Translations under genes and position numbers: made by a program
Notes under the pieces: model-generated
The model's input: only the letters and a program-made list of their open reading frames with translations
The model's database searches: none
Told to the model about the DNA's origin: nothing
Source: Candidatus Rifleibacterium amylolyticum
GTDB lineage: Bacteria; Muiribacteriota; Ozemobacteria; Ozemobacterales; Ozemobacteraceae
Assembly (NCBI GenBank): GCA_009917695.1
Contig: JAACJG010000004.1
Span: forward strand, 211,321 to 275,320
Length of the DNA: 64,000 bases
Direction: 5' to 3'
Shown here: positions 1-64,000 of the stretch, piece by piece
Position numbering within the stretch: position 1 is the stretch's first letter
How the letters are laid out: the number at the start of each line of letters is the position of its first letter

Positions 1-1
1 A

Positions 2-334
2 GCTTACAGCAACAGTATAAAGATTCAGGCCGGAGTTGCCGAAGAGCTGATCAGAGAACATGGCGCCGTGTCTGAGCCGGTTGTTCTGGCAATGGCGCAG
101 GCAGCCCGCAAAATGTTCAAGACTGACTGGGCTCTTGCTACGACCGGTGTCGCTGGCCCTGACCCGCTTGAAGGCAAGATGCCGGGAACAGCCTGGATAG
201 CCGTAGCCGGCCCGTCTCTCGAATGGTCGCAGCTGGTCGACTGGCCGGGCACGCGCCAGATGGTAAAGAACCGTATCTGTCGAAGTATTTTTCAGAGTTT
301 TTTCAAACTGCTCAAGGAAGAAAAGGCAAGATGA
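2..334 (+). CDS. cinA: Partial CDS (5' end lies outside the window). CinA C-terminal domain, PncC-type NMN amidohydrolase.
   Basis: The frame is open from window base 2. The translation ...VAEELIREHGAVSEPVVLAMAQAARKMFKTDWALATTGVAGPDPLEGKMPGTAWIAVAGP... matches the CinA/PncC C-terminal signature (TGIAGP, W(I/V)A). The TGA stop at 332-334 overlaps the thpR ATG. Confidence 0.65.
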   Translation, partial: AYSNSIKIQAGVAEELIREHGAVSEPVVLAMAQAARKMFKTDWALATTGVAGPDPLEGKMPGTAWIAVAGPSLEWSQLVDWPGTRQMVKNRICRSIFQSFFKLLKEEKAR

Positions 335-867
335 ACGAGACACTCAGACTATTTTTTGCAATCGAAGTGCCCGAAGAAACCCGCAACGAAATCGCCAAAT
401 TCGGCGAAATCCTCGACCGCAGCTGGAAACCTTCGCGATCACAGCAGCTTCACATTACACTGGCATTTATGGGCGAAGTTCCGCCCGGCGATCTGCCAAA
501 GGTTATTCAAGCCGGCGAAGAAGCAGCCGAAGAGCTAGCTGCGTTCAATGTTTCGATCTCTGAGACTGAGATTTTTCCTGAGTCGGGTGAGCCGCGCGTG
601 CTTTATGCAAAGGTCGATGGCGGCCAGCCATTTTTTGACCTGGCTAATAGTCTGCGCCAGAAGCTTGGCAATCTGGCCGACAATAAAAAGGTTAAACCGC
701 ATCTTACTCTGGCCCGCGCCCGTGGCGACAGACCAGCCCGCAAAGTACTGCGAAAGTTTAAGGGCAGCTGGCCGGTTGCCGATTTTGTGCTTTTTAAAAG
801 CACCCTCACGCCAGAAGGCGCCAAGCACGAGGTCATGCAAAAGTTCAACCTCAAGCCCGCCGCCTGA
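331..867 (+). CDS. thpR: RNA 2',3'-cyclic phosphodiesterase (2H phosphoesterase, LigT/ThpR family)
   Basis: Two H-x-T-x motifs are present (HITLAF and HLTLAR) and the protein is about 180 aa. The ATG at 331 follows an AAGGAAG RBS. The longer ORF starting at 223 has no RBS and overlaps cinA. Confidence 0.8.
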   Translation: MNETLRLFFAIEVPEETRNEIAKFGEILDRSWKPSRSQQLHITLAFMGEVPPGDLPKVIQAGEEAAEELAAFNVSISETEIFPESGEPRVLYAKVDGGQPFFDLANSLRQKLGNLADNKKVKPHLTLARARGDRPARKVLRKFKGSWPVADFVLFKSTLTPEGAKHEVMQKFNLKPAA

Positions 868-1054
868 TCTCATAAGCGAAAACTTTGAGCCAGGCAGTTT
901 TGACGCAAAGCTATAACTAATCACCATTACTCTGCCTGGTGAGAGTTGTAGCGTTGAGACCCTGCCGGAGCCCGTATATGCGGTATCCTTTAGCGGAATC
1001 GAAGATAAAAACACCCCGCTACCGGGTTGGTAACGGGGTGTTCTGCGTTAAGCT

Positions 1055-2389
1055 TTACTGGTTGAAGTTGGCGTCGTGCATGGCTTTGATGCGGTCGAGC
1101 GACTTCTTGGCTTCAGCGACTTTGCGCTTGTAGGGCGCGATGTATTCTTCGATGATTCTGGTGCGGTTCGACAGCAGGCTGTCGTAGTCGTCGCGGGCCG
1201 AGCGCACTTCATGTTCGTAAGGTCTGAGGTAGTCTCTGATAATGCGCTCACGATTGCGTCTGATATCCTGCAGCTCGCGGTTGGCATTTTCGAGGTTGCG
1301 TTTAGCGCGCTCGATTTCTTCGGGCGGAGTGGTAGTCACTTTGGACAACTCGTTGAGGCGATCCTGGGCGCGCTTTACGTTGTGCTCGGCATTGCGCAGG
1401 CGGTTTTCGTAGTCGCGGTCGGCGTCGTGGCGCGCGCGGCGCAGGCGGTCTTCGGCTCTTTCTATGTCGTCTCTGGCGCGGCGCACGCGGTCTTCAAAGT
1501 TGCGCTCGGCTGCTTCCCTCTGGCGGTCGAGGATTTCAAGAGCGACACGATAGTCATTCTGATGGCGCTCGACAATTGAGAAGCTGACGAGTTGGGGTGT
1601 TTCGTTGAGATCTTCAGAGAGCAGTTCGACGGCTTTGCGGTAGTCTTTGCTGGCCTGCAGGAAGTTGCTGTCATAGGCGTCGATAGCCTTGGTCAGATAG
1701 ACATCGGAAAGGCGCTTGAAGAAGTCAGGATAATCCTGGGGGCGTTGTGGGTAGTTGTATTGCTCGATAAGATCGAGGGCGGCGAGCTCGGCTGAGTTGC
1801 CAGCCCATGGTGTAAGGATTTCGAAGAGCCAGTAGACTGCTTCGCGCATGCTGCCGTCGAGTTTGTAGCAATCTACTACTTCGAGCAGATTGTTGTCGGT
1901 GCGGCTCATTTCGAGCAGCCACTTGATTGCCTGGTGATAATCTTTCTTGGCTTTGAAGCATGAAGCTATGCGGGCACGCACTTCATCTGTGCGGTTTTCG
2001 ACCTTGAGGTAATATTCGATGGCCTTGTCGTAGTTGCCATGCTTTTCAAAGGCATGGGCGACATCGAAGACCATTTTCTGAACCTGCTGGGCCGTCGACT
2101 TCATTTCGCTGTATTTTTCGCTGACCAGCGCTTCATTTTTTTCAATTTCTTTGTCGAGAGCTTTCTTTTTGCTGCCCTGGAACCAGCCGCTGGCGCCATC
2201 ATATTTCGAGCGTTCCTGCTGGAGTTTGTCGAGTCTGAGTTCGGGTTCGAGCAGTTGAGTTTCAACGCTGATCAGCTTCTTTTCGAGCTCTTCGATGTCC
2301 TTTTCTTCGGCAGCGCCGGCGATGAAAGGATTGATGGCCATGGTTACCGAAAAGATACCAGTTAAAATCAGATTTTTATTGATATTCAT
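1055..2389 (-). CDS. Secreted coiled-coil/TPR-like repeat protein (hypothetical)
   Basis: There is a signal peptide (MNINKNLILTGIFSVTMAINPFIAGAA). An internal ATG at 2389 sits behind an AAGGGAG RBS. The rest is a long charged coiled-coil region with TPR-like helices. No catalytic motif is recognised. Confidence 0.55.
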   Translation of the reverse strand: MNINKNLILTGIFSVTMAINPFIAGAAEEKDIEELEKKLISVETQLLEPELRLDKLQQERSKYDGASGWFQGSKKKALDKEIEKNEALVSEKYSEMKSTAQQVQKMVFDVAHAFEKHGNYDKAIEYYLKVENRTDEVRARIASCFKAKKDYHQAIKWLLEMSRTDNNLLEVVDCYKLDGSMREAVYWLFEILTPWAGNSAELAALDLIEQYNYPQRPQDYPDFFKRLSDVYLTKAIDAYDSNFLQASKDYRKAVELLSEDLNETPQLVSFSIVERHQNDYRVALEILDRQREAAERNFEDRVRRARDDIERAEDRLRRARHDADRDYENRLRNAEHNVKRAQDRLNELSKVTTTPPEEIERAKRNLENANRELQDIRRNRERIIRDYLRPYEHEVRSARDDYDSLLSNRTRIIEEYIAPYKRKVAEAKKSLDRIKAMHDANFNQ

Positions 2390-2412
2390 GTGTTTTTCTC
2401 CCTTCATCTCTC

Positions 2413-3426
2413 TCAGCGTGCGTCTACATATACGTCACCAAGATCGACCTTGCTGAAGTATACGGCGTTGCGCTGGCTGCCATTTTTCGACATTACCCAG
2501 ATTTCGGCGAGAGCGTTTTTGAGCTGCAGTTTCTTTTCGCCGGCTACGTTTTCGATGGTGCCGAGTGTGGCCAGTTCTTTATAGTGGTTTTCTGCCAGGT
2601 ATCTGGTCGGATCTTTTTCGACCACCGATTTATACCAGGAAAGCTCGCCCATTACACTGTTGCCAGAATTCGGGGCAATTTTGAAGTCTACTGACTTTTT
2701 GCCAGACCAGAAGCCGCCGGTGGTGATTCTTACCACGGCTTTCATATCGTTCTGCACGAGGTCGCCACCGAAGTGGCCGAGAATTGCATCAACCACGAAT
2801 TTGCGACCTGAGAAATAAAAGGTGTGAGTCAGGCCGTTGCTGTCGTCGCTGTTGTCTGAAAGGATACGGCAGTTATGTCTTGAGAAGATGTTCTTGAGGT
2901 TGTCGAGACGTCTGTTTTTATCGGTGTCGGTGAAGGAGATGACTGCTTCGACCACCGGAATATCGATCATTACCAGGCGGCGCTGGCGGCGGTTCATCAA
3001 TACTTCAGGATTGGCAGCGGCGCGTCCGCTCACGCTCAGGTTGATTTCGGGGGCTATCGCTGCGCTGCCCGATACAAAACCGGCTCTCTGCTGTAGAAGC
3101 TTTTCTACTCTGGCAACAGTATGGGCGTTCAGGTCGCTCTCAGCTGCGAATGTTGCGAGGGTGCTCTGGGCAGCAGTAAAATCTTCAGTTGATTCTATGT
3201 TGCTGATGATGTCGCGGATCGATCTCTCGGCTTTGTCAGCACGGTCTGCGGCGCCTTCGAATGCCTGTTTCTCAGCACTGTCAGCCTTTTCGCTGGCGAG
3301 ATAGGCGGCCTGAGAAATTGCTTCGGCATAATTCCCGAGACAATTGTTAAAATCAGCCTGATCAAAAGCGAAGGCTGAGAGAGAAACGAGTGTTAAGAAC
3401 AAAACCAGGGCGGTCTTTCGCAACAT
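2413..3426 (-). CDS. Hypothetical secreted protein
   Basis: A signal peptide (MLRKTALVLFLTLVSLSAFA) follows a GGAGGAAGG RBS; the chosen start is the ATG at 3426. No family is recognised. Confidence 0.5.
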   Translation of the reverse strand: MLRKTALVLFLTLVSLSAFAFDQADFNNCLGNYAEAISQAAYLASEKADSAEKQAFEGAADRADKAERSIRDIISNIESTEDFTAAQSTLATFAAESDLNAHTVARVEKLLQQRAGFVSGSAAIAPEINLSVSGRAAANPEVLMNRRQRRLVMIDIPVVEAVISFTDTDKNRRLDNLKNIFSRHNCRILSDNSDDSNGLTHTFYFSGRKFVVDAILGHFGGDLVQNDMKAVVRITTGGFWSGKKSVDFKIAPNSGNSVMGELSWYKSVVEKDPTRYLAENHYKELATLGTIENVAGEKKLQLKNALAEIWVMSKNGSQRNAVYFSKVDLGDVYVDAR

Positions 3427-3671
3427 ATCTTGTTTCCTTCCTCTTAAAAGTTTAAGGATGTGGAAATCAAAGCAATTTTTGTACCATTTCACAGAATGAC
3501 TGATAGCGCGAATTCTGTAAGACAGACCAATAATCTGCCCAATTTTCGGCAGTCTTTCTGCTAATTTTCAGCACTGCCATAACCTGTGACGCATAATGAG
3601 GCGGGGTTGCAAATCTGGAGGGTAAGCAGTATATTACGCCTTGAAAAATGTCTGCAAAAGGAAACAAAACA

Positions 3672-4658
3672 ATGATGAATAAATATCTGTCAATATGCCT
3701 GGTTATAGCTCTTCTGGCCGGTAACAGCCTGTACGCGCAAACACCAGCTTCGACCGCGAAACCTGCCAAAGCAAGCCCGGCCATTGAAAAATCTGCCAGC
3801 GGAACCGTTGATGTCAGCAAGATCGATCCGATCAAGCTTAACAATCAGATGATGATGGTTTTTATGGAAAGAATGAAAGCCGGGAATTATGCAGAAGCCA
3901 GAGAAATTGCCGGTCAGATGATCTTTGGTCATGATAAGTTCAGCTCTAATGAAACCAAAGAGTATAAGAGCTTTCACTCTCTCATGGAAAAAGAACTCTA
4001 CAGTCTGCTCGAAAATCGTCAGGGCAATAAAAAAGAAGTTGTGTGGGTTGAACAGCCAATATCTGACGGCTTTTACCTGCTGGCAATGCTTGATTTTCAG
4101 GAAGGCAAGCATGAGGACGCACTCGCCAATATGCAGCGTGCCGTCTATTGGAACCCTGTGCGCTCTGCTTTTTATTGTGAACGCGGTTACATGCTGTTGA
4201 GAAACAATACCAACCCGAATCCTCTTATGGCTCAGGTCGCTTATACTAAGGCTCTCGAACTGGCCGACAATCCGGAAGATTTTGCCGGCGCACTGCGCGG
4301 TCTGGCTTTTATTCTGCTCGAACGCCGTCAGCCAGATGTGGCGCTTGCCTGCCTGCTTGTCGCCAAAGAGTTCACGCCCGGAGAAAACGATGTCGAAGAA
4401 GAGCTCTTTTTTATCAGCCGCAACTTCCCGACTCTATACAATTCAATGGATGTCGCCAGCGCCCGTCAGACTCTCAAAAAGAATCGCATTCTCGATGACT
4501 ACGCACCGGAACATGTACAGGTGTTGCTGCGTCTGGCCGACAGCTTCAAGGATCCAAAAGATGCGCCACGCGTTATAAGCCTGCTGCATCGCGCCAAACA
4601 GATGGCCCCCAAAAATCAGGAAGTGAACCGCCGTATTCAGCTGCTCGAGAAGAAATAG
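3672..4658 (+). CDS. Secreted TPR-like repeat protein (hypothetical)
   Basis: The ATG at 3672 follows AAAAGGAAAC and is followed by a signal peptide (MMNKYLSICLVIALLAGNSLYAQ). Helical repeats follow (YWNP...AFYCERGYMLL). Confidence 0.55.
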   Translation: MMNKYLSICLVIALLAGNSLYAQTPASTAKPAKASPAIEKSASGTVDVSKIDPIKLNNQMMMVFMERMKAGNYAEAREIAGQMIFGHDKFSSNETKEYKSFHSLMEKELYSLLENRQGNKKEVVWVEQPISDGFYLLAMLDFQEGKHEDALANMQRAVYWNPVRSAFYCERGYMLLRNNTNPNPLMAQVAYTKALELADNPEDFAGALRGLAFILLERRQPDVALACLLVAKEFTPGENDVEEELFFISRNFPTLYNSMDVASARQTLKKNRILDDYAPEHVQVLLRLADSFKDPKDAPRVISLLHRAKQMAPKNQEVNRRIQLLEKK

Positions 4659-6116
4659 TTATTCGATGTTGATCGGGTGAGTGAAGCGATAGGGCAGGTT
4701 GCGCCAGATTTTCCAGACACCGTCTTCGCGACGCCATTCGACCACAGCCCTGATCGATCCCGAGTCGATGTCTATGCCCGGGATTAAGCTTATTACGCGA
4801 ACCTGAGCACTGCATCTGACCTTGGCTTTGCCAGACTCATAAAAATCGATCGAGTCGATCGAGTAGTTGGCCAGTTTTACATCCATGGCATTGAAGCGGG
4901 ATTGTGTGCAGCTGGCAAGATCAGTATAGGTGCTGTTCACATCCCAGTCATTACCAAAATTCTGCGATATGCGGCTCATGACGATGTCGAGCTTCTCAGT
5001 TGCCAGGGCAGCCTGTAGTTCGCGATGAGCATCGGCGATTTCACCCCACTGGCTGTCGGCATGCACTTCGGTCGGGTGGGTATCGCGATAAGGCATGTTG
5101 CGGTAAACTTTCCAGAAGTTGCCTTCTTTGCGCCAGACTGCATCAAAAAGGTAAGTTTTTTCGCGAACGATCTCTTCAGAGCGCAGGCTTTTGAGCTTGA
5201 TTTTAGCCTCAGTTCTCACCCTCACCATGTTTTCCGGCAAAAATTCGCTGTCTTTGATCTGCCAGCCGACTTCGGTGAAGGTAAAATCCTTGAAAAGTTC
5301 TGTGAAATGAGTGATGACGTCGTTCCAGTTTGAGGTCGTATCCCAGTCATTCAAAAATGATGGCGAAATATAGACCTTGAGAAGCTCTGTGTCCCCGCGT
5401 AAAAGGATATGTCGTAAAACACTGTTGGCCTCTTTTATCATGATTTCGCGCTCGAGTATCTGGCTTGCTGCTGTAGAGGCGGCATTTTTAACGGCTGCCA
5501 GTTCGAGAACGGTCTGCGGCACTGCCGTGTCAGGAAGCTGCAGACAAAGTTTCAGTGCTGTTACGACATCACTTACCAGAGTTTCGTATTCGCGCGCTCT
5601 GATATCGGCTGCCGTAAGGTTCTTGTCGAGGCCAAGGCCTTGCTGCCAGATCAGTGCTTCAGCAGTCAGCTGCAGATTCAGTTCAAGCTTGCTCAGGTCA
5701 CTGTAATAGAGGTCGTCAGGCGAAACTCGGCGGAGCAGGGCGATTTTTCCGGATTCTGCTCTGATCACAAGGTCTTCCGCAAACGGAACACGACTGAGCG
5801 AGTAACTCCCGGTTTTGTCTGGCCGGGAACTTACTCCACCTGCGGTTACGTTGAACGCAGAAAAGTCCGTGATTGCAGTCAGTTCAGGGCGAAGAGAACT
5901 CGCGAGATCGGTTTCGACAATTTCGGGCAGTTTGATCTGACCTGACAGCGTAAAGTGTTCTCCATCAGGCAGCGGGCTGAACCGCATGTCACCTTTGCCT
6001 GTGCAGCCGTTAAAAATAAGCATCATTGACAACAGAACCAGCGAATAGAAAGTATTGCCATAGCGCCGGCCTGGTTTGAATCTTTTCGGTTTATTCATAC
6101 TGTCAGAACTCATCAT
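4659..6116 (-). CDS. Lipoprotein with two NTF2-like/SnoaL-like (DUF4440-type) repeat domains (hypothetical)
   Basis: A lipobox-like signal is present (LLSMMLIFNGC). There is an internal duplication, ...GNFWKVYRNMPYRDTHPTE... and ...DGVWKIWRNLPYRFTHP..., that resembles paired NTF2-fold domains. The start is uncertain between 6116 and 6098. Confidence 0.5.
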   Translation of the reverse strand: MMSSDSMNKPKRFKPGRRYGNTFYSLVLLSMMLIFNGCTGKGDMRFSPLPDGEHFTLSGQIKLPEIVETDLASSLRPELTAITDFSAFNVTAGGVSSRPDKTGSYSLSRVPFAEDLVIRAESGKIALLRRVSPDDLYYSDLSKLELNLQLTAEALIWQQGLGLDKNLTAADIRAREYETLVSDVVTALKLCLQLPDTAVPQTVLELAAVKNAASTAASQILEREIMIKEANSVLRHILLRGDTELLKVYISPSFLNDWDTTSNWNDVITHFTELFKDFTFTEVGWQIKDSEFLPENMVRVRTEAKIKLKSLRSEEIVREKTYLFDAVWRKEGNFWKVYRNMPYRDTHPTEVHADSQWGEIADAHRELQAALATEKLDIVMSRISQNFGNDWDVNSTYTDLASCTQSRFNAMDVKLANYSIDSIDFYESGKAKVRCSAQVRVISLIPGIDIDSGSIRAVVEWRREDGVWKIWRNLPYRFTHPINIE

Positions 6117-6304
6117 AATATCTTTCGTCAGAATATCCTCAAGTCATGAGAGCCAAAAACAGACTCCCGGTTGATGACAACAAGTGCTTTATAAATGCAG
6201 ATTTAAGGCCGAAATTTTACGACTGCAGCTATTTGTGTTATGGTAAGACCATAAATATACGTAGCACCACAATGCAGGTGCAGGGTTTCCTATGGAGGCA
6301 TACA

Positions 6305-9300
6305 ATGGAAGAAAACGCAGTCAAGACCGTCAAACAATCGCGCGGGGTAATGTTCTATCTTAAGGTTCTGCTGGTTTTTATGCTGTTACTGGGAGCTTCG
6401 CTGGCGATAGGCCTGTATTATGTCTACCATCGTCTTACCACCGACAGCCAGCTTGAGAAAATCGTCGGCGAGAAAATAAGCGCAGCGACGGGTATGGAAG
6501 TAAACTTCTCGGGTATCGAGGTGTCGTTTCCCAATATAACTATCAGAGATATCAGGATTGCTACCAATTCGGCTGAACTGAAACTTGATGCAAATATCGC
6601 ACATCTAAGTGTAACCCCTGATTTTTTTGCCGCCCTGCAGGGTGAGCTGGTGCTTGATTCAATAGATGTTGCTTCTGGGATAACCAGGGTTGAGTTTCTA
6701 ACTGCAGAACCAGGCTCAGAGCCGGCTCAGGCTTCTGCTGCGAAGAAACCTCTGGATCTCGCGACACTCAAGCTGCCTTTTAGAAACGTCGGCATGAGCG
6801 ATCTCAGATTCAGCGTCAAGACTGCGACCGCTGAAAAGCCATATGAAATGATGTTAAAGAGTGCTGGAATCTCTCGATCGATGTTGTCGAGTACTCTTCC
6901 TTTCAATATTGACATAGATGTAATCTCAGTTGCTGCTGCCCAGGTCGAAGGCCGAATTTTATGGCCAGACAATATCAGCGCTTCGTTAAAGGTCGCAGTG
7001 GCAAATGTCGAAGAACTCAAAAAACTCGTGCCGGCGGATTATCAGAAGCATCTGGCTTTTGTTAAATCAGCCAGCACAAAGGCCGACGTTGAATACAATT
7101 TAAAGGACGGCTCGATAAAAGTGAGCGGCGGTCAGGTTGTTGTAGAACCTGGGATCAAAGCTGATGTCGGAGTTCAGGTCGCCAGCGTTTCTCCGCTCAA
7201 AGCCAATGCTACGTTCAAATTATCGCCCCTGCAGATCGATATGCTCTGGCCGATGGTTAAAGATTTTGTGCCGGCTGAACATGGCCTGTTGCTTAAAAAC
7301 GGTTCTGTTTCGGCAGAAGGCTCGGTTGTGCTTAACGCCGATGCTGCGCCGACAATAGATGTGAAGGTTGTTACAGAAAAGATAACGATAAGCGCTAAAG
7401 CTCTGCCTGAAGCCGTTCAGCTCGAACGTGGGCAGATCCGTTATAATGATGACAAAATAAGTTTTTCTGGGTTCTCGGCGAAAATCTCTGACTCACAGAT
7501 ACAGCTGGTCAGCGGCAGTCTTAAAATCGAACCGCTTGCCTTTTCTGGCGAAGTCAGCGCCGATGCCAATTTTGACAGTATCTGGAAAATGGTGTCTGGC
7601 TATCTCAGCGACGATGCAAAGAGAGTCACGCCTTCTGGAAAAGCCTCTTTCAAAGGCAATCTCGCCTATGACAGCAAGGGCCCGAAAATTGATGGAACTT
7701 TCGCTTCAGACCGTATAACGCTCAAGGAAAAGCAGACTTCGGCTCAGGCGACTGTTGAGAAGGTAAAGGTGCGCCTTGAAGGGCTGGGTGATGCGAAAGG
7801 AAAAATTCACGTCGAGAGCCTTGAGGCAAAGGGCGTTGGCGCACTGGTCAAGCTCAAGGGCGTTATGACCAACGCCGCCGACATCGGCCTCGATTTTTCG
7901 GCTGATGGCAATGTCAATATCGATGAATTCGCCAAAATTGGTGCCGGTTTATTTAAGTTACCGATCAAACCTGAGCAGTTCAAAGGTGAGCTGATTCTCG
8001 CGATGCAGGTTGGCGGTAAGCTCAGCGATATTAAGCCAAAGGGGCGCCTGGAACTCAAAAATGTTCACGCCGACCTGTCTGAGCGCGGTTTTGTGCTGGC
8101 GAAGCTGAATGGCGCTGCCAGCGCCGATCTCGACAAGCTTGTTCTCGACAAAGTTGCTGCCGAAATTCTCGGCGGCAAGGTTTCTATCAGCGGCACTCTG
8201 CAAAACTTCAAAAAGCCGGTTTTTGATGCCAGCCTTGGCATAACCGGAGCCGACCTCGGGCAGATCAGAGCAATGGTCGCCAGAAACTACCCGGAAATGC
8301 CCAAAGAACTCGAACTAAGCGGAAAGTCAGATTTGAATGTAAATCTCAAGGGTTCGCTCGAAAAACCTGACATAAATGGTGACGCATCTCTCAAAGGTGT
8401 AAGGTTTTTTCACCCGGCAGTGTTCAGGCCGGTAGAAAACATCACCGGCCCAATTAAAATCAGCAACAAAGGACTTACCACCAGTGGAGTAAGCGCCGGC
8501 TGGGGCACTTCCAAGGCCAATATCACCGGCGAACTCACTGACTGGGGTAAGCTCATCAGTAATTTCAAATTTGTTGTCAGCCCGCTTGACGCAACTGATG
8601 CTGCCGGATTTTTCCTGAAAGATACTGGTTATGTTTTTGATGGCAAAGGAACCGGCAGTGGCGCTATAACCGGGCCGCTTGAAAAGATCAAGGTTGCCGG
8701 CGTCGCTTCGGTTCCTGCCGGCCTGGTGACTGCCCAGGTTGCTGAAAAGGGTGAGACTTTCAAGTTTCCATTTCAGAAGCTGACAACCAGCTTTTCCTAC
8801 ACTGAGTCGGTGTTTTCGATTACCTCGGCTGAATTCAATATCTTCAGCGGTAAAGTTACGGGCAGCGGCAAGGTCTTTCTTGCTTCAGAACCGATCAAAT
8901 TTGAGTTTAACAGCAATATCGATAATCTGCTGACTCAGGAATTTCTTAAACAGAACACGAAATACCCGAACGTGCTTACAGGCGCCTTAAACGGCAGCTT
9001 TAACGGTCGCGGTAATACTCTGGGACTGAATGAGCTTAATGGCGACGCAAAGCTTGCCATGCCAAAAGGCACTTACAATTCACCTCCGTTCATTAAGCAG
9101 ATTGCTGACAAGCTGAATGCTCCACAACTTGCTTCTGGAACCATTGACAACGCTGCCGGCGACTATAAAATTTCAGCCGGCAGAATTAGTTCAAACAATG
9201 TGCTTGCCAAAGCAGGTGAAGACAGAGTAACTTTTGTAGGGTCGGTTGGTCTTGATACAACCCTCGATGGTGAAGCGAGATTTCTACTTAATCGCCAGAC

Positions 9301-9658
9301 AGCCTTGAAGAGTAACATTCTCAAAGAACTCATTGGCGATGAAGCATCAGTTGAAATCCCGGTTACAGTCAAGGGTTCGTTCATGTCGCCTTCGGTTGGC
9401 ATTCCGCTTGACCGCATGCTCAAAGATGCGGCGGAGCGTCGGGCGAAGTCGGCGGTGAAAAAAGAAGCCGGCAAGGTTCTTGACCGTCTGTTCGGTGGCA
9501 AGAAACAGCCTGCAGCGCAGACAGCAACGGCCACGGCTCCTGTTGCCGGAACGGCTTCCGCAACGGTACAGCCTGCTCCTAAGCCGTCACCGCAGAAGCA
9601 GATCGAGAACAAGATCAAAGATCTTGGCAAGGACTTGAAAAACATTTTTCGCAGATAA
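6305..9658 (+). CDS. AsmA-family / YhdP-like large envelope protein (N-terminal membrane anchor plus long beta-rich periplasmic region)
   Basis: The ATG at 6305 follows a GGAGG RBS. An N-terminal TM helix (FYLKVLLVFMLLLGASLAIGLYYVY) is followed by about 1100 aa of repetitive, beta-rich, Gly/Ser/Lys-rich sequence and a Lys-rich C-terminus. This architecture is typical of AsmA/TamB/YhdP-like proteins. Confidence 0.55.
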   Translation: MEENAVKTVKQSRGVMFYLKVLLVFMLLLGASLAIGLYYVYHRLTTDSQLEKIVGEKISAATGMEVNFSGIEVSFPNITIRDIRIATNSAELKLDANIAHLSVTPDFFAALQGELVLDSIDVASGITRVEFLTAEPGSEPAQASAAKKPLDLATLKLPFRNVGMSDLRFSVKTATAEKPYEMMLKSAGISRSMLSSTLPFNIDIDVISVAAAQVEGRILWPDNISASLKVAVANVEELKKLVPADYQKHLAFVKSASTKADVEYNLKDGSIKVSGGQVVVEPGIKADVGVQVASVSPLKANATFKLSPLQIDMLWPMVKDFVPAEHGLLLKNGSVSAEGSVVLNADAAPTIDVKVVTEKITISAKALPEAVQLERGQIRYNDDKISFSGFSAKISDSQIQLVSGSLKIEPLAFSGEVSADANFDSIWKMVSGYLSDDAKRVTPSGKASFKGNLAYDSKGPKIDGTFASDRITLKEKQTSAQATVEKVKVRLEGLGDAKGKIHVESLEAKGVGALVKLKGVMTNAADIGLDFSADGNVNIDEFAKIGAGLFKLPIKPEQFKGELILAMQVGGKLSDIKPKGRLELKNVHADLSERGFVLAKLNGAASADLDKLVLDKVAAEILGGKVSISGTLQNFKKPVFDASLGITGADLGQIRAMVARNYPEMPKELELSGKSDLNVNLKGSLEKPDINGDASLKGVRFFHPAVFRPVENITGPIKISNKGLTTSGVSAGWGTSKANITGELTDWGKLISNFKFVVSPLDATDAAGFFLKDTGYVFDGKGTGSGAITGPLEKIKVAGVASVPAGLVTAQVAEKGETFKFPFQKLTTSFSYTESVFSITSAEFNIFSGKVTGSGKVFLASEPIKFEFNSNIDNLLTQEFLKQNTKYPNVLTGALNGSFNGRGNTLGLNELNGDAKLAMPKGTYNSPPFIKQIADKLNAPQLASGTIDNAAGDYKISAGRISSNNVLAKAGEDRVTFVGSVGLDTTLDGEARFLLNRQTALKSNILKELIGDEASVEIPVTVKGSFMSPSVGIPLDRMLKDAAERRAKSAVKKEAGKVLDRLFGGKKQPAAQTATATAPVAGTASATVQPAPKPSPQKQIENKIKDLGKDLKNIFRR

Positions 9659-9670
9659 TCAGGAGGCTGA

Positions 9671-10027
9671 TTGGATAACAAGAATTTTACCCTCAACTTC
9701 AAGAGCTCGGGCAAAATCACGATAGTTGAGTTCAGTGGTTATCTTGCGGCCGGAGTCACCGAGGCTCTGGTGCCGAAGGTTGAGGCTCTTCTTGTCGAAG
9801 GCTGCCGGAATTTTCTGTTCGATTTTTCAGGTGTGACAATGCTTGAGAGCGCAGCAGTTGCCGGTATTCTGGCGACAACTGAAAAAATAGTTGATGACCG
9901 TCAGGGCTATCTCGCCTTCTGTAATCTCAATGATGTTTCGCTGCGGGTTCTTGAGATGGTTGGCGTTTTTCTCTATGCCGGCTGTTTTGATACACCCGAA
10001 CAGGCCATTGCCGAAATGACAGAATAA
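9671..10027 (+). CDS. STAS-domain protein (anti-sigma-factor antagonist, SpoIIAA-like)
   Basis: A TTG start lies just after AGGAGG. The protein is 118 aa with a STAS-like pattern (ITIVEFSGYL...GVTMLESAAVAGIL). It begins 12 nt after the AsmA-like stop. Confidence 0.65.
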   Translation: MDNKNFTLNFKSSGKITIVEFSGYLAAGVTEALVPKVEALLVEGCRNFLFDFSGVTMLESAAVAGILATTEKIVDDRQGYLAFCNLNDVSLRVLEMVGVFLYAGCFDTPEQAIAEMTE

Positions 10028-10251
10028 ATCGGAGCGAAAGTCGCTTAGATTGCGATGTATTCAGAGAGCTTCGGTGTCTGAAAATCGCGCTTAATTTTAG
10101 GCAGACCGCTGCTGAATTTTTGCTTATATTTGCCAGCGCTCTCCGAAAACCCTCTTTATTAAAGACTTTTTGTTGTGGTACGCGTTTTGCGTAAGTTAAA
10201 TGCGTTCTGATTTTATTATTTATTATTATTCAATGCGGAGGGAGCGACTGT

Positions 10252-11616
10252 ATGTCTAAGAACTGGGCAAGGCTGATAGCTCTTGTAACTGTTTTCTGTA
10301 TGTTGTTCTCGGCTGAAGTGTTTGCTGGCAAGGGTTACGGAAACTCTGGCTGCCACCACAAACCGGGTTTCTTTGCCAAGATTGGCAAATGCATCAAGAA
10401 AACAACTCAGAAGGTTGCCAAGGCAGTTAAAAAAGCTGCCAAGAAGACCGGTCAGGCAATCAAGACTGCTGCCAAGAAAACTGGCCAGGCAATCAAGAAT
10501 GCTGCTGTAAAAACCGGCAAGGCTATCAAGGTAGCCGGAGCCAAGATCAACAACGCTATAAAAGATACCGGCGTCGCAATCAAGTATAAGCTGACCGGTT
10601 GCAAAAAGCGTGTGTGGGTTGTCGGTCATTATGACAAAAATGGCAAATGGATCAAGGGTCACTGGCGCAAACACGATCAGATCGTAGTTAAGCCAGGTTG
10701 GGGCAACAATCCCGGACAGGGCAACAATCCTGGTCAGGGCAACAATCCTGGTCAGGGCAATAACCCCGGACAGGGCGGCGAGCCCCTTCCTCCGATCGAT
10801 AACGAACCCGGTCAGGGCAATGAACCTGGTCAGGGCGGCGACACCGCTCCGATTCCCGAAGAACCAGCTCCGACTCCGGCTCCCGAAGAACCAGCACCAG
10901 CACCAGCTCCTGAAGATCCGGTTCTCCCAGAACTTCCTGAAGACGGCGACACTGGCGTGCCCGGTGATTCTTCTGAAGCCTCTCCCGAAGCACCAGCTCC
11001 TGAAACCCCGGCTCCTGAAACTCCGGCCCCAGAAGATCCGGTTCTTCCTGAACTTCCTGGTGATGAACAGCCTGGCGATGAAGCCGAAGGCAACCCCAGC
11101 GATGAACAGCCTGGTCAGGAGCAGCCCGGTCAGGAACAGCCCGGCGAAGAAGCTGGTCAGTCAGGTCAGGCCGGTCAGGGCGAACAGTCAGAAGAATCTG
11201 AACAGGCTGGTCAGAGCGAACAGGCTGAAATCTCTCTCAGAACCATGGGTATGCTGATGAATGATCTGGTAAGACAGTCTGGCGAGATCACCGAATTCAG
11301 AAGAGCTGCCAATCCTGAAATGAGTTACTCAGTGAATGTCGCTGAAGGCCTCAACAACACCTATGACCTGCGCGAAGCCAATGCCAGCCTCCTGGTAAAA
11401 GTTATCGCCTGGGATCTCAATCGCAACAACGGTGAAACTGGTGAATACTTCTCATTCTTCACCTACAAGATGAGTTCTTACGATGCTGACAGCCGCAGAC
11501 TGATCAAAGACGTTATCGATCGCGTGAAAGAAAGCGTGAAACATGGCGCCGGTCACGTAACTGAAGACAAAAAGTCGGCATACGAGAAGAGACTTGGCGA
11601 AATCGACGGATTCTAA
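10252..11616 (+). CDS. Secreted low-complexity repeat protein: Lys-rich KKTGQAIK repeats, (GNNPGQ)x4, Pro-rich PAPE segments, an acidic QPGQEQ segment and a globular C-terminal domain
   Basis: A GGAGGGAG RBS precedes the start and a signal peptide follows (MSKNWARLIALVTVFCMLFSAEVFA). Tandem repeats are visible at the DNA level. An intrinsic terminator follows. Confidence 0.6.
   Translation: MSKNWARLIALVTVFCMLFSAEVFAGKGYGNSGCHHKPGFFAKIGKCIKKTTQKVAKAVKKAAKKTGQAIKTAAKKTGQAIKNAAVKTGKAIKVAGAKINNAIKDTGVAIKYKLTGCKKRVWVVGHYDKNGKWIKGHWRKHDQIVVKPGWGNNPGQGNNPGQGNNPGQGNNPGQGGEPLPPIDNEPGQGNEPGQGGDTAPIPEEPAPTPAPEEPAPAPAPEDPVLPELPEDGDTGVPGDSSEASPEAPAPETPAPETPAPEDPVLPELPGDEQPGDEAEGNPSDEQPGQEQPGQEQPGEEAGQSGQAGQGEQSEESEQAGQSEQAEISLRTMGMLMNDLVRQSGEITEFRRAANPEMSYSVNVAEGLNNTYDLREANASLLVKVIAWDLNRNNGETGEYFSFFTYKMSSYDADSRRLIKDVIDRVKESVKHGAGHVTEDKKSAYEKRLGEIDGF
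10702..10773 (+). repeat. 18-bp tandem repeat x4 (GGCAACAATCCYGGWCAG) encoding (GNNPGQ)4 inside the CDS
   Basis: Four head-to-tail 18-mer units can be read directly in the sequence. Confidence 0.8.
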
Positions 11617-11632
11617 ATCCCGACAGCAAAAA

Positions 11633-11657
11633 CCGCCTCGCAAGAGGCGGTTTTTTT
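11633..11657 (+). terminator. Rho-independent terminator
   Basis: CCGCCTC-gcaa-GAGGCGG stem-loop followed by TTTTTTT. Confidence 0.75.
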
Positions 11658-11671
11658 ATGCAAAAAAAACG

Positions 11672-11700
11672 TTGCTTTGCGTCTGCCTGAGCTCTAGAAT
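11672..11700 (+). promoter_or_regulatory. Sigma-70-like promoter TTGCTT-17-TAGAAT, 8 nt upstream of the ATG (probably a leaderless mRNA)
   Basis: -35 TTGCTT at 11672-11677, 17-nt spacer, -10 TAGAAT at 11695-11700, ATG at 11709. No SD sequence is present. Confidence 0.4.
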
Positions 11701-11708
11701 AAGACGGC

Positions 11709-13274
11709 ATGAATAGTCAAACTACAAATAAACTCAGCTTGAGCCAGCTGTTCCTGGCAGCTTCGATTCTGTCGGTTATAATTACCGTTCTCTGGCTTAT
11801 GTACCCTAATCCGAATCGGCACTACCATCTTGTGCTGACGGGCATGAGCAAGGGGCGCATTCGCCCGTTCAAGGCGAAGTTCAAACCTTACCAGGGCAAA
11901 CGCATGGGTGGAGCTGCTGGTGTTGCAGCTGTGGTCAAAGAAGCCGTGAAGTCTTTCGAAGGCAGTCCTTATAACCTTTTCTCGATTGGCAGCGAAATCT
12001 CTGGTACGGCTGATGCCTATTTCACCCGTGGTGCCGCGATAATCAAGATCATGAATGCCATGGGCATCGAAGCCATGCTGGTCGGTAATATAGAGTTCAC
12101 CTATGGCCAGCGCCGATTGGCTGAGCTTGCCGAGCAGGCGGAGTTCAAATTCGTCAGCTCAAATGTTTCAGAGGTTGTCAGCGAAAGAGTTCCTGATTAC
12201 CTTTCTCCTGGGCTTTTCTTCAATCCAGGTGGTGGTCTTAAGATTGGCGTTATCGGGTTGACGCCGCCTACCACTCCCACTTTGACTGCCCGCAGTAATA
12301 TCGAGGGGCTTGACTTTGGCGATCCCGGAGAGTCTCTGCGTTTGCAGGTCGAAGCCATGCGCAAATCAGGCGCTGATCTCGTTGTTCTGTTGACTCTATA
12401 TAACCGCGATCGCATAAGAGCAGAAGAGTGGCGGCCGATAGCCTCGGCTGCGCCTGATATCTGTGTTATGGTTGATTTTGATATAGATGCGCCGCCGGCA
12501 GTTCGCCGTGACGGCATTGTCATCAAAACTGTCAGCGGTTACAATCAGTCAAAAGAAGTAGACGTGCTCGACCTTGAGATAACTCCACCGCCAGTTCGCA
12601 TAGTTTCATGGAAGGGCCGTCGTCTGGCTGTCAATCATGCCGAGATCACCCCTGATCCTGACGTTGCAAGAGTAGTTGATGCCGTCACCCGTGAGAATCG
12701 TGAAGCGCGCGATCGCTACATTGGTGAATTTGCTGGTGATTACCAGCATCAATGGGATCGCGAGTGCCCGATCGGCAACATGATAACCGACGCGATGCTG
12801 GCAGAGAGCGGTTGTGATATAGCATTCCATAACAGCGGCGGCATTCAGAACAATATTCAGGCCGGCGATTTTTCGGTCGGCGATCTTTTCAGTATGATGC
12901 CTTTCGATAATCAGATGGTGACGATGCAGCTTACCGGAAGCGAGATCGAAGAGCTTCTGCGCATTTCAGCCAGTTTACAGCGTGGTCTTTTACAGGTTGC
13001 CGGCGCCAGTTATGAATTTTCTCTGCGCCCCGAAGGCAATGTACTTGATTCGTTCATGATTGGTGGTGCGCCGGTAGACCCGGATCGAACTTACTCAGTC
13101 TGTACCAACAACTTTCTGGCTGACGGCGGCGACAATTTTACGCCTTTCCGCAAGGGTCGACAAGTTCAGTATGGCCGCCAGCAGCGTGATGTCGTCAGTG
13201 AGTATGTAGCCCGGAACAGTGCCGATGCTCCGCTCCGCCTTTCCACCGATGGCCGAATCGTCAGGCACGATTGA
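11709..13274 (+). CDS. 5'-nucleotidase / UshA-family protein with an N-terminal TM anchor. The metallophosphatase motifs look degenerate.
   Basis: The C-terminal 5'-nucleotidase substrate-binding domain is well conserved (GNMITDAMLAESGCDIAFHNSGGIQNNIQAGDFSVGDLFSMMPFDN; FLADGGDNF). In the N-terminal calcineurin-like domain the canonical metal ligands are replaced (GNIEF instead of GNHEF, and no D-x-H). Confidence 0.7.
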   Translation: MNSQTTNKLSLSQLFLAASILSVIITVLWLMYPNPNRHYHLVLTGMSKGRIRPFKAKFKPYQGKRMGGAAGVAAVVKEAVKSFEGSPYNLFSIGSEISGTADAYFTRGAAIIKIMNAMGIEAMLVGNIEFTYGQRRLAELAEQAEFKFVSSNVSEVVSERVPDYLSPGLFFNPGGGLKIGVIGLTPPTTPTLTARSNIEGLDFGDPGESLRLQVEAMRKSGADLVVLLTLYNRDRIRAEEWRPIASAAPDICVMVDFDIDAPPAVRRDGIVIKTVSGYNQSKEVDVLDLEITPPPVRIVSWKGRRLAVNHAEITPDPDVARVVDAVTRENREARDRYIGEFAGDYQHQWDRECPIGNMITDAMLAESGCDIAFHNSGGIQNNIQAGDFSVGDLFSMMPFDNQMVTMQLTGSEIEELLRISASLQRGLLQVAGASYEFSLRPEGNVLDSFMIGGAPVDPDRTYSVCTNNFLADGGDNFTPFRKGRQVQYGRQQRDVVSEYVARNSADAPLRLSTDGRIVRHD

Positions 13275-13324
13275 TCAGCAGGTAAAACTTCTGGCATTTT
13301 TGCCGGTTGAATTGCCGGTTAAGA

Positions 13325-13353
13325 TTGTCTTTAGCTCGACATCATGGTAGAAT
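13325..13353 (+). promoter_or_regulatory. Promoter TTGTCT-17-(TG)TAGAAT placing the transcription start at or next to the ATG at 13361 (leaderless)
   Basis: Extended -10 TGGTAGAAT at 13345-13353, -35 TTGTCT at 13325-13330, 7 nt from the -10 to the ATG. No SD sequence is present. Confidence 0.4.
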
Positions 13354-13360
13354 CGCAAAC

Positions 13361-14956
13361 ATGTTTGACATATCATGGATAAATCCCGGCGGCAGCGGTA
13401 TCAGCAAAGAATCGCTGCAACGTGAGAACAGCATGCTCAAGCGGCAGATTCAGGAGTTGCTTACTCTTGATGAGACCGGGTTTTTTATCGAACTCGATTC
13501 TTTGCTCAAGGCGATACTGAAAAAGGCACTGGTGCTTTGTAAGGCTGAGTCTTCGTTCTTCTCGCTGGCGGGTAAAGACCCTTCTGACCTTGATGTTCGC
13601 ATCAGTAACGTAATTCTCGAAGAAAAGATGGAAAAAATCCGTCAGCAGTTCAAGGCGGAATACCCGCGTTGGCAGGAGTCAGAGGCCGAAATGCTGACTG
13701 TCGAGGACTTCATTCTGCTGCCACTGGTGCGCCGACATCGCATGCTCGGGGTTATCGGATTGAAACTCACTTCCGATGCGCCTGACAATATTTGTGAAAT
13801 TTTGCCAATTCTGGCGGCTCAGGCAGCGGCCTCTCTTGAAAGCGCCATTCTTTACGAGCGCATGTTCAAGCGTCTGCTGGTATTGAGTAATGTTTTTATT
13901 CTCGGTAAAGAGATCGTATCAAACATTGAGCTGCAGCCGCTTGTAGAGAAATTTCTGTCAATAGCCTGCGATGGTACTGACAGCGATATCGCCTGCATTT
14001 TTCTGCTGCACGAAAAAGACGAGCGCCCTTATTACAGTTATCTCAAGGCGACTGATACGGCTCTCAAATTCGCCGAAAGCTGCCCTGATGGCTATACACA
14101 GATCATTCAAAGCGTGCGCGCAGAAGAGAAGCATTATATTCTCAACGACCTTGCAGCAAGTGACTTCGGTCATAGTGAAGTCGGAAAAGTCGCCGGCATC
14201 ACTCTCAAAGACACTCTGGTATTGCCGCTCAAACCTCGCGATCGTCTGCTGGGCGTTATTCAGGTCGCCAACAAGCGCGGAAATTTTTCTTATCGCCCGG
14301 AAGACCTGGATTTATTGAAGATTCTCGGCAGCCAGGTGGCTTTTGTCATACAGAACGCCGATCTCTTTAAGAACCTGCAACGTGCTTATATCGACACTCT
14401 TTCGGCGTTGACCAGCGCTATCGATGCCAAAGACAGCTATACACGCGGCCACTCAGAACGCGTTACTGAGCTTTCTATCAAACTGGCCGAGTATTTTGGT
14501 GTAGCGCCCGAGGAGGTCGAGAAGATCAAGCTCGGTGGTTTGCTGCATGACATCGGTAAAATCGGCATTCATGAGGGTATTCTCAACAAGCCCGGCCGGC
14601 TTGACGACGAAGAATTTGAAGTGATCAAGTCACACCCTGACCTGGGTGTGCGCATCATGGGCAAGGTTGAGTTTCTCGAATCGATCGTGCCGATCATCCG
14701 TTATCATCACGAACGCTATGACGGAAAAGGCTACCCGGAAGGATTGAGTGGCGAAAAGATTCCGTTGCTTGCCCGCATAGTCAGTGTTGTCGATACTTTT
14801 GACGCCATGACCACTGACCGCCCTTATCGCAAGGCAATGAGTATCGATGCGGCTCTTGCCGAAATCGAGCGTTGTGCCGGCTCGCAGTTTGACCCTGAAA
14901 TAGCAGCGCATTTCGTTCGCATGATCAAAAGCGAAGGTGGACCTGCCAAGTCATGA
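13361..14956 (+). CDS. GAF-domain HD-GYP phosphodiesterase (cyclic-di-GMP-type signalling)
   Basis: Two GAF-like regions are followed by an HD-GYP domain (HDIGKIG...IRYHHERYDGKGYPEGL...DTFDAMTTDRPY). 13361 is the first ATG; the ORF-track start at 13307 is a TTG. The stop overlaps the next gene as ATGA. Confidence 0.75.
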   Translation: MFDISWINPGGSGISKESLQRENSMLKRQIQELLTLDETGFFIELDSLLKAILKKALVLCKAESSFFSLAGKDPSDLDVRISNVILEEKMEKIRQQFKAEYPRWQESEAEMLTVEDFILLPLVRRHRMLGVIGLKLTSDAPDNICEILPILAAQAAASLESAILYERMFKRLLVLSNVFILGKEIVSNIELQPLVEKFLSIACDGTDSDIACIFLLHEKDERPYYSYLKATDTALKFAESCPDGYTQIIQSVRAEEKHYILNDLAASDFGHSEVGKVAGITLKDTLVLPLKPRDRLLGVIQVANKRGNFSYRPEDLDLLKILGSQVAFVIQNADLFKNLQRAYIDTLSALTSAIDAKDSYTRGHSERVTELSIKLAEYFGVAPEEVEKIKLGGLLHDIGKIGIHEGILNKPGRLDDEEFEVIKSHPDLGVRIMGKVEFLESIVPIIRYHHERYDGKGYPEGLSGEKIPLLARIVSVVDTFDAMTTDRPYRKAMSIDAALAEIERCAGSQFDPEIAAHFVRMIKSEGGPAKS

Positions 14957-17511
14957 AATTTTTGCGCGATTCCAGGTTCCCTGAACGCATACTGATAATG
15001 ATAACTGTGCTTGCTATAAGCAGTTTTGCTTATTATTTCACGGTTGCAGAGGTCGAAGAGGTTGAATCGCGCTTTGATAACCGGCGGGTAATGCTGGTTA
15101 AAATGCTGGCGCGCGAGGTGATTGATCTTCTTGACCGTCGTCTCGATTTGTCGCCGCGCCTGTCGAATCTTCTGGCGGAAGAGGCTATCGCCTATGCCGC
15201 GGTTCAACAGGCTGACGGCGCCCTGCTGGCCCGCGCCGAAAACTATTCGATGCCGGTCGGTGTTCTAGAAAAAATCGAAGAGGAAGCTCTCAAGACTCCG
15301 CATCTTAAGCTGGTGCCGTTCAAAGACACTTCGCGAACAGCTTCTTTGATAGAGGCCGCAATACCTCTGGTTACAGCCAACGGCAAGAAGGTGGTTTTGC
15401 GGGTTGGTTTCTTCAGAGATGCTGAAGAACAGCGAGTTTCTCAGATAAGCTTTCGTAATACCCTGTTGTTCTCGCTCATACTGCTTGGCCTGGCTGCTTA
15501 CTGGTTCGTTCGCAAGCACCATGCTTCAAACCTTCAGCACACGCTTCTCGGTGGCGCAGCTCTGCTGATACTTTTGCTTTTCATGGCTTCGCGGGTAACT
15601 CTGCACAGCTGGTATGAGCAAAACTGGCGTGAATCGTTTCTCAGGCACGCTCTCTATGTTTCCAAGATGCTTGTGCCATCAGCGCTGCGTTTCATTGACA
15701 CCGGAGAAGACAAAGATCTGCGTGAATCCAGTCGCATAGTTGCCTCTGACGACGTATTTGCCTCAATTTCACTGATTCGTGATGAGCATGTGGTGTTTCA
15801 TTCTGACCCGACGAAAATTGGTGGCACTGCTGCTGAAGACCAGAATTATCTGAAAAGTCTCAATTCAGACCAGCCCGTCATTTTCAGGCTCGATGAGCAG
15901 GATATGTTTGAAGCCATGATTCCGGTGTTGAATGGGCGTTTGCGGGTTGGCACACTCAAGGTGAGTTTGCGCAGCAGCAATCGCTACGAACCTCTGGCGA
16001 TGATTCGCGACCGTCTTGCCCTGCTGTTTTTGCTGGCGCTGGTGTTGATGATGTTTTTGATGAATCTGATTTCACGCCGCATCTCTAAAGAAATTTCCTG
16101 GTTCATTCAGGCAATGGAGCAGGCAACAGCCGGAGATTTGCGTCAGAACATCTATATTGAACGCAATGACGAATTTGGCCAGCTGGCGCACGCCTTCAAT
16201 TTCATGATCATGAGCATGAAGGAGAGAGATCTGGTTGGCAAGGGCCTGCAACAGTATGTCAGTCGCAGCATTGTCGAAAGAACTCTCAAGGCACTTTCCG
16301 GTAACGAAAAAAATGGTGAAAAGTTATTCGCAGTATCGCTGTTTCTTTACTTCAGTGGTATCGACGAGTCTATCTCAAGGGTCGAAGGAAGCCGCATCTT
16401 TTCCGGGGTTCAGGAATGTTATGCGATTCTGCGGCGTATCGTACAGCCAGGGCAGAATGTCAGTATGCAACTCTTCCCTTCCGGGGTCCTCGTGCTCTTT
16501 ACTTTCCCCAGTCGCCATGATTCTTTGCTTAAAGCGCTTAATGCCGCCCGACTCGCTGCCCGTGACCTTGGCCGCCGCCAGGATCTTCCCTTTTCGCCCA
16601 AGCTTACCATGCATGCCATGGATATGGTACGCGGCCAGGCCGGTGATAAAGATGAAAACACCACGTTGATCGGCGATGGCTTTGGCGATTTCAGAACCCT
16701 GGCTCGAGTCCAGGACAGCGATGAAGTGCTGGCAAGTCTTGAGATCGATATTCTGCTCAAAGACGTGATTAATTTTGACGAACTCGAAGTTCTCTCGACC
16801 GAACAGGGGCGCATGAATGCCTATGTAGTCGGCAGTTTCAAAGAACTGCCAGAACTCGTCAGCATTTTCCCTGCTGCCACCTCCTGGACCAAAATCATGA
16901 TATTGCGCATTCTCAAGGCTTCGACCGAACAGGTTTCGCCCGAGACTCTGTTTGAGTGGTTCAAAGATGCTGATGCCGACGTGCGTTATCATGTAATGGA
17001 CGTAATCGAACGCGTTTCGCCCGACCGGGTGCGCAGTTTTGTTGAGAATGCGGTTAATACCGAGAATGATTCGAAGGTTCTGTCGAGAGCTATCGCAGTA
17101 TTGGGTAAGGTTGGCAACGAGAGTCACATTGCTGTTCTTACCGAAAAGTTGCGCTCTGAAGATCGTCGAGTAAAGGCCAATGCTGTTGAAGCTCTCGAAG
17201 CAATCGGCGGCAAAAGAGTTTACGAATTTCTCAATCTGCTGGTAGATGAACAGGACAACCGGGTAAAAGCGAACATTCTTATTGCCCTCGGGAAATATGG
17301 CGATCTCAAGGTTTTTGAGCTGCTGTCACGCATGATCAAAGACCCTGAGAACACCATGCGTGCATCGGCAGCCTACGCGCTTGGTCGACTTGGCATGGCG
17401 CAAGGGGTGGAACCGCTTGTCGGCGCCCTTTCAGACAAGGATCCGATGGTGCGCAGACAGGTCGTCGCCTCTTTAACAGCTTTGAAGGCCGATCTTGACA
17501 TAGAAGTATAA
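14953..17511 (+). CDS. Multi-pass membrane signalling protein: HAMP domain, degenerate class-III cyclase-homology-like domain, C-terminal HEAT (PBS-lyase-type) repeats
   Basis: TM helices are followed by a HAMP domain (ISWFIQAMEQATAGDLRQNIYIERNDEFGQLAHAFNFMIMSMKERD). Next comes a CHD-like segment (AVSLFLYFSGIDE...KLTMHAMDMVRGQAGD...LIGDGFGDFRTLARVQ) that lacks the metal-binding Asp. Four or more HEAT repeats follow (DADVRYHVMD, DRRVKANAVEALEAIG, DNRVKANILIALGKYG, DPMVRRQVVASL). Translation is coupled to the upstream HD-GYP gene. Confidence 0.55.
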   Translation: MKFLRDSRFPERILIMITVLAISSFAYYFTVAEVEEVESRFDNRRVMLVKMLAREVIDLLDRRLDLSPRLSNLLAEEAIAYAAVQQADGALLARAENYSMPVGVLEKIEEEALKTPHLKLVPFKDTSRTASLIEAAIPLVTANGKKVVLRVGFFRDAEEQRVSQISFRNTLLFSLILLGLAAYWFVRKHHASNLQHTLLGGAALLILLLFMASRVTLHSWYEQNWRESFLRHALYVSKMLVPSALRFIDTGEDKDLRESSRIVASDDVFASISLIRDEHVVFHSDPTKIGGTAAEDQNYLKSLNSDQPVIFRLDEQDMFEAMIPVLNGRLRVGTLKVSLRSSNRYEPLAMIRDRLALLFLLALVLMMFLMNLISRRISKEISWFIQAMEQATAGDLRQNIYIERNDEFGQLAHAFNFMIMSMKERDLVGKGLQQYVSRSIVERTLKALSGNEKNGEKLFAVSLFLYFSGIDESISRVEGSRIFSGVQECYAILRRIVQPGQNVSMQLFPSGVLVLFTFPSRHDSLLKALNAARLAARDLGRRQDLPFSPKLTMHAMDMVRGQAGDKDENTTLIGDGFGDFRTLARVQDSDEVLASLEIDILLKDVINFDELEVLSTEQGRMNAYVVGSFKELPELVSIFPAATSWTKIMILRILKASTEQVSPETLFEWFKDADADVRYHVMDVIERVSPDRVRSFVENAVNTENDSKVLSRAIAVLGKVGNESHIAVLTEKLRSEDRRVKANAVEALEAIGGKRVYEFLNLLVDEQDNRVKANILIALGKYGDLKVFELLSRMIKDPENTMRASAAYALGRLGMAQGVEPLVGALSDKDPMVRRQVVASLTALKADLDIEV

Positions 17512-17592
17512 ATTCGCCGTCTGGCCGATGTGCCGGTCGAACAAGGTTCGCAGGACGCAAAGCCTGCGCCTGACTAGAGAAGGAGTCATGCC

Positions 17593-18882
17593 ATGGATTT
17601 TCAGGAAGCCTATGCAAAAGGAAGCGAAGCTCTCAAGGAAAACCGTCTTGAAGATGCGAGAAATCTTCTGGAGACAGCTCTGAAACTCAAGCCGAACGAC
17701 ATCTATACCATGAACAAGCTGGCCATGGTTCTCAAAGAACAGGGCGATTTTAACGGCGCTGAAGCGTTGCTGTCCGGATGCCTGGAAGTGAAGAAAGAGG
17801 ATCTGTATACCAACTATCTGCTCGGTAATACTTATCTGGAGCAGGGCGACATCGACAAGGCCATCGAAACGCTTGAAAAAACCGTTAAGATGAATCCTTC
17901 CGATCGTTATGCCGTTAATTCACTCGCTCTTGCTTATCGCATGAAGCGTGATTATGAAAAGTGCATCGAAATTCTTGAAAAGACGCTGCAGAGCAATCCG
18001 AACGACATGTATAACAAGGTCAGTCTTGCTACGGTCATGTTCGAGATTGGCGATACTGCCGCCGCTGTGCGTCTTTCCAAAGAGATTCTCAAGCGCGAGG
18101 CAAACAATGTTTCGGCGATGATTCTGCTGGGACGCATCGCAATTGAAGAGGGGTCATACGTTACCGCTCAAGGTCACCTCAATCAGGTGCTGGCAATTGA
18201 CGCCAAAAACAGCGAAGCGCACTATTATATCGGACGTATCTGCCTCGAAACCTCAACTGTTGAAGCGGCGCGCGAACATTTCAGCGCAGCCCTGCAGTAT
18301 GATGCCGACAAGGTTTCGATTCTCAAGAACCTGGGCATGATCTATCTTGATAAAGGCATGTACAGCGAAGCCGAAGAGCAGTTTGCCATGGCGGTAAATC
18401 TGAGCCCCGACGATGCTTTTGTTCTTAGTAACATGGGTAAGCTGCTGGTGCTGCAGGGGCGCCTGGATGATGGCATAATCTATCTGCGCAAAGCGGTAGA
18501 GGCTCAACCAGACTATGCTTTCGCTTACTATAACCTTGGCAAGGCTTATCAGGAAAAGCGCGATTTCCCCAATGCCATTTACAATCTTATGTTTGCCCTC
18601 AATTTTGAGCCTGACGACGTCTATGCCATCAACGTTCTTGGCCGCATGTTTCTCGATGTTGGCCTCAACGACCGTGCTTTGCGCACATTCGACCAGGTGC
18701 TGAGTGAATTTGACGAGAACGATCGATTTGCCATGCTCGGGAAGGCTGATGCGCTCGAGGCAATGGGCCAGCCGGTTCGTGCTAAAGAGGTTCTCGTGCA
18801 GCTTAAAAAGATTGCCGGCGACGACAAACTGCTCATCGAAAAGATCGAGGGGCGCATTACCCGTATCAATAAAAAGGGATGA
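17593..18882 (+). CDS. TPR repeat protein
   Basis: About ten canonical 34-aa TPR units are present (AEAHYYIGRICLETSTVEAAREHFSAALQYDAD and similar). The ATG at 17593 is 7 nt after AGGAG. Confidence 0.7.
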   Translation: MDFQEAYAKGSEALKENRLEDARNLLETALKLKPNDIYTMNKLAMVLKEQGDFNGAEALLSGCLEVKKEDLYTNYLLGNTYLEQGDIDKAIETLEKTVKMNPSDRYAVNSLALAYRMKRDYEKCIEILEKTLQSNPNDMYNKVSLATVMFEIGDTAAAVRLSKEILKREANNVSAMILLGRIAIEEGSYVTAQGHLNQVLAIDAKNSEAHYYIGRICLETSTVEAAREHFSAALQYDADKVSILKNLGMIYLDKGMYSEAEEQFAMAVNLSPDDAFVLSNMGKLLVLQGRLDDGIIYLRKAVEAQPDYAFAYYNLGKAYQEKRDFPNAIYNLMFALNFEPDDVYAINVLGRMFLDVGLNDRALRTFDQVLSEFDENDRFAMLGKADALEAMGQPVRAKEVLVQLKKIAGDDKLLIEKIEGRITRINKKG

Positions 18883-18885
18883 TCT

Positions 18886-19785
18886 GTGCTCAAAAGATTT
18901 AACCTGACAGTTCCAACCGACTTCGAAGAACCTCTTCTTGGCCTGGCTGAAAGGCTTGGTCTATCTGCTTTTTCGAGTCCACAAATTCGCGATGCAGTTG
19001 GAAAAGGCGAGACTGATTTTGTGCTGACCGGCGAAACCGTCGTCAGCTTTATCGCTTCCACAATTGAACAGGACACTGCCGCTATAGAAAGCGAGATAGC
19101 CGCATGGTTGCAGGATTTTGGACTGTCTGCATCCTGTCTTGTCTGCGAAGAATACGCAGAGAACCAGGACTGGATGCTCGGCTTTAAAGAACATTTCAAG
19201 CCGATCTGTGTTGGCAGTTCGATTGTTATCAGGCCCCCATGGGCTGAGCCCTTGCCCGACGAAGACGATGGGATAACGATTCTCATCGATCCGGGTATGG
19301 CATTTGGAACCGGCACGCATGAGACGACGCGTCTGTGTCTGCAATTGCTTGAGCTGCTAGAAATCGGCGGCAGCTATTTTCTTGATATTGGAGCCGGCAG
19401 CGGTATTCTTGCTTTTTATATGATGAAACGTGGTGCCAATGGCGGCATCGCGGTTGAAATCGAAGGCGCGGCTGTCGAAAACATGCGCAAAAATGCGGCA
19501 CTGAACGGAATCTCTGATCGTCTGCAGATGCTCTGTTCAGATCTTGCCGACTTTTCTCCCGCTCTGCCGGCAGAGGGACTTATAGCCAACATCACCTCGC
19601 CGGTGATCATAGAATATCTGCCATTGATGTCTAAATGGGTGCGACCCGGTGCCTGGGGTGTCTTTTCCGGAGTAAATGCGACGAATGCCGCCTCTGTCAG
19701 AAAGGCGTTTGCCGAAAATGGCTGGCGCTTGAACCGCGAAATTACCGATGGAGACTGGCACGGGTTTTATCTCGAGAGAGTATGA
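18886..19785 (+). CDS. prmA: Ribosomal protein L11 methyltransferase
   Basis: PrmA motifs are present (ILIDPGMAFGTGTHETTRLCL; FLDIGAGSGILA). A GTG start follows AAGGGA. Confidence 0.8.
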   Translation: MLKRFNLTVPTDFEEPLLGLAERLGLSAFSSPQIRDAVGKGETDFVLTGETVVSFIASTIEQDTAAIESEIAAWLQDFGLSASCLVCEEYAENQDWMLGFKEHFKPICVGSSIVIRPPWAEPLPDEDDGITILIDPGMAFGTGTHETTRLCLQLLELLEIGGSYFLDIGAGSGILAFYMMKRGANGGIAVEIEGAAVENMRKNAALNGISDRLQMLCSDLADFSPALPAEGLIANITSPVIIEYLPLMSKWVRPGAWGVFSGVNATNAASVRKAFAENGWRLNREITDGDWHGFYLERV

Positions 19786-19800
19786 GCCTGCCGACATGGC

Positions 19801-19841
19801 AAAAAAAAAGGCCCGGGTCCTGAAGACCCGGGCTTTTTTTT
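19801..19841. terminator. Bidirectional rho-independent terminator serving the convergent genes prmA (+) and the membrane protein (-)
   Basis: A9-GCCCGGGTC-ctgaa-GACCCGGGC-T8. Confidence 0.8.
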
Positions 19842-19848
19842 ACGTAAG

Positions 19849-20763
19849 CTACTTCGAATTACTCTGGCGAAGGAGAGTTACGTAGCGGTTGTATGCTTCA
19901 CGATAATCATTGAGAGCTTTCTGAGTATCGGTGCGAAGCAGATTAGATCTGAGTTCCTCATCGGGGTTTTCACTGCCACCGATATTGGTAACCATGTTGA
20001 TGTACTTGTTGTAAGCCTTGATGTATTCAGCGTGAGCGTTCTTCAGTGCGGTAGAGGCATTGGCTGACGGAGCCGGTTCTGCCGGAGTTTCAACTGACGC
20101 CGTTACCGGAGCTGTTGAAGCAACTGGTGCTGATACCGGAATTTCTGTCGCTGGTGCCACTGTCGCAACAGGTGCGCCTACGTTCGGGCTGACAACGATT
20201 TCGCTCGAAGGAGCTGAAACTGATACTGACGGCAGATTGTTGCCGTTGCCGATGGTCTGATTCTGGCGTTTGTAGCGTTTCCACAGGAAGTAACCAACAA
20301 CTGCTGCACCAACCAGACACAGGGCCGGGATGAAGAGCGGGCTGCCGATGATACCACCGATGAAACCTGCGATACCAGAAAACACACTACCGATTGCGCC
20401 ACCGATTGCACCGAGAGCGCCTGTAATAAATCCACCTGCAGCTGAGATGCCGCCCCAGATAGTAGCACCGATACCGGCAATACCGGCTCCAGCGCCTGCT
20501 ACTGCTGCTGTCGCTCCACCAGCTACGCCTGCAACCGTTCCAGATGCGAATCCTACTGCGCTTGCAATGTATGGGGCTGCAAGAACTGCACCACCAACCG
20601 CTGCAACACCAGCAAGAGCCGTCTTGACCGGATTGTTCTTAACCGAGTCCTTGATCTTCGAGAACAGGCTTGCCTGAGCAGTTGCCGATCCGAAGGCCGT
20701 GAGGAACATGACTACGGCTAAGGTTGTCGCTAGCATTTTCATGAAACTACGTTTCAACCTCAT
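19849..20763 (-). CDS. Hypothetical membrane protein with Gly/Ala-rich TM segments and a Pro/Ala/Val-rich linker
   Basis: The ATG at 20763 (MRLKRSFMKML...) follows an AGGAGGAAG RBS. There is a signal/anchor, glycine-zipper-like helices (GVAGGATAAVAGAGAGIAGIGATIWGGISAAGG), and then a low-complexity linker and a C-terminal helical domain. Confidence 0.5.
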   Translation of the reverse strand: MRLKRSFMKMLATTLAVVMFLTAFGSATAQASLFSKIKDSVKNNPVKTALAGVAAVGGAVLAAPYIASAVGFASGTVAGVAGGATAAVAGAGAGIAGIGATIWGGISAAGGFITGALGAIGGAIGSVFSGIAGFIGGIIGSPLFIPALCLVGAAVVGYFLWKRYKRQNQTIGNGNNLPSVSVSAPSSEIVVSPNVGAPVATVAPATEIPVSAPVASTAPVTASVETPAEPAPSANASTALKNAHAEYIKAYNKYINMVTNIGGSENPDEELRSNLLRTDTQKALNDYREAYNRYVTLLRQSNSK

Positions 20764-20879
20764 AATACTTCCTCCTGTAAGGATCTGAACCAAATAGAAA
20801 CTTGATCCTTCCTCCTTTCGAAATTTGAAATAATGGGTAGGTAGGTAACATTGATACTCGGGTAAGTATCGGGTATTAA

Positions 20880-20910
20880 AGAAGCTCCGCTCGGGTAAGC
20901 GGAGCTCCAG
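20880..20910 (-). terminator. Stem-loop (9-11 bp) with a weak U-tract; possible terminator of the upstream periplasmic-protein gene
   Basis: AGCTCCGCT-cgggta-AGCGGAGCT; on the minus strand it is followed by TTCTTTAAT. Confidence 0.35.
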
Positions 20911-21054
20911 TTTCGAATTTTCTGTACCGAACGTCAAACGAATTTGCGTTCGAAATACGCTTGATTACTGGATTCCGTTTGGTTTTTCAAAGACCTTCTT
21001 GTATCTTGTATAAGATTATAAGAATGGAATCCTGATGCGTCAAGGTACCTTTTA

Positions 21055-21822
21055 TTATTTAGTCAACCCCATGTTGAGACTGAGATTCATGCGAGTTTCG
21101 ATCTTTTCCTTCTTGCCGGCGCCCAGGTCGTTTTCCATGACCATCAGCATGTTGGAAGTAACTTCGTTCTTGATCATGATGCCTTTTTTGTAGGCGAACC
21201 AGATGTTGCCGTTGGCTTTAACATCGAGGTTGATGCTGCCAGCTGCGCCCTGAGCGGTTGATACTTCTGACTGCAGCTTAACGCAATCTTCGCCGCCGAC
21301 TTTTTCGAAGCCCATAACGGTGTATTTTACGTTCATCGGAATCGGGAGCTGCGGATTGGCCGGAATGTTTGAAGTCCAGCTTTCGCCAACGCCTACGGGC
21401 TTGTTGGGGAATTTGATCTGCATCTGGTTGAAGTTGCCACCCTGCTGATCCATGCCGGTTGAGGAAAGGATTTCGCCATTTTTGGCCATTTTAACGCTGA
21501 TGATCTGGCCAATGTTGGGGAGCTGTGTCGGAGTGTTATTTACAGTGATTGTGCCATCGAGAATGGTGGTTGCCATATCGACGTTGCCGTCTTTGTCAAC
21601 ACCAGTGACCTTCTGTTCAATGGTCATGGCAGTTTCGAGATTTGTTCTCTGGGCTCTCTGATAGGCTGTGACAATGGTGTTGCCACGGATATTCATCTTG
21701 TATTTGGCAGTAGTGCCGGCGGCCGGGTTATACTGCAGGAGAACCTTCTCCTGGGCTGTGGCGGTAAAAGCCACCGATACAAGAAGCAGGACGCTCAGAA
21801 AAATCGAGATACGTTTCAACAT
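21055..21822 (-). CDS. Hypothetical periplasmic protein
   Basis: A signal peptide (MLKRISIFLSVLLLVSVAFTATAQE) leads into a beta-rich body. No family is recognised. Confidence 0.5.
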   Translation of the reverse strand: MLKRISIFLSVLLLVSVAFTATAQEKVLLQYNPAAGTTAKYKMNIRGNTIVTAYQRAQRTNLETAMTIEQKVTGVDKDGNVDMATTILDGTITVNNTPTQLPNIGQIISVKMAKNGEILSSTGMDQQGGNFNQMQIKFPNKPVGVGESWTSNIPANPQLPIPMNVKYTVMGFEKVGGEDCVKLQSEVSTAQGAAGSINLDVKANGNIWFAYKKGIMIKNEVTSNMLMVMENDLGAGKKEKIETRMNLSLNMGLTK

Positions 21823-22017
21823 TTAAACAAGTCTCCTTTCGCGAATCCATGAAGGGTGTCTACAATTTCGTTCTCAGCGGGCTTTGTCTGTACCGGTTTG
21901 GCAGGGCCAGCAAACAACCCGTAGCATGACATTAGCATAGAGCCTATAGAGTGTCAAGCATTCCCATATTTAATTATTTTCACACTATTGTCCAGTGCAA
22001 AAAAGTTCTTTTTGTTC

Positions 22018-22147
22018 GTCATTCTACGCGGCGCCAAGCGCAGTCGCAGGATTCAGAAAAGCGAAAAAGATGAATTCAACTGCTTTGCCTGACCCCTGCT
22101 TCGCTTAAGCTACGCAGGGCTTAGAGCGGGTTCGCACAGAATGATGG
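22018..22147. repeat. GTCATTCT-type palindromic repeat element (REP/MITE-like) with inverted ends GTCATTCTACGCG ... CGCACAGAATGATGG
   Basis: It shares the GTCATTCTGCGCG / GCGAAGTCGCAGAATCC core with the copies at 36895, 47889 and 62163. Confidence 0.45.
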
Positions 22148-22216
22148 TTGATTTTGACCGGGAATTGCTGCGGCTTGCCATGATGGCTGGTCAAAGTTGG
22201 TCAAATAAGTTATAAT

Positions 22217-22663
22217 ATGCAAAATTACACAATAAGGAAGCAGCCCCTGAGTCAGCGAACCGAATTCGACCCCAGCTATTTCGAAGGCGTCTATTTCGAA
22301 AAACGCGTCTGGGTGCCTTCAGCAAAGATATCAAATTATCTCATGATGTTTACACGATTGTACATCGGAGAAAATGACGATCTTGGCAAAGCCTCGTTCC
22401 GCGATACTCTGGTAACTCTGTCTGAGAGTGAACTGGTGCCGCGCACTCTGGTGTTCTGGAACAATGCAGTCAAGGCTTGCGTCGAGGGCAGTCCTTTGCT
22501 GGCCACTATTAACAAAATCGAGCGCCTTGGCGTCAGAGTTCTTGTCGCCGGGCATGCTCTCGAAAAACTTGGAATCAAGGGCGAGATGCGCGCTGGCAAG
22601 CTGGCTAACCACTTCGATCTGCTCGAAGCTATGAACCAGGTACAGAAGGTTGTAACTTTCTGA
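22217..22663 (+). CDS. DsrE/DsrF (YchN)-like family protein; the canonical Cys looks replaced. The start is uncertain.
   Basis: The C-terminal half (LVFWNNAVKACVEGSPLLATINKIERLGVRVLVAGHALEKLGIKG) resembles the DsrE-like fold. A TATAAT sits immediately upstream of the ATG at 22217, so the true start may be downstream. Confidence 0.45.
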   Translation: MQNYTIRKQPLSQRTEFDPSYFEGVYFEKRVWVPSAKISNYLMMFTRLYIGENDDLGKASFRDTLVTLSESELVPRTLVFWNNAVKACVEGSPLLATINKIERLGVRVLVAGHALEKLGIKGEMRAGKLANHFDLLEAMNQVQKVVTF

Positions 22664-22684
22664 TAAAAAACCGTACATTTTTTG

Positions 22685-22713
22685 TTGACAGGCTGGATGG
22701 TTGATGTTACAAT
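22685..22713 (+). promoter_or_regulatory. Near-consensus sigma-70 promoter TTGACA-17-TACAAT for the tRNA operon
   Basis: TTGACA at 22685-22690, 17-nt spacer, TACAAT at 22708-22713, about 20 nt before tRNA-Val. Confidence 0.6.
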
Positions 22714-22733
22714 GAACGACGTCAACGTGACAA

Positions 22734-22806
22734 GGGCGCTTAGCTCAGTTGGAAGAGCTCCTGGTTTACACCCAGGTGGTCGGCGGTTCGAGCCCGTCAG
22801 CGCCCA
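22734..22806 (+). tRNA. tRNA-Val (anticodon TAC)
   Basis: Cloverleaf GGGCGCT/AGCGCCC acceptor, anticodon loop TTTACAC, T-loop GGTTCGAGC; the 3' end encodes CC. Confidence 0.85.
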
Positions 22807-22816
22807 CCGAAAGCAT

Positions 22817-22891
<75 letters not shown>

Positions 22892-22905
22892 CTCTCATTT
22901 TAAAA

Positions 22906-22978
<73 letters not shown>

Positions 22979-22990
22979 TTTGTTTTGTCT

Positions 22991-23062
<72 letters not shown>

Positions 23063-23127
23063 TTGTGAAGGGTATTAACCTTCCCACATCTGGCCTGCCA
23101 GTTGCTGGTATGCCTTATAGATATTCT

Positions 23128-23202
<75 letters not shown>

Positions 23203-23207
23203 TTCAG

Positions 23208-23238
23208 AAGCCACCATAACCTGGTGGCTTTTGTGTTT
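23208..23238 (+). terminator. Rho-independent terminator of the tRNA operon
   Basis: AAGCCACC-ataacct-GGTGGCTT followed by TTGTGTTT. Confidence 0.7.
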
Positions 23239-23247
23239 CAGGGCAAT

Positions 23248-23772
23248 CTACTCTGACTGGGTCACGTCTGGCGGGCCAAACTCATCGCTGCCGCCGTGTT
23301 TCTCTGCGAAATTGCGAAGGTTCTGCAGGCTTTCGCTGCCAAAGCCGGTGGGGCTTGCATATATTCTGAACAGACGCCTGAATTCTTCAGGGCAGCCTTC
23401 AAGATCCGTTTTGGCAGCTTGATCCAGTATCAGATTGCGCAGTTTTTCTTTGCGCGCTTCGGCCGACCCGAAAACACTCAATATAAAACTGATCGGGCCG
23501 TTTTCGACCATCTCTATTTCCAGCGCCCACGGGAGTGGCAGTAGAACTCTCTCCATGTTCAGCTTTTCCAGGTCGAGAACGAGACTCTTGTCATCGGGGC
23601 TTTGCGCCAGTTTCAGTCTGGCTTTGTCGATCAGTTGATTTATGTGCTGCTGCTGACCACATAATGACTGAACTTCTTCAGCTGTGCTGGTATAAATCAA
23701 AAAAAGTGCAATCGCGGCCAGAGCAAAAGCGAAACAGCTCATAAACAAAGCTGCCAGAAAAGTCTTTTTCAT
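23248..23772 (-). CDS. Hypothetical membrane-anchored protein
   Basis: The ATG at 23772 follows a GGAGGAAAC RBS. A TM anchor (TFLAALFMSCFAFALAAIALFLIY) precedes a helical domain. Confidence 0.5.
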   Translation of the reverse strand: MKKTFLAALFMSCFAFALAAIALFLIYTSTAEEVQSLCGQQQHINQLIDKARLKLAQSPDDKSLVLDLEKLNMERVLLPLPWALEIEMVENGPISFILSVFGSAEARKEKLRNLILDQAAKTDLEGCPEEFRRLFRIYASPTGFGSESLQNLRNFAEKHGGSDEFGPPDVTQSE

Positions 23773-23974
23773 GTTTCCTCCAATTATGCCAGATGCATTA
23801 CATCGCCGCCTGCGTCTCAAGAGGGGGTCTTGCGTTCAGGCATGTCTATGTCACACGGATACTTGTATGCAGGTCTATATTACCTGATTTTTCAAAAAAG
23901 TCACCCTCATGGCTGCAAAATATAGCTGTCTCTGCCGATATATCTAAAAAAAGGTGTTTGTAGCAGGAGGCATT

Positions 23975-25831
23975 ATGTCCGCATTATTGACTATTGGGAC
24001 GACTGGCAGAAAATCAGGTCAGCCGCTATCTCAGCGCGCGCGTCGTCTGGTCGGCAGATTCCTTCTCTGTACCGCATTCTCAGCTGTGGCGGGAATTCCG
24101 GCCGAAGCCGGCGCTCTTGACTGGCTTATTCAGAGCTCTTCTGCCCGTAATTCAAGAAAAACTGAGTCCGTCGGGCAAGGTGGTTCTCAGGCAGAATCCG
24201 TGCAGCTCCAGATGCCTGCACAAGAGCAGCAGCAACTTACTGGCGGCAATCTCGACACATTCACATTCGCATCAAGCCACTGGAAACAGTCGCGCGAACG
24301 TCTGGAAAAGGCCTGCCGGGCTATCAGCAGCCGCTATAACGACAACTCTGCCCGTGATATTCTACAGAAACTCTTTGTCATTGCCACTCAGATCTTTCGC
24401 GAGAATATTCGCAATACCGCAATGGCTGTCGGCGAAGTCAGAGATGTCAATCTCAAGGTGCGGCAGGGTCTGGTGGCTGTTAACCGGATTGTTACCGCCC
24501 CTGGCCAGGAGACGCTCGACAACCTCGATCGGGCTATCGATGAAGTGCTGTCGGCCAATGTTAACCAGCTGCTCTATGTCAAAAAATATCTGGTTGCCTC
24601 AGAAAGAACAGCGCAACTTGCCCGCACATCTTATGAGACTCTTGAGCTGATTCCCTCTCTTTCCTTGCCGGCGCTCGACATGATGGTGTTGATGGCGAAG
24701 CAGCTTATGCGTGTTTCGCAGTCGAACAGTGAGGCTTTCAAGGGATTGTTGCTTAACGTTCAGAGCAGCAGCGAGCAGGTAAGTGCCGGTCTCGACAATG
24801 TTAAGAAGATCGTGCGTGAAACGTTGCGCTTCTCAGATCATTTTGCGGTCAAACAGTTTCCGCTGATCAACCTGCCGACGCCCTCACGCGAAAAAATCTA
24901 CGTGCAGCTCAACACACTTGATAACTTTGTAAGAGGAGTTGACAACACCGTTCAGATCGGCGATTCACAGGTGCGCAACGCCTCTCAGCAGTTTACTCAC
25001 ATGATTACCGGATTTATTGCGAAGGCGGCCGAGAGTCTCAAATATCAAAGCCCTGATAATCAGGAAAAAGCTTTGCCGCAGATTTCGAACTACGCACGTA
25101 ACCAGGTCAGCGGTCTGTTTTTGCGGGCAAAAGAAGATCTGACTTCAATGCGCAGTGAAATGGCCAAAGCTGCCCGTCCCGGAACTGGCGCGATGCCGCC
25201 GGCAGTTAAGGTCGAAAGTGGCGAAGAAATGGCTTCCCGGCGTGCCAGATCAGCAGCCGGCGAGAAATTGCCGCTGTTTTTGCTCGGCGGAAAAAATGCT
25301 GCAGAGACAGATGTAGCCGCCGCTCCAGCTGAAGAACGGGTTTTAACGGCGCGAATTCCTGATCAGAGTTCGTTTTTGCCACTCAAGACGCAAACAGCGG
25401 CAGAAACTCAGATAGCTCGTCCTGACATCAATTTCGCTGCACCTCCTGCCGGAGTCACCGAACAGGTGCTTTATGATGAAAGCGCAAGTTTTGGCAGCAG
25501 CTCAGATCTGATGCAGTCTGAAGTTAATATTCTGAGTAATGAACTTGGCGCTGATTTCTTTTTCGGCTCCGGCGAAAACATCTCACAGAGCAGTTTGCAG
25601 GCGCGCAACGATGATTCGGTCGGGTTCGAAAGCGAAGAAGAAGGCGACGAAGAAGCAGAAGACAACGGCTTTGCCGAAAGCGATATGCAGATCAGCTACG
25701 ACAATCTCAATTCCAGCGGCGAACCCGAAATCGAACTGCTCAAATTCGATTCGGCCTCTTACGGCTCATCCTCTGATGACCTGATTCCCATGATGCGTTT
25801 CGAAGGTGAAACACTCAATTTTGAGGACTGA
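23975..25831 (+). CDS. Hypothetical large secreted protein with a coiled-coil body and an acidic C-terminal tail
   Basis: The ATG at 23975 is 4 nt after AGGAGG. A signal-like N-terminus is present and the C-terminus is Asp/Glu/Ser-rich. Confidence 0.5.
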   Translation: MSALLTIGTTGRKSGQPLSQRARRLVGRFLLCTAFSAVAGIPAEAGALDWLIQSSSARNSRKTESVGQGGSQAESVQLQMPAQEQQQLTGGNLDTFTFASSHWKQSRERLEKACRAISSRYNDNSARDILQKLFVIATQIFRENIRNTAMAVGEVRDVNLKVRQGLVAVNRIVTAPGQETLDNLDRAIDEVLSANVNQLLYVKKYLVASERTAQLARTSYETLELIPSLSLPALDMMVLMAKQLMRVSQSNSEAFKGLLLNVQSSSEQVSAGLDNVKKIVRETLRFSDHFAVKQFPLINLPTPSREKIYVQLNTLDNFVRGVDNTVQIGDSQVRNASQQFTHMITGFIAKAAESLKYQSPDNQEKALPQISNYARNQVSGLFLRAKEDLTSMRSEMAKAARPGTGAMPPAVKVESGEEMASRRARSAAGEKLPLFLLGGKNAAETDVAAAPAEERVLTARIPDQSSFLPLKTQTAAETQIARPDINFAAPPAGVTEQVLYDESASFGSSSDLMQSEVNILSNELGADFFFGSGENISQSSLQARNDDSVGFESEEEGDEEAEDNGFAESDMQISYDNLNSSGEPEIELLKFDSASYGSSSDDLIPMMRFEGETLNFED

Positions 25832-25895
25832 GAATCGCGCTTGAAACTGGCGGATAATCTGTGTAGACTGCTCTAAATTAACATCGGAGCAGAAT

Positions 25896-26882
25896 ATGAG
25901 TTTCCCTGTGCATCGTCCGCGGCGTCTGCGTATAGACAGTCGCCTGCGCGGTATGATCCGAGATGTCAGCCTGTCCCCCGCTAACCTGATTTATCCGCTT
26001 TTTGTCGTCGATCAAATTGCTGAACCCCACGAAATTTCGGCGATGCCAGGTCAGAAACACTGGCCGGTTGCGCTCGTGCATGAGCCTGTTGCTGAGGCCA
26101 TGCGCAAGGGTGTCATCGCATTCATTCTTTTTGGCGTTCCATCTGCCAAAGATGCTCACGGCAGTCAGGCTTACGACGCAGACAGCGTTGTCTGTCGCGC
26201 TCTGCGCCACATTCGCCAGCACTGCCCGCAGGCGTATCTGATAACCGACGTCTGCCTGTGTGCATACACCGACCACGGCCACTGTGGTATGCTCAAAGAC
26301 GACGGCAGTATTGATAACGACAGTTCGATCGATCTGATTGCACGCATGGCTCTGGCACATGCGCAGGCTGGCGCTGATATGGTGGCGCCTTCCGATATGA
26401 TGGATGGCCGCATCGGCGCGATAAGAAATCTGCTCGATACAAATGGCCTGGTTGATCTGCCGATAATGTCTTATTCGGCCAAGTATGCCTCGGCTTTTTA
26501 CGGGCCCTTCCGCGAGGCGGCCGGCTCAGCGCCGGGAAAAGGCGATCGCAGCGGCTATCAGATGGACTTTCGCTTCGCGCGCGATGCCATGGTCGAGTTT
26601 GAGCTTGACCTCGAAGAGGGCGCAGATATTCTGATGGTCAAGCCTGGCCTGGCTTATCTCGATATGGTCAAGCTGGCGCGCGACAATTTTCCCTGCCCGA
26701 TCGCGGTTTACCAGGTTTCTGGTGAATATTCGATGATCAAGGCCGCCGCCGAAAAGGGCTGGGTTAACGAACGCGCAGTTGCGCTCGAAAGCCTTTATGC
26801 CATGCGTCGCGCCGGGGCTGACCTTATTTTGACTTATTTTGCGCCGCAGGTTGCTGAATGGCTGCAGGAGGCGAAAAGCTGA
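25896..26882 (+). CDS. hemB: Porphobilinogen synthase (delta-aminolevulinic acid dehydratase)
   Basis: The full-length HemB signature is present, including the Cys-rich Zn site (DVCLCAYTDHGHCG) and active-site lysines (MVKPG..YQVSGEY). Confidence 0.9.
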   Translation: MSFPVHRPRRLRIDSRLRGMIRDVSLSPANLIYPLFVVDQIAEPHEISAMPGQKHWPVALVHEPVAEAMRKGVIAFILFGVPSAKDAHGSQAYDADSVVCRALRHIRQHCPQAYLITDVCLCAYTDHGHCGMLKDDGSIDNDSSIDLIARMALAHAQAGADMVAPSDMMDGRIGAIRNLLDTNGLVDLPIMSYSAKYASAFYGPFREAAGSAPGKGDRSGYQMDFRFARDAMVEFELDLEEGADILMVKPGLAYLDMVKLARDNFPCPIAVYQVSGEYSMIKAAAEKGWVNERAVALESLYAMRRAGADLILTYFAPQVAEWLQEAKS

Positions 26883-27934
26883 TGCCGCATCCGCATGCTA
26901 CGGCACAACAAGATTCTCAACTTCTTCGAGTTCTCGCCTGGGAAAGCACACGCGCCTGCACTCTGGCCTGCCCGCATTGTCGTGCCTCGGCCGTCGATAT
27001 GCGCGATCCAGATGAACTGACTACCGCTGAGGCCATGCAGATGCTTGATTCAGCGGCTGAGCTCGGCAAATCGATTATTATTCTCAGTGGTGGAGAGCCG
27101 CTGCTGCGCGAAGATCTTGAACAGATTGCCGAACATGCGGTTAAACTTGGTCATCGCCCGGTCGTTTCTTGTAATGACGGGCGGCTGTTGACCGACGAGC
27201 GTCTGACTACTCTGGCTGCTGCCGGTATCAGACATTTCAGCTTCAGCATGCACTCAGAGCTTGAGACCGATCACGACCATTTTGTCCGGGTTGAAGGCGC
27301 TTATCGAGAGGCTTTGCAGGCTTTCGCGCGAATAAAAAAGCATGGCCTGTCATTTCAGATCAATACAACGGTTCTGCCGGGTAACCATGAGCGGTTGGCC
27401 AAAATCAAAGACTGGGTCGTTTCACTTGGTGCTGCCAGCTGGCATCTGTTTTTCATTGTGCCGATGGGTCGTGCTGCTGCTGCCGGTTCAGAGGTCGCTC
27501 TCAGGCAGACGCAGATCGACGCGGTGCTCAGATACGTTGCGGCAGAATCTGACGACTGGCCGATTCCGGTAAAGGTGACCTGCGCTCCGCAATATGCGCA
27601 GATACGTGCCAGCATGGGCAAAGATCCCGGCAGCCGCGGGCGCAGCTGTATGGCCGGCAGCGGTTTTGTCTTCGTCAGCTGGTGTGGTGAAGTAAAGCCG
27701 TGCGGCTATTTCGATCTCGTGGTCGGCAATATTCGCAAAACACCTCTGAGCCAGATATATCGCGAAAGTGCTGAGCTGCGTGATATGCGCACTCCGGAAA
27801 AATTCAGCGGCATCTGCGGGCGCTGCAAGTTCAATCGAGTCTGTGGTGGTTGTCGGGCGCGCGCATACGCTGTTAATGGGAGTTTTCTCGCGTCTGACCC
27901 AAATTGCAACTATTCTGCTGGTCAAGAAGGTTAA
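26882..27934 (+). CDS. Radical SAM/SPASM protein of the AhbC/AhbD/NirJ family (alternative heme biosynthesis)
   Basis: A CTLACPHCRAS (CxxxCxxC) motif with a C-terminal SPASM-like cluster site (CGRCKFNRVCGGCRARAY). The start overlaps the hemB stop by 1 nt (TGATG). It is flanked by hemB and AsnC-like decarboxylase genes. Confidence 0.75.
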   Translation: MPHPHATAQQDSQLLRVLAWESTRACTLACPHCRASAVDMRDPDELTTAEAMQMLDSAAELGKSIIILSGGEPLLREDLEQIAEHAVKLGHRPVVSCNDGRLLTDERLTTLAAAGIRHFSFSMHSELETDHDHFVRVEGAYREALQAFARIKKHGLSFQINTTVLPGNHERLAKIKDWVVSLGAASWHLFFIVPMGRAAAAGSEVALRQTQIDAVLRYVAAESDDWPIPVKVTCAPQYAQIRASMGKDPGSRGRSCMAGSGFVFVSWCGEVKPCGYFDLVVGNIRKTPLSQIYRESAELRDMRTPEKFSGICGRCKFNRVCGGCRARAYAVNGSFLASDPNCNYSAGQEG

Positions 27935-28010
27935 ACCGCGGTATCATTGGTACACTTTCAGGCCTGCAGATATTACTGACAAATAACAGATCAAGCAAAG
28001 GATACACCTG

Positions 28011-28454
28011 ATGGACGAAAAAGATCACGAAATAATTCAGATGCTTCAGGGCAGTTTCCCGCTCGAATCTGAGCCATACCGTGTAATTGGTGATAAACTC
28101 TGGCTCGACGAGGTATCGGTCATATCGAGAATTGCACGGATGATTCAAGGTGGAGCCATACGTTATCTCGGGCCGTTTTTCGACAGTCGTAAGCTCGGTT
28201 ACCAGGGCTGTCTGGCCGCAATACAGGTTGCTCCCGAGCAGGTCGACAAGGTTGCTGCTGTTCTCGATCAGTTCTCAGAGATAACCCATAATTACCTGCG
28301 TGACGGCAAACCCAACATGTGGTTTACCGTGATTGCGCCGTCTCTGGAACGCCGCGCTGAAATTTTTTCGGCGATCAAAGAAGCCGCCGGTATTGATGAA
28401 ATCATGGTTTTTCCGTCAAAGAAATTTTTTAAAGTAAAAGTGGACCTCGACTAG
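28011..28454 (+). CDS. Siroheme decarboxylase subunit (AhbA/AhbB, NirD/L/G/H family, Lrp/AsnC-like)
   Basis: DHEIIQMLQGSFPLESEPYRVIGDKLWLDEVSVISRIARMIQGGAIRYLGPFFD is the classic NirDL/AhbAB N-terminal HTH followed by the AsnC-type C-terminal fold. Confidence 0.75.
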   Translation: MDEKDHEIIQMLQGSFPLESEPYRVIGDKLWLDEVSVISRIARMIQGGAIRYLGPFFDSRKLGYQGCLAAIQVAPEQVDKVAAVLDQFSEITHNYLRDGKPNMWFTVIAPSLERRAEIFSAIKEAAGIDEIMVFPSKKFFKVKVDLD

Positions 28455-28463
28455 GAGCTGCTC

Positions 28464-28940
28464 ATGGATAACAAAACCCGACAGATCCTGTGTGAACTTC
28501 AGGATGGCTTTAAACTGGAAACTCGCCCGTTCAAGCGCATTGCCAACGAGGTTGGCTGTAGTGAAGAAGAAGTCCTCGAAATTATCAAGCGAAGTCGCGA
28601 GGAAGGGCTGATTCGCCGTATTGGAGCAGCAGTGCGCCCGGGTCATCTCGGCCATTCCGCGAATGCTCTGGTTGTCTGGCAGGTGGCCGAAGATCGCGTC
28701 GATGAAGTCGGCACCGCGCTGGCCGAAATGCGTGAGATTTCGCATTGCTACGAGCGTGAATGTCCGCCAAACTGGCCTTATAATCTCTTCACCATGATTC
28801 ATGCACGCAGTGAAGAAGAGCTTGAGCAGATCATCGCCGACATTTTTCAGCGCTTTTCGCTTGGGCAATACAAGGTTTTGCGCACTGTCAAAGAGCTCAA
28901 GAAAACCTCGATGCGCTATTTCGAGGAAAACGCAAAATGA
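28464..28940 (+). CDS. Siroheme decarboxylase subunit (second AhbA/AhbB paralog)
   Basis: TRQILCELQDGFKLETRPFKRIANEVGCSEEEVLEIIKRSREEGLIRRIGAAV is the same family as the previous gene; the two presumably form a heterodimer. Confidence 0.75.
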   Translation: MDNKTRQILCELQDGFKLETRPFKRIANEVGCSEEEVLEIIKRSREEGLIRRIGAAVRPGHLGHSANALVVWQVAEDRVDEVGTALAEMREISHCYERECPPNWPYNLFTMIHARSEEELEQIIADIFQRFSLGQYKVLRTVKELKKTSMRYFEENAK

Positions 28941-30223
28941 ATGCGGAAGCATTGAAGGCTGCCGAAAAAGTTTTTCCCGGTGGCGTGAACAGCCCGGTTC
29001 GTGCTTTCAAATCGGTTGGTGGCAGCCCACTTTTTATCAAAAGAGCCTCCGGCAGCAGAATCTTTGATGTCGAGGGGCGCGAATATCTTGATTATGTTGG
29101 CTCGTGGGGGCCAATGATTCTCGGCCATGCCGACCCTGATGTTATCGCTGCGGTTACCCGTACCGCCGCCTCGGGTTTGAGTTTCGGTGCACCTACTGAA
29201 GCTGAGACTGAACTGGCTCATCTGGTGCGCGAAGCTTTTCCGGTTATCGAGAAAATGCGCCTGGTCAACTCAGGTACCGAAGCCACCATGTCAGCAGTTC
29301 GTCTGGCACGAGGCTTTACCGGCAGGCCACTTATCGTGAAATTTGACGGCGCCTACCACGGACACGCTGATTCGTTACTGGTTTCAGCCGGTTCTGGCGT
29401 AGCTACTCTCGCCATACCTGGTTGCCCCGGCATTCCCGAGAGTATCGCTGCCTGCACTCTTGTTTTGCCGTTCAATAATATTGCAGCTTTACAGGCCTGC
29501 TTCGAAAAGCATGCCGGTCAGATCGCCGGCGTCATTGTTGAACCGGTCTGTGGCAATATTGGTGTAGTAAACCCTGCTGACGGTTATCTCGCGGCTTTGC
29601 GCAAGCTGTGCAGCGAGCACGGCGCTCTGTTGATTTTTGACGAAGTCATGACCGGCTTCAGAAGCTGTTTCGGCGGTGTCAGCAATCTCACCGAAGTTTG
29701 CCCCGACCTGACCTGTCTCGGCAAGATCGTTGGCGGCGGTATGCCACTGGCCATCTACGGAGGCCGCGCTGAAATAATGGCGCATATCGCTCCCGATGGC
29801 CCGGTCTATCAGGCCGGAACTCTCGCTGGCAACCCGGTTGCTGTAGCTGCCGGTATTGCCACTCTCAAAAAGATCAAGTCACAGCCGCATTTTTACGAAC
29901 ATCTGCTGGCTCGCGCTGGCAAACTCGAGGCCGGCATCGCTGCCGCCGCCGCAACTGCCGGTTTCAAAGCCGTCTCAAACCGTTTCGGCTCGATGTTTAC
30001 CATGTTTTTTACCGACCAGCCGGTTGTGGATTACGCGACAGCAAAAACTTCCAATACTGCTCTGTTCGCCCGCTGGTTTCGTGGCATGCTCGCCGAAGGC
30101 GTCTATCTCGCGCCCTCACAGTTCGAGGCCGCTTTCCTCTCGGCAGCCCACAGCGACGCCGATATCCACCATACCATAGTAGCCGCCACCCACGTCTTCA
30201 AGCAGCTCGCCGCCGGGAAGTAA
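28937..30223 (+). CDS. hemL: Glutamate-1-semialdehyde 2,1-aminomutase
   Basis: Class-III aminotransferase with the HemL signature (YHGHADSLLV...FDEVMTGFR; the lysine lies in LTCLGKIVGGGMP). An ATGA overlap joins it to the upstream gene. Confidence 0.9.
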   Translation: MNAEALKAAEKVFPGGVNSPVRAFKSVGGSPLFIKRASGSRIFDVEGREYLDYVGSWGPMILGHADPDVIAAVTRTAASGLSFGAPTEAETELAHLVREAFPVIEKMRLVNSGTEATMSAVRLARGFTGRPLIVKFDGAYHGHADSLLVSAGSGVATLAIPGCPGIPESIAACTLVLPFNNIAALQACFEKHAGQIAGVIVEPVCGNIGVVNPADGYLAALRKLCSEHGALLIFDEVMTGFRSCFGGVSNLTEVCPDLTCLGKIVGGGMPLAIYGGRAEIMAHIAPDGPVYQAGTLAGNPVAVAAGIATLKKIKSQPHFYEHLLARAGKLEAGIAAAAATAGFKAVSNRFGSMFTMFFTDQPVVDYATAKTSNTALFARWFRGMLAEGVYLAPSQFEAAFLSAAHSDADIHHTIVAATHVFKQLAAGK

Positions 30224-30250
30224 AGAAAGAGTTTATCCGCGCATAATGAC

Positions 30251-30293
30251 TAAAAAATAAAAACCCGGGCAGTTGCAGATGCGACTGCCCGGG
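30251..30293 (-). terminator. Rho-independent terminator for the minus-strand pilin-like gene. The hairpin is shared with the 3' end of hemL.
   Basis: CCCGGGCAGT-tgcagatgcg-ACTGCCCGGG; the minus strand reads TTTTTATTTTTTA after the hairpin. Confidence 0.6.
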
Positions 30294-30312
30294 TAACTTC
30301 AAGCACATTAGA

Positions 30313-31164
30313 TCATTTGGGTTTGATTTTGACCGGGTTGGTTCGAATTGCGTAGCGCAATGGCTTGGTCGCATCAGTAGGAACATATTCAACTTCGGTT
30401 CTGATCAAATTGAAGCCGGAGTTTTCACGGTCGTATTTTACTTCACGATATTTGTGAAGCACGTTCAGTTCGTCTTTGAGAGCAAGTGCATGAACACCGA
30501 GTTTTACGGTAGTTCCAGCCTGCACTTCACAGATGAATACAGTATCAGTAGCCTGGGTTTCCGACCATGCCGGGTGGGGCTGCTTAAATGTCATGTTAAG
30601 TACTGGAATTGGATCGGTAGCAACCTCGTTGTTTTCATAGATTATGAAATCATTGGCGCTGATATCACCTTGAATATAAACTGATTTGTTGAAATGAAAA
30701 TACAACAGGTCAGTTTCGCTTATCGTTCTGTCATTGTCGAGGTCTTCCCATTCGATCTTGTTCAGTGCAAGATCTTTGACATAGTATTCGCGTATGTCAT
30801 CACTTTTTGATGAGCTCGGACCTTCGCTGTAGACAAAGCATGCATAGGGATCGAGTTTATAGTTCTTGCCCCAGGGATCAGTCGGAATAAAGGTGAGGTA
30901 ACGGCCCATCAGCCCGTTGAAGTCTTTTTCTCCGAGTGTTGGAAGAGGGTTTGCCGTGTCTGTGCCAATAATGCCGAGGTATGGCAGGTCTTCCTGAGAA
31001 TTGTGCAATACGACAGCCTGTTTAAGGGCGTCGAGGTCCTGCAACGCTTTGGAGCGCTTGCTGTCTTTGACATAGTCAGAGTAGTATGGGGTTGCCACAC
31101 CGACGAGAATGGCGATGATGACCACCACCACCAGAAGTTCAATGAGCGAGAAGCCGCGTTTCAT
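30313..31164 (-). CDS. Large prepilin-type N-terminal cleavage/methylation domain protein (GspG-like pseudopilin paralog with a C-terminal extension)
   Basis: MKRGFSLIELLVVVVIIAILVGVATPYY has the prepilin peptidase site G|F and E at +5. A GspG-like DPWGKNY motif is present. The ATG at 31164 is 8 nt after AAGGAG; the ORF-track start at 31173 is a GTG inside the RBS. Confidence 0.65.
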   Translation of the reverse strand: MKRGFSLIELLVVVVIIAILVGVATPYYSDYVKDSKRSKALQDLDALKQAVVLHNSQEDLPYLGIIGTDTANPLPTLGEKDFNGLMGRYLTFIPTDPWGKNYKLDPYACFVYSEGPSSSKSDDIREYYVKDLALNKIEWEDLDNDRTISETDLLYFHFNKSVYIQGDISANDFIIYENNEVATDPIPVLNMTFKQPHPAWSETQATDTVFICEVQAGTTVKLGVHALALKDELNVLHKYREVKYDRENSGFNLIRTEVEYVPTDATKPLRYAIRTNPVKIKPK

Positions 31165-31282
31165 AATCAGCACTCCTTCGAGAGGTATGCAGGAATAGAA
31201 AATTCCAATTCAGACCACTTATCGACAATATAAAGACAAAATATTATCTAAAATATCAGCTAAATCAAGGCATTTGTTATTA

Positions 31283-31306
31283 CTCGTGCTCGTAATCGTA
31301 ATCGTT
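31283..31306. repeat. Copy of the CGTAATCG-rich interspersed motif TCGTGCTCGTAATCGTAATCGTT
   Basis: The same roughly 25-mer recurs at 44728, 44947 and 47777. Confidence 0.5.
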
Positions 31307-31364
31307 GGCCTGGCCGCGCACCATCCTGTGGCGACCATGCGTTCGCGACATCCTGTCGCTCTCG

Positions 31365-33044
31365 TTACTTCCCGCGTAACTGGTCGCGCTTGGCGCTGGC
31401 TTCGTTATCAGTATAGTAACCGTAGCGCTTGAGTTTGGTCACGCATTTGAGTGCTTCGCTCGTGTTCCCGCGCTCTTCGTAAAAATCCATCAGCTCTTCG
31501 ATGAGCTTGCGGTCTTTCTTATATTCCTTGCGGGTCAGAAGAGCCATGATCGCCACTTCACGCAGGCGGTCGTTTTCGCCGTTATAAGCAAGGTTCATGA
31601 GCTCTTCATCGCTGACACTCGAATATTTGGGGTCGATTTCTTTCTTTGTGCCGAACAGAGCCAGGTTGTCGCGGGCAAATTTGTCTTTGAGCTCTTTTTC
31701 GGTCATTTCTTTGCCATAGGCAGTGCCCGGATTAACCTTGTAATATTTTCTGAATACGGCCAGCGCCTGATTATAGTAACCTCGCTCTTCATAGAAGCGC
31801 CGCAGACCGTCGAGTGCTTCGGCATCCTCCTTGTTGCGATCTATCAGTTCGTAGTAAGTTGCTTCGATGTCAGCGTCGGTGTTGCCTGATTCCATGAGCT
31901 TCATCTCAAGCTTGCGTGATTCGAGGCGTTTCTTGGTCTCTTCGATTTCATCGAGTTCCATGCGTGCCTGATCGCCAAATTTGGGGTCGCGCCGCAGCAT
32001 GTTGAGAAAGTTTTCGGCATTGGCAAAATCTTCACCTTTGAGATAGATTTCAGCAGAACGCATAATGCCTTCAGCGAAATCCTTGTTCATGTTGTAGGCC
32101 TGCAGGTAAGACTTGATCGCTTCGTCATAGCGGCCCATGTCTTCATAGAGTCGGCCAAGCTCAAAATAGCCAGTTGCCGGGTCGGCGTTCTTGCGAATCT
32201 CCTTTTTGTATTCGGCAATTGCTTCTTCGACTTTGCCACTCTTTTCTAGATTACGCGCGAGGTCATAACCTATGAGCTCTTTGATTTCCGGGTCGCGGCG
32301 ACCGAGTTTGCGTGCAGTTTCATAATGTTCCGCGGCTTTATCGGCGTTTTGTACGCTTTCGTAAGCTCTGGCCAGCAGCCAGTGCGTTTCGGCATGTTTC
32401 TGGTCAAAGAGCAGGGCCTGCTCAAGAATCTCGATTGCTTCGCGGGCAGAATCGAGATCAATGAGCACAGCGCCGAGACCGCGTAACACGTCGGGATTGT
32501 CGGGCTGTGCCTGCCTGGCCTGTGTCAACATTTCTCGGGCATCTTTAAGGTTTCCCTGCTCGAGCTGATACATACCGAGGCGTGACAGTGCTTTGCCGTT
32601 GCCGGGTTCGAGCGCAAGTGCGCTTTCGTAATGCTCTATCGCCTCGTCAGATTTATTGCGGGCATCGAGCAGCTCACCCATGCGCACATGAATGTCAGCT
32701 GACTTGGGGAAGCCGAGCAGCGCAGTTTCGAAATGGCGCAGAGCCTGGGTGGGCGAGCCTTCCTGCGAGATCATGATGCCAAGATAATAGTGCGCCATAA
32801 ACTCCTCTGGCGATTTACGCACTATTGCCCGCAGCGACTTGATTACTTCAGCTTTTTCCTTTTTATTGCCAATCTGAAAATCGCGCCAGGCTTTGTCGTA
32901 AAAAGCTTCTGATATCTGCACCGGTTCAGGCGCCAGCGGGATCTTTTTGCGGCGCACAGCGGCAGATAGATCGGAGGCTGCAAAAATGCAGCAGAGCGCA
33001 AAGCTCAGTATCAGCAGTTCCGACAGTCTGGTTCTGGTCTTCAT
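31365..33044 (-). CDS. Secreted TPR repeat protein
   Basis: A signal peptide (MKTRTRLSELLILSFALCCIFAASDLSAA) precedes twelve or more TPR units (AHYYLGIMISQEG..., AETHWLLARAYES..., and others). Confidence 0.7.
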   Translation of the reverse strand: MKTRTRLSELLILSFALCCIFAASDLSAAVRRKKIPLAPEPVQISEAFYDKAWRDFQIGNKKEKAEVIKSLRAIVRKSPEEFMAHYYLGIMISQEGSPTQALRHFETALLGFPKSADIHVRMGELLDARNKSDEAIEHYESALALEPGNGKALSRLGMYQLEQGNLKDAREMLTQARQAQPDNPDVLRGLGAVLIDLDSAREAIEILEQALLFDQKHAETHWLLARAYESVQNADKAAEHYETARKLGRRDPEIKELIGYDLARNLEKSGKVEEAIAEYKKEIRKNADPATGYFELGRLYEDMGRYDEAIKSYLQAYNMNKDFAEGIMRSAEIYLKGEDFANAENFLNMLRRDPKFGDQARMELDEIEETKKRLESRKLEMKLMESGNTDADIEATYYELIDRNKEDAEALDGLRRFYEERGYYNQALAVFRKYYKVNPGTAYGKEMTEKELKDKFARDNLALFGTKKEIDPKYSSVSDEELMNLAYNGENDRLREVAIMALLTRKEYKKDRKLIEELMDFYEERGNTSEALKCVTKLKRYGYYTDNEASAKRDQLRGK

Positions 33045-33170
33045 AATTACTCCTTATGCTCGTCATAGTAACCACCTGTTACCATGGTATACAGACAAGC
33101 AGTATTTAAGCTAAAAGTAACACGCCTTTCCTGCGAATGCAAAGAAAGGCGTGAAATGATGGCGAAGCAG

Positions 33171-33623
33171 TTACAGACTGGCCGGACCCTGCAGCAATAC
33201 TCTGGCGCCTGAAATCACTGAATAGAGAGCGACAATCAGGCTGAAATAGAAGAGGTAAAAGTGAAAACGTCTGATGTTTGCCTGAGCTTTCGCTTTCTTC
33301 GGGTTCTTGATCGACTTGCCGACGAACATGTTAGCCAGCAGTATGCCAAGAAGAATGGCGCCGGCAAAGCCGTGCCCGTAGGTGCGCTGAAAGATTTCCT
33401 TTACGCCCAGAAACTGAACCAGGCTGAAGATGCCGCCGAGAAGACCGACGAAGATCAGGCCGGTGATCAGCTTGCTCAGCTTCAGGTGCTGCTGAAGAAT
33501 TAGATCGTGCTGATCTGCTTCGGGTGATTTGGGGTTGATGGCCAGTGCCTGTTTGCCGAGGCGATGAATGTGGATCACGGCGGCAAGCAGAGCCAGCATG
33601 AAGATTGGGTGCAAATACTGCAT
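33171..33623 (-). CDS. Small integral membrane protein (4 TM), hypothetical
   Basis: An AGGAG RBS 7 nt upstream; four hydrophobic helices; no family recognised. Confidence 0.5.
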   Translation of the reverse strand: MQYLHPIFMLALLAAVIHIHRLGKQALAINPKSPEADQHDLILQQHLKLSKLITGLIFVGLLGGIFSLVQFLGVKEIFQRTYGHGFAGAILLGILLANMFVGKSIKNPKKAKAQANIRRFHFYLFYFSLIVALYSVISGARVLLQGPASL

Positions 33624-33637
33624 AGCTGAACTCCTGC

Positions 33638-35686
33638 TTAAAGTTTGAATTTTCCAATATCGAAGTCGTCGAGATCGAATGGGTCTTTGGCCGGTTTTTT
33701 GCCGCCCTTGGGCTTCTCTTCGACCGGGCTGTCGAGATCGATAATGTTGTCGAGGTTGAACGGGTTATCATCAACTGGCGCGGCAGGTTTCCCTGCTGCC
33801 GGCTTTTTGCCGCCTGCCGCCGGTTTGGCTGGCGCTGCCGGTGCGGCCGGCTGGTCGTCACTCGGGAATACCTCAAGAACGTCGAGATCAAGGTCAAGAC
33901 TGGCAAACGGGTCTTTGCCGCCTTCTCCGCCAGGACTGCCGGTGCCGAGACCAAGATCCGCCTCAGAGAACAGCGCTGCAAATGGATCTTTGCTTTCTTT
34001 GCCGGTCGAAGTTTTCGGCTTCATCGGCGGCAGCGGAGTATCGTCGTCTTCGAAGCCGGTAGCTTCATCAGCCGGTTTCATCGGTGGCAACGGCGTGTCG
34101 TCAAGGCTGGCAAAGGGGTCGGGTTCTTTGGCCGGCGCTGGCTTTGCCGGGGCGGGTCTGGGCGCTGGCGCCGGTTTGGCTGGCTGCGTCGGTTTCGCTT
34201 CCGGCTTCATTGGTGGCAGCAGGTCGGCCAGGTCGTCGGCAAATTCATCGGCAGCCGGCGCGGCGGCTGGCTGTGGAGGCTGCTTCGGCGCGGCCGGCGC
34301 TGGTTTCATCGGCGGCAGCAGGTCGGAAAGGTCATCGAGTGGCAACTCCGGCTCTGGCGAGGCTTCTGCCGGCGCCGAAAAGTTGTCGAGTGAATCGAGA
34401 TTGATGTCAGGCACTCCCGCGTCAGCTGTCGTAGATGACTGATTGGCAGCATTCTGAGCAAGTGTTTCGTCTGATGTCTCTTTTCCTGACTGGCTGAGAT
34501 TATCGATCAACGAGCCGAACAGATCGTCGCCGAGACCCTCTTGCTTCATGAAATCAGGCGTTGGCACGGCCGGCGATCCTGATTCAGCTGGAGTGGGCGC
34601 AGTTGCGGTCACTGCTGGCGCATCCAGGTCAAGATTGAGATTGTCTAAATTCATGCTCTCATCGACAGCTTCAGGGGGGGGCGGTGGAGCAGCCGGCCTG
34701 GGCGCAGGAGCAGGTTTAGCCGGAGCCGGTTTTGGCGGCGCGGCAGCCGGATGAACCGGCCTGGCAGGCGTAATCGCCGGCTTTTCAGCAGGTTTTGCCG
34801 CCGGGAAAGCCGGAGAACTGTCATCTTCATTCTGTGTCTGGACAGGTCGTTCTGAAACTGCTGGCTTAGCCATGTTTTCAGCTGGTCTGGCCGGAGCTGC
34901 CGGCATGGGAGGTGCAGCGGGGGCAGGCTTTGTCGTTGGCGCCGCCGGGCTGGACGGCATTGCCGTCTTTGTCGTTGCTGGCTGTGGAACGACTGGGGCT
35001 ACCGGTGTGACCGGCCTGGCTGGAGTTGCTGGCGCGGCCGGAATTGCCGGAGAAATTGGCGCCGGAGTAGCAGGAATTGGTTGAACTTGGCCGGTCGGCG
35101 GAAACGCCGGGGCTTGCGGCGCTGAGATTACTGGTGGCGCAGCGGCAACAGGTGCCGGTATTGGAGCCGGTTCTTTCTTTAAACCAATATTGGCAGGCGC
35201 GGAAGGCGTGGCCATTGGTTTTCGTTTTATAATAGGTTTGACTGGCGGAATCGGGCGGCGCGGGCGGCCTGAGCCTTTTGCCGATGCGGCCAGCGGTTTC
35301 CCGCAACAGGGGCAGAATCTGATGACCATGTCGCATTCATCGCAATAGAGGCCATCGCCGCTGGCGATGTTGGAGGCTGATGTGCCTGAAGCTGATGCCT
35401 GCGGCTGATTAGATGATTCCCAGGTGCCGCTTTCGCCTTTGCTCCAGTTGTCAAGTTCAAAGACGAGGTCTTTGACTCCGGCAACCTTTCTGATACTGGA
35501 TTCAATGAATTTGAGCTCAATAGCGATTTCGTCGACGGTTTTTTCGATGCCGACAAAGGCAAGTTCACCCTGCAGGGTGACGACCCCGGCATTTACCGGA
35601 AATTTTATTTTGCCGAGATCGACTCGCCGCCCAGCCAGTTCACGTCTGACGGCAGCTCCGATCCCAAGGTCAGTGGCCTCCTTCAA
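33638..35686 (-). CDS. BON-domain plus zinc-ribbon protein with an approximately 550-aa Pro/Ala-rich intrinsically disordered tail carrying repeated LPPMKP and DPF(A/D)xL motifs
   Basis: A TTG start 6 nt after GGAGG. The N-terminal BON-like fold (VNAGVVTLQGELAFVGIEKTVDEIAIELKFIESSIRKVAGVKDLVFEL) is followed by CDECDMVIRFCPCCGKPL and then low-complexity sequence with four LPPMKP and four DPF motifs. There is no signal peptide and no TM segment. Confidence 0.6.
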   Translation of the reverse strand: MKEATDLGIGAAVRRELAGRRVDLGKIKFPVNAGVVTLQGELAFVGIEKTVDEIAIELKFIESSIRKVAGVKDLVFELDNWSKGESGTWESSNQPQASASGTSASNIASGDGLYCDECDMVIRFCPCCGKPLAASAKGSGRPRRPIPPVKPIIKRKPMATPSAPANIGLKKEPAPIPAPVAAAPPVISAPQAPAFPPTGQVQPIPATPAPISPAIPAAPATPARPVTPVAPVVPQPATTKTAMPSSPAAPTTKPAPAAPPMPAAPARPAENMAKPAVSERPVQTQNEDDSSPAFPAAKPAEKPAITPARPVHPAAAPPKPAPAKPAPAPRPAAPPPPPEAVDESMNLDNLNLDLDAPAVTATAPTPAESGSPAVPTPDFMKQEGLGDDLFGSLIDNLSQSGKETSDETLAQNAANQSSTTADAGVPDINLDSLDNFSAPAEASPEPELPLDDLSDLLPPMKPAPAAPKQPPQPAAAPAADEFADDLADLLPPMKPEAKPTQPAKPAPAPRPAPAKPAPAKEPDPFASLDDTPLPPMKPADEATGFEDDDTPLPPMKPKTSTGKESKDPFAALFSEADLGLGTGSPGGEGGKDPFASLDLDLDVLEVFPSDDQPAAPAAPAKPAAGGKKPAAGKPAAPVDDNPFNLDNIIDLDSPVEEKPKGGKKPAKDPFDLDDFDIGKFKL

Positions 35687-35811
35687 TTTTGGCCTCCAGT
35701 TCTCAAGTCAGTTGAATATAGAGTCGCACGGCAAATTCTAGATTTGCACAATTCATTTTAAGAATCGGCAAAGTCGTGAAAATTTCTTAATCTTATCTGC
35801 ACATAAAAGAA

Positions 35812-36729
35812 TTATAGCGCAAAGGCTGCGCTAAATTCAGCAACATTCTTAAAGACAGTGGCGCGTTGTGCGGGGTCGGCAAGGTTGAAAAGCGGCGGGC
35901 CAGGCCGGCGTCTCAGCCATGTTTCCTGGCGCTTGGCATATTGCCGGGTATGAATTACGATTGCTTCGCGGGTTGCCGTTAGGTCAGCCTTGCCGTCGAG
36001 CAGATCGAACCATTCACTGTAACCAATAGAATTGAGGCCGGGCGCCTGTCTGCCGTATTTGTCGATGAGTCCGCGTACCTCGTTTTCCAGCCCAGCTGCA
36101 ATCATTTCGTCAACCCGCCGCCCAATTGCTTTGTGAAGTTCATCGCGCGGGCGAGTTACGACTACTGGCATAAATAGCGCTTCTGGCAGCGGTGATACGC
36201 GTTTGTTCTCAGCAAGTGGCCGCCCGGTGTTCGTTACAATCTCTATTGCCCGCAGAACGCGCCGTGGATTATTGACATCTATCTGGCTGGAAGCAGCAGG
36301 GTCGAGTCTTTGCAGCTGATCGAGCATAGCGGCGAGGCCTTTTGTCTGCAATTCCTGCTGCAGGCGCTGTGACAGCTCAATGTCATTGCCGGCAGCACCG
36401 AGGCCTTCGGCGAGCGCATCATAATAAAAGCCAGTGCCGCCGACCAGCAGTGGAATTTTTGCGCGTTGCCATATCTGTCTGATGGTCTTCGCAGCCGATT
36501 CGGCATATTCGGCGGCACTGAACGACCGGTCTGGCGCTATTATGCTGAAGAGATGATGCGGCGCCTGCGCCATCTCAGACTGAGTCGGGTGAGCAGTTCC
36601 GATCAGCATTTCGCTGTAAATCTGCCGCGAATCACAGTTGACTATTTCACAGCCGTGCCTGGCGGCAATTTCAAGCGCCAGACCGGTCTTGCCTGACGCC
36701 GTCGGCCCCAGCACCGCCATAACGGGCAT
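35812..36729 (-). CDS. miaA: tRNA dimethylallyltransferase
   Basis: MPVMAVLGPTASGKTGLALEIAARHGCEIVNCDSRQIYSEMLIGTAHPT is the canonical MiaA P-loop and N-terminus. Confidence 0.85.
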   Translation of the reverse strand: MPVMAVLGPTASGKTGLALEIAARHGCEIVNCDSRQIYSEMLIGTAHPTQSEMAQAPHHLFSIIAPDRSFSAAEYAESAAKTIRQIWQRAKIPLLVGGTGFYYDALAEGLGAAGNDIELSQRLQQELQTKGLAAMLDQLQRLDPAASSQIDVNNPRRVLRAIEIVTNTGRPLAENKRVSPLPEALFMPVVVTRPRDELHKAIGRRVDEMIAAGLENEVRGLIDKYGRQAPGLNSIGYSEWFDLLDGKADLTATREAIVIHTRQYAKRQETWLRRRPGPPLFNLADPAQRATVFKNVAEFSAAFAL

Positions 36730-36894
36730 TTTCTCAGCGCTTCGTGTTGCTGATTCTCTATCAAATTTGCATTGCATGATTAAATCTCTTAAATTCTCAA
36801 CAAGTTCAGCAGTAAAAGTAAGGGCGCAGGCAGGTCTTTATAATCACTATTCTCAAAGACTAGTCCACGGTCACATAAGAGTTCACGGTTCAAA

Positions 36895-36965
36895 GTCATT
36901 GCGAGCGAAGCGAAGCAATCCTTCTACTAATAGGATTGCTTCGTCGCTACGCTCCTCGCAATGAC
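36895..36965. repeat. 71-bp palindromic element (GTCATTGCGAG...CTCGCAATGAC) between mutL and miaA; member of the GTCATT REP-like family
   Basis: Perfect 11-bp terminal inverted repeats plus an internal imperfect stem (CGAAGCAATCCT/AGGATTGCTTCG). Confidence 0.6.
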
Positions 36966-36999
36966 TGTTTTTAAACACACGTTCAAATTTGACAAAGCA

Positions 37000-38853
37000 C
37001 TAAGTGCGCAGAAAGCCGGTTTCGATCTGGCGGGTGGTCAGCCTGATCACGATCGGGCGACCATGCGGACAGGTAAAGGGATTTTCGGTTTTGAGCAGCT
37101 GTTCAAGCAGGCTGTTCCATTCAGACTCGTCAAGCTTGTTGCCCGCTTTTACCGCGGCTTTGCACGCCATCATCTTGAGCAGGTCAGTTTTGATTTCACG
37201 AATAGAGCGGCTTTCCCAGCCGTTCAATACCTGTCCGAGAACGTCCTGCAGGCTTTCGCCATCGTTGTTCTGCTTTTCCGATACCGGAAACGCGGTGGCA
37301 TAATACTGGCCGTCGTCTTCCTGCTGTATCGTGAAACCAAGTTCTTTGAGCTCGGTGAGGTGATCTTTGATCACCATGCGCTCTGAAGGCAGAAGCTTGA
37401 GTGGCACCGGAAACAGCAGTGGCTGTGCAGCTATCGGCATGTCGCGATAAGTCGCTGTATACTGGTCGAAGAGAATACGTTCGTGTGCCGCGTGCTGATC
37501 GATGATGAACAGCCCTTTATCGTCTTCGCCGAGCAGATATGAATTTTTCAGCTGCGCCAGAATACGCGGGTGTTCTAGGGTAGACACCGGTTCGAATGCG
37601 CTTGCCGGCGCGGCTGAATGTGGTCCCAGTCGCTCACTGCTGATGTCTCTGATTTCGTAGAGTCGTTCTTCGTTGCCGGCCGGTGTCCTGATTGGCTGCA
37701 TTTCAGGTGGGGGTGTAAAAATAGATGGGGCGGCAGTCGGCGAGGCTTTTATCGTGCCGGTATCAGTAGTTGCTTCGGCTTCATATTCTGGCAGATCCGG
37801 AGTGACAAGTCCACTTTGCATTGTCGTCGCTGGCGCAGAAGCCATGCGCAGGCCTGAAAGGCTGGCCTGGACGGTTTCCCAGATTGTCGAAAAGACCCAG
37901 CGCTCATCTTTGAAGCGAATCTCAGTTTTTTGTGGATGCACGTTTACATCGATCATAGCAGGCGGTACGCGCAGATCGAGAATCAGCACAGGGTAGCGCC
38001 CCTTCGGGAAAAACGCCGAAATTGCCTTGTTGATCGCCTGTGTAAGTAGTTTCGTTTTAACGACGCGCCGATTGACCAGCGTGGTCATGTAACGCGCCGC
38101 ATTGCGCGGCTGGTTTGGCGGTGAAATGAAGCCGCGCAGCGACATGCCGCCCTGCGCTATGCTCGTCGGTTCTTTGAGGGCGATCAGGTCGCGGGTGACT
38201 TCGGGGCCGTAAACAGCAAGAATGGCATCACTTAGGTTGCCTGAGCCATTGGTGGCGGCGACAAGAACGTTGCTGTTGGTGAATTTGAAAGCAATTTCCG
38301 GGTAGCCCATCATGTAATGACAGACGATGTCAGATATTTGCGCCATCTCAGCCGCGACGCTCTTGAGAAACTTGCGTCGGGCCGGAACGTTGTAGAACAG
38401 GTTTTTTACCTGTATGCGGGTGCCACGCGGAAACGAGTCGCTGTCAACGCTGGCTACCCGCCCGCCGTCGAGAGTGACGCGGGTGGCGGCGGTTTCGCTT
38501 TCATGTCGGGTGATCAGGCTGACGCGGGCTACCGAAGCAATAGTTGGCAGTGCTTCACCGCGAAAGCCAAGCGAAGCAATGTTTTCTAGTTCGGCGTCGT
38601 CGACGAGCTTGCTGGTTGCATGCGGAGTGAAAGCAAGCACTGCATCCTGGCTGGTCATGCCTTCACCGTTGTCGGTGATCTCGATGAGTTTCTGGCCGCC
38701 CTCTTTAATCTCGATCTCGATGCGGCTGGCTTTGGCGTCAATCGCGTTTTCTATAAGTTCCTTAACCACCGAGGCCGGCCGTTCGACCACTTCGCCGGCA
38801 GCGATGCGGCAGATAATGTCTTCAGACAGGATTTTTATCTTTCCGGTTGTCAT
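37000..38853 (-). CDS. mutL: DNA mismatch repair protein MutL
   Basis: The N-terminal GHKL ATPase (IAAGEVVERPASVVKELIENAIDA; GFRGEAL) and C-terminal dimerisation domain (TCPHGRP) are both present. The RBS is GGAGACTGC. Confidence 0.9.
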   Translation of the reverse strand: MTTGKIKILSEDIICRIAAGEVVERPASVVKELIENAIDAKASRIEIEIKEGGQKLIEITDNGEGMTSQDAVLAFTPHATSKLVDDAELENIASLGFRGEALPTIASVARVSLITRHESETAATRVTLDGGRVASVDSDSFPRGTRIQVKNLFYNVPARRKFLKSVAAEMAQISDIVCHYMMGYPEIAFKFTNSNVLVAATNGSGNLSDAILAVYGPEVTRDLIALKEPTSIAQGGMSLRGFISPPNQPRNAARYMTTLVNRRVVKTKLLTQAINKAISAFFPKGRYPVLILDLRVPPAMIDVNVHPQKTEIRFKDERWVFSTIWETVQASLSGLRMASAPATTMQSGLVTPDLPEYEAEATTDTGTIKASPTAAPSIFTPPPEMQPIRTPAGNEERLYEIRDISSERLGPHSAAPASAFEPVSTLEHPRILAQLKNSYLLGEDDKGLFIIDQHAAHERILFDQYTATYRDMPIAAQPLLFPVPLKLLPSERMVIKDHLTELKELGFTIQQEDDGQYYATAFPVSEKQNNDGESLQDVLGQVLNGWESRSIREIKTDLLKMMACKAAVKAGNKLDESEWNSLLEQLLKTENPFTCPHGRPIVIRLTTRQIETGFLRT

Positions 38854-38862
38854 GCAGTCTCC

Positions 38863-39873
38863 TCAGAAATTGTGTGGGGCACCCATATCCCAGCTGGCTA
38901 CCGCATTGACGGCCAGACTTTCAGCTGGCGCGAGATGCGCTGTGAAATAGCCGTGTGCCGCGATCATTGCTGCATTATCAGTGCACAAATGCAGAGTCGG
39001 CAACAGCAGTTCGGCGTGGTAGCGGTCAGCCAGTTGCTGCATGTCCCGTCGCAGCACCGCATTCGCGGCCACGCCTCCCGCAAGAATCAGTCTGCGAGCT
39101 CTGGTTTCCTTGAGTGCCATGCCGACCTTTTCGACAAAAGTCTGGCTGACCGCATGCTGTAGACTGGCGCAGAGGTCGGGCAGGTTGAGTTCGTCCTTTT
39201 CATGCGCGACTATGCGCATAACCGCGGTTTTGAGCCCGCTGAAGCTGAAAACATAGCCTTTGCCGGCCATCGGGCGGGGCAGCTGGTACCTTTTCGGGTC
39301 ACCGTTTTCGCCGGTTTTCTGAATGATCGGTCCGCCAGGATAGCCGAGCTGCAGGTGGCGAGCAACTTTGTCGAAAAGCTCGCCCGGAGCATCGTCGAGT
39401 GTCTGGCCAAGAACCTGATATTGACGTGGTCCTTCTGCCAGAACGAGATTGGCATGACCTCCTGAAACGATAAGACCGAGAAAGGGATACTCAGGCGCGC
39501 GGCCGGCTGCAAGAAATGAGGCGGTCAGGTGCGCCTCAATATGATTGACCGGAACCAGCGGTTTGCCTGTATACCAGGCGAGTGCCTTGGCAGTGCTAAG
39601 ACCGACCAGAAGCGGGCCCAGCAGACCGGGGCCGGCGGTTGCCGCAATCTGATCTATGTCGCTGATTTTCAAGCCGGCTTCCCCGAGGCAGTCACGTAAA
39701 AGTGGCAGAATGGCTTCGAGATGTTTACGCGAGGCGACTTCGGGAACAACGCCGCCAAATCGCCGGTGTATCTCGATCTGAGACGAAACCAGGCTGCTGA
39801 TGACTCTGGTGCCGTTTTCGACGAGGGCGATCGAAGTGTCGTCACATGATGATTCTATGCCGAGTGTTATCAT
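38863..39873 (-). CDS. tsaD: tRNA N6-adenosine threonylcarbamoyltransferase
   Basis: MITLGIESSCDDTSIALV...GGVAANAVLR is the Kae1/TsaD family signature. Confidence 0.9.
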   Translation of the reverse strand: MITLGIESSCDDTSIALVENGTRVISSLVSSQIEIHRRFGGVVPEVASRKHLEAILPLLRDCLGEAGLKISDIDQIAATAGPGLLGPLLVGLSTAKALAWYTGKPLVPVNHIEAHLTASFLAAGRAPEYPFLGLIVSGGHANLVLAEGPRQYQVLGQTLDDAPGELFDKVARHLQLGYPGGPIIQKTGENGDPKRYQLPRPMAGKGYVFSFSGLKTAVMRIVAHEKDELNLPDLCASLQHAVSQTFVEKVGMALKETRARRLILAGGVAANAVLRRDMQQLADRYHAELLLPTLHLCTDNAAMIAAHGYFTAHLAPAESLAVNAVASWDMGAPHNF

Positions 39874-40493
39874 GGTTTTTCCTCAAGTTTGCGTTCAGCC
39901 TGCGACGGAATAACATACATCGGCAGCACTCCGAGAATCTCTTCGAATGTTTCTGCAGCCGGTTGGCTCTTGATGAGCTCGTGCAGAGCTTCTGGTTCCG
40001 GGTCGAGCCGGAGCAGGCCCGGCAGATCGCATCTTATTGCGAAAGCATGCGGCCCAGTGATGGTGGTGCGTGTCTGTAACTCTGGTGACTGACATGTTTG
40101 CGCATCAACATCAGCTTCCACGACAAAAGCCTTGTCGATGAGCGTTGGCAGTATCAGCATGACTTTGCCGCTTTTACCCTGTAGTTGCAGGGTTTTTAAC
40201 GACCACTTGAAAATGTCTATGCCGCTTACTGGCTTATCGCCAATAAGTGCGAGGGTTCGGAAAAATGCTGCCGCTATGCGAAGTCCGGTCAGACTGCCTG
40301 GTCCGGTGCAGATGCTGAGCCGGTCGAGCTCTGCAAAAGAGCTGCCGGCCTGATTTAGCATTTCGTCACAGATTCTGCTGACACAGGCGCCAAGATTGCG
40401 GTCAGTGTCGAAACGCCGGCAGAAGAAACTACTTTCGTCGCCATACTGGCAGTTGGTGGCATTTTCTGAGGCATCTAAAAACAGGTAGCGCAT
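39870..40493 (-). CDS. tsaB: tRNA threonylcarbamoyladenosine biosynthesis protein TsaB (YeaZ-like)
   Basis: A TsaB signature CTGPGSLTGLRIAAAFFRTLALIG; ATGA overlap with tsaD. Confidence 0.75.
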   Translation of the reverse strand: MRYLFLDASENATNCQYGDESSFFCRRFDTDRNLGACVSRICDEMLNQAGSSFAELDRLSICTGPGSLTGLRIAAAFFRTLALIGDKPVSGIDIFKWSLKTLQLQGKSGKVMLILPTLIDKAFVVEADVDAQTCQSPELQTRTTITGPHAFAIRCDLPGLLRLDPEPEALHELIKSQPAAETFEEILGVLPMYVIPSQAERKLEEKP

Positions 40494-40496
40494 TGT

Positions 40497-40928
40497 TCAG
40501 GGTTCCTTCCAGGTCCAGCTGATCAGGCGATCGAATTCTGCCTCGGGATCTGGTTGTTCTATGCAGACTTCGAGGTGCGGCATTTTCTGGAGTTCGGCGA
40601 CGCGTTCGGCCCATTCCACCAGGCAGGGATTACCTGTCTGTAATATCTCGAAAAGACCGATATCGATAACCTCTTCGAAGCAGTTGACGCGGTAGAGATC
40701 GAGGTGAAAGAGTGATCTGCCGCCGCTGCGGTATTCGTTCATCAGCGTATAAGAAGGGCTCGAGACATGGCCGTCGATGTTGAGTCCGCGGGCAAATCCT
40801 CGGGCAAACAGCGTCTTGCCGGCACCAAGTCCGCCGTGCAGAAGAACCAGCGCTTTCGGATACTGTTGGGCCAGCTGCCCGGCGATCTCGAGAGTTTGTT
40901 CAGGTGATTGGCTGCGTATCGGTTCCAT
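40497..40928 (-). CDS. tsaE: tRNA threonylcarbamoyladenosine biosynthesis ATPase TsaE
   Basis: A P-loop (LHGGLGAGKTLFARG) plus SPSYTLMNEY...LFHLDLYR, the TsaE/YjeE signature. Confidence 0.8.
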   Translation of the reverse strand: MEPIRSQSPEQTLEIAGQLAQQYPKALVLLHGGLGAGKTLFARGFARGLNIDGHVSSPSYTLMNEYRSGGRSLFHLDLYRVNCFEEVIDIGLFEILQTGNPCLVEWAERVAELQKMPHLEVCIEQPDPEAEFDRLISWTWKEP

Positions 40929-43228
40929 CAGTCTCTCAATTCAGTTGCCAGAACTATGTCGCGGTTGATGCAGGTAAGGCAGTTGAGCAGTTTGTCGCGC
41001 AGACTCTGATCTTTAACCGCATCGCGAATCTGCCTGATCAGATCGATAACCTGACGAAAGGCCCTGATCAGATCTCCTTCAGGGATGTCGGCCATCGCCA
41101 TCATATCTTCAAATGCACACCCCTGGCTCCAGGCCAGCATAAGATTGCAGATTCTCGTTTCCAGGGGCTTGATAAAAGCATGTTGTCGTGCCAGCGAATT
41201 GACGAAGCCGCGTGCACTCTTCAGCTTTTCCGGCAGTTTGGCTACCGGGCGTGGTGTTTCGTTGTTGCTGGCGCGCCGCCGGTGTTCGTAAACCAGTGAC
41301 AGGCAGATCGCGTTGATTTCGTGCTCGTTGCATTCATGAAAATAGCCGGCAAAATAGAGTTCGGTGACAGCAATCTCTTCGGTATGAATGCGGCTGGCGA
41401 GTTCTCCGCGCGCGAGCAGGCCCTTTTCATCAATATAGCCAAGTTGGCGCAACAGTTCGAGTTTGCGCTCATACAATGGTAGTTGCAGCTCTTCCTGCTC
41501 TTCAAGCAGTCCGCGCCAGTAATTTAGCTTTTTGCGCAGGCGTGCAGCCTGATTATAACGCGAAACACATTTGTTCTTGCTGCGGCAGCGGCCACAGATA
41601 AAATTTCTTTCCTGTTCCAGCATTTCCTGGTGCTGGGCCGAAAATTGCTTTTCAATATCTTCCTGATAGGTGCGGTTACGCTTTCCACGCATACCGTAAC
41701 GAATCTGGTCGAGCTGGCGGTGCATGGTGTCAACCTTTTCTCGCATCTTTTTCTGGAACACCATGAATTCATCAAAGTCGTTTTTCTTTTCGGGGCAGCG
41801 CGGCATGACCTGCTCGATCTCATAGCGAATCTTGGCGACTTTCTCAGCCAGTTCCGGCAGCATTTTGTTTGCCTGAAACTGTGCAAAGTTGCGTTTGAGA
41901 ATCATGCGAACTTCGTCGGATTTATGGCCAGAATACAGGTTCAGAACACTGTTGAATGACAGATCGAACTGGCTCAGCAGCGGCTCGATGTCGCCATAAA
42001 CGAGAGTCTGCAGTTCCTCCAGCGACAGGTCGCGTGGCAGGTGCGGAACAACCACCCAGCCGGTTTTGTCGATACCACGCCGGCCGGCGCGCCCTGAAAT
42101 CTGAGTGAATTCAAGCGACTTCATCGGGCGGAAGGTGCGTCCGTCATATTTTTTGAGAGCATCGTAAGCTACGCTGCGGGCCGGCATGTTAACGCCGACG
42201 GCGAAAGTTTCGGTTACGAAAAGCACTCTGAGTGTGCGTTCGGCGAACAGTATCTCGACGAGTTCCTTGAGCTGCGGAAGCAGGCCGGCATGATGTCTGC
42301 CAACGCCGCGTATCAGTTCTTCGCGCAGATTCTGTGCTGTTTCGAGGTTATGCAGCTGGTATTTTTCGATGCAGTTATCAACCATTTCCTCGATGCGTGC
42401 TTTTTCTTCAGGTGAGGTGAAGTCGAGCTTCTGGGCGGTATCACGTGCCAGTTTGTCGGCAAGCGCCCGTGAAAATACGAAATAGAGCAGGGGCAGGCGA
42501 TCCTGACTGCGCAGCTGTCTGATGATATCGAAGTGTCTGAAATCGCCTTCCTTTTTGGCGCGGCGGTCGCGTGGACCCTCGGTCATCGCTGATTTGCCGC
42601 GCAGCTTGCTGCGCAGATCCTTGAAAGTCAGTAATTGTTTGTTGTAGTTGAAAAGAAACGACAGCGGTACTGCGCGCTGGTTATGGCTGATAACCTTGAC
42701 CTGGTGGTCGATGACCGATTCGATCCAGCGCGCCAGTTCGTCGCAGTTCGGAATAGTCGCCGAAAGCGCAAGAAACCGCACGGTCTTCGGCGAAAAGATA
42801 ATCGATTCTTCCCAGACGGTGCCGCGTTCGATGTCACCGAGATAGTGAATCTCGTCGAAGATTACGTATGATACATCGGCAATGGCCTCGGGGTCTTCGA
42901 TTGCCATGTTGCGGTAGACTTCGGTGGTGACGATCAAAGCCTGGGCGTCTCGATTGATGACGACGTCGCCGGTCAGAATGCCGACCTTGTCGCCGTAGAG
43001 CCGCGAAAAATCACGATATTTCTGGTTCGACAGCGCCTTGATCGGCGACGTGTAAATGATGCGCTGATCGGTTTTGAGAACTTTTTCAATGAGATACTCG
43101 GCTACGAGAGTCTTGCCTGACCCGGTCGGGGCCGAAAGAACCAGCGAATGACCGTTTTCGATCTCGGTGATTGACTGAATCTGAAATTCATCGAGAACGT
43201 AGTCGCGGTATTTTACATTTAATTCCAT
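40928..43228 (-). CDS. Ski2/HelY-like DEAD/DEAH-box helicase
   Basis: Motif I (APTGSGKT), DExH (FDEIHY), SAT (LSATIPN), then a winged-helix and DSHCT-like C-terminal region. A 1-nt overlap with the tsaE start. Confidence 0.8.
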   Translation of the reverse strand: MELNVKYRDYVLDEFQIQSITEIENGHSLVLSAPTGSGKTLVAEYLIEKVLKTDQRIIYTSPIKALSNQKYRDFSRLYGDKVGILTGDVVINRDAQALIVTTEVYRNMAIEDPEAIADVSYVIFDEIHYLGDIERGTVWEESIIFSPKTVRFLALSATIPNCDELARWIESVIDHQVKVISHNQRAVPLSFLFNYNKQLLTFKDLRSKLRGKSAMTEGPRDRRAKKEGDFRHFDIIRQLRSQDRLPLLYFVFSRALADKLARDTAQKLDFTSPEEKARIEEMVDNCIEKYQLHNLETAQNLREELIRGVGRHHAGLLPQLKELVEILFAERTLRVLFVTETFAVGVNMPARSVAYDALKKYDGRTFRPMKSLEFTQISGRAGRRGIDKTGWVVVPHLPRDLSLEELQTLVYGDIEPLLSQFDLSFNSVLNLYSGHKSDEVRMILKRNFAQFQANKMLPELAEKVAKIRYEIEQVMPRCPEKKNDFDEFMVFQKKMREKVDTMHRQLDQIRYGMRGKRNRTYQEDIEKQFSAQHQEMLEQERNFICGRCRSKNKCVSRYNQAARLRKKLNYWRGLLEEQEELQLPLYERKLELLRQLGYIDEKGLLARGELASRIHTEEIAVTELYFAGYFHECNEHEINAICLSLVYEHRRRASNNETPRPVAKLPEKLKSARGFVNSLARQHAFIKPLETRICNLMLAWSQGCAFEDMMAMADIPEGDLIRAFRQVIDLIRQIRDAVKDQSLRDKLLNCLTCINRDIVLATELRD

Positions 43229-43774
43229 AAATTGACGGCTTGTGTTTCCTTGCTAAGTTTAATGCTTCGACAACGGGCAAAAAATTATACCCTATTCCCC
43301 GCCAAGCTTCAACACTCCATCGAACACATTCCGTAAAGCTTCAGTCTTAAGTTGGATTGCCTATGTTGCGTAGATTTGCAGCAACAAGATATTGTTTGCT
43401 TACCCGTGCTCTCGACAGGGTTAGGCAGCTCTTACGGCTTCAGCCGTTAGAGATGCGTATGCAAAGCCTCAACGCTACAACTCTCGCCAGACGCAATCTA
43501 TGGTAAATAGCTATGGCTTTGCGTCAACATTGCCTGGCTCGGCCGAGCTGCTCTATCCTGCGCAGCTCGGCATAAGCACATCCGTGTGCAAAAAGTTTTC
43601 GCTTATGAGATCCCTGTCTGCGCACTCACAATCATAATTCCACCCGAAACTGAATCTTTGCCACATTACACAGAATCGCCGAATACGCATCCACATATCT
43701 CGCAGATATGCGCAGATTTACCGTAATCCTGCGCACGGTCGCAGGCTCTCATTGAATGCGAATTCTCTCTAACG

Positions 43775-43975
43775 GCTTTTAATAGTGTCTCAGTCGCTTT
43801 GTGCGTGGCCTCGTCTAATCTGAGAAATCGGAGTAATCTGTGGATGTCGTTCTGCCTTTTGTCTTACTTCCTTTTTCTCTTTCATTCTCTCTTTTTTCTT
43901 AGTGTCTTTGCGGCTCAGTGCGAACTTTCTTCGTTCTAACCTGAGAAATCGGAGTAATCTTTGGATGCCCTGCTG
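43775..43975. repeat. Two degenerate units of about 100-110 bp (core ...GGCTCAGTGCGA...GAGAAATCGGAGTAATCTGTGGATG...TTTCTCTTTCATTCTCT) downstream of the lptA-like gene
   Basis: Units at about 43776-43885 and 43886-43975 share 60-80% identity with each other and with units at 44800-45000. Confidence 0.5.
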
Positions 43976-44683
43976 CTATTCTGACACCGCTTCTTTGGTT
44001 TCGGTGTTGTAGGTGATCTTCTGACCCTCGAGACGGCGCTTTTCCATTTTGCCGGTTTTGGGGTTGAGTTCCTGTGTCTCGACCATGGCATCGCCGGTAA
44101 GAATGGCGGTCGAACTTTCGTGTATGTAGTCGAGTCGATGCCCGCGCCCGTAACTGTCTTTTTCTTTGATGCGCACGTTGCCACTGAATATAAGTCGTTT
44201 CTGGTCGCGGAAACCCAGCATCTCATCAGCAGTTATGATGACCCACGAATAGGTGGCGAGATCCCATGAGCGCTCTTCGATCTTGACGTTGACGCTGTCG
44301 GAAGCATTGAAGCGCCCCTTGTCGCTGTCGAAAAAGATGCTGCGCGCTTCGATATTGGTTTCTCTGATCAGCTTCTGCTCGGGAATAGTCTCGCGGCGAT
44401 AAATGCGAGGGGTCAGGCTGGCGAGCAGCCAGCGCGGCGAATTGCTGACCAGTGCCCGGTTGCAGGTCAGTATGTCGCCTTCGCGGGTTGCTCTGACATC
44501 GCCTTCAAGCGTGGCAATACCATCTTTGACCAGCATGGTGTTGGCTGTAATCACTATATCTGGCTTGCCCTCAGGGATATGAAAAGTCATGCTCCCTGGC
44601 TCAAACGATATTTCAGCAGCCATTACACTCAACGCAATGCACAAAAGTGCCATCGCCAGCAGAATTTTCACCTGTTTTTTCAT
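43976..44683 (-). CDS. LptA/LptC (OstA-N) family periplasmic protein, probably translated from a leaderless mRNA
   Basis: A signal/anchor (MKKQVKILLAMALLCIALSVMAA) precedes the OstA-like beta-jellyroll. The ATG at 44683 is 7 nt downstream of a TATAAT on the minus strand; the ORF-track start is 44692. Confidence 0.5.
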   Translation of the reverse strand: MKKQVKILLAMALLCIALSVMAAEISFEPGSMTFHIPEGKPDIVITANTMLVKDGIATLEGDVRATREGDILTCNRALVSNSPRWLLASLTPRIYRRETIPEQKLIRETNIEARSIFFDSDKGRFNASDSVNVKIEERSWDLATYSWVIITADEMLGFRDQKRLIFSGNVRIKEKDSYGRGHRLDYIHESSTAILTGDAMVETQELNPKTGKMEKRRLEGQKITYNTETKEAVSE

Positions 44684-44690
44684 ACCGCGC

Positions 44691-44719
44691 ATTATATCTT
44701 ATCACCCAACTCATATCAA
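44691..44719 (-). promoter_or_regulatory. Promoter TTGATA-17-TATAAT (minus strand), 7 nt upstream of the ATG at 44683
   Basis: Reverse complement of 44714-44719 = TTGATA and of 44691-44696 = TATAAT. No SD sequence is present. Confidence 0.4.
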
Positions 44720-44799
44720 TCTCAAAATCGTGCTCGTAATCCTAATCGTTCTCGCCAGAACGAATGATCCGCAGATTTCGCAGATAACGCAGGTTTCTT

Positions 44800-45000
44800 G
44801 TGAGGGATGGTCGGTATTTCAGTGTCTTTGTTGTTTCGAGGCTCAGTGCGAGCTGTTTTCGCCCTGCATTTGCGCAATCGGCGTAATCGATGGATGTCTT
44901 TCTTTCATTCTTTGTGTCTCTACGGCTTTGTGCGAGTTCTTCTCTCTCGTGCTCGTGTTCGTAATTGTTCTCGCCATCGAATCTGGCTTGAACTTTCTAC
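44800..45000. repeat. Two further degenerate units of about 100 bp from the same family as 43775-43975, plus a CGTAATCG-rich motif, upstream of the lptA-like gene
   Basis: GTGTCTTTGTTGTTTCGAGGCTCAGTGCGAGCTG...GCGCAATCGGCGTAATCGATGGATGTC; TTTCTTTCATTCTTTGTGTCTC; TCGTGCTCGTGTTCGTAATTGTTCTCGCC. Confidence 0.5.
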
Positions 45001-45124
45001 AGACGCGCTTGACCGGGGGCACCGGTCGAGCTGGCGCGGTAAATTGTGCTTGCGGTGTTATCTGATCTGATGGTATAAAAGGGCACATCATTCCATATGA
45101 CGAATACAGGAGGCCTGTCCCCTA

Positions 45125-47686
45125 ATGAAGCCAATCCGGACATTTATCGTGGTTCCCAGTCTGCCCGAATCTCTGGCTCCGCTCAAAGAGCTCGCCTACA
45201 ATCTCTGGTGGTGCTGGAACCCTGAAGCAATAGCGCTGTGGCGCCGACTTGACCCGGTCGAATGGGAAACAACCTACCACAACCCGGTAAAGATGCTGGG
45301 CTCGATTTCGCAGGAACGTCTCGAAGCTAAATCGCGCGACGAAGCCTTTCTTGCCAATCTTACCCGCGTTCACGAACATTTTAAAGCCTACATGGAAGAT
45401 CGCCAGACCTGGTTCGCCAAGAACCACGGCTACCGCGAGCGACCGGTCGTTGCCTATTACTCTGCTGAATTCGGCCTGACCGAAAGTGTACGCCTCTATT
45501 CAGGCGGCCTCGGCATGCTCGCCGGCGACCATCTCAAGTCTGCTTCCGATCTCGGTATTCCGCTCGTCGGTATCGGCATGCTTTACCGCGTTGGCTACTT
45601 CCAGCAGAAGCTCAATGCCGGAGGCTACCAGCAGGAAGTCTACCCCGAAAACGATTTTCACAATATGCCGATTGAACCGGTTAAAGACAGTTCCGGCAAG
45701 CACCTGCGCATCAGCGTGCAGTTGCCCGGTCGTTCTCTCTACTGTCTGATCTGGAAGCTTCAGGTCGGGCGCGTGCCTCTTTATCTGCTCGACACCGACA
45801 CTCCCGAGAACTCAGCCGGCGATCGCTGGATTACTCGTGAGCTTTATGGTGGCGATACTGAAACCCGCATCATGCAGGAAATAGTGCTCGGTATCGGCGG
45901 TTTGCGTGCTCTGCACGCCCTCGATCTGCACCCCTGCGTCTATCACATGAACGAAGGTCACTCGGCTTTCCTGGCGCTCGAGCGCATAGCCGTTGCCATG
46001 GAACGCCACCAGATGACTTTCCGCGAAGCACTTGAGCTGACCCGTTCCGGTAACGTCTTTACCACGCATACGCCGGTTCCGGCCGGTATCGACGTGTTTA
46101 CCCGTGAGCTGATGGACAAATATTTCTCACAGTATTACTCGAAGCTCGGCATCAGCTGGCAGGAATTTCTCGATCTTGGCTGGCAGAACAACACGCCCAA
46201 AGGCGATGGATTCTCGATGGCCGTCTGCGCGCTCAATCTCTGCGGCGAAGCAAACGGCGTCAGCAAGCTGCACGGCAAGGTTTCGCGCCAGATGTGGGGT
46301 AATCTCTATCCGCAGGTGCCTTTCCAGGAAATCCCGATCAAGTCGATTACCAACGGCGTTCATACACATTCATACGTTTCTACCGAAATGTCGGCGCTGT
46401 TCGATCGTTATCTCGGGCCGCGCTGGGTCATGAATCCCGGTGATCAGACAGTCTGGGATAAAATAGAAATGATCCCGATGGAAGAACTCTGGCGAACGCA
46501 TGAGCGCCGGCGTGAGCGCCTCGTTGCCTTTGCCCGCAGCCGCCTCGAAAAGCAGCTGCGCCACCGCAACGCGCCCCCTTCCGAAATCGCCCAGGCTGCC
46601 GAAGTGCTTGATCCTGAAGTTCTGACCATAGGATTTGCCCGCCGCTTTGCCACCTACAAGCGCGCGACACTGCTGTTCAAGGATCTTGACCGCCTTATCA
46701 GAATTCTCACCAACAAAGACAAGCCGATTCAGATTATTGTTGCCGGTAAAGCGCATCCCAAAGATGAACCCGGCAAGAACTTCATAAAGGAAATCGTCAA
46801 ACAGAGCAATGACCCGCGTCTGCGTCGCCACATCGTTTTTATTGAAGACTACGATGTCGTGGTTGCGCGTTACCTCGTGCAGGGAGTCGATGTCTGGCTC
46901 AACAACCCGCGTCGCCCACAGGAAGCCAGCGGCACCTCAGGTATGAAAGCAGCAGCTAACGGCGTTCTCAATCTTTCCATTCTCGATGGCTGGTGGGATG
47001 AAGCTTATGAGCCCGGTATCGGCTGGGCTATCGGCACCCGCGAAGAGTATGCCGATTCTGACTATCAGGACGAAATCGAAGCTAACTCGCTTTATGAGCT
47101 GCTGGAAAAGGAAGTTGCGCCGACCTTTTACGACCTGTCGAGCGACCATCTGCCGCGGCGCTGGATCACCATGATGAAAGACTGCATGCGCAAGGTCAAC
47201 CCGGTGTTCAATACCAACCGTATGGTTGCCGAATACAATGACCGTTTCTACGTGCCGGCTGATAAACGCTACGGTGCTCTTTCAGATAACGACCGCAAGC
47301 GTGCCCGCGAACTTGCCGCCTGGCTCGACAACGTGCGCAGCAACTGGAAGGCAATCAGAATCGAACACATCGAAGCCAATGGCAGTCCGGAACATCATGT
47401 TGGTGATCTCATCGAAGTCAAGGCGCGCGTCAATCTCGCCGGCCTCAAGGCTTCAGATGTGCTGGTTCAGGTTTTCTACGGCCAGATGAAGAGCGAAGAC
47501 GATGTGCGCCAGGGCGACATTCTCGATCTCAAACTGGTGAAGCAGGAAGGTTCTATCGCCGAATTCAAGGGTGGTATTCCGCTTACCACCAGCGGCAAGA
47601 TGGGCCTGGCCGTGCGCCTGCTGCCGTCACACGCCGATCTCGTTCACCCGCTGCTGACCGGCCACATTCTCTGGGCCAACAACTGA
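45125..47686 (+). CDS. glgP: Alpha-glucan (glycogen/maltodextrin) phosphorylase, GT35 family
   Basis: MKPIRTFIVVPSLPESLAPLKELAYNLWWCWNPEA (DUF3417-type N-terminus) followed by EGHSAFL...TTHTPVPAGID and the PLP-lysine region; 853 aa. Confidence 0.85.
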   Translation: MKPIRTFIVVPSLPESLAPLKELAYNLWWCWNPEAIALWRRLDPVEWETTYHNPVKMLGSISQERLEAKSRDEAFLANLTRVHEHFKAYMEDRQTWFAKNHGYRERPVVAYYSAEFGLTESVRLYSGGLGMLAGDHLKSASDLGIPLVGIGMLYRVGYFQQKLNAGGYQQEVYPENDFHNMPIEPVKDSSGKHLRISVQLPGRSLYCLIWKLQVGRVPLYLLDTDTPENSAGDRWITRELYGGDTETRIMQEIVLGIGGLRALHALDLHPCVYHMNEGHSAFLALERIAVAMERHQMTFREALELTRSGNVFTTHTPVPAGIDVFTRELMDKYFSQYYSKLGISWQEFLDLGWQNNTPKGDGFSMAVCALNLCGEANGVSKLHGKVSRQMWGNLYPQVPFQEIPIKSITNGVHTHSYVSTEMSALFDRYLGPRWVMNPGDQTVWDKIEMIPMEELWRTHERRRERLVAFARSRLEKQLRHRNAPPSEIAQAAEVLDPEVLTIGFARRFATYKRATLLFKDLDRLIRILTNKDKPIQIIVAGKAHPKDEPGKNFIKEIVKQSNDPRLRRHIVFIEDYDVVVARYLVQGVDVWLNNPRRPQEASGTSGMKAAANGVLNLSILDGWWDEAYEPGIGWAIGTREEYADSDYQDEIEANSLYELLEKEVAPTFYDLSSDHLPRRWITMMKDCMRKVNPVFNTNRMVAEYNDRFYVPADKRYGALSDNDRKRARELAAWLDNVRSNWKAIRIEHIEANGSPEHHVGDLIEVKARVNLAGLKASDVLVQVFYGQMKSEDDVRQGDILDLKLVKQEGSIAEFKGGIPLTTSGKMGLAVRLLPSHADLVHPLLTGHILWANN

Positions 47687-47705
47687 TTCTCTGACTTTAC
47701 ATAAA

Positions 47706-47741
47706 AGCCCCCGGCGACACCAGTTCGCCGGGGGCTTTCTT
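47706..47741 (+). terminator. Rho-independent terminator after glgP
   Basis: GCCCCCGGCG-acaccagtt-CGCCGGGGGC followed by TTTCTTT. Confidence 0.75.
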
Positions 47742-47752
47742 TAACCATTCAT

Positions 47753-47963
47753 TATCCGCAGATTTCGTATGATTTTTCGTGCTCAGCAGCGCGGTAATCG
47801 TAATCGTTCTCGTAATCGGCGTCATAATCGTTGACTTCAGAAGCCGCGATTACGACCAAAGCGTAGTGCGATGGTTGTGTTGTTTGCAGTCATTCTGCGC
47901 GCAGCGAAGCGAAGTCGCAGAATCCATTTTCGATGCTTGAGCAAACTTTTCTACAAATCTGCG
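47753..47963. mobile_element. MITE-like element of about 210 bp bounded by inverted ends TTATCCGCAGATTTCG ... CAAATCTGCGGCAATCGG. It contains a CGTAATCG-rich module and a GTCATTCTGCGCG palindrome.
   Basis: Terminal inverted repeats can be read directly. The same end sequence, TTATCCGCAGATT, recurs at 44765, 61888 and 62041, and in reverse orientation at 53031 and 62274. Confidence 0.45.
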
Positions 47964-47992
47964 GCAATCGGTGAAATCGGTGGATTGTCTTC

Positions 47993-48907
47993 TCAGAATT
48001 TGTATTCGTATTCGGCGGTGAAGTGCCAATAGCCAAACTCGTCGTCTTTGAGCTTGTTGAAAAGGTTTGGCATCAGGCCCGGCGTGTCTTTCTGCAGGCT
48101 CATGCTCATCAGGCCCATCTGCGACATTTCGGTGCCGAACTGCGTGTAGCCGTCGAGAAAAGCACCGCCGCCAACGCTGAGTTTGAAGCCCTTGAACGGT
48201 CGGTAGCCGAGCTTGCCGATGAAGGTTTTGCGCATAGAATAGGTGTCGGCTTTCGACAGATTGAGTTCGCCCGACCAGGTCATGCGGTGCCAGACGGTGC
48301 CGGCCAGGCCGATGCTGGCGCTTTTGGCGTCGAGTTTATGGCGCCCCTGCTCGATAGTGCCGAAGCTGGCTTTGGCCATAACCATCAGATGCTGGTTGAC
48401 CCAGTGGTTGATTTCACCCTTGAAGGCGTTGGAACTGGCTTCGTTAAGGTATATGGTCGCCAGTCCGCGCCGGTAAGGTTTGGGTGTCAGTTCTTCGTTG
48501 GCATAGCCGACGGTCGCGGCAGTTCGCGAAAAATCGTTGCCGTGGCAGTCCATGCAGCTGTTGGCGCCGGGTTTGAGATCTTTCGAACGATAAACCTGAA
48601 CGTCGATTACATCGCGGGTATAGTCGAAATCGAAGCGTGTGGCTGACCCACGCAGCTCTACATCGCTTTCACTGTGGGTATAACGCACGCGTTTGAACCC
48701 TTCAACGCTGATAAAATTGCGCCATTCATTGGCCGTGCGGCCTTCGAACGATTTGGGAACATGCAGTTGCAGGCGGTCGTGCCCGATCTTAACGCTCTGC
48801 CCGATATCAGCGCCAGCCGGCGAACCGATTTCCCACATTTCTGCTGCCGTTGCCGACCCAACCAGGCCTATTGCCAGACATACCACAAACAAAACTATCT
48901 TTTTCAA
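47993..48907 (-). CDS. Putative outer-membrane beta-barrel protein carrying a single CxxCH heme-binding motif
   Basis: A signal peptide (MKKIVLFVVCLAIGLVGSATAA) and a C-terminal YEYKF with alternating aromatics (OMP beta-signal). CMDCH lies at about residue 120. Confidence 0.5.
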   Translation of the reverse strand: MKKIVLFVVCLAIGLVGSATAAEMWEIGSPAGADIGQSVKIGHDRLQLHVPKSFEGRTANEWRNFISVEGFKRVRYTHSESDVELRGSATRFDFDYTRDVIDVQVYRSKDLKPGANSCMDCHGNDFSRTAATVGYANEELTPKPYRRGLATIYLNEASSNAFKGEINHWVNQHLMVMAKASFGTIEQGRHKLDAKSASIGLAGTVWHRMTWSGELNLSKADTYSMRKTFIGKLGYRPFKGFKLSVGGGAFLDGYTQFGTEMSQMGLMSMSLQKDTPGLMPNLFNKLKDDEFGYWHFTAEYEYKF

Positions 48908-49096
48908 GCTGATGCCTCTTTGTTGATTTAATGTCTGAGCATGCTATCAGATAAGCCCCAATTTGTCACGACCCCAGCACAACCTGTTTCAGAAAGCCTT
49001 GTTATTCGCAGATTAAGCCGATCTCCGCAGAATAAAGCCGAAAACCCTCACGCAGAGGCGCAGAGGGGCAAGGCCAGAACAACTGTATCCAGCTCT

Positions 49097-49402
49097 TTAA
49101 TCATCTTCAGTCTTGACCAGTTTTTGCCATTTCAGAGGATTTTGTCTCAGATGCATGAATGCGTAGACGACAATCTCTTTGTCTGTATGGCGATATATCA
49201 TTGCGTAAGGAAACCTGTTCAACAGGCATCTTCTGGTTGTTTCTATAAAATGAGGCCAGGCATCAGGATACGCCGCTATTCTTCTCAGACACTCCCTTGC
49301 TTCGGCGGCAAGATCGTATCCGAGCCCCGGGTATTGTTCGTTGTAGTAATCCACTGCCGCTGCCAATTCAGCTTCAGCACACGACAGGATGCGAACTTTC
49401 AT
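49097..49402 (-). CDS. Type II toxin-antitoxin system RelE/ParE-family toxin
   Basis: The 101-aa protein MKVRILSCAEAELAAAVDYYNEQ...RRCLLNRFPYAMIYRHTDKEIVVYAFMHLRQNP fits the ParE/RelE fold pattern. Confidence 0.65.
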   Translation of the reverse strand: MKVRILSCAEAELAAAVDYYNEQYPGLGYDLAAEARECLRRIAAYPDAWPHFIETTRRCLLNRFPYAMIYRHTDKEIVVYAFMHLRQNPLKWQKLVKTEDD

Positions 49403-49623
49403 CGCTTTGCCAGTCGTTTGAAGACATTTTCAGATGAATCCGCTGTTATCTTTCCGGCATCATAGGCGGCAACCCTGTCCTTGACTTCTTTCTTCCATTT
49501 TTTCTCAAATGTCGCATCGTATATCGACGAGAAACTGAAAAACAGCCGGTTCAACAGCTCTGCCCGGTCGACCGGGTCAAGTTGCATCGCATCTTTTAAA
49601 ACAGCTTCCAAGCCTGTTACCAT
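49399..49623 (-). CDS. Putative addiction-module antitoxin (small helical protein upstream of the toxin, overlapping it)
   Basis: 74 aa with an ATGA overlap to the toxin; resembles the putative addiction module component family (LDPVDRAELLNRL). Confidence 0.5.
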   Translation of the reverse strand: MVTGLEAVLKDAMQLDPVDRAELLNRLFFSFSSIYDATFEKKWKKEVKDRVAAYDAGKITADSSENVFKRLAKR

Positions 49624-49817
49624 TTCGCTCTTCCTTTATCAAACTACATTAATTATAACATCTGCCATAAGCAAGATCAATTCAGTAAAACGGTGCAGTC
49701 TGCAAAAATCACGCAGAAATATTTTCCCCAAATCGTTTTTCAGCTGATTAACATATGGAGTGTCAATGGCAACACCGCTTGCCCGCTCCAGAATGCCGAA
49801 TTTTGAAGGAAGAATAT

Positions 49818-50846
49818 ATGACAGGAACTTATATTGGCCAGGATGTCGAGCCAAAGATCTACTCGATACTCAATGACTTTGCCTTTCAGTGGATATTCGG
49901 GCGCGAGGGCAACGAAAAGCTTACCATCAGTCTGCTGAACGCGATTCTGCGATTCGAAGACGACCGGCGCATCGAAGAGTTGCACTATCTCAACCCGTTC
50001 AACATGCGGCGCTTCAGAAGAGACAAGCTGACGGTTGTAGATGTTAAGGCCCGCGACTGCCGGGGGCGCTGGTATAACATCGAGGCCCAGGCCTGCGAAC
50101 ATGAGGCTTATATTGCCAGAACCGCATATTATGTGGCTAAGCTCTATTCGAGTCAGATCTTCGCCGGCGACAATTGCACCGCTTTGAACTCGGCGACGAG
50201 TATTTCGATCATGAACTTCGACCTGTTCGAAAACTCTGATCAGGTTCACGAAATATTCGAACTGCGCAATCGTAACGGCCAGCTGGTTCTTGATAACAGC
50301 ATGTCGCTGCATTATATAGACCTGACCAAATTCAACCGTGACAAGCCGCGTTCTCTGCGCACGCCATTTGAAAAGTGGCTCGATCTGATGAAATTTTCTC
50401 ACATTTACGGTAAAATAGGAGTAGAGATACCGCCATATCTCGACGAGGAGGTTTACGCCATGGCAATCGCCCAGCACCGACAACTCAATGCCAACGAAAA
50501 AATGCGTCGCCGCATGGAAGAGCGCGAGCGCTGCGAACTTGATATAGCTCTAATCCGCGGTGCCGCCTACGATAAAGGCGTTGCTCGCGGCCACTCTCTC
50601 GGCAAAACAGAAGGTCTGATAGAAGGCCTGGCAAAAGGCAAAATAGAAGGCAAAGCAGAAGGCAGGGGAGAAGGAGCTGCTGGCGTTATCAAAACTGTTC
50701 TTGTTTCGCGCTTTGGGGAAGTGCCCGCCGAACTTCTTGCGCGCATCGATGAGGTCAGCGTCCTTGCAGCTTTGCAGCAACTGGCGGCTGCAGCAGCCAC
50801 CGCCAACAGTCTCGACGACTTCGCAGCTCACCTGCCTCCGGTTTGA
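49818..50846 (+). CDS. Rpn-family (YhgA-like) PD-(D/E)XK recombination-promoting nuclease / putative transposase
   Basis: An N-terminal nuclease core (ILNDFAFQWIFGREGNEKLTISLLNAIL...DVKARDCRGRWYNIEAQ) and a C-terminal repetitive tail (GKTEGLIEGLAKGKIEGKAEGRGEG). The ATG at 49818 follows GAAGGAAG. Confidence 0.75.
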   Translation: MTGTYIGQDVEPKIYSILNDFAFQWIFGREGNEKLTISLLNAILRFEDDRRIEELHYLNPFNMRRFRRDKLTVVDVKARDCRGRWYNIEAQACEHEAYIARTAYYVAKLYSSQIFAGDNCTALNSATSISIMNFDLFENSDQVHEIFELRNRNGQLVLDNSMSLHYIDLTKFNRDKPRSLRTPFEKWLDLMKFSHIYGKIGVEIPPYLDEEVYAMAIAQHRQLNANEKMRRRMEERERCELDIALIRGAAYDKGVARGHSLGKTEGLIEGLAKGKIEGKAEGRGEGAAGVIKTVLVSRFGEVPAELLARIDEVSVLAALQQLAAAAATANSLDDFAAHLPPV

Positions 50847-50990
50847 GCTGAAAAGACAAACCGCCGATGCGACAATTTCGCACAATAATGCCGGAAGATT
50901 TCACGCAGAGCTGCTGAGACATAGAGGCGCAAGTTTACTGCCCGTCACTGGTCGGATCGTTCGCGAGTCATAGGAAGTAACGATTTTGCA

Positions 50991-51443
50991 CTATTGTGGC
51001 TTTGGACTGATCAGTTTGTATTTCTGTAGAGATTCGCCGGGAGTCATTATCGGGATTGGAAAATTTTTCTGCACTTCAGGGTTCAGGATATGTTTGCGGT
51101 CGAGTGAGATCAGAATATCGGCTTTGCCCTTTATGGCGCCGGCCAGAACGTGGGTATCCTTAGCATGTGTAAATTTTTGCCACGTTTCATTTTCCTGGCT
51201 GTTAGGGCTATCTACCAGAAGCAGCGGGAGCGGTTCGAGTGTTTTGAAAAACCATTGCCAGAGAGCATGGCCGAGAAGGTCGATGATATTGCTCTGCGCT
51301 TCGTTAAGGATTTTGGCAGTTGCCAGCAGTAGAATTTTCTTTTCAGCAGCTACTGCGAGCAGGCGCGCACTGCCGCCGGCTGGAGAGTTTGCGGCGGTTA
51401 CCAGAATGCAGGCATCCAGAAACAGTCTGGGCTTTTCCTTCAT
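50991..51443 (-). CDS. PIN-domain protein (VapC-like toxin)
   Basis: LFLDACILVTAANSP... fits the PIN fold acidic-residue pattern. Translation is coupled (ATGA) to the upstream ribbon-helix-helix gene. Confidence 0.6.
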   Translation of the reverse strand: MKEKPRLFLDACILVTAANSPAGGSARLLAVAAEKKILLLATAKILNEAQSNIIDLLGHALWQWFFKTLEPLPLLLVDSPNSQENETWQKFTHAKDTHVLAGAIKGKADILISLDRKHILNPEVQKNFPIPIMTPGESLQKYKLISPKPQ

Positions 51444-51688
51444 ATCTGATCTTCGCGAGTGAATTCATCAAGCTGTTTTTTCGTATAACGCCGCAGTTTT
51501 TCGGAACTCTCTGCCGTTAGCAGCAGCTGGTATGCTTCGGCAAATGAGGTCTCTCTGACGCCTTTCTGTCGGGTGATTATCTGAATAGCTTTCATAAGCA
51601 GTTCAGACATGCTGATTCCTGTCGTTGCCGACAAGATCTTGAGTTCCCGGTGAGTTTCTTCAGACAGGCGCAGGGTAAGCGTTTTCAT
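51440..51688 (-). CDS. Ribbon-helix-helix (CopG-like) antitoxin paired with the PIN protein
   Basis: MKTLTLRLSEETHRELKILSATTGISMSELLMKAI is an RHH signature. The ATG at 51688 follows GGAGGTCACC. Confidence 0.55.
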   Translation of the reverse strand: MKTLTLRLSEETHRELKILSATTGISMSELLMKAIQIITRQKGVRETSFAEAYQLLLTAESSEKLRRYTKKQLDEFTREDQI

Positions 51689-51775
51689 GGTGACCTCCAG
51701 ACCAAAACAATTCTCTAATATAAGTATAGCATGATTGATAAAACATTCAATCATGCAAATTATCAGACACAAAAT

Positions 51776-51912
51776 CGGCGTCAGGATCGTGCTGAAACGC
51801 CAGCGTAGGCGGAGATTCGCGCAATCAGCGGTTTGATTATTCGGAGAGGCTGAATGTCAATGAAGAGACTTAACTACCGCCAGCAATGAAGTAAGGTGTC
51901 CCCCGAACCCAA
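51776..51912. repeat. Repeat-A copy 1, about 140 bp (...GGATCGYGC..AGCGTAGGCGG..GAGATTCGCGCAATC..GCGG..TTATTCGG...GGTGTCCCCCGAAC)
   Basis: Aligns at roughly 80% identity with 53524-53657; partial copy at 53031-53118. Confidence 0.55.
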
Positions 51913-52090
51913 TTTGCGCGCCATTTCTGCGGCGCAAATGTATAAGGCCATCCATGGCCAAAAAGCCGCAGCTCTGAGGTTAATCTCACTGTTCGACAAC
52001 GATTTCAGCACTTATTGCCAGGATACAGGCTTTGCATTATACTGAACCATACTGAATTTTGTTGTGAAATGCGCATAGCGAGGTATTTCA

Positions 52091-53032
52091 ATGCAACCGG
52101 CTATTTATCTCAATCCCTTTACCGACTTTGGCTTCAAAAAGCTGTTTGGCGAAGAATACAACAAAGATCTGCTGATCGACTTCCTCAACCAGCTTCTCAA
52201 AAAAGAGCAGGGCCGTATCAAAACTCTGACTTACCTCAAAAACGAGCACCTCGGCCGCTCCGAAGCCGATCGCCGCGCCGTTTACGACCTTTACTGCGAG
52301 AATGAACAGGGCGAGAAATTTATCGTTGAGATACAGAAGTCAAAACAGAAGTTCTTCAAGGATCGCGCACTTTATTATTCGACTTTTCCGATCGCAGAGC
52401 AGGGAAAGGTCGGCGATTGGGATTTCGAGCTGAAAGCTGTCTATACCGTTGCGATTCTTGACTTTGTCTTCGACGAAGACAGATGCGATGCTGAGAAGTA
52501 TCGTTACGACGTCAAACTCACCGATATCGAAACTTACAAGGTTTTCTACGACAAGCTGACTTTTGTATACCTTGAAATGCCCAAATTCGAGAAAACTCTC
52601 GAAGAACTCGAAACTCGCTTTGACAAATGGCTCTATGTACTGAAAAACCTTGAGCGCCTGCACGATATCCCCGAAAAGCTCAAGGATCGTATCTTCAGAA
52701 AACTGTTCGCCGCCGCCGAAATAGCCAAATTCACTCCTGAAGAGGCCAGAGCCTACGAAGACAGCCTGAAGGTTTACCGTGACCTCAAGAATTCAATCGA
52801 CACTGCCCGCGAAGAAGGCCGTGAAGAAGGTCGCGAAGAAGGTATTGCACAAGTTGCGAAAAATCTGCTGCGAATGGGTCAGTCTATTGTAGACGTGAGC
52901 AAAGCAACTGGTTTATCACTCGAAGCCCTCGATAAAATACAGGCTTCAGATGGCAACAGCGTAAAAGAACCCGCCGCACCCTACAAAACCACCAGAAAGC
53001 CCAAAAAACCGTCAGTCCGTTTTAAAAAGTAA
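52091..53032 (+). CDS. Rpn-family (YhgA-like) PD-(D/E)XK nuclease / putative transposase, second divergent copy
   Basis: MQPAIYLNPFTDFGFKKLFGEEYNKDLLIDFLNQLL...DLYCENEQGEKFIVEIQ with a C-terminal REEGREEGREEG repeat. Confidence 0.75.
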   Translation: MQPAIYLNPFTDFGFKKLFGEEYNKDLLIDFLNQLLKKEQGRIKTLTYLKNEHLGRSEADRRAVYDLYCENEQGEKFIVEIQKSKQKFFKDRALYYSTFPIAEQGKVGDWDFELKAVYTVAILDFVFDEDRCDAEKYRYDVKLTDIETYKVFYDKLTFVYLEMPKFEKTLEELETRFDKWLYVLKNLERLHDIPEKLKDRIFRKLFAAAEIAKFTPEEARAYEDSLKVYRDLKNSIDTAREEGREEGREEGIAQVAKNLLRMGQSIVDVSKATGLSLEALDKIQASDGNSVKEPAAPYKTTRKPKKPSVRFKK

Positions 53033-53118
53033 TCTGCGGTTGCTGTTATTCGGGGGGGCTGAATGTTCTGAAGAGATCTAACTGCTGCCAGCATTTAGTA
53101 AGGTGTCCCCCCGAGCCC
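53031..53118. repeat. Repeat-A copy 2 (3' portion) immediately after the second rpn gene
   Basis: AATCTGCGGTTGCTGTTATTCGGGGGGGCTGAATGTTCTGAAGAGATCTAACTGC...GGTGTCCCCCCGAGCCC. Confidence 0.55.
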
Positions 53119-53148
53119 AGATGTCAGATTCTGTAACCTGTTACTTTT

Positions 53149-53370
53149 TCAGGCTACGAGTCTGGCGTTTGCAATCTCTTTTGGGCCAATGACCCTTAGT
53201 TGCGAAGCTTTAAGCGTTAAAACCGCCAGAGTTTCGCCTGACAGTGTCGTGAATTCAACCTCATAACCTTTGCCGGCATGTTCAAGAACTTCTGCGCCGA
53301 TATCTCCTGCCAACAGGCCATGCTCGGGCAGATCTACGGCCAGAGCAACTATATCCAGCTCTTTGATCAT
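53149..53370 (-). CDS. DUF4926-like small protein
   Basis: MIKELDIVALAVDLPEHGLLAGDIGAEVLEHAGKGYEVEFTT... matches the DUF4926 pattern. The ATG at 53370 is 8 nt after AAGGAG. Confidence 0.5.
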   Translation of the reverse strand: MIKELDIVALAVDLPEHGLLAGDIGAEVLEHAGKGYEVEFTTLSGETLAVLTLKASQLRVIGPKEIANARLVA

Positions 53371-53523
53371 CTTTTCAGCTCCTTGAGGATGGGTAAAGGA
53401 TATGCGGTTACCAGTCTGGGTGTTTGTTCGCCGTGTTCGATAAACCATATCGCTTTTACTAATGGCTTTCTAATACTTGCTTTCTGCCGCTTCACTGAAA
53501 ATAAAAAAGACTCGTTAACAATC

Positions 53524-53657
53524 TGCGCCAGGATCGCGCCGAAGAGGCAACGTAGGCGGGAGAGATTCGCGCAATCCGCGGTTGCTGTTATTCGGGGGGC
53601 TGAATGTTCTGAAGAGATTCAACTGCCTTCAGTGATTAAGTAAGATGTCCCCCGAAC
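53524..53657. repeat. Repeat-A copy 3
   Basis: CCAGGATCGCGCCGAAGAGGCAACGTAGGCGGGAGAGATTCGCGCAATCCGCGGTTGCTGTTATTCGGGGGGCTGAATGTTCTGAAGAGATTCAACTGCCTTCAG...GATGTCCCCCGAACCCC. Confidence 0.55.
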
Positions 53658-53979
53658 CCCAGGCGACTCACCGACACTCGGCCATCCATGGCCTTCGGTC
53701 GCGGCGCACGAAATCCGGGCTGCGCCTTTGATACTCACCCATCCATGGCCTTCGCGGGGAGGTTCTGCCGATGAAGCAGTCTCATCGTTAACTGGACAGT
53801 TGCGTTTAGAACAGTGTTTTTGATCTGAAATCGTTGGCGAAATCTGCGTCAATTAGCACAATCAAGGGTTTGCAGCCGTTGTCGGCATTTTCATTGCCGC
53901 AAATACAATATTTGTAATATAGGTGCAGCTGGTTATTTGTCTGAAACTATTAGAAAAAGCTATGCTTTGCGCATTTCTA

Positions 53980-54675
53980 TCAGCGTGATTTGATAACAGT
54001 TGCCTGAGTGGCGATACATTGAACGCCTTCGCCATCAAGTATATTGTTAGGATCATTTGCTGAAATTGTGTCACTGCCTGTTTGAAAAGCCGGATTCCCA
54101 GCGAAGTCCATTGCAAGCGTAACTGTCATATCGTAACTTGAAGTTGCCGCACTGGTAAATGTGTTGGGCGGATTATTGGAAAAAATAAAATCTGCGGGGG
54201 TAAGCGTTGTTACATCTGAGACTAAGGGTCGAGTGAGGCGCAAAATAAGATTATCGCCGGTATCGACAACCAGTGAGCGGTTGGCGTCTTCCCAGAATGC
54301 TCTCGATATGGCTAGAGGAGGTCGAAAATAGACCACTACCTCGTCACCGGTGTTGTGAATGCGGTCTGGTCCAAATGAATAACAGGTAGATGATGCTGGT
54401 GATATGGCGTATGGCCTGCCCCAAGGATCGGCTGTCGCTTTGTTCATGTAGGGGCCAACCAGACCCGATGTGTCGGTTTTATCATATGGTCTGCTCTGAT
54501 CAGTTTCGAAGCGGATCAATGCGTTTCTGATCTCATCGAGATCCTGCTTGGCTCTAGAATTTCTAGAATCTTCAACATATTGCTGAACGTAAGGCAATAC
54601 AGCACCAGCGAGTATGGCAATAATGGTAATGACGATCAGCAGTTCGATCAGTGTGAAACCATTTTTATTCATCAT
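53980..54675 (-). CDS. GspG-like pseudopilin with a C-terminal extension (paralog 1 of the array)
   Basis: MMNKNGFTLIELLIVITIIAILAGAVLPYV...DPWGRPYAISPASSTCYSFGPDRIHNTGDEV is the GspG signature (G|FTLIEL, DPWGxPY, GPD). About 95 extra C-terminal residues end in GVQCIATQATVIKSR. Confidence 0.75.
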   Translation of the reverse strand: MMNKNGFTLIELLIVITIIAILAGAVLPYVQQYVEDSRNSRAKQDLDEIRNALIRFETDQSRPYDKTDTSGLVGPYMNKATADPWGRPYAISPASSTCYSFGPDRIHNTGDEVVVYFRPPLAISRAFWEDANRSLVVDTGDNLILRLTRPLVSDVTTLTPADFIFSNNPPNTFTSAATSSYDMTVTLAMDFAGNPAFQTGSDTISANDPNNILDGEGVQCIATQATVIKSR

Positions 54676-54733
54676 TATTCAGTCCTAAAAACATTTCTGA
54701 CGGTATTGCTACCGTCAGAAATGTTTGCTAAGT

Positions 54734-55513
54734 TTACAGTGCCTTAATTACAACAGGGTTTAATTTTGATTTATTGCCAAGCGGCGCGTCGGTTGGTGCT
54801 TCGACGGCGTTATATGGTAGTGATACTGCTTGGTCTACCGCATTAGTAGATGTTTCCAATACTCTGATAGTATCGCGTCCAGGAGTGAAGGTGGCTACGC
54901 CGAAATCAGTTACTGTCCAGATGCATTCGCGAAAATCAGTGCCTGCGACTGACGTGAAAGTAAGTGTGGAAGGCGCACCATTCGTATCGACCACAAACTC
55001 CGCTCCAGTCAATGTTGTTGGATCAGTCAGTTCTCTGGTGAAACGAACCTTCATAAGGTCGCCGGATGAAACCGAGCCATCTTTATTGGCGTCGATATAT
55101 GTTACCCTTGATAATGCCATTGGTGCGCGAAAATCTACTGCGATATCATCTGCGGTTCCCGCTATCGTTCCTGTATTTGCCTGTGGGGTGTAGTCCGTAG
55201 CGCGGTCGGGACCATATGAAAATACAACAGAGGCTGATGCGCAGATCTTATAAGGTGTACCCCACGGGTCTGCAAGAGTTTTGCTCAGGTATGGGCCGAC
55301 GAGATTCGTAAGATCTTGTTCTGTCCAGAGCTTACCTGTGTCGAGTTCATAACGCAGAAGAGCGTTCTTGATTTCATCCAGATCGGCTCGAACCTTAGAT
55401 ACACGCGCATCTTCAACGTAGTCAGAGACATACGGGATGGCGGCGCCCGCGAGGATCGCGATGATCGTGATAACGATCAACAGTTCAATGAGTGTAAAAC
55501 CTTTTCTTAGCAT
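54734..55513 (-). CDS. GspG-like pseudopilin with a C-terminal extension (paralog 2)
   Basis: The ATG at 55513 (MLRKGFTLIELLIVITIIA) is 7 nt after GGAGGG. DPWGTPYKICASASVVFSYGPDRATD is present. The C-terminal domain lacks the CI(A/G)SQ ending. Confidence 0.7.
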   Translation of the reverse strand: MLRKGFTLIELLIVITIIAILAGAAIPYVSDYVEDARVSKVRADLDEIKNALLRYELDTGKLWTEQDLTNLVGPYLSKTLADPWGTPYKICASASVVFSYGPDRATDYTPQANTGTIAGTADDIAVDFRAPMALSRVTYIDANKDGSVSSGDLMKVRFTRELTDPTTLTGAEFVVDTNGAPSTLTFTSVAGTDFRECIWTVTDFGVATFTPGRDTIRVLETSTNAVDQAVSLPYNAVEAPTDAPLGNKSKLNPVVIKAL

Positions 55514-55671
55514 GTTGATGCCCTCCTGAAAATTTTGATTCCCAAACTTATAGAACCAGATCAACTTATGCAGGATAAACCGCCTGCCCGGACTAATACC
55601 CTTACAATATATAAAGATTTCTTTTTTATTTTCAACCCCGAATAAATATTAGCAATAACCGTACCACTTAA

Positions 55672-56391
55672 TCACTGCGGCAGAATTCTAACCGCCTGGC
55701 TGCCGATACATAGATTCCCTGCCATATCTGCAAGTGTAGCATGGGTGTAATCAATTTCAATACTGTCAGAGCCAGGCACGAATGCATTGTCTACCAGTAC
55801 GCTGTATACAAGTGTCCGGCTGGCAACCATTTTGAGGGAAGTCTCTTCGAACAGGCCAGAGAATAATGTGCTGGTGCCATTTACGACAAAATACCCGTCT
55901 ATAGCGTTATTATTCAAATCTGCTTCAAGATTGATTAGCTTTCTGCTGAAAGTCAGCTGAATAGTGTCAGAAGCATTTTGTGTATCAACTGCACCAGACT
56001 GGTTCCGGTCAACCCACTTGGCACTGACAAGCGCCAGCGGTGGTTGATATGGACCTTGTATGTTGTCTTCCGTGGTGGTTGTGTCTCGGTCTGGACCTCC
56101 TGATATAACTAAACCAGAATCCGTTGCAATGAGATATGGTCTTCCCCAGGGGTCTATAGGAGCTTTGTTGAGATAGCGTCCGGTCAGATCAGTTACATCG
56201 CCTTTGACATATTCGCCTTCGCGAGTTTCGTATACTGCAAGAGCGCGTGCAATTTCCTCAAGGTCCGTTTTTGCTTTTGCAATACGCGATTCCTCAACGT
56301 AATTTTGAACGTATGGAAGGGCAGCGCCGGCAAGAACGGCAAGAATTGTGATTACAACCAGCAGTTCGATAAGAGTGAAGCCTTTTTTCAT
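55672..56391 (-). CDS. GspG-like pseudopilin with a C-terminal extension (paralog 3). About 96% aa identical to paralog 4.
   Basis: MKKGFTLIELLVVITILAVLAGAALPYV...DPWGRPYLIATDSGLVISGGPDRD...NLCIGSQAVRILPQ; AAGGAG RBS. Confidence 0.8.
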   Translation of the reverse strand: MKKGFTLIELLVVITILAVLAGAALPYVQNYVEESRIAKAKTDLEEIARALAVYETREGEYVKGDVTDLTGRYLNKAPIDPWGRPYLIATDSGLVISGGPDRDTTTTEDNIQGPYQPPLALVSAKWVDRNQSGAVDTQNASDTIQLTFSRKLINLEADLNNNAIDGYFVVNGTSTLFSGLFEETSLKMVASRTLVYSVLVDNAFVPGSDSIEIDYTHATLADMAGNLCIGSQAVRILPQ

Positions 56392-56406
56392 ACTTTCTCC
56401 TTGAGG

Positions 56407-57126
56407 CTATTGTGGCAAAATCACAACAGGCTGACTGGCGATACAGAGATTGTTTGCCATATCGGCTAAGGTTGCGTGTGTGTAGTCTATTTCAATACTG
56501 TCAGAGCCAGGCACGAAAGCGTTGTCGACCAGTACATTGTAAACCAACGTCCTGCTGGCAACTATTTTGAGGGAAGTATCTTCGAACAGGCCGGAAAATA
56601 GTGTGCTTGTGCCATTTACGACAAAATATCCGTCAATGGCGTTATTATTCAAATCAACCTCGAGATTGCTGAGTTTTCTACTGAACGTAAGCTGAATAGT
56701 GTCAGAAGCATTTTGTGTATCAACAGCACCTGACTGGTTGCGATCTACCCACTTTGCACTGACAAGAGCCAATGGCGGCTGATAAGGTCCCTGGATGTTA
56801 TCTTCTGTGGTTGCCGTATCGCGGTCTGGCCCGCCCGAAATTACCAACCCCGAATCTGTAGCTATGAGATAGGGTCTTCCCCATGGGTCAATGGGAGCTT
56901 TATTAAGATAGCGGCCGGTCAGGTCTGTTACATCACCTTTGACGTATTCGCCTTCCCGTGTTTCGTATACAGCCAGAGCGCGAGCTATTTCTTCGAGGTC
57001 TGTTTTTGCCTTAGCAATGCGCGATTCCTCAACGTAATTCTGGACATACGGCAGTGCCGCCCCAGCTAGAACTGCTAGGATAGTGATTACAACAAGAAGT
57101 TCTATAAGTGTGAAACCTTTTTTCAT
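56407..57126 (-). CDS. GspG-like pseudopilin with a C-terminal extension (paralog 4, near-duplicate of paralog 3)
   Basis: Same length (239 aa) and about 10 substitutions relative to paralog 3; ends NLCIASQPVVILPQ. Confidence 0.8.
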   Translation of the reverse strand: MKKGFTLIELLVVITILAVLAGAALPYVQNYVEESRIAKAKTDLEEIARALAVYETREGEYVKGDVTDLTGRYLNKAPIDPWGRPYLIATDSGLVISGGPDRDTATTEDNIQGPYQPPLALVSAKWVDRNQSGAVDTQNASDTIQLTFSRKLSNLEVDLNNNAIDGYFVVNGTSTLFSGLFEDTSLKIVASRTLVYNVLVDNAFVPGSDSIEIDYTHATLADMANNLCIASQPVVILPQ

Positions 57127-57140
57127 AACATACCTCTCTA

Positions 57141-57863
57141 TTACTGGGGAAGGATGAGAACTGGCTGGCTACCTATGCATTGATTGCCGGCGGCGTCCAG
57201 TAGTGTGGTGTGATTAGATTTGATCTGTACGCTGTCTGAACCAGGGACAAAGGCGTTATCCAGCAGAACATTATATACTACAGTTTTGCTTGCTACAATC
57301 TTTGCGCTGGTCTCTTCAAATAGTGTTGCGAAGGCTGTTGTAGTGCCGAGCATGCTGAAGTAATTGTTTGCGCTGGAATCAAAAAGACCCTGTGTCGATG
57401 GCGCGAGTATGCGGCTGAATGTTAACTGGATAGCGTCGCTGGCATTTTGAATGTCTACCGCGCCAGACTGGTTTCTATCAACCCATTTGGCACTTACTAA
57501 GGCGAGAGGCGGCTGGTAAGGAACCTGTATGTTGTCTTCAGTGGATGTGACCAATCGGTCTGGGCCACCAGAAATGACAAGACCCGAATCAGTGGCGATC
57601 GTATATGGACGACCCCAGGGATCAATGGGAGCTTTGTTGAGGTAGCGGCCGGTGAGATCGGCAACCGTTCCTTTGGTGTAATCGCCTTCGCGAGTCTCGT
57701 AGACTGCAAGGGCGCGGGCGATTTCTTCGAGGTCGGTTTTGGCTTTGGCGATTCTTGATTCGGCGACGTAGTTCTGCACGTAGGGCAGAGCGGCGCCGGC
57801 CAGGATCGCCAGGATGGTGATGACCACCAGCAGTTCGATCAGTGTAAAGCCTCGTTTTATCAT
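57141..57863 (-). CDS. GspG-like pseudopilin with a C-terminal extension (paralog 5)
   Basis: The ATG at 57863 (MIKRGFTLIELL) is preceded by AAGGAG..GAGGAAG. DPWGRPYTIATDSGLVISGGPDR is present and the protein ends QCIGSQPVLILPQ. The ORF-track start at 57932 would overlap the upstream gene. Confidence 0.75.
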   Translation of the reverse strand: MIKRGFTLIELLVVITILAILAGAALPYVQNYVAESRIAKAKTDLEEIARALAVYETREGDYTKGTVADLTGRYLNKAPIDPWGRPYTIATDSGLVISGGPDRLVTSTEDNIQVPYQPPLALVSAKWVDRNQSGAVDIQNASDAIQLTFSRILAPSTQGLFDSSANNYFSMLGTTTAFATLFEETSAKIVASKTVVYNVLLDNAFVPGSDSVQIKSNHTTLLDAAGNQCIGSQPVLILPQ

Positions 57864-57889
57864 AACTTCCTCAATCTCCTTCGGATATA

Positions 57890-58627
57890 TTACCTTGCTG
57901 ATATAATAGTCATCGGCTGGCTGGCAATGCACTTGTTGCCGGTGCCGGAAGCCAGGTCGAGAATGCCATCGCCGTTGTCCACCCAGAAAGTGTCACTACC
58001 GGGGCCGAATACATCTTTTGCGCCGGTTGCGACAGGAATAATAATCAAATTACCGGAACTGTCAAGTTTCAATTCTGTCCAAGCTACTGCCGTGGCAATA
58101 TCATACTGACTCGACCAGCCAAAAAAGGTGTGGGCGTTGGCCAGATCATCTACAGCGTCACTGTTGGAGGCTATTTTGCGAGAAAAATACAATTGCAGAT
58201 AGTCGGGAATATTTTGCGTATCGACTGCTCCTGACTGATTGGCGTCGACCCATTTTACGCTGACAAGTGCCAGTGGCGGCTGGTAATTGGTGACTATATC
58301 GTCAGCGGTGAAATCAAGGCGGTCTGGGCCGGCTGAAAAAACGATGCCGGTGCCCGTTGCCACCACAAAGGGCTTGCCCCATGGGTCGATCGGTGAGGCG
58401 TTGAGATAACGCCCGGTCAGCAGGCTGACGTCTTCGGAATTATAGGCGCCTTCGCGAGTTTCGTAGATCGCCAGAGCTCTTCTGATTTCTTCAAGGTCAG
58501 ATTTGGCTTTGCTGATGCGGCTTTCCGCAACGTATCCCTGCACGTAGGGCAGGGCGGCGCCGACAAGGATGGCGATAATAGTTATCACCACCAGCAATTC
58601 AATCAGTGTAAAGCCCTTTTTACGCAT
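57890..58627 (-). CDS. GspG-like pseudopilin with a C-terminal extension (paralog 6)
   Basis: MRKKGFTLIELLVVITIIA...DPWGKPFVVATGTGIVFSAGPDR...KCIASQPMTIISAR; AAGGAAG RBS 9 nt upstream. Confidence 0.75.
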   Translation of the reverse strand: MRKKGFTLIELLVVITIIAILVGAALPYVQGYVAESRISKAKSDLEEIRRALAIYETREGAYNSEDVSLLTGRYLNASPIDPWGKPFVVATGTGIVFSAGPDRLDFTADDIVTNYQPPLALVSVKWVDANQSGAVDTQNIPDYLQLYFSRKIASNSDAVDDLANAHTFFGWSSQYDIATAVAWTELKLDSSGNLIIIPVATGAKDVFGPGSDTFWVDNGDGILDLASGTGNKCIASQPMTIISAR

Positions 58628-58929
58628 CTTTTTTAACTTCCTTGTTGTAAGCGCAGCTTCCTAATACTATTATCACAGTTTTTCAAAATCCTATAAAAAA
58701 TCTTTCGTTCAAGATAAATAAATATTTCTTTATTTTATTACGCAAAAGCCGTACCTGGTATTATTGGTGTCGAAGGGAAGCGTCGCAACACGCCCCTACG
58801 ATTCATGACAATGAAAACGGATTGGTGGAGGGGGGCAATGACATAGTAATCGCGAGGTTTTTTTGCCTCAATTGGGAAAATTTCCCTGTAAAAATAGATA
58901 AAGTTTTATTGTTCTGAGGAAATTTTGGC

Positions 58930-59727
58930 TCAGCGCTTTTTCTTTTCAATTATGACACCTTCCTGGCGCTGTAATGGCTGAGGTTTCGGCGAAAGATCCA
59001 CTATGCTTTCGATATATTCTCGTGGATATAGTCGGGTTTCGCCGGGTACCAGGGTTGGACCATCGGGAGGCGCGAATTCGATTTTCAGGTTGAATGGGGT
59101 GTCGCCGGCCTGTATTTTCGCTGAGCCCAGCGCTTTGACCGGGTTTGTCGTTTCAAAGTCAATCACGACAGGGTTGATCAGTTGCGCTGGCCGCGACAGT
59201 CGTACGTCGATGTAGTCGCCAAAGTCCAGCAGATTGTTGAGGTTGGTATCTACATGTTCTGCCCGTGTTATGAAGAATGCCGCCGGCATGTAAGATAAAA
59301 CGACGTCGTCAGTCCAGGTTGCAACAGTAGTAACCTGAGCAACTCCATCCGGTCCAGTGGAAAAAACTATGCCGGTATTGGCGTCATGCCGGTAATAGTT
59401 TCCCCAGGGGTCGCGTGGTGGTTCTTTCTCGAGATAGTTCCCGACGAAAGTGCCAAGCAGTTGCGGTGAAAAGGTAGCTATTTCAAAAGTTCGATTCTCT
59501 TTGATGTTGAACAGTCTTATCGATTTGATCAACTCTTCGATATCGGCTCGGGCCCGCCCGATGCGTGCTGCTTCGATATGCCGCGTGTATTCTTTGATTG
59601 CGAAGATCATCAACGTCGAAATGATCAGAAGCGAGACCAGCAGTTCTATCAGTGTGAAGCCGGCAGATCGGCTAGTTTCCGCTCTGCAACTATGTCTGCT
59701 GACTTTTATTGAGATTTCATCCATCAT
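58930..59727 (-). CDS. Pseudopilin-like protein with an unusually long (about 22 aa) leader before the G|FTLIELL cleavage site (paralog 7, divergent)
   Basis: MMDEISIKVSRHSCRAETSRSAG|FTLIELLVSLLIISTLMIFAIKEY...DPWGNYYRHDANTGIVFSTGPDG; weak RBS. Confidence 0.6.
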   Translation of the reverse strand: MMDEISIKVSRHSCRAETSRSAGFTLIELLVSLLIISTLMIFAIKEYTRHIEAARIGRARADIEELIKSIRLFNIKENRTFEIATFSPQLLGTFVGNYLEKEPPRDPWGNYYRHDANTGIVFSTGPDGVAQVTTVATWTDDVVLSYMPAAFFITRAEHVDTNLNNLLDFGDYIDVRLSRPAQLINPVVIDFETTNPVKALGSAKIQAGDTPFNLKIEFAPPDGPTLVPGETRLYPREYIESIVDLSPKPQPLQRQEGVIIEKKKR

Positions 59728-59815
59728 GCTGGTTATTCTCTAGATTGTATCACACTGCTTGTGAGATTGCTTCGTCGGCCTATGGCCTCCTCGCAATGAC
59801 ATTGAGCAGGCCTTG

Positions 59816-61729
59816 TCAGTTGCTGGCACTGTAGTATTCGCCTTCAGCCGTATCGTCAACGTTAACCAGTCGTGGAGTTACCAGCATGATCATCTCGCGC
59901 TCTTCTTCTGATGATTTGGTGTTGGTAAGCAGCGTGCGCAACATCGGAATCTTGTTGAGCAGGGCGGGAGAATTCTTGATATTGCGGTTGGTGTGACTGA
60001 TCAGACCGCCAAGCACGATTGTCTCGCCATCCTTGATGCGGACATAGGTCTTGGTCGATTTGGTAGCGAAGCGATACTGGCCGTCTTCGTTCGGTTCGCC
60101 ATCGATGTCGGTGATCTCGGTGACGAGGTCCAGGCTGATTTCATTGTCACGACTGATTTCGGGCGTGACGTTGAGTTCGATGCCGACTTCTACATCCTTG
60201 TAGCGCTTGAGCGACTGGGTGGTGGTAGTATAAACCGCGTAGGGACTTGAAGCGGTGGTTGCGTAATCGTAATATGGTACCGGAATAGTGCGGCCGATGA
60301 ATATGCGGGCCGGTTTTTTGTGGACGGCGCGAATCTTTGGACTGGCAAGCACTTTGGCACCTTCAGTTTCTTCAAGGAAGCTGAGGCGGGCGGGAAGGGC
60401 GTAGCTGGTCGGCAGTCGGCCGATGTCGGCAACGTCTATTGCATAGTTGGCTTTGCCGAGGCTGTCGACCTGCTTGATACCAAGATCTTTCAGGCTGCTG
60501 CGGTTGATTTCGACGAGCTTAACCTCGATGACCGCCTGTTTAACCTTCTCATCGATACTGTCGATGATTTTGGCAATCAAGTTGAGGTTTTCGGCGGTGT
60601 CATATACTGACAAGGTATTGATGCGTTCATTGATCGAGAAATTCTCGGTGTTAATTTTTTCACTGAGCGATTTGCTGCTTTTAATAAGGTTTGCTACCTC
60701 ATCTGGCGCGGCGTTGACCAGCTTGAACGTGCGGAACTGCTTGTTGCCAAAGTCGCTTGCGCTCTCGCGTGCCAAAATCACAAATGTGTTGTCATTGTGT
60801 GGTTTTTTCACAAGATCATTTGTTTGAATCAGAAGATCGAGCAGCTCATCGAGGTTGAGGTTCTCGACATAGAAGTTAACTTTTTTGTCTTCAACACTGT
60901 CATGAATGATCAGGTTGACATTCATCATCTTAGACAGCGTCTGTAGAGCATCTTTGAGGCTCAGGTCGCGGAACAACAGTTCACGGGCCATTCTGCTGCT
61001 GTCGGTACCGAGAGAGATGACAGTAAGATCTCTACCCTTGAGAGTATATTGGAAGTTTCTTTGAAGAAGAAGATTCTTGAGCACTTCGCGCAGTGTGACG
61101 TCCTGAGCATGTACACTGAACTTGCCAGTTACACCGGCATCAGCAAACACCCTGAGATTGAACTTTACAGCCAGAGCATTGAGGATCGTCATCAGGTCTT
61201 CCTGGTCGAAGCTCAGGCTGATGCGAGAATCGAGTGCGGTTTTCGATTCGTAATCAGTGGTGGCGCCAGTTATGCCGGCAGTGCTCTCACTGTATAGATG
61301 ACTGGTCTGCCCGCTCGGCCGGGCTGGGCGTATGGCTTCCAGAACCAGGCTTTTGCCGACACGCGCCGGTTTGATTCTGGTGGGTTCGTTAAGAACGATA
61401 ATGGCCCTGACCACGTCAGGGCTGCTGCTTACCTGGCTTATGCGCATAAATTTAACCAGCGGATGAGGAGCGGGGATGATAGTGCTGGTGCCGGAATATT
61501 CCCAGTCGTAATAATCGACCCGGATAACCTGTGGTGTTTCGACTTCGAAACCAAATTCTTTTGTCTCGTGGTCAGGAAACAGCACGATTGCGTTTGCTCC
61601 CTGTGTGCCGAGTCTGAGCTCAGAAAGTTTTTCCGAGGCAAAACCCGGCGTACATAAAGCTGTGACCAGCAGCAATACCAGCGCCATTTTTGCGCTGAAT
61701 GCAGCTGCGCGTGCAGTTTTAAACTTCAT
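59816..61729 (-). CDS. Secretin (GspD/PilQ family outer-membrane channel)
   Basis: The ATG at 61729 (MKFKTARAAAFSAKMALVLLLVTALCTPGFA, a signal peptide) is 6 nt after GAAGGAG; the ORF-track start is a TTG inside the RBS. There are N-domain repeats, and the C-terminal secretin domain is clear (GETIVLGGLISHTNRNIKNSPALLNKIPMLRTLL...IMLVTPRLV). Confidence 0.8.
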   Translation of the reverse strand: MKFKTARAAAFSAKMALVLLLVTALCTPGFASEKLSELRLGTQGANAIVLFPDHETKEFGFEVETPQVIRVDYYDWEYSGTSTIIPAPHPLVKFMRISQVSSSPDVVRAIIVLNEPTRIKPARVGKSLVLEAIRPARPSGQTSHLYSESTAGITGATTDYESKTALDSRISLSFDQEDLMTILNALAVKFNLRVFADAGVTGKFSVHAQDVTLREVLKNLLLQRNFQYTLKGRDLTVISLGTDSSRMARELLFRDLSLKDALQTLSKMMNVNLIIHDSVEDKKVNFYVENLNLDELLDLLIQTNDLVKKPHNDNTFVILARESASDFGNKQFRTFKLVNAAPDEVANLIKSSKSLSEKINTENFSINERINTLSVYDTAENLNLIAKIIDSIDEKVKQAVIEVKLVEINRSSLKDLGIKQVDSLGKANYAIDVADIGRLPTSYALPARLSFLEETEGAKVLASPKIRAVHKKPARIFIGRTIPVPYYDYATTASSPYAVYTTTTQSLKRYKDVEVGIELNVTPEISRDNEISLDLVTEITDIDGEPNEDGQYRFATKSTKTYVRIKDGETIVLGGLISHTNRNIKNSPALLNKIPMLRTLLTNTKSSEEEREMIMLVTPRLVNVDDTAEGEYYSASN

Positions 61730-61857
61730 AAACCGCTCCTTCAATTTATGCTTGATCAGGAAAGAACATCCCCACTATCAATGTCGGCACTTTGCATCGC
61801 AAAGTTTAGTTTCCTCTCAAAAATACATGAAAGATAAGAAGATTTCGCACAAAGACA

Positions 61858-62100
61858 CAAAGGCGCTAAGAAGAGAAGTCAGAAGAGTTATCCGCAGATT
61901 ACACCGATGGCACAGATTATTTTAGGGTAAGCAGGCCGTGGTTTGCCATGCTTGAGGCGCTAAGAGAGTTTGAGGTTCTTTGAGTTGGCAAAAGATCTCA
62001 CGCAGAGACGCTGCGGCGCGGAGAAGAAAAGTCAGAAGAGTTATCCGCAGATTACACAGATGGCACAGATTTTTTTTGAGAGTTAGCAGGCCTTAGTTTT
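61858..62100. repeat. Tandem direct repeat (two units of about 95 and 140 bp) in the secretin-gspF spacer, each containing GAAGAGTTATCCGCAGATTACACMGATGGCACAGATT
   Basis: Units begin at about 61863 and about 61957. A reverse-orientation partner, CAAATCTGCGGCTGGGG, lies at 62274-62290. Confidence 0.55.
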
Positions 62101-62162
62101 TGTTTGTTGTTCAGAGGGATCCTGTGACTTCGCGCAGTTACGGTAAAGATGAATGGAACAAT

Positions 62163-62199
62163 GTCATTCTGCGCGTAGCAACGCGAAGTCGCAGAATCC
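62163..62199. repeat. GTCATTCTGCGCG...GAAGTCGCAGAATCC palindromic REP-like element; a second copy of the GATCCTGYGACTTCGCGCAG..ACGGTAAAG direct repeat flanks it (62117 and 62221)
   Basis: About 90% identical to 47889-47925. Confidence 0.55.
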
Positions 62200-62336
62200 A
62201 TGCTTCTTGCCGCTCAATGAGATCCTGCGACTTCGCGCAGGATGACGGTAAAGGAGGTCTGCTTGAACTTGGCTGCAAATCTGCGGCTGGGGTTTTGGCT
62301 GCTTCTTTGTGGCTCTGAGGCTTTGCGCGCGTATTC

Positions 62337-63500
62337 TTACATCGCGCCGGGGAGGGCGCCGCCGGCAGTGGAACCACCGGTAACGACGCGGGCCATTCTG
62401 AAGATCGGCAGATACATGGCGAGAACGATGATGCCGACGATGACGCCGATTACCACAATGAAAGCCGGTTCGACCAGGGCGGTGATCTGGTCGATCAAAA
62501 AGTTGATTTCGTCTTCGTAGAACTCGGCGACTTTTTCGAGCATTTCGTCGAGATTACCTGATTCTTCACCGACTTCGATCATCTGTGTCGATAGTTCGGG
62601 CATGATATTGATCTTGGCAAGAGCGCGCGCAATCGGAATACCGCCCTCAACTTCCTTGACTACGTCCTGAAGTGAGTCGCGGATAATGTAGTTCTCAATC
62701 GCTTCATTACTGATTTTCATCGCAGTGATGATGTTGATGCCGGATTCAAAAAGAGTCGCGAGGTTGCGCGAATACAGTGCAACAATATATTTCTGCGAAA
62801 GGGTTCCGAACACGGGTATGCGCAGCCTGATCCAGTCGAAGGCATAGTGCCCGCGCGTGGTCTGGCCGATCTGATACATTACCACGACAAAAGCCAGTCC
62901 GGCCGCGAGAATGTTGAGTACGTTATTGCCGAGAAAGCTTGAGGTGTCAATGACGACCTGAGTTATCCAGGGCAGCTCCTGGCCGAACTGCTGAAACAGG
63001 TTGGCGAACTGCGGTATGACGAAAAGCATCAGAAACAGCACGACACCCAGAGCGACAAAAGATATGATCAGCGGGTAAGTCATGGCGCCGATGACGCGGC
63101 GGCGAATGGCTATCTGACGTTCAAGCAACGCGCTCAGACGTTCAAGAACGTTGTAGAGGCGGCCGGATTCTTCGCCGACCTTGATCAGATTCGAATAAAG
63201 CAGGCCAAAAATGTCTTCGTTGCGCTTAAAGCAGACGTGCAGCGGCATACCGCCTTCTACATCTACTTTGGTGTCCCAGATAACCTTGCGAAAGCGCCAG
63301 GTTTTCATCTGGCGCGACAGGGTGCCCATCGAGCGCAGAACCGAGATACCGGCTCGGGTCAGGGTGGCAAAATACTTGGTGAAAAGCAGCTTTTCGCCAA
63401 GACCGATATGACCATAAAAGGGGTTTACGTAAGAAATAATCGAACGGTTTTCGTCTCCTGGCCCTTCGACTCTTACTTCTTCGTTCTGGTTTTCTGCCAT
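62337..63500 (-). CDS. Type II secretion / type IV pilus inner-membrane platform protein (GspF/PilC family)
   Basis: The typical two-repeat GspF architecture with three TM segments; RBS GGGGGAG 8 nt upstream. Confidence 0.85.
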   Translation of the reverse strand: MAENQNEEVRVEGPGDENRSIISYVNPFYGHIGLGEKLLFTKYFATLTRAGISVLRSMGTLSRQMKTWRFRKVIWDTKVDVEGGMPLHVCFKRNEDIFGLLYSNLIKVGEESGRLYNVLERLSALLERQIAIRRRVIGAMTYPLIISFVALGVVLFLMLFVIPQFANLFQQFGQELPWITQVVIDTSSFLGNNVLNILAAGLAFVVVMYQIGQTTRGHYAFDWIRLRIPVFGTLSQKYIVALYSRNLATLFESGINIITAMKISNEAIENYIIRDSLQDVVKEVEGGIPIARALAKINIMPELSTQMIEVGEESGNLDEMLEKVAEFYEDEINFLIDQITALVEPAFIVVIGVIVGIIVLAMYLPIFRMARVVTGGSTAGGALPGAM

Positions 63501-63515
63501 AATACTAACTCCCCC

Positions 63516-63953
63516 TTACCAGCTCATCTCGGTATTGTAGTGCTTCATTCTGATGTTTTTGATCTGGCGCTTGTTGGTCGCCGGAACATAGTCAATGAGT
63601 TCAGTCAATGTCGCCTGAAAAACCGGGTAGTCATCAGATGGATATTCGATGTCATCAGCCACTTCTACCAGAATTTTGCCGTTTCCGGCCAGCGGTTCGA
63701 GCAGCAGAGAAGTGGGTGGTTGCTGGAGATAAGGCCCCTGTAAAGATTCAAGCGTTGTCGGGTAGGCCATGTGGTCTCTAAAATAGCGAGAAATTGCATC
63801 GCGAACTACCTTCAGGTTGGTTCTGGCGGTTGCGATACGGGCGTCTTCTATATAATCGCCATAATAATTCAAGCCGACCCCGGCGAGGACGGCTATAATC
63901 GCGACCACTATAAGTATTTCCATCAGTGTAAAACCTGATGTTCTGCGGCTCAT
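63516..63953 (-). CDS. Canonical-size (145 aa) pseudopilin/pilin with a prepilin-type N-terminal cleavage/methylation domain
   Basis: MSRRTSG|FTLMEILIVVAIIAVLAGVGLNYY; lies immediately upstream of the platform gene. Confidence 0.75.
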   Translation of the reverse strand: MSRRTSGFTLMEILIVVAIIAVLAGVGLNYYGDYIEDARIATARTNLKVVRDAISRYFRDHMAYPTTLESLQGPYLQQPPTSLLLEPLAGNGKILVEVADDIEYPSDDYPVFQATLTELIDYVPATNKRQIKNIRMKHYNTEMSW

Positions 63954-64000
63954 TGGCTATTCACTCATCTTTCCTGTTTCACCATCTCGATCGTGCGGGT

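Follow-up and report, generated by a model that had tools for sequence, protein, structure and literature searches.

Gene structure and genomic context

The window analyzed here, a 64-kb stretch of Candidatus Rifleibacterium amylolyticum DNA, carries on its minus strand a complete coding sequence (33638..35686) for a protein of 682 aa, which is 100% identical to the hypothetical protein GQF41_1654 of that organism. A Shine-Dalgarno sequence, GGAGG (35693..35697, minus strand), lies 6 nt before a TTG start codon at 35686-35684. Orthologous proteins begin with M[KR]EATDL at the same position as the 682-aa product, and this common beginning indicates that the TTG start was called correctly. Differences from the closest orthologue fall on codon positions 1, 2 and 3 in the ratio 105/89/273, a bias that confirms the reading frame, and the ORF contains no frameshift. 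The ORF proposed in the initial annotation is real, with exactly these boundaries. Long open frames on the antisense strand recur among orthologues regardless of local sequence conservation and yield low-complexity translations rich in G, A and S; in line with the artefacts that had been proposed, they are most likely by-products of codon usage. Throughout the 682 residues, no 19-residue window reaches the hydrophobicity threshold. Since a hydrophobic segment is absent, the protein has neither a transmembrane helix nor a signal peptide, the latter in agreement with what had been claimed for it.

Between miaA and the BON–zinc-ribbon gene, as we refer to it here, a promoter-like site, TTTTCA-16-TAAAAT (35755..35782, minus strand), was recognized by consensus match only. 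A terminator-like hairpin (35815..35833, minus strand) is located at the end of miaA, which suggests that the BON–zinc-ribbon gene starts its own transcription unit. Only 14 nt past its stop codon begins a gene with its own AGGAG that encodes a DUF4079 protein with four transmembrane helices (33171..33623, minus strand). This gene follows directly in 22 of the 32 species loci that were informative; given the short gap and the conserved adjacency, the two genes are probably co-transcribed. Further along the same strand are the genes for a syntenic TPR protein of 559 aa (31365..33044) and for a syntenic prepilin-type protein of 286 aa with a GspG-like N-terminus (30313..31173).

The syntenic block reads mutL-miaA-BON–zinc-ribbon gene-DUF4079-TPR-pseudopilin, followed by haem-synthesis genes. 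Five of the 32 informative species loci, and likewise L005, have no DUF4079, TPR and pseudopilin genes at this place, yet all motifs of the 682-aa protein are kept there. Synteny was rejected as a functional clue, since the block mixes unrelated functions (mutL, miaA) and is broken in several clades, so that gene order argues only weakly for a link in function. The sole synteny lead that we retained is the 14-nt coupling to DUF4079. We also considered the TPR neighbour as a receptor for the C-terminal peptide, and rejected it because the n-h-AxA signal peptides of its orthologues indicate that it is probably periplasmic.

An N-terminal BON-like domain and predicted zinc ribbon

Residues 2-92 (35411..35683, minus strand) form a divergent BON-like domain with the order helix-strand-strand-helix-strand, after which comes a conserved beta-hairpin, NW..x..GxW. 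The AF2 model of this head has a pLDDT of about 90-96 over residues 10-90 and places helices at 6-19 and 51-66 and strands at 35-40 and 73-78. Residues R14, R15, R21, G40 and W89 are invariant, and the domain begins at residue 2-6 in every relative. When the head was compared with known structures using Foldseek, the top matches included BonA, OsmY, DolP and CdsD; for the first three the probability was 0.99-1.0, but E-values were weak (0.015-0.05) and TM-scores were 0.36-0.41. A profile built from 37 diverse head domains matched OsmY (8rjx) with E=7.1e-6, spanning both OsmY BON domains, as well as DolP (7a2d; E 0.004) and BonA (6v4v; E 0.052). At E<=1, Pfam reported neither BON nor a zinc ribbon for the 682-aa protein, and the Pfam BON model (PF04972) was matched under its cutoff by 6 of 30 orthologue heads (best E 0.017). 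We conclude that the head is a divergent BON fold, as judged from the modelled structure and the family profile. The N-terminal BON plus zinc-ribbon assignment of the initial annotation is therefore supported, although it takes a family profile and fold comparison to see it where Pfam is silent. No amphipathic helix or transmembrane segment was found in the head.

The BON-like domain is followed by a predicted zinc ribbon of the form CxxC-x6-CPCCG (residues 110-134, GDGLYCDECDMVIRFCPCCGKPLAA; 35285..35359, minus strand). Four cysteines had been counted here; there are actually five, C115, C118, C125, C127 and C128. Across 57 sequences, neither the two knuckles, C115-x2-C118 and C125-x2-C128, nor the G129 behind them varies, and the extra C127 is invariant as well. 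Pfam zinc-ribbon models were reached only under their cutoffs (Zn_ribbon_NUD by 17 of 30 orthologues, best E 0.0032; Zn_Ribbon_1 by 6 of 30), and relatives from Wallbacteria reach the DZR model. We assigned the ribbon on its two-CxxC-knuckle signature, from which zinc binding is predicted. A zinc ribbon with five cysteines suits the reducing environment of the cytoplasm, which speaks against an exported protein.

Immediately after the ribbon lies a conserved polybasic, proline-rich stretch (residues 135-160, RPRRPIPPVKPIIKRKP; 35207..35284, minus strand). Over the 40 residues past the zinc ribbon, the median net charge among orthologues is +10, and the remaining tail is acidic. An AT-hook was dismissed, its glycine being unconserved.

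Conserved motif islands in a predicted disordered tail

Residues 135-682, a tail of about 550 aa, had been described as disordered, and the AF2 model agrees in so far as pLDDT, which is only a proxy for disorder, is mostly below 50 and increases slightly at the motifs; in the full-length model 388 of 682 residues fall below this value. A variable spacer at residues 161-445 (34352..35206, minus strand) is Pro/Ala-rich in this protein, and neither its sequence nor its composition is conserved. Tails of orthologues range from 443 to 803 aa in length and from 9 to 25% in proline content, and the motifs persist throughout.

Against this variable background stand six conservation islands, at residues 487-494, 546-558, 566-575, 591-608, 638-655 and 666-682. 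Across the phylum the motifs keep a fixed order. As initially counted, LPPMKP occurs four times, starting at residues 457, 490, 533 and 552. All copies and islands are encoded on the minus strand. Copy 1 (residues 457-462, context DDLSDLLPPMKP; 34301..34318) precedes the islands, and copy 2 (residues 490-495, context DDLADLLPPMKP; 34202..34219) falls within the first of them. Copy 3 (residues 533-538, context LDDTPLPPMKP; 34073..34090) is preceded by the first DPF motif, EPDPFASLDD (residues 521-530; 34097..34126), which varies between lineages. Copy 4 is part of the island EDDDTPLPPMKPK (residues 546-558; 34013..34051), in which all of 57 sequences keep P553 and P554. The island KDPFAALFSE (residues 566-575; 33962..33991) overlaps the sole element of secondary structure that AF2 places in the tail, a helix at 570-577. 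It is followed by the island KDPFASLDLDLDVLEVFP (residues 591-608; 33863..33916), in which acidic and hydrophobic residues alternate, and by the island VDDNPFNLDNIIDLDSPV (residues 638-655; 33722..33775). The C-terminal island, AKDPFDLDDFDIGKFKL-COOH (residues 666-682; 33641..33691), has invariant D674 and D676, and the protein ends in DPFDLDDFDIGKFKL.

Four motifs of the form DPF(A/D)xL had also been proposed. Four DPF are indeed present (residues 523, 567, 592 and 668), together with one NPF (641), and the strict pattern holds for only three motifs, the others reading DPFDLD and NPFNLD. Motifs 2 and 3 are altered in one group of homologues, P0039-P0049, to DDIFDSLF and DGLGNLDLD. In 20000 composition-preserving shuffles of the tail, none contained five [DN]PF and none contained a non-trivial 6-mer at least three times, so that the motif counts are far above chance. 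At least one copy of LPP[MLIVAK][KR] is found in 53/53 homologues and an F-[KR]-[LIV] C-terminus in 50/53; the check for homologues devoid of the motifs, which would have counted against the initial annotation, thus turned out in its favour. Estimates of dN/dS were 0.014-0.023 for the islands, 0.09-0.12 between them, 0.17-0.22 for the spacer and 0.18-0.19 for the head. No DNA-level repeats underlie the tail: apart from an unrelated 13-bp array, Tandem Repeats Finder returned nothing. Synonymous codons vary from one motif copy to the next, which indicates that it is the peptide that is under selection.

Used by itself as a query, the tail had no match among PDB sequences, and against 5.8 billion proteins it retrieved only fragments of orthologues. 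The motifs are therefore not common to another family, and there is no sign of a shared motif network. In the full-length AF2 model no motif makes a confident contact; the tip has the highest pLDDT of the tail (58-68). Several readings of individual motifs were dismissed: a strict PxxPxK SH3 ligand, since half of the copies are without the first proline; a C-terminal membrane-targeting helix, the peptide being too acidic; an outer-membrane beta-signal or type I secretion signal, whose patterns do not match; and a beta-clamp-binding motif, the glutamine of which is missing.

Distribution of the family

We collected 53 full-length homologues, and orthologues occur in 41 species-level genomes or loci, all of them from Riflebacteria or Ozemobacteraceae where correctly named. 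In each genome the protein occurs solely at its sampled locus. The gene is real and, within the uncultured phylum Riflebacteria, strongly conserved. With E<=0.001, the wider family comprises 280 representative proteins (50%-identity clusters); the gene neighbourhoods of the distant relatives consist of unrelated housekeeping genes. No significant family match for the 682-aa protein was obtained in the libraries Pfam, NCBIfam, PADLOC and PHROGs, and a sequence search covering portions of the FESNov study supplements gave no match either. For unknown gene families, Riflebacteria is reported to have, together with UBP17, the greatest density among phyla, and 26 putative phylum-defining unknown families (PMC10849945). 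The uncharacterized family described here is a branch of the BON superfamily that has no signal peptide and had not been catalogued, and it widens the settings of a domain that has been studied mostly in the periplasm.

A proposed docking hub and competing explanations

Motif order that is kept phylum-wide, under purifying selection stronger than that on the folded head, is the signature of docking sites on a hub or scaffold protein. The initial annotation had proposed such a signature, and the ordered, highly constrained motifs bear it out. Our results support the general reading of the protein as an anchored, multivalent docking hub, in which the docking of partners is predicted from the sequence. 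More specifically, and with somewhat less than even confidence, we favour on computational grounds a lineage-restricted tether or docking hub, most likely cytoplasmic, with three functional parts.

In this model, the BON domain, the tryptophan hairpin, the four-cysteine zinc ribbon with its fifth cysteine and the polybasic stretch would together form a head that anchors the protein to some complex or surface. The likeliest surface would be the cytoplasmic membrane on its inner side, with anionic lipids and/or the four-helix DUF4079 protein as the means of attachment. A single BON domain of DolP binds anionic phospholipid and thereby localizes the protein, and the same study concludes that lipid binding is not a general property of BON domains (PMC7806268). 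The disordered spacer, several hundred drifting residues long, may serve as a flexible line. At its end, an acidic C-terminal module would present short docking peptides in fixed order: acidic-x-[LF]-P-P-[MLK]-[KR] in one to five copies, [KD]-[DN]-P-F-x-x-L in three to five copies, the alternating stretch LDLDLDVLEVF and the free C-terminus DDFD[IL]xxFK[LIVF]. Every peptide would bind some partner surface, and their repetition could provide avidity for an oligomeric partner or gather several clients. Since the six islands are more constrained than a folded domain, each of them should match a partner that is important to the cell. The island peptides are ready baits and could expose a lineage-specific cellular machine without culture.

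A bolder version, to which we give only a slim chance, is that the proteins of Riflebacteria and their Wallbacteria relatives form a new class of cytoplasmic adaptors, with the head on the membrane and arrays of DPF/NPF-like, LPPxK and acidic L-D-L-D motifs gathering a dedicated machinery that might serve, for instance, to remodel membranes, to divide or to assemble the envelope, by the same multivalent logic as Eps15 and epsin. If so, the motifs would define a new bacterial system of peptides and receptors, with the receptors yet to be discovered.

Among the competing explanations, the one that fares best, though we consider it unlikely, is that of a self-associating scaffold, in which the acidic-aromatic tip, and the acidic tail in general, binds basic helix 1 of the BON domain and/or the polybasic stretch of another molecule. 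Such contacts would yield head-to-tail chains or a condensate, as charge-block proteins do. Basic residues of the head and residues of the tip are invariant or nearly so (R14, R15, R20, R21, K26 and K28 in the head; D673, D674, D676, F675 and F680 in the tip), the charge-block pattern of +10 followed by about -30 is conserved, relatives consisting of the domain alone have a basic domain (median net charge +5) and short tails that are acidic in 49% and basic in 15% of cases, and the tip is where pLDDT tops the tail. However, AF2 yields no confident tip structure, and tailless relatives also keep the basic head residues. Moreover, the strict conservation of P, F and L over five motifs points to specific sites rather than to bulk electrostatics.

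The conserved positive stretch right after the zinc ribbon could also mean that these two elements bind DNA or RNA, and that the linker and tip recruit genome-maintenance proteins in the manner of SSB. A nucleoid-associated hub of this kind, which we judge rather unlikely, would resemble SSB by analogy in its folded head, disordered linker and acidic-hydrophobic C-terminus; the Wallbacteria relatives terminate in [IF][DN]FDD[LF]-COOH, and mutL is found two genes upstream in most species. Yet the head is BON-like and not an OB fold, the tip does not end in Pro-Phe as that of SSB does, the vicinity of mutL and miaA probably reflects mere conservation of gene order, and no nucleic-acid-binding family was matched in scans of Pfam and the other family libraries.

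We find it improbable that the protein is a tether for division or polarity, with the tip F-D-I-x-x-F-K-L mimicking the FtsZ peptide D-I-P-x-F-L-R or binding a cytoskeletal or polar partner. The layout of a head, a long variable linker and a conserved C-terminal peptide with D-I-x-x-F spacing is also found in FtsZ, and two BON proteins, DolP and BonA, localize at the division site (PMC7806268, PMC8406262). But both are periplasmic lipoproteins, unlike the 682-aa protein, and the proline that is conserved in the FtsZ peptide has no counterpart. Genes for division or the cytoskeleton were found neither in the 64-kb window nor in the syntenic loci. The role in cell division or as a polar organizer that had been suggested initially finds no support in the gene context.

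Finally, an exported envelope protein with a proline-rich, periplasm-spanning region like that of TonB or TolA, partnering the secreted TPR protein and the pseudopilin, can hardly be sustained: characterized BON proteins are mostly periplasmic (PMC11747388), the neighbours are envelope proteins and the spacer recalls the Pro/Ala/Lys-rich tracts of TonB and TolA, but signal peptide, lipobox and transmembrane helix are all absent, the BON domain starts at residue 2-6 in all relatives, and the spacers of several orthologues are not proline-rich.

Comparison with known systems

The helix-strand-strand-helix-strand fold is common to the head and to OsmY, DolP/YraP, BonA and Kbp (PF04972). OsmY, DolP and BonA have a Sec signal peptide or lipobox, whereas the 682-aa protein has neither; Kbp likewise is without a signal sequence, so that such a signal is not obligatory in the BON family (PMC7806268). 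BonA oligomerizes (PMC8406262). The combination of BON and zinc ribbon is absent from clusters 1-7 of the architecture table of the DolP study (PMC7806268). Relative to these BON proteins, the 682-aa protein has in addition the conserved NW...GxW hairpin, the zinc-ribbon fusion and the 550-residue motif tail.

SSB consists of an OB fold and a disordered linker and ends in an acidic tip, DFDDDIPF, that serves as a docking site. The 682-aa protein is like SSB in its folded N-terminus, its compositionally free disordered linker and its strictly conserved acidic-hydrophobic C-terminal peptide. It differs in that its head is of another fold, its tail is five to ten times longer and it has five motif classes instead of one. 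Where SSB ends in D-D-D-[IL]-P-F-COOH, this protein ends in DDFDIGKFKL, with KFKL and not IPF, so that the likeness is one of analogy only. FtsZ is built from a tubulin-like GTPase domain, a variable linker and the conserved C-terminal peptide D-I-P-x-F-L-R. Both proteins have a disordered linker of variable length and a short conserved end peptide with D-[IL]-x-x-F spacing, but the 682-aa protein has no tubulin-like GTPase domain and no proline in the peptide, and it carries extra internal motifs.

In the C-terminal scaffold of RNase E and in PopZ, RomR and HubP/FimV, conserved microdomains within long charge-patterned disorder recruit several partners; RomR combines a folded N-terminal domain with a proline-rich linker and an acidic C-terminus. 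The islands of conservation within a long, charge-patterned disordered region are like those of the 682-aa protein, although there is no sequence relationship and the head domains are different. TonB and TolA have an N-terminal membrane anchor, which this protein, judged by its hydrophobicity profile, does not.

Eps15, epsin and AP180 have long disordered tails with repeated DPF and NPF and with acidic L-[DE]-L-[DE] stretches, whereas the bacterial consensus, [KD][DN]PFxxL, is longer. The analysis covered the 64-kb window and loci of about 12 kb; no AP2 appendage, EH domain or clathrin terminal domain was found among the proteins of the window that were scanned against Pfam. The comparison with the eukaryotic motifs is one of resemblance only, probably due to convergence or coincidence.

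Candidatus Wallbacteria has proteins that are truly homologous to the head, with E 1e-12 to 1e-23 (P0073, P0074, P0081, P0088 and P0194, annotated as hypothetical or 'zinc ribbon domain-containing'). In these, too, a BON-like domain comes first, then the zinc ribbon or ribbons, an acidic region of disorder and a C-terminus that is acidic and hydrophobic. They lie in other gene neighbourhoods, such as ftsH-folE-folP-homologue-folK. They are also simpler, with about 280-330 aa and one to four zinc ribbons, and in them a conserved basic helix, LxEKxKxLLExxKE, replaces the LPPMKP and DPF arrays.

Coding status and selection

The minus-strand ORF at 33638-35686 encodes 682 residues, here called the docking protein after its proposed role, which consist of a head, a zinc ribbon and a tail of some 550 residues; the sequence matches GQF41_1654, a hypothetical protein of Candidatus Rifleibacterium amylolyticum, at 100% identity. 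Translation starts at a TTG six bases downstream of GGAGG on the minus strand, and M[KR]EATDL is likewise N-terminal in orthologues. All 53 homologues (490-760 residues) are unannotated or 'hypothetical', and their named sources are Riflebacteria or Ozemobacteraceae. With each species represented by a single genome, a scan gave 41 loci, all in Riflebacteria except for a few evidently mislabelled bins.

Compared with the closest orthologues, codon positions 1, 2 and 3 differ at 105, 89 and 273 sites, that is, mainly at third positions. Regional dN/dS, computed against the three closest orthologues, was 0.18-0.19 in the head, 0-0.03 in the zinc ribbon, 0.17-0.22 in the spacer, 0.09-0.12 between the conserved motif islands of the tail and 0.014-0.023 within them. 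This third-position bias and the low regional dN/dS indicate that the gene is neither a pseudogene, a possibility raised by the initial annotation, nor a low-complexity artefact. Constraint is strongest in the short motifs. Antisense frames of 150-570 codons cross the gene in almost every orthologue (33645-34442, plus strand, in the window). As previously proposed, they are most likely artefactual, since they recur regardless of local conservation and their translations are low-complexity; we interpret them as a side effect of codon usage and as a pitfall for gene callers on Pro/Ala/Asp-rich genes.

A divergent BON head followed by a zinc ribbon

In a 57-sequence alignment, the strongly conserved head (residues 2-92) is followed by a Ser/Ala-rich hinge and by the zinc ribbon GDGLYCDECDMVIRFCPCCGKPL (residues 110-134), whose cysteines are all invariant and which is retained in 53/53 homologues. 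The docking protein has five cysteines (115, 118, 125, 127 and 128), not the four originally counted. Hydrophobicity windows over the whole protein revealed none sufficient for a membrane helix or for a signal peptide, in agreement with the earlier claim that the latter is absent. AlphaFold2 modelled the head alone with a pLDDT of about 90 over residues 10-90, and the full-length chain with 96 in the head and 77-81 in the ribbon.

A search of the head against the PDB with Foldseek returned nothing at E<=0.001; the top matches included BonA, OsmY, DolP and CdsD ring-building domains, with a probability of about 1 and TM-scores of 0.36-0.41 as normalised to the 137-residue query. When a head profile was run against 1.84 billion representative proteins, 280 relatives were found at E<=0.001: orthologues, zinc-ribbon proteins of about 290 residues, a few HEAT-repeat fusions and many domain-only proteins of 90-160 residues. 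All start directly with the domain, and none bears a name. A profile from the diverse family reached E. coli OsmY at E=7.1e-6, covering both BON domains, and also gave E=0.004 for DolP and 0.052 for BonA. Residues G40 and W89 are invariant throughout the whole branch. We conclude that the head is a divergent, signal-less and uncatalogued branch of the BON superfamily with an extra conserved NW...GxW hairpin. The BON and zinc-ribbon assignment is upheld by the reach to OsmY and the invariant cysteines; Pfam gave no match for the docking protein and only sub-threshold matches among 30 orthologues (BON in 6/30 heads, zinc ribbon in 17/30).

Among distant relatives, P0099, P0104 and P0116 of Candidatus Wallbacteria fuse BON-like heads to HEAT repeats; a HAMP and HEAT-repeat protein is encoded in the window at 14953-17511 (plus strand). 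The domain-only relative P0078 is the first of two tandem 120-aa ORFs of equal length in locus L010 (2114-2476 and 2723-3085). A gene for an SBP_bac_1 solute-binding protein lies near this pair, and another near that of P0072 (locus L008), a relative with three zinc ribbons.

Anatomy of the tail

The four LPPMKP and four DPF motifs reported initially were found, at residues 457, 490, 533 and 552 and at 523, 567, 592 and 668, together with one NPF (641); in 20000 shuffles of the tail, none gave five [DN]PF or a non-trivial hexamer at least three times. Tandem Repeats Finder detected no repeat underlying the motifs, and synonymous codons vary among the four LPPMKP and among the five [DN]PF copies, so the repetition is kept at the peptide level and is not a recent DNA duplication.

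Projection of the 57-sequence alignment onto the docking protein showed a conserved polybasic stretch after the zinc ribbon, RPRRPIPPVKPIIKRKP, then a spacer whose alignment columns are hardly conserved, and then islands in invariable order: residues 487-494, EDDDTPLPPMKPK (546-558), KDPFAALFSE (566-575), KDPFASLDLDLDVLEVFP (591-608), VDDNPFNLDNIIDLDSPV (638-655) and AKDPFDLDDFDIGKFKL (666-682), the protein ending in DPFDLDDFDIGKFKL. No homologue without the motifs was found: LPP[MLIVAK][KR] occurs at least once in 53/53, and F-[KR]-[LIV] is terminal in 50/53. Orthologue tails are 443-803 residues long with 9-25% proline, some being Ser/Thr/Asn/Gln-rich rather than proline-rich, and all those compared keep a block of charge +10 behind the zinc ribbon and are net acidic over the remainder. 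The tail is predicted to be disordered, as first suggested: in the full-length AlphaFold2 model its pLDDT is below 50, with slight rises to 55-68 at the islands and a sole helix at 570-577.

Genomic neighbourhood

The gene is preceded by a terminator-like hairpin at the end of miaA and by a promoter-like site. The next gene encodes a DUF4079 four-helix membrane protein and starts 14 nt past the stop codon with its own AGGAG. At the 32 of 41 species loci with enough downstream sequence, DUF4079 lies directly downstream in 22 and a gene for a 560-residue TPR protein within about 3 kb in 24; five have the TPR gene without DUF4079, and five (L022, L025, L026, L029 and L034) have neither. Both are also missing from L005, the separately fetched locus of homologue P0040. 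TPR orthologues carry n-h-AxA signal peptides, and the gene that follows encodes a GspG-like pseudopilin; as both are envelope proteins, direct contact with a cytoplasmic tail is unlikely. Since mutL-miaA upstream and haem-synthesis genes downstream are just as syntenic, gene order alone says little.

The DUF4079 protein (33171-33623, minus strand) has histidines in or beside its four membrane helices (H5, H18, H20, H84 and H121), a pattern hinting at a haem-binding b-type cytochrome adjoining the haem-synthesis genes; the family is scarcely mentioned in the literature searched. The haem-related cluster (25896-30223, plus strand) encodes HemB (ALAD), a radical SAM/SPASM enzyme and a class III aminotransferase, and orthologous loci add two small AsnC/NirDL-like proteins; it resembles the alternative haem or haem d1 pathway and is syntenic with the docking-protein locus in many Riflebacteria. 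The conserved run tsaE-tsaB-tsaD-mutL-miaA is headed by the gene for a DEAD-box helicase (40928-43228, minus strand) whose C-terminal domain is DSHCT, of the Ski2/Mtr4/HelY type.

Elsewhere in the window, a cluster resembling those for type II secretion or type IV pili (53980-63953, minus strand) encodes a pair of prepilin-type proteins (53980-54675 and 54734-55564), a secretin whose N-terminal region, STN plus FecR_C, is unusual (59816-61744) and a platform protein of the GspF family (62337-63500), all on the minus strand; its ORF 58930-59727 has no Pfam match. Six large ORFs of 359-1170 aa (1055-2407, 2413-3492, 4659-6116, 6146-9658, 10252-11616 and 23954-25831) matched no Pfam family either, the cutoff being E<=1e-6 for the first five and 1e-5 for the last; this fits the exceptional richness in unknown gene families reported for Riflebacteria (PMC10849945). 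Two PD-(D/E)XK (PDDEXK_2) transposase-family genes lie near each other at 49755-50846 and 52091-53032 (plus strand), and a tRNA cluster Val-Asp-Phe-Cys-Asp at 22734-23203 (plus strand) contains tRNA-Asp(GTC) twice.

Proposed role

The best-supported reading, which we hold tentatively, sees the protein as a docking hub that is anchored and multivalent: the head would anchor, the spacer would supply reach and the motif array would bind partners. That the motifs dock proteins is our inference, and the anchoring site is most likely the membrane, given the +10 stretch, the translationally adjacent membrane-protein gene and the precedent of DolP, which localises through binding of anionic lipid by its BON domain; general lipid binding is, according to the authors of the DolP study, not a property of BON domains (PMC7806268). 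The initial annotation had proposed a scaffold or hub, for example a cell-division or polar organiser. The general part of this proposal is supported by the head fold, the zinc-ribbon signature, the predicted disorder and ordered motifs under very strong purifying selection; no partner was found.

Head-to-tail self-association or condensate formation appears unlikely, even though the invariant charges of head and tail are complementary and domain-only relatives show a mild trend towards a basic domain with an acidic tail. Somewhat less likely again is a nucleoid-bound hub on the SSB principle; the likeness of the tip to that of SSB is a lead only. A tether for division or polarity, with a tip mimicking the C-terminal peptide of FtsZ (a likeness we likewise take as a lead only), seems more doubtful still. 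An exported envelope protein is very unlikely because the docking protein has no export signal.

Comparison with known systems

The family is in none of the curated libraries searched, and the literature searched describes neither this protein nor any BON plus zinc-ribbon protein. The BON-like fold, the zinc ribbon, the disordered motif-bearing tail and the principle of an anchored hub are known already; what had not been described is how these parts are combined, which motifs the set contains and the BON branch without signal peptides. Through the motif peptides, the cell biology of an uncultured phylum becomes directly accessible to experiment. The likeness of the tail arrays to eukaryotic DPF/NPF arrays and a resemblance to class II PDZ ligands are leads only.

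Closer to hand, Candidatus Wallbacteria proteins share the head, which is joined by one to four zinc ribbons, an acidic disordered stretch and a conserved basic helix; their C-termini read [IF][DN]FDD[LF]-COOH or a variant of it, for instance LDDVLKTLD. They are located in unrelated housekeeping operons; for example, the 281-aa Wallbacteria-type relative P0073 lies inside an ftsH-folE-folP-[relative]-folK operon (locus L052, 2165-7354), its end overlapping the folK start. Because these proteins share the layout, in which a BON-like head is followed by a zinc ribbon, a disordered region and a C-terminal peptide of acidic-hydrophobic character, it predates Riflebacteria; elaborations specific to Riflebacteria are the great length of the spacer and the arrays of LPPxK and DPF.

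Follow-up and report, generated by a model that had tools for sequence, protein, structure and literature searches.

A strain-variable cluster of toxin-antitoxin and defence modules with degenerate REPIN-like repeats in a Riflebacteria genome

Gene Content of the Islet

Between a conserved outer-membrane protein (OMP) gene and a type II secretion/pseudopilin array, a Riflebacteria genome carries a 4.8-kb strain-variable block with five toxin-antitoxin (TA) or defence modules, namely a ParE/antitoxin pair, a PIN/ribbon-helix-helix (RHH) pair, two Rpn nucleases, and a DUF6883/DUF4926 pair in which DUF6883 is truncated (Table 1). All coordinates refer to the window, that is, the whole 64-kb stretch of DNA that was analysed. 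Toxin-antitoxin or nuclease families account for all seven genes and for both gene remnants, and the seven genes named in a preliminary description of this DNA were all recovered as described there through Pfam, NCBIfam, or PDB matches. Judging from these sequences, the modules may act in addiction or phage defence; PADLOC recognized no known defence system in the islet.

Table 1. Genes, gene remnants, and repeat copies of the islet, in window coordinates
Feature	Coordinates	Strand	Evidence
DUF4926 gene-start remnant, MIKELDTVVLA..., stop after 18 codons	49048-49107	-	
ParE/RelE-type toxin, 101 aa	49097-49402	-	Pfam ParE_toxin, 23.2 bits (cutoff 23)
Antitoxin Unstab_antitox (putative addiction module component), 74 aa	49399-49623	-	PF09720, 36 bits
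Rpn1, PD-(D/E)XK nuclease with C-terminal DUF4351, 342 aa	49818-50846	+	PDDEXK_2 (PF12784), E 4e-47
PIN-domain toxin, 150 aa	50991-51443	-	Pfam PIN_3, 38 bits; NCBIfam TIGR00305, 29.3 bits (cutoff 29.15)
Ribbon-helix-helix antitoxin, 83 aa	51440-51691	-	Weak RHH_3, Antitox_RHH, and HicB matches
Repeat copy A, full length	51739-51912 (core 51824-51912)	+	nhmmer E 7e-53
Rpn2, PD-(D/E)XK nuclease, 313 aa	52091-53032	+	PDDEXK_2 (PF12784), E 8e-78
Repeat copy B, 88-nt core only	53031-53118 (nhmmer 53029-53120)	+	nhmmer E 3e-27
DUF4926 protein, 73 aa from MIKELDIV	53149-53370	-	Pfam DUF4926, E 2e-20
Truncated DUF6883 (BECR-Tox3-type toxin), 42-codon ORF	53367-53495	-	About the last 32 codons homologous
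Repeat copy C, full length	53483-53661 (core 53573-53660)	+	nhmmer E 1e-54

The ParE/antitoxin and PIN/RHH pairs both combine family matches with the operon layout of type II TA systems, the two genes of each pair overlapping by 4 nt. The PIN toxin and the Unstab_antitox protein score above their family thresholds, the ParE toxin scores at its threshold, and the RHH antitoxin falls below; the ParE toxin matches PDB ParE2 (8c26) over its full length (E 8e-4). The RHH antitoxin gene starts at an ATG with GGAGGT ahead of it. A promoter scan found one promoter-like site for each of three modules, placed between repeat and gene, and such sites lie at 49680-49652 for the Unstab_antitox gene (TTGATC-17-TATAAT, extended TG), at 51750-51723 for the RHH gene, and at 52015-52043 for Rpn2.

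Rpn1 and Rpn2 share 25% identity and score 104 and 114 bits, respectively, against NCBIfam TIGR01784 (cutoff 52). Rpn1 starts at an ATG with GAAGGAAG ahead of it, the listed open reading frame beginning at 49755, and Rpn2 has no match to solved structures by sequence. Both proteins carry four-residue repeats. In Rpn1 these are of the types KIEG, KAEG, and RGEG, the window version reading KGKIEGKAEGRGEG, with three more repeats in strain L003 and fewer in L008; in Rpn2, REEG occurs three times and is coded by a 12-nt DNA repeat (52808-52853). A TA organization, a defence role, and variable four-residue repeats have been described for Rpn proteins (PMC10400941). The RpnL/RpnS systems of that study likewise join an Rpn-family PD-(D/E)XK domain to a C-terminal DUF4351-type domain, and a strain-variable number of four-residue repeats is common to them and to the genes found here. 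RpnL/RpnS are defence systems with a gene-within-gene TA organization. By analogy with E. coli Rpn, Rpn1 and Rpn2 are probably gene-within-gene TA modules too, in which an internally translated C-terminal domain would serve as the antitoxin.

DUF4926 is the predicted immunity protein or antitoxin partner of DUF6883, a pairing reported previously (bioRxiv 10.64898/2026.08.28.747851), and in L001 and L006 a 73-aa DUF4926 homologue is encoded downstream of DUF6883. The DUF4926 gene is present in the islet as first described, but it is not a lone gene, as a C-terminal DUF6883 remnant lies alongside. The C-terminus of this remnant is identical to that of an intact 122-aa gene (positions 1245-1613) of L001, a strain 95% identical to the window, and L001 positions 1351-1708 are missing from the window. 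The toxin gene has lost its 5' end by deletion, leaving DUF4926 as an orphan immunity gene. The second remnant is a DUF4926 stub, whose positions 49072-49107 match the beginning of the DUF4926 gene (53338-53373) at 92% identity; its ATG overlaps the ParE stop codon, and strain L005 has the same 36 nt.

Repeat Copies and Their Family

An nhmmer search of the 64-kb window yielded exactly three significant copies of a repeat (A, B, and C), of which two full copies measure about 175 nt and the third is an 88-nt core. These are the three places previously reported for a repeat of roughly 140 bp. A 15-nt piece of the repeat was observed 3 times, against an expectation of 0.08. Copy A consists of an 85-nt left extension followed by an 88-nt core ending in AAGTAAGGTGTCCCCCGAACCC, copy B starts inside the Rpn2 stop codon, and copy C is the last repeat before the pseudopilin array. 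The outer stems of copy B (CGGGGGGG/CCCCCCG) and copy C (TTCGGGGGG/CCCCCGAA) fold with z of only -1.9, and the core of copy A folds no better than shuffles (z 0.07), since its left arm reads GGAGAGG. The earlier proposal that each gene is separated from the next by a repeat holds at three junctions and fails at all others. No copy lies between the ParE/antitoxin pair and Rpn1, and the interval from Rpn1 to the PIN/RHH pair shows only a non-significant resemblance (50830-50886, E 0.55). With a copy at only three junctions, the repeats cannot explain all of the variation.

The repeat is an eroded version of a small hairpin element, associated with a transposase, that occurs in many anaerobic bacteria; the window copies are degenerate REPIN/MITE-like doublets, i.e., short non-autonomous hairpins made of two REP-type arms in inverted orientation. 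At the 3' end of the repeat, the right arm is the full 25-27-nt motif AATTAAGTAAGGTGTCCCCCGAAC, nearly identical across phyla, and the left arm retains only the outer 9-10 nt, with an unrelated spacer of about 55 nt between the two. A scan of 185,579 species genomes gave 46 motif loci, concentrated in Desulfobacterota, Planctomycetota, Riflebacteria, and Nitrospirota; conservation extends to five positions beyond the scanned pattern, which read AATTA in 22 of 48 instances. The motif occurs as singlets, tandem clusters, and inverted doublets that make hairpins, and elsewhere it is dispersed singly, with unrelated housekeeping genes as neighbours. Its inverted partner lies upstream in 9 of the 46 copies and downstream in none of the 46, intact doublets elsewhere fold with z from -8 to -10.6, and tandem partial copies, (CCCCCGAAC)n and (AAGGTGTCCCCCGAACT)n, are found 3' of the motif. 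The islands of the relatives contain the 3' motif too, always in the same orientation. The repeat is not specific to the islet, belonging instead to a dispersed cross-phylum family of REP-like elements.

A Y1_Tnp gene or its remnants lie beside the motif in 5 of 44 loci. In these other bacteria, the motif forms the inverted ends of a gene for a 221-aa Y1 HUH transposase, flanking both ends in L054, L059, and L061 and only the right end in L017 and L060, with the transposase stop codon inside the right-end motif. Against the NCBIfam model for REP-associated tyrosine transposases (RAYTs; NF047646, cutoff 80), L017 scores 82.8 bits and L054 66.5 bits, which is below the cutoff; the IS200 model scores 19 bits. 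No RAYT was found in the window (tblastn) or in the Riflebacteria loci examined. As in REP/REPIN elements and their RAYTs (Bertels and Rainey; PMC3337134, PMC5581495), a short extragenic motif occurs as singlets, clusters, and inverted hairpin doublets, and it is inverted around a Y1 transposase gene that matches the NCBIfam RAYT model. However, classical REPs are imperfect palindromes with a 5' GTAG-type tetranucleotide, whereas the 25-nt arm (GGTGTCCCCCGAAC...) lacks internal complementarity and the doublet alone folds. Moreover, the motif is nearly identical across several phyla and many of the transposase homologues lie on short contigs of about 0.8-1.2 kb, both being traits closer to IS elements than to the vertically inherited group 2/3 RAYT-REPIN systems, and the window copies, unlike REPINs, are degenerate and hold the 55-nt unrelated spacer.

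Variation of the Slot among Strains and Relatives

Strains with 83-95% nucleotide identity to the window (L001, L002, and L003/L004) differ in module content and show four configurations, L001 lacking the Rpn2 gene. In relatives whose OMP is 77-80% identical, different TA sets lie beside the same OMP (L006/L007, L008/L009, and L010), and the slot of L010 holds only an Rpn gene and a ParE/antitoxin pair. The slot of Candidatus Riflebacteria GWC2_50_8 spans 9 kb and contains RelB/YafQ, HigB/HTH, an NTP_transf_2 nucleotidyltransferase, an AbiEii-like gene, and others. In the two most distant relatives, L011 and L012 (OMP identity 63-67%), the slot is empty and the OMP-pseudopilin junction is missing as well. 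The GlgP-OMP flank is kept in L006, L010, L011, and L012. Homologues of the OMP carry the names Candidatus Riflebacteria / Rifleibacteriota.

Slot content differs in every relative examined, and the comparison of synteny suggested in the preliminary description found no order-conserved block across related genomes, which supports an accessory island. As for a mobile-derived defence or addiction island, the gene families and the variability of the slot agree with that description, but the mobile origin is indicated only indirectly; no integrase or transposase is present at 48.9-53.7 kb. No tRNA target was found for the islet, and ten mid-sized ORFs from elsewhere in the 64-kb window are not recombinases. 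An atypical composition was not borne out either, the G+C content of the islet (0.483) lying within the spread of equal-size windows (mean 0.509, sd 0.022; 11th percentile).

The islet is an ordinary kind of accessory island. Like the toxin-antitoxin and defence islands of chromosomal hotspots, it packs compact, unrelated TA and nuclease modules between core genes, varies in content between close relatives, and contains degraded modules (the truncated DUF6883 gene and the DUF4926 stub). Unlike them, it has no integrase, transposase, tRNA target, compositional signal, or PADLOC system, and its host belongs to the little-studied phylum Riflebacteria.

Proposed Recombination at the Repeats and Alternative Explanations

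Taken as a whole, the locus is probably a strain-variable accessory islet in a recombination-prone slot, in which degenerate REPIN/MITE-like repeats serve as recombination substrates. Since the strain variants break exactly at the repeats, these are most likely the substrates for module gain and loss. L001 lacks copy B together with Rpn2 and has a single repeat, A-like at nearly all informative sites, followed directly by the right flank of copy B. The copy in L002 is chimeric, resembling B in its left part and C in its right part; the crossover falls within 26 nt over which B and C do not differ, which is what homologous recombination would be expected to produce. In L003, the 3' flank of Rpn1 runs straight into the 5' end of a core that is C-like. 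As direct repeats placed between modules, the copies could act as portable stretches of homology, and recombination between them, or with incoming repeat-bearing DNA, would delete, add, or swap modules. We infer that the breaks would have been made by homologous recombination rather than by an enzyme acting on the hairpins.

Such an enzyme could be a Y1 transposase of the RAYT type, encoded elsewhere, that cleaves and rejoins single-stranded DNA at the ends of the hairpins and mobilizes units of a gene plus its hairpin, the repeats being active transfer sites and not passive homology. Y1 enzymes of the IS200/IS605 type insert 3' of a short specific sequence, and the junction between L001 and the window lies precisely at the motif 3' end (directly after ...GAACCCA), the inserted unit ending in the same sequence; in three strains unrelated DNA begins exactly past the 3' end of the last repeat, and the tandem partial copies 3' of the motif elsewhere look like repeated events at that end. 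Nevertheless, this explanation seems unlikely, given the failure to find a RAYT gene either in the window or among the Riflebacteria loci examined, the degeneration of the window copies, including the unfolded copy A, and the L002 crossover in the centre of the repeat rather than at its end; moreover, we know of no demonstration of gene mobilization by RAYTs. Very improbable, in turn, is an integron-like cassette array, i.e., an attC cluster without integrase whose repeats would be folded sites for a tyrosine integrase encoded elsewhere. TA cassettes are typical of chromosomal integrons, and the array is likewise rich in TA genes. Integron arrays and CALINs (attC clusters without integrase) resemble the islet in their imperfect palindromes in one orientation and in modules lost or gained with their own 3' repeat: one repeat per module occurs at three junctions in a single orientation, its conserved ends are imperfectly palindromic around a variable centre, and the Rpn2 module and its own divergent copy B occur together or not at all, inserted precisely behind the 3' end of copy A. 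However, the ends GGTT...GAAC, on both strands, are inverted with respect to the attC cores RYYYAAC...GTTRRRY, neither the islet nor ten mid-sized window ORFs yielded an integrase, several modules have no repeat between them, and the motif, besides flanking a Y1 transposase gene, is scattered singly next to housekeeping genes of many phyla. An identification of the repeat as an attC site was rejected, its end sequences being the inverse of the R''/R' core sites.

The repeats could instead be regulatory or structural RNA or DNA elements (terminators, operators, or small RNAs) that persist through selection and not through mobility. The location of copy B at the Rpn2 stop codon and of the L003 copy after Rpn1 is terminator-like, and copies A and C lie upstream of divergent TA operons, both with the extra 85-nt extension; yet Rfam gives no match even at E 5, the stem is not followed by a T-tract and is lost in copy A, promoter-like sites lie between repeat and gene with none in the repeat, and elsewhere the motif is found beside unrelated genes and beside a transposase gene, so that a regulatory function appears quite improbable as the explanation. 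Rpn proteins owe their name to a recombination-promoting activity, and the resident nucleases might drive RecA-independent recombination that shuffles neighbouring modules, the repeats being incidental. It has been speculated that RpnL may set off the duplication of rpn genes and the variation of their repeats (PMC10400941), and most island versions contain at least two Rpn genes or fragments. Even so, there is hardly any probability of an Rpn-driven process: no sequence specificity ties Rpn to the breakpoints, which lie at the repeat and not at the Rpn genes, and L008 varies although its slot keeps only a C-terminal Rpn fragment.

At a finer scale, the junction in L001 is placed within the final 4-7 nt of the repeat, outside the longer identical stretches. 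This position is unusual for RecA-type recombination, and a site-specific event fits it equally well.

Gene Content and Predicted Modules of the Island

The gene content that the preliminary description gave for the block at 48908–53700, in the slot between an outer-membrane protein (OMP) gene and a pseudopilin array, was confirmed throughout by the ORF list and family scans. One correction concerns the DUF4926 gene, which is present as described: the 42-codon ORF upstream of it is, by comparison with the 95%-identical strain L001, the C-terminal stub of a DUF6883 gene. DUF6883 is intact in L001, where it encodes 122 aa and overlaps the DUF4926 start, and also in Riflebacteria GWC2_50_8. Since a 2026 preprint reads the DUF6883/DUF4926 pair as toxin and immunity (bioRxiv 10.64898/2026.08.28.747851), the window would hold a truncated toxin gene and a surviving predicted immunity gene.

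Features of the window that bear on the island, its repeats, and its surroundings
Feature	Position	Strand	Remarks
Five tRNA genes, cluster	22734–23202	+	Rfam tRNA, 66–75 bits; unrelated to island
hemB and radical-SAM/SPASM gene	25896–27934		GlgP side, 20 kb from OMP
Putative OMP, 304 aa	47993–48907	−	Signal peptide; C-terminal ...YEYKF; no Pfam family
40-nt direct repeat, first copy	49026–49065		Island left edge
Second DUF4926 stub	49072–49107		After ParE stop codon
ParE-type toxin	49097–49402	−	Pfam 23.2 bits (cutoff 23); full-length match to PDB ParE2 8c26, E 8e-4
Unstab_antitox antitoxin	49399–49623	−	4-nt overlap with ParE-type toxin gene
Rpn-family PD-(D/E)XK gene Rpn1	49818–50846	+	Four-residue repeats at 50560–50680
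40-nt direct repeat, second copy	50879–50918		Just 3' of Rpn1
PIN_3 toxin	50991–51443	−	Overlaps RHH antitoxin gene
Weak RHH antitoxin	51440–51691	−	
Repeat copy A	51739–51912		
Palindrome	51946–51959		Shortly downstream of copy A
Rpn-family PD-(D/E)XK gene Rpn2	52091–53032	+	
Repeat copy B	53031–53118		nhmmer match 53029–53120
DUF4926 gene	53149–53370	−	
DUF6883 stub, 42 codons	53367–53495	−	
Repeat copy C	53483–53661		
Palindrome	53680–53693		Shortly downstream of copy C
Palindrome variant	53737–53750		57 nt further on
Tandem 239-aa pseudopilin genes	55672–56391, 56407–57126		Near-identical

The Rpn nucleases of E. coli are toxic, are neutralised by separately translated C-terminal domains, and give phage protection; they also contain a four-residue repeat run, a hypervariable feature of RpnS antitoxin domains, whose repeat number varies among strains (PMC10400941). 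Rpn1 and Rpn2, which share only 25% identity, both carry runs of this kind. In the C-terminal region of Rpn1, repeats of the KIEG/KAEG type differ in number among strains: the window reads ...KGKIEGKAEGRGEG, the close strain L003 (1–330) has three repeats more, and the more distant relative L008 (8790–9275) has fewer, which is the same variation as in E. coli Rpn. Rpn2 contains REEG three times, from a 12-nt DNA repeat, and matched no solved structure by sequence. The modules of the island are most simply read as putative addiction or abortive-defence units, a reading that for the Rpn modules follows from the E. coli findings; PADLOC returned no match. A promoter scan placed sigma-70-like sites between repeat and gene in three modules, and thus the repeats are not the promoters of these three.

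The island contains no mobility gene, no tRNA target, and no compositional signal. Its G+C content is unremarkable (0.483 vs 0.509, sd 0.022) and not significant as an island signal, and ARAGORN detected no tRNA or tmRNA fragment that could have served for integration.

The Repeat in the Window

The repeat of roughly 140 bp noticed in the preliminary description is real, although its copies differ in length, A and C measuring about 175 nt and B consisting of the 88-nt core only. An nhmmer search with a profile of the copies gave these three significant matches in the 64 kb, the next best having an E-value of 0.55, and a 15-nt piece of the repeat occurs 3 times against 0.08 expected. The degenerate extra copies suggested at 49.0 and 50.9 kb lie at this non-significant level (nhmmer E 0.55). 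The claim that each gene is separated from the next by a repeat copy holds at three junctions only and fails at the others.

The 88-nt core is a degenerate version of the hairpin doublets described below and shares their layout. Its right arm is the full motif (the 25–27-nt 3' end of the core), its left arm is reduced to TTCGGGGGG(G)C, and an unrelated sequence of about 55 nt separates the two. Folding indicates that cores B and C have kept a 9–10-bp stem (z −1.9), which core A has lost (z 0.07). No covariation in favour of a hairpin was seen among the window copies, since close copies (A, L001a) show stem-breaking rather than compensatory changes. No Rfam family matched the repeat, either at gathering thresholds over the whole window or at E-values up to 5 over the island. 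Two candidate identities were rejected: a hammerhead ribozyme, considered for CUGAAGA ... GUC beside a G6/C6 stem, would here lack the GAAA element, suitable stems, and any Rfam match, and a canonical attC or integron site failed the core-site test, the repeat ends GGTT...GAAC being the reverse of attC cores.

Other repeated sequences accompany these copies. The 40-nt direct repeat is 75% identical between its two positions, and the same sequence stands ahead of the core repeat in L003 (about 340–400); it may be a very degenerate repeat copy, not significant in the nhmmer search, or another boundary element. The palindrome GGCCATCCATGGCC occurs exactly twice, where 0.03 occurrences are expected, and may belong to a longer repeat unit.

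A Conserved Motif at the Ends of a Y1 Transposase Element

In the islands of relatives, the sole recurring piece of the repeat is RAGTNRGGTGTCYCYCGAAC, always in the same orientation; GWC2_50_8 has five copies and L008 has three, and the 210 kb of DNA examined contain no further copy. A 22-nt pattern from the repeat centre had 0 matches in the genome scan, so the central part of the repeat is lineage-specific. A 20-nt pattern from the motif, scanned in one genome per bacterial species, gave 46 loci, the chance expectation from degeneracy alone being about 50. These loci are not chance matches; they cluster in Desulfobacterota, Planctomycetota, Riflebacteria, Nitrospirota, and a few further groups rich in anaerobes, and conservation extends to five unscanned positions upstream of the pattern (AATTA in 22 of 48 instances). 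Of the 46 motif copies, 9 have an inverted partner within 130 nt on their upstream side and none has one downstream, and the resulting doublets fold with z −8 to −10.6. The motif lies beside unrelated housekeeping genes, and among 112 neighbours no gene family is enriched except the Y1 transposase. Ordinary genes also adjoin the motif in other Riflebacteria assemblies, so that it is a dispersed element and not a mark of this island.

The transposase, the only neighbour to recur, is about 221 aa long and has a Y1_Tnp domain; it scores 82.8 bits (cutoff 80) against the NCBIfam model of REP-associated tyrosine transposases (RAYT) and only 19 bits against the IS200 model. At 5 of 44 loci the motif stands beside this gene or its remnants. 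Inverted motif copies bracket the gene in L054, L059, and L061, and L060, at a contig end, shows the right-end copy only. The left end of the element reads GTTCGGGGGACACCTTACTTAATTATTGAC, about 40 nt ahead of the ATG, and the coding sequence stops within the right end (GAT AAG TAA, followed by GGTGTCCCCCGAAC). The family has at least 8000 homologues at E 1e-20 or better, many on contigs of about 0.8–1.2 kb, and the inverted end motif of about 25 nt, AATTAAGTAAGGTGTCCCCCGAAC, is shared almost unchanged by Desulfobacterota, Planctomycetota, Riflebacteria, Nitrospirota, and other groups; this string was not found in the literature searched. The motif is thus the end of a Y1-transposase element, and the window repeat is a decayed member of a hairpin element associated with this transposase.

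By its layout and associated enzyme, the window repeat belongs with REP/REPIN-RAYT systems, but it differs from the classical ones in that the single motif arm is not palindromic. Moreover, whereas classical REPIN-RAYT pairs are vertically inherited (cf. PMC5581495), the motif hardly differs between phyla and the transposase family appears to be multi-copy, and therefore the element family looks more insertion-sequence-like. An element of this kind, with a 25–27-nt end near-identical over several anaerobic phyla, could merit the attention of REP researchers.

Slot Variation among Relatives and Module Turnover

Homologues of the flanking OMP are named Candidatus Riflebacteria or Rifleibacteriota, and on their contigs the order of the block is not conserved; conserved order was the result that the preliminary description had named as refuting its island reading. 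GWC2_50_8 (OMP identity 80%) keeps the OMP–GlgP flank, adjoined by a 9-kb array of DUF6883/DUF4926, an Rpn C-terminal fragment, RelB/YafQ, an Rpn gene, a nucleotidyltransferase gene (NTP_transf_2), HigB/HTH_3, a truncated ParE with antitoxin, DUF1186/SEC-C, RHH/PIN, and an AbiEii-like gene. The pseudopilin–OMP slot of L010 (77%) contains only one Rpn gene and ParE/antitoxin, and that of L008 (78%) contains an Rpn C-terminal fragment, small ORFs, and a PDDEXK_3 fragment, with toxin-antitoxin genes on the opposite side of OMP. L011 and L012 (67% and 63%) have neither island nor pseudopilin array, and haem and radical-SAM genes adjoin their OMP. Among the close strains, picked up by a search with the repeat itself, L001 has PIN/RHH, one repeat, then DUF4926 and the intact DUF6883, without Rpn2; L002 has Rpn2, one repeat, then a different first pseudopilin gene, without DUF4926; and L003/L004 have Rpn1, one core repeat, then pseudopilins. 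As a toxin-antitoxin/defence hotspot, the island falls into a well-known class, and its gene families, module decay, and recombination at repeats are all standard, with nothing categorically new. Riflebacteria are a phylum known almost only from metagenomes, in which such a hotspot is now documented, with several configurations resolved at strain level.

Strain alignments show that variant breakpoints coincide with the repeat. The L002 copy resembles B on its left side and C on its right, and changes over within 26 nt that B and C share exactly, the hallmark of homologous recombination between direct repeats. The L001 copy agrees with A at almost every informative site, and the right flank of B comes directly after it, which places the junction within the last 4–7 nt of the repeat, and in L003 the Rpn1 flank is joined to the first base of the core. 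Homologous recombination at portable repeats, by which modules would be gained and lost, is most likely the mechanism. Junctions at the repeat end would also be left by a site-specific, single-strand (Y1) event, and it is conceivable, if very improbable, that the hairpin doublets are live sites of a cassette system driven by the Y1 transposase, with insertion of modules precisely 3' of the ...CCCCCGAAC(C) end. The exact end-of-repeat junction in L001, the three unrelated right flanks that start where the repeat stops, and the partial copies of the end found in tandem in other phyla are compatible with such a system, which, if true, would collect toxin-antitoxin/defence modules in an integron-like manner, REP-type hairpins and RAYT replacing attC and integrase.

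Neighbouring Regions

In L008 (8260–14740), motif copies at 8280, 11292, and 14721 bracket the OMP gene, toxin-antitoxin genes are present to either side of it, and the GlgP flank is replaced, so the variable region there includes the OMP gene. The pseudopilin array, too, looks variable. Comparison of window 53980–57126 with L002 268–3375 and L003 609–5576 showed that the first gene past the island is highly divergent among strains (231, 236, and 242 aa; about 69% nucleotide identity) and that the later ones are about 91% identical.

The 304-aa OMP contains a CxxCH haem-binding motif (CMDCH), and in L011 and L012 its gene adjoins cytochrome c and haem-biosynthesis genes. Haem genes and a radical-SAM gene directly adjoin OMP in L011 (8339–9550) and L012, whereas in the window hemB and a radical-SAM/SPASM gene stand 20 kb from it. 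If these genes are orthologous, the difference suggests, short of proof, a rearrangement, which may have coincided with the acquisition of the type II secretion/pseudopilin cluster and the island.

Follow-up and report, generated by a model that had tools for sequence, protein, structure and literature searches.

The locus described here lies in a 64-kb stretch of DNA (further called the window) from the MAG of Candidatus Rifleibacterium amylolyticum, a member of the uncultured phylum Riflebacteria. Its genes, as well as the spacer and promoter motifs discussed below, are all located on the minus strand, in the order short pilin, GspF/PilC platform, secretin and seven GspG-type prepilins. This is the order that a sequence-only reading of the same DNA had proposed, and ORFs and Pfam matches confirm each gene at its place. 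The short prepilin (63516..63953; 145 aa) carries a class III signal peptide with E5, and has N22 in place of P22. It is recognized by Pfam N_methyl (28 bits), scores below the cut-off of T2SSG (19 bits) and shares 63% identity with its orthologue in the related locus L003, at a dN/dS of 0.31. Separated from it by 15 nt is the gene of an inner-membrane platform of the GspF/PilC family (62337..63500; 387 aa), which contains two Pfam T2SSF domains (198 bits) and scores 314 bits as GspF (TIGR02120) and 300 bits as PilC, both under the equivalog cut-offs. A long intergenic spacer follows (61745..62336), with a repeat of ~75 nt in two direct copies (61888-61917 and 62041-62070); in relatives, the length of this spacer ranges from about 80 to 1280 bp.

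The outer-membrane secretin is encoded by an ORF spanning 59816-61744, in which the ATG at 61729, with a GAAGGAG Shine–Dalgarno sequence, is the likelier start, giving a protein of about 637 aa (59816..61729). It matches Pfam Secretin (124 bits), STN and Secretin_N. Among the NCBIfam models, the PilQ subfamily scores 170 bits versus 132 bits for GspD, and a PDB search likewise returned PilQ structures first (6w6m at 2.6e-25, 6ve2, 3jc8), with GspD behind at 1e-16. This points to a conduit that is pilus-like rather than T2SS-like.

The seven prepilins, G1 to G7, have a class III signal peptide (G|FTLIELL, with E5), consist of two modules and pass the Pfam thresholds of both N_methyl and T2SSG. 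G1 (58930..59727; 265 aa, 22-aa leader), which starts 88 nt after the secretin gene, is divergent, with K22 replacing the P22 that is present in G2 to G7; an orthologue is found behind the secretin even in the distant loci L013, L014 and L018. Then come G2 (57890..58627; 245 aa), from the most conserved class, the central-class proteins G3 (57141..57863; 240 aa), G4 (56407..57126; 239 aa) and G5 (55672..56391), G6 (54734..55513; 259 aa), from the fastest-evolving orthologous class and identical to GQF41_1675, and finally G7 (53980..54675; 231 aa), which closes the array. G5 shares 96% protein and 82% DNA identity with G4. As the array proteins have 231-265 aa versus 134 aa for both the GspG model and PulG, the earlier estimate of about 100 aa over canonical GspG is correct. 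A search with the pattern G-F-[ST]-L-[IM]-E-[LI]-L in the six-frame translation of the window yielded exactly nine sites, where about none would be expected by chance, and all are N-termini of minus-strand ORFs. One of them belongs to the ninth paralog that had been noticed before, G9 (30313..31164, minus strand; about 283 aa), a solitary gene adjoining that of a TPR protein (31365-33044). Pfam finds N_methyl alone in G9; its alignment to the array paralogs spans both modules, of which the C module is larger. The codon bias of G4 to G7 is weak (ENC 52-56) and lends no support to very high expression, and their GC3 is 0.41-0.44 versus 0.53-0.64 in adjacent genes.

The extra length resides in a C-terminal module of 115-156 aa (~120), an Ig-like beta-sandwich fused directly to the C-terminus of the GspG-fold head. 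This is illustrated by the structural model of G4, with a helix at 7-57, a GspG-like head and an Ig-like sandwich at 121-238. No Pfam family matches the C modules under E = 0.01, neither a minor pseudopilin nor DUF1559, the two assignments that would have contradicted the sequence-only reading. When a C-module profile was compared with 1.84 billion proteins, 152 were matched, about 60 of which are two-module pilins. In the others, which are giant proteins, the module is repeated in tandem up to about 20 times, and some of them also contain T9SS sorting, Big_5, Big_9 or cadherin-like domains. The profile matches coincide with stretches annotated by Pfam as Big_5, and the module resembles the Ig domains of S-layer protein SbsC. 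The C module is thus related to Big_5/SbsA-type repeats, but too diverged to be detected by Pfam.

Two sigma54-type -24/-12 motifs are found within the array. The first, AGGTACGGCTTTTGC (58742..58756), is situated 129 nt 5′ of the G2 ATG and recurs at this position in L003, L004, L005, L006 and L012. Just 3′ of its -12 element lies a 20-bp AT-rich palindrome, ATAAAGAAATATTTATTTAT (58714..58733), the sole conserved block of the G1-G2 spacer in 11 out of 11 aligned loci. The second motif, TGGTACGGTTATTGC (55652..55666), starts 5 nt past the G5 stop and 153 nt 5′ of the G6 ATG, a position kept in L003-L007, L009-L011 and L015. On its 3′ side is a degenerate copy of the palindrome, AAAAAGAAATCTTTATATAT (55607..55626), with three mismatches, where no such copy is expected by chance. 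In a scan of 706,220 positions (353 kb of DNA, both strands), 16 of the 20 matches to the motif were located in the gaps upstream of G2 and G6. The array is split by these two conserved sigma54-type promoters into G2-G5 and G6-G7, each promoter being followed by a palindrome. Major pilin genes, e.g., pilA in Pseudomonas and Myxococcus, are known to have sigma54 promoters.

At its 5′ side, the locus is preceded by a Poly_export/CarboxypepD_reg-like gene, the last 12 codons of which are in the window (63965..64000). The 4.6-kb contig L001, which is identical to the tail of the window, extends it with the remainder of this gene, encoding a protein of 283 aa in full (Pfam Poly_export, 60.5 bits; no solved homologue could serve as a guide for modeling), and with rpoN upstream of it. 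The Poly_export gene occupies the same position in 11 related loci, often overlapping the short pilin gene. No ATPase is encoded on this extension, contrary to the suggestion that the missing machinery might be found upstream beyond the window. Within the window, Pfam scans of ORFs of at least 150 aa and of the ORFs of the 50-54 kb stretch detected no ATPase, GspC/L/M, PilMNO, prepilin peptidase or GspH-K, and a Walker A motif scan was equally empty, which agrees with the lack of an ATPase, GspC/L/M and minor pseudopilins noted at first. In the loci of relatives, 10 kb at each side contained no GspE/PilB-type ATPase, prepilin peptidase, PilMNO/GspCLM alignment proteins or priming complex of the GspHIJK/PilVWX type. 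Nor is the locus part of a complete T2SS operon: its neighbors are SIS, MutS2, rpoN and Poly_export genes upstream, as seen in relatives, and PD-(D/E)XK and toxin-antitoxin genes at the 3′ side of the array.

A survey for similar arrays yielded 17 related Riflebacteria loci, with a secretin identity of 53-84%. Most of them keep the order rpoN, Poly_export, short pilin, GspF, secretin, G1, G2, two or three central copies, G6 and G7. Seven tandem genes are indeed present, as first read, but they are not equivalent: they represent five orthologous classes that are conserved across the phylum, i.e., G1, G2, the central G3-G5, G6 and G7. G2 is 81% identical to its counterpart in L003, and 94% between L005 and L006, versus 46% for G6 in L003. 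The central copies are alike within a genome and show about ten times the between-genome divergence of G2: between the close genomes of L005 and L006, dN is 0.028 for G2 versus 0.25-0.28 for the central copies, which also have a higher dS. Within the window, G4 and G5 differ by 108 synonymous and 10 non-synonymous codons (dN 0.028, dS 1.48), and their dN/dS of 0.019 indicates that all prepilin copies are functional. The C module evolves about three times faster than the N module and is the less conserved of the two in every pair; for G4/G5, the N module has a dN of 0.004 at a dS of 2.6. The fast evolution of the C module, together with the divergence of the central copies, may well be a signature of exposure.

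The type IV filament superfamily includes type IV pili as well as the T2SS. The locus is not a textbook secretion system, and we favor, with a probability of somewhat over one half, the reading that it encodes the conduit, platform and subunits of a type IV filament that is specific to Riflebacteria and consists of modular pilins. The PilQ-like secretin, the likeness of the C module to Ig-like repeats of surface proteins, its fast evolution and the hypervariable central copies fit such a fibre or adhesin, and the same data support the first impression of a diversified module attached to one secretin. Most likely, the seven two-part pilins would make up a fibre on the cell surface, with Ig domains displayed all along it. 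The subunits would be processed by a prepilin peptidase and polymerized on the GspF platform by an assembly ATPase, the genes of both lying elsewhere. The alpha1 helices would form the core of the filament and the heads and Ig modules its coat, and the filament would leave the cell via the secretin. The near-identical central copies, two or three per locus (here G3-G5), may then be the bulk subunits, while G1, which would be co-transcribed with the secretin and has no P22, G2, G6, G7 and the short pilin may have specialized roles in priming, at the tip or as low-abundance subunits. Judged by analogy with the Ig-like repeats of surface proteins, the filament probably serves adhesion: the displayed modules would adhere to surfaces, polymers or other cells, and swaps of the central cassette between strains would alter the exposed surface. 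A literature search returned no published account of pili of any Riflebacterium. To our knowledge, a filament body with an extra domain on every subunit has never been seen, which counts against this reading, as does the absence of an assembly ATPase, a prepilin peptidase, alignment proteins and a priming complex from the window and from the 10 kb on either side in relatives. The size of the prepilins is no bar to a filament, because major T4a pilins reach 279 aa; PilA of M. xanthus, with 208 aa, forms a 7-nm pilus (PMC11046646).

A divergent T2SS is an unlikely alternative, in which GspG-like subunits would form a short periplasmic endopilus that drives folded substrates across the secretin; the Ig modules would recruit or contact cargo, and the paralogs would differ in cargo specificity. 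The N modules are nearest to EpsG and PulG in fold and motif, and as their heads, down to the DPWG.PY motif, are those of T2SS major pseudopilins, some room is left for a periplasmic endopilus, a point against the filament. The platform also scores slightly higher as GspF than as PilC, three paralogous ~660-aa proteins with CarboxypepD_reg, fn3 and beta-helix domains, possibly cargo, are encoded directly 5′ of the secretin in the distant L013, and the genes of a T2SS can be spread across as many as five loci (PMC5553014). However, the secretin resembles PilQ more than GspD, GspC/L/M/E/O and GspH-K are absent from the locus both in the window and in the 17 relatives, and every equivalog cut-off is missed, with 38-61 bits for the prepilins against the 88.85 bits of TIGR01710. 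Moreover, hypervariability between close genomes, fastest in the appended module, would be unexpected for endopilus subunits, and control by sigma54 is more typical of pilin genes than of gsp operons.

It is also doubtful that no filament is made at all, and that the prepilin signal merely allows insertion and processing of alpha1-anchored proteins, or short stubs, that display Ig domains at the envelope. Parallels are the bindosome of Sulfolobus, the binding proteins of which have class III signal peptides, as well as the large families of prepilin-like proteins in Planctomycetes, Verrucomicrobia and Elusimicrobia. The S-layer likeness of the C module would suit such a role, as would the size of the family (895 matches at E <= 1e-3, with several classes per genome), the solitary G9, distant from any machinery, and the lack of a linked ATPase. 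On the other hand, the linkage to secretin and platform is strictly conserved, G2-G7 keep E5 and P22, residues tied to filament assembly, the extreme purifying selection on the N module fits a packing interface, and the proteins do not belong to the DUF1559 or Verru_Chthon cassettes. Polysaccharide export, with the Poly_export (OPX-like) periplasmic protein and the secretin as exit route and the pseudopilins as a piston, a role proposed for those of the cyanobacterial hormogonium polysaccharide (Hps) system, is highly improbable: the cluster has the Poly_export gene at its first position, as a conserved feature, with an overlap between this gene and that of the short pilin in several loci, and the N-terminus of G1 weakly matches HpsC (E 0.008), but this match is far under the cut-off and involves only a generic prepilin N-terminus, the Poly_export protein lacks a solved homologue, no glycosyltransferase, flippase or Wzy/Wzc-type gene is present in the locus or its flanks, and seven Ig-bearing subunits would be left unexplained.

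The filament of modular pilins can be compared with several known systems. Archaellin arrays (flaB1-B3) and multi-flagellin loci also contain adjacent paralogous subunits, near-identical as well as specialized, in which the assembly domain is conserved and the exposed parts vary; the parallel is purely organizational, as machinery and subunit folds differ. Genuine pili with GspG-like folds reportedly exist in Thermus. With T2SS GspG (EpsG, 4LW9; PulG, 5WDA) the array prepilins share DPWG.PY, E5, P22 (in G2-G7) and a score above the Pfam T2SSG threshold, but they add an Ig module of 115-156 aa and occur as seven copies of five classes, where a T2SS has a single one, next to a PilQ-like secretin and without a gspC-O operon. 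Big_5/SbsA-type Ig domains (PF13205; SbsC, 2RA1/4UJ6) of S-layer and giant adhesin-like proteins are related to the C module, whose profile covers Pfam Big_5 stretches; in the pilins, however, it is single, fused to a pilin, without tandem repeats and below all Pfam thresholds. Type IVa pilus systems with large major pilins, such as that of Myxococcus xanthus (PilA, 208 aa; PMC11046646), also combine a PilQ-like secretin and a PilC-like platform with a large pilin, the enlarged C-terminal part of which decorates the filament surface, as is predicted for the G proteins. As in sigma54-controlled pilA systems, a sigma54-type promoter precedes the pilin genes. Unlike type IVa loci, the array has several pilin classes in tandem and no pilB/pilT/pilM-P or minor-pilin/PilY1 set, and what enlarges its pilins is an autonomous Ig domain, separate from the head, instead of an expanded globular head.

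By their architecture, the array proteins fall into a class that has been described before, the modular (bimodular) type IV pilins, among them PilB (pilin and vWA) and PilC (pilin and lectin) of Streptococcus sanguinis (Raynaud et al., 2021, PMC8179133). Shared features are the N-terminal pilin module with class III signal peptide, a short linker (PPLAL) and a module that is also present in non-pilin proteins. The catalog of this class includes five proteins in which a GspG-domain pilin is fused to FN3 and one in which a pilin carries two SbsA/Big_5 Ig domains (PMC8179133). Known modular pilins are single, low-abundance and located at the tip, alongside a classical major pilin, which counts against the filament reading. 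In the Riflebacteria arrays, by contrast, all six to eight pilins are bimodular, including the multi-copy class that is most likely the bulk subunit.

The reading that we favour for this locus is that it encodes a type IV filament, with a probability of roughly 0.55. ORF listing and profile searches bear out the gene map of the sequence-only reading, with all genes on the minus strand. The first of these genes encodes a short prepilin (63516–63953, minus; found by ORF listing and profile search). It is followed by the gene of the GspF/PilC platform protein (62337–63500, minus), which has two T2SSF domains (198 bits), and by the secretin gene (59816–61744, minus), for which the ATG at 61729, with its GAAGGAG ribosome-binding site, is the likelier start. 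Next in the array are seven longer prepilin genes, again all on the minus strand: G1 (58930–59727), G2 (57890–58627), G3 (57141–57863), G4 (56407–57126), G5 (55672–56391), G6 (54734–55513) and G7 (53980–54675), each passing both the Pfam N_methyl and T2SSG models. A ninth, solitary paralog, G9 (30313–31164, minus), was recovered with a regular expression for the processed N-terminus. The seven arrayed paralogs are indeed about 100 aa longer than GspG, i.e., 231–265 aa versus about 134 aa. G4 corresponds to GQF41_1677 of the Candidatus Rifleibacterium amylolyticum MAG (100% identity), and G6 is identical to GQF41_1675.

Type IV pilins are recognized by a short basic leader that ends in glycine, followed by F1, E5 and a hydrophobic α1-N stretch of about 20 residues. 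In a six-frame translation of the 64 kb, the pattern G-F-[ST]-L-[IM]-E-[LI]-L occurs at exactly nine sites, all at the start of minus-strand ORFs, and in all nine prepilins the leader glycine is followed by F[TS]L[IM]E[LI]L. All nine score 28–37 bits with N_methyl, against a cut-off of 21.2. Read from the sequences, both E5 and P22 are retained in G2–G7 and G9, with K22 in G1 and N22 in the short pilin.

The sequence-only reading suggested that this is not a textbook T2SS, and the machinery genes agree with this. The Secretin and T2SSF domains are clearly present in Pfam searches, and the T2SSE family is absent from the window ORFs of at least 150 aa plus those at 50–54 kb. Likewise, no Pfam match was obtained for a prepilin peptidase, GspC/L/M, PilMNO or GspH-K. 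Models for GspH/I/J match only the shared N-terminal 30–55 residues, below their cut-offs, and the level of the GspG equivalog TIGR01710 is not reached. GspC/L/M families occur neither in the window nor in the sequence flanking the related locus L003, and the window and the flanks of the related loci lack PilB/PilT ATPases, PilM-N-O-P and PilD. The Walker A pattern G[PSAQ][TS]GSGK[STA][TS] is found neither in the window nor in 17 related loci with 10 kb flanks. The locus therefore does not lie in a complete T2SS operon. The observation that no ATPase or other partner is visible stands, but the suggestion that these may lie upstream, beyond the window, does not, as the Walker A result in the flanks of the 17 loci indicates that the missing parts are not simply past the window edge.

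The two machinery proteins that are present give a mixed picture. PilQ is the best NCBIfam subfamily for the secretin, with 170 bits (cut-off 284) versus 132 bits for GspD (cut-off 351), and its best solved homologues are all PilQ proteins (2.6e-25 to 9e-19), with GspD behind at 1e-16; an AMIN domain was not detected in it by Pfam. The platform protein scores 314 bits with GspF (cut-off 424) versus 300 bits with PilC, which assigns it to neither subfamily. A divergent T2SS endopilus would suit the GspG-like pilin bodies and the platform score; set beside the PilQ-like secretin and the missing partner genes, we consider it unlikely. A GspG-like fold alone is not sufficient to infer a T2SS; the type IV pilins of Thermus reportedly resemble pseudopilins. 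By analogy with known pilins, subunit size is not an obstacle to the pilus reading either: major T4a pilins reach up to 279 aa, and in M. xanthus the 7-nm pilus built from the 208-aa PilA is accommodated by its machine (PMC11046646).

The C-terminal extension that makes these proteins long is a domain of its own. In the AlphaFold2 model of G4, built with 36 family members (pLDDT 88.5, pTM 0.74), an α1 helix (residues 7–57) and a small β-sheet head are followed by a separate β-sandwich (121–238). The extension has no family in Pfam or NCBIfam, whether full proteins or isolated C-terminal modules are searched; traces comprise a swm_rep_I match (E 1.5e-3) and Mfa_like, Dockerin and EF-hand at noise level. 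Foldseek of the full G4 model against the PDB gave generic Ig folds only, none of them at E ≤ 1e-3. A DUF1559/Verru_Chthon-cassette prepilin-like identity was rejected: DUF1559 (SBP_bac_10) is not matched, and the cassette protein C/D models TIGR02596 and TIGR02599 reach 16–25 bits, versus cut-offs of 70 and 256, at the N-terminus only. A profile made of the eight C-terminal modules of the window has 152 matches among 1.84 billion representative proteins. About 60 of these are two-module pilins of 230–290 aa. The remaining ones are giants, the largest of 6884 aa, in which the domain is repeated in tandem up to about 20 times; several of these proteins also have T9SS C-terminal sorting domains, Big_5, Big_9, cadherin-like or dockerin domains. 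Since the matched stretches in the giants coincide with Pfam Big_5 stretches, the extension is best identified as a diverged member of the Big_5/SbsA-type Ig-like domains that large cell-surface proteins contain as repeats, here fused to the extreme C-terminus of a complete GspG-like module. The pilin modules themselves do not reach the Pfam gathering threshold of Big_5/SbsA (PF13205). This domain also leaves room for a rather improbable alternative, in which no filament is formed and the Ig domains are displayed while anchored in the envelope, comparable to the bindosome of archaea or to prepilin-like families of the PVC superphylum; the locus does encode a platform and a secretin, and the cassette models just mentioned match poorly.

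The surroundings of the locus were traced in related genomes. L001, a 4.6-kb contig identical to the tail of the window, continues with a gene for a 283-aa Poly_export/CarboxypepD_reg-like protein (L001 1999–2850, the last 36 nt being window 63965–64000) and then, directly upstream, with rpoN (L001 466–1920). Searching one genome per species with the secretin as query yielded 17 loci, all apparently from Riflebacteria, with secretins that are 53–84% identical. The gene order is kept in most of these loci: rpoN, Poly_export, short pilin, GspF, secretin, G1, G2, two to three central copies (equivalents of G3–G5), G6 and G7, with six to eight two-module pilins per locus. As a conserved feature, the cluster opens with the Poly_export gene, which frequently overlaps the short pilin gene; rpoN lies immediately upstream in most loci of which the contig extends far enough. 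In L003, SIS and MutS2 genes are present farther upstream. An OPX-type protein next to a secretin and a platform protein is unusual; no solved homologue of it was found. A polysaccharide export machine, suggested by the Poly_export gene, is considered very improbable.

The array is reduced in two distant rumen lineages. One (L016) has GspF and the secretin only, and in the other (L013, a reindeer-rumen Riflebacteria MAG) the secretin is followed by the G1 orthologue only. In L013, three paralogous proteins of about 660 aa, each with CarboxypepD_reg, fn3 and a right-handed β-helix, are encoded directly upstream of the secretin (3897–9836), in the place of GspF and the short pilin, and may function as cargo or as surface proteins associated with the secretin. 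Four records (L011, L014, L015 and protein P0096) carry public titles that refer to Methylomirabilis, Avigastranaerophilus and Erysipelotrichia. Because synteny and sequence group them with Riflebacteria, these are probably mis-binned or mis-named Riflebacteria contigs.

The remaining window contains housekeeping or unrelated genes (among them miaA, mutL, tsaD, tsaB, a helicase, TPR proteins, hemB and glycogen phosphorylase). The array is followed immediately downstream by a variable zone (49755–53448) with two PD-(D/E)XK_2 'transposase'-family genes (49755–50846 and 52091–53032), a PIN toxin gene (50991–51443), a small ORF upstream of it that putatively encodes the antitoxin (51440–51772) and a DUF4926 gene (53149–53448). 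At this position, relatives have further prepilin-like genes (L005, L006 and L015 around 21.4 kb; L009 and L012 around 17.7 kb). The solitary G9 has a larger C-terminal module of 156 aa with two insertions, and adjoins the gene of a 559-aa TPR protein (31365–33044); TPR lipoproteins serve as secretin pilotins in some pilus systems. A 682-aa ORF without a Pfam match (33638–35686, minus) is situated in a region of raised GC (0.58) and GC skew (0.135); its product has a short folded part at the N-terminus and a CxxC...CxxC motif, after which come some 500 residues of low-complexity, Pro/Ala-rich sequence with repeated 'LPPMKP' motifs. Lastly, the 592-bp spacer between GspF and the secretin (61745–62336) contains two direct copies of an element of about 75 nt (61888–61917 and 62041–62070, minus) that starts with ATCTGTGCCATC[G/T]GTGTAATCTGCGGATAACTCTTCTGACTT and has no other copies in the window. 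Since the length of this spacer varies in related loci from about 80 to 1280 bp, it resembles an insertion site of a small MITE/REP-like repeat.

A neighbour-joining tree built with 65 pilins of the window and related loci contains five orthologous clades, i.e., G1, G2, the central copies G3–G5, G6 and G7, which argues that the seven arrayed genes are not equivalents. G1 is an outlier, with a leader of 22 residues and K22 for P22; it starts 88 nt after the secretin and is retained even in loci that lack the other genes of the array. In every paralog pair the N-terminal, GspG-like modules are more alike than the Ig-like C-terminal modules (89% versus 68% identity for G3/G4, and 71% versus 44% for G2/G3), and dN is about three times higher in the C-terminal module.

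The central copies show a pattern of their own. G4 and G5 are 96% identical as proteins and 82% as DNA. Third codon positions account for 112 of their 129 nucleotide differences, which corresponds to a dN of 0.028 (0.004 for the N-terminal module alone), a dS of 1.48 and an omega of 0.019. A low dN together with a saturated dS indicates that both genes are old and intact and that purifying selection on them is very strong. Recent duplication or gene conversion is ruled out by the same dS and third-position excess, and pseudogenes by the intact frames, the dN/dS of 0.02–0.16 and the conserved orthologues. Near-identical tandem copies with saturated synonymous divergence are seen at window 55672–57126 (G4 and G5), at L003 13716–16331 and in further related loci. 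In the tree, central copies cluster together within every genome. Between close genomes they are only 60–70% identical (67–70% with a dS of 1.2–2.2 for L005 versus L006), versus 94% with a dS of 0.53 for G2 of the latter pair. GC3 is 0.41–0.44 in G4–G7, below the 0.53–0.64 of G1–G3 and the machinery genes. The simplest reading is that the central genes have been exchanged as a block between lineages and are hypervariable among strains; alternatives are concerted evolution at the protein level or selection for synonymous divergence between adjacent repeats. Variability among strains is usual for exposed major filament subunits.

Regulatory motifs divide the array further. The strict σ54 −24/−12 motif [TA]GG[CT]A[CT][GA]-N4-[TC]TGC has 20 matches when both strands of the window and the loci are scanned (353 kb, 706,220 positions), and 16 of these matches are on the operon strand at two positions: in the G1–G2 spacer (window 58742–58756, minus) and upstream of G6, a few bases past the stop of the last central copy (window 55652–55666, minus). 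The sequence flanking these motifs is otherwise not conserved, except for a near-perfect, AT-rich palindrome of 20 bp, ATAAAGAAATATTTATTTAT (58714–58733), just downstream of the −12 element. It is the only block of the otherwise unalignable G1–G2 spacer that aligns in all 11 loci (among them L005 13095–13112, L006 13070–13087, L008 13068–13085, L009 13138–13155, L010 13253–13270, L011 13262–13279 and L012 12889–12906), and a degenerate copy follows the G6 promoter motif (55607–55626). The palindrome could be an operator or a leader element; a search of 53400–64000 with Rfam (E ≤ 1) gave no RNA family. From the paired motif positions and palindromes, the array appears to consist of three transcription units, i.e., up to G1, G2–G5 and G6–G7, the latter two apparently under σ54 and a palindrome-binding factor or leader element. 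Control by σ54 is a known trait of major pilin genes. Only the strict motif combined with position and conservation across genomes is informative here, the loose pattern with two mismatches not being enriched in the window (84 found versus 75.7 expected). Consensus scans for σ70 promoters and terminators are uninformative (15 found versus 12.3 expected) and gave no terminator after G7. Other strict σ54 matches in the window occur only at 10176–10190 (plus), 76 nt upstream of the ORF at 10252–11616, and at 3472–3486 (minus), at the 5′ edge of the ORF at 2413–3492; these may be further σ54 promoters.

If the locus does encode a type IV filament, the prepilins would enter the inner membrane, a peptidase from another locus would cut them behind the glycine of the leader, and an unlinked ATPase would polymerise them on the GspF platform. 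The α1 helices would pack as the core, with the GspG-like heads and the Ig modules forming the surface, and the PilQ-like secretin would let the fibre out of the cell. Among the pilins, the central copies are likely the bulk subunits, and G1, G2, G6, G7 and the short pilin specialised ones. By analogy, adhesion is the most plausible role of the Ig modules. What the analysis shows directly are the sequence features, the fold, the relationship of the extra module, synteny, selection and the promoter motifs; filament assembly, exposure at the surface, the roles of the subunits and their function are inferred. A tentative extension, which may well prove wrong, is that Riflebacteria possess an unseen type IV filament in which all body subunits are bimodular, an Ig-sheathed fibre resembling a polymeric adhesin or a filamentous S-layer. 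It would combine five conserved subunit classes with a strain-variable, horizontally exchanged cassette of major subunits, control by σ54 and a palindrome operator, and the OPX-type Poly_export protein in the periplasm as a new accessory of a secretin-based machine.

Riflebacteria, which live in aquifers, bioreactors and the rumen, are to our knowledge a candidate phylum without a cultured member, and a true filament would give them a defined, conserved and testable surface structure. It would extend the modular-pilin idea to a whole filament body and probe the amount of extra mass that such a filament and its secretin tolerate. Moreover, the hybrid make-up of GspG-fold subunits, PilQ-like secretin, unlinked ATPase and Poly_export protein would inform the divergence of T2SSs and type IV pili, and the pairing of σ54 promoter and palindrome would be a compact regulatory module open to experiment. 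A T2SS or an envelope display would still be a new lineage-specific variant, of less general interest.

Literature searches on pili of Riflebacteria, Rifleibacterium or Ozemobacter and on extended GspG paralogs returned nothing relevant. The closest known systems are modular pilins, defined as a pilin module followed by an extra structural module whose occurrence is not confined to type IV filament biology. More than 1,200 of them in 264 architectures have been described, including one that joins a GspG domain to FN3 and one that bears two SbsA-type Ig domains; many more were expected, with modules that escape domain databases (Raynaud et al., 2021; PMC8179133). The arrayed proteins have this composition, as G4 is modelled with two domains and the same extra domain is repeated in giant non-pilins. 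However, modular pilins have so far been single tip adhesins, whereas here all six to eight arrayed pilins are bimodular. What is new compared to these systems is a locus of this kind conserved throughout a phylum, its hybrid GspG-fold/PilQ-like make-up, in which the ATPase is unlinked and Poly_export is a partner, and the regulatory and evolutionary pattern of its array.
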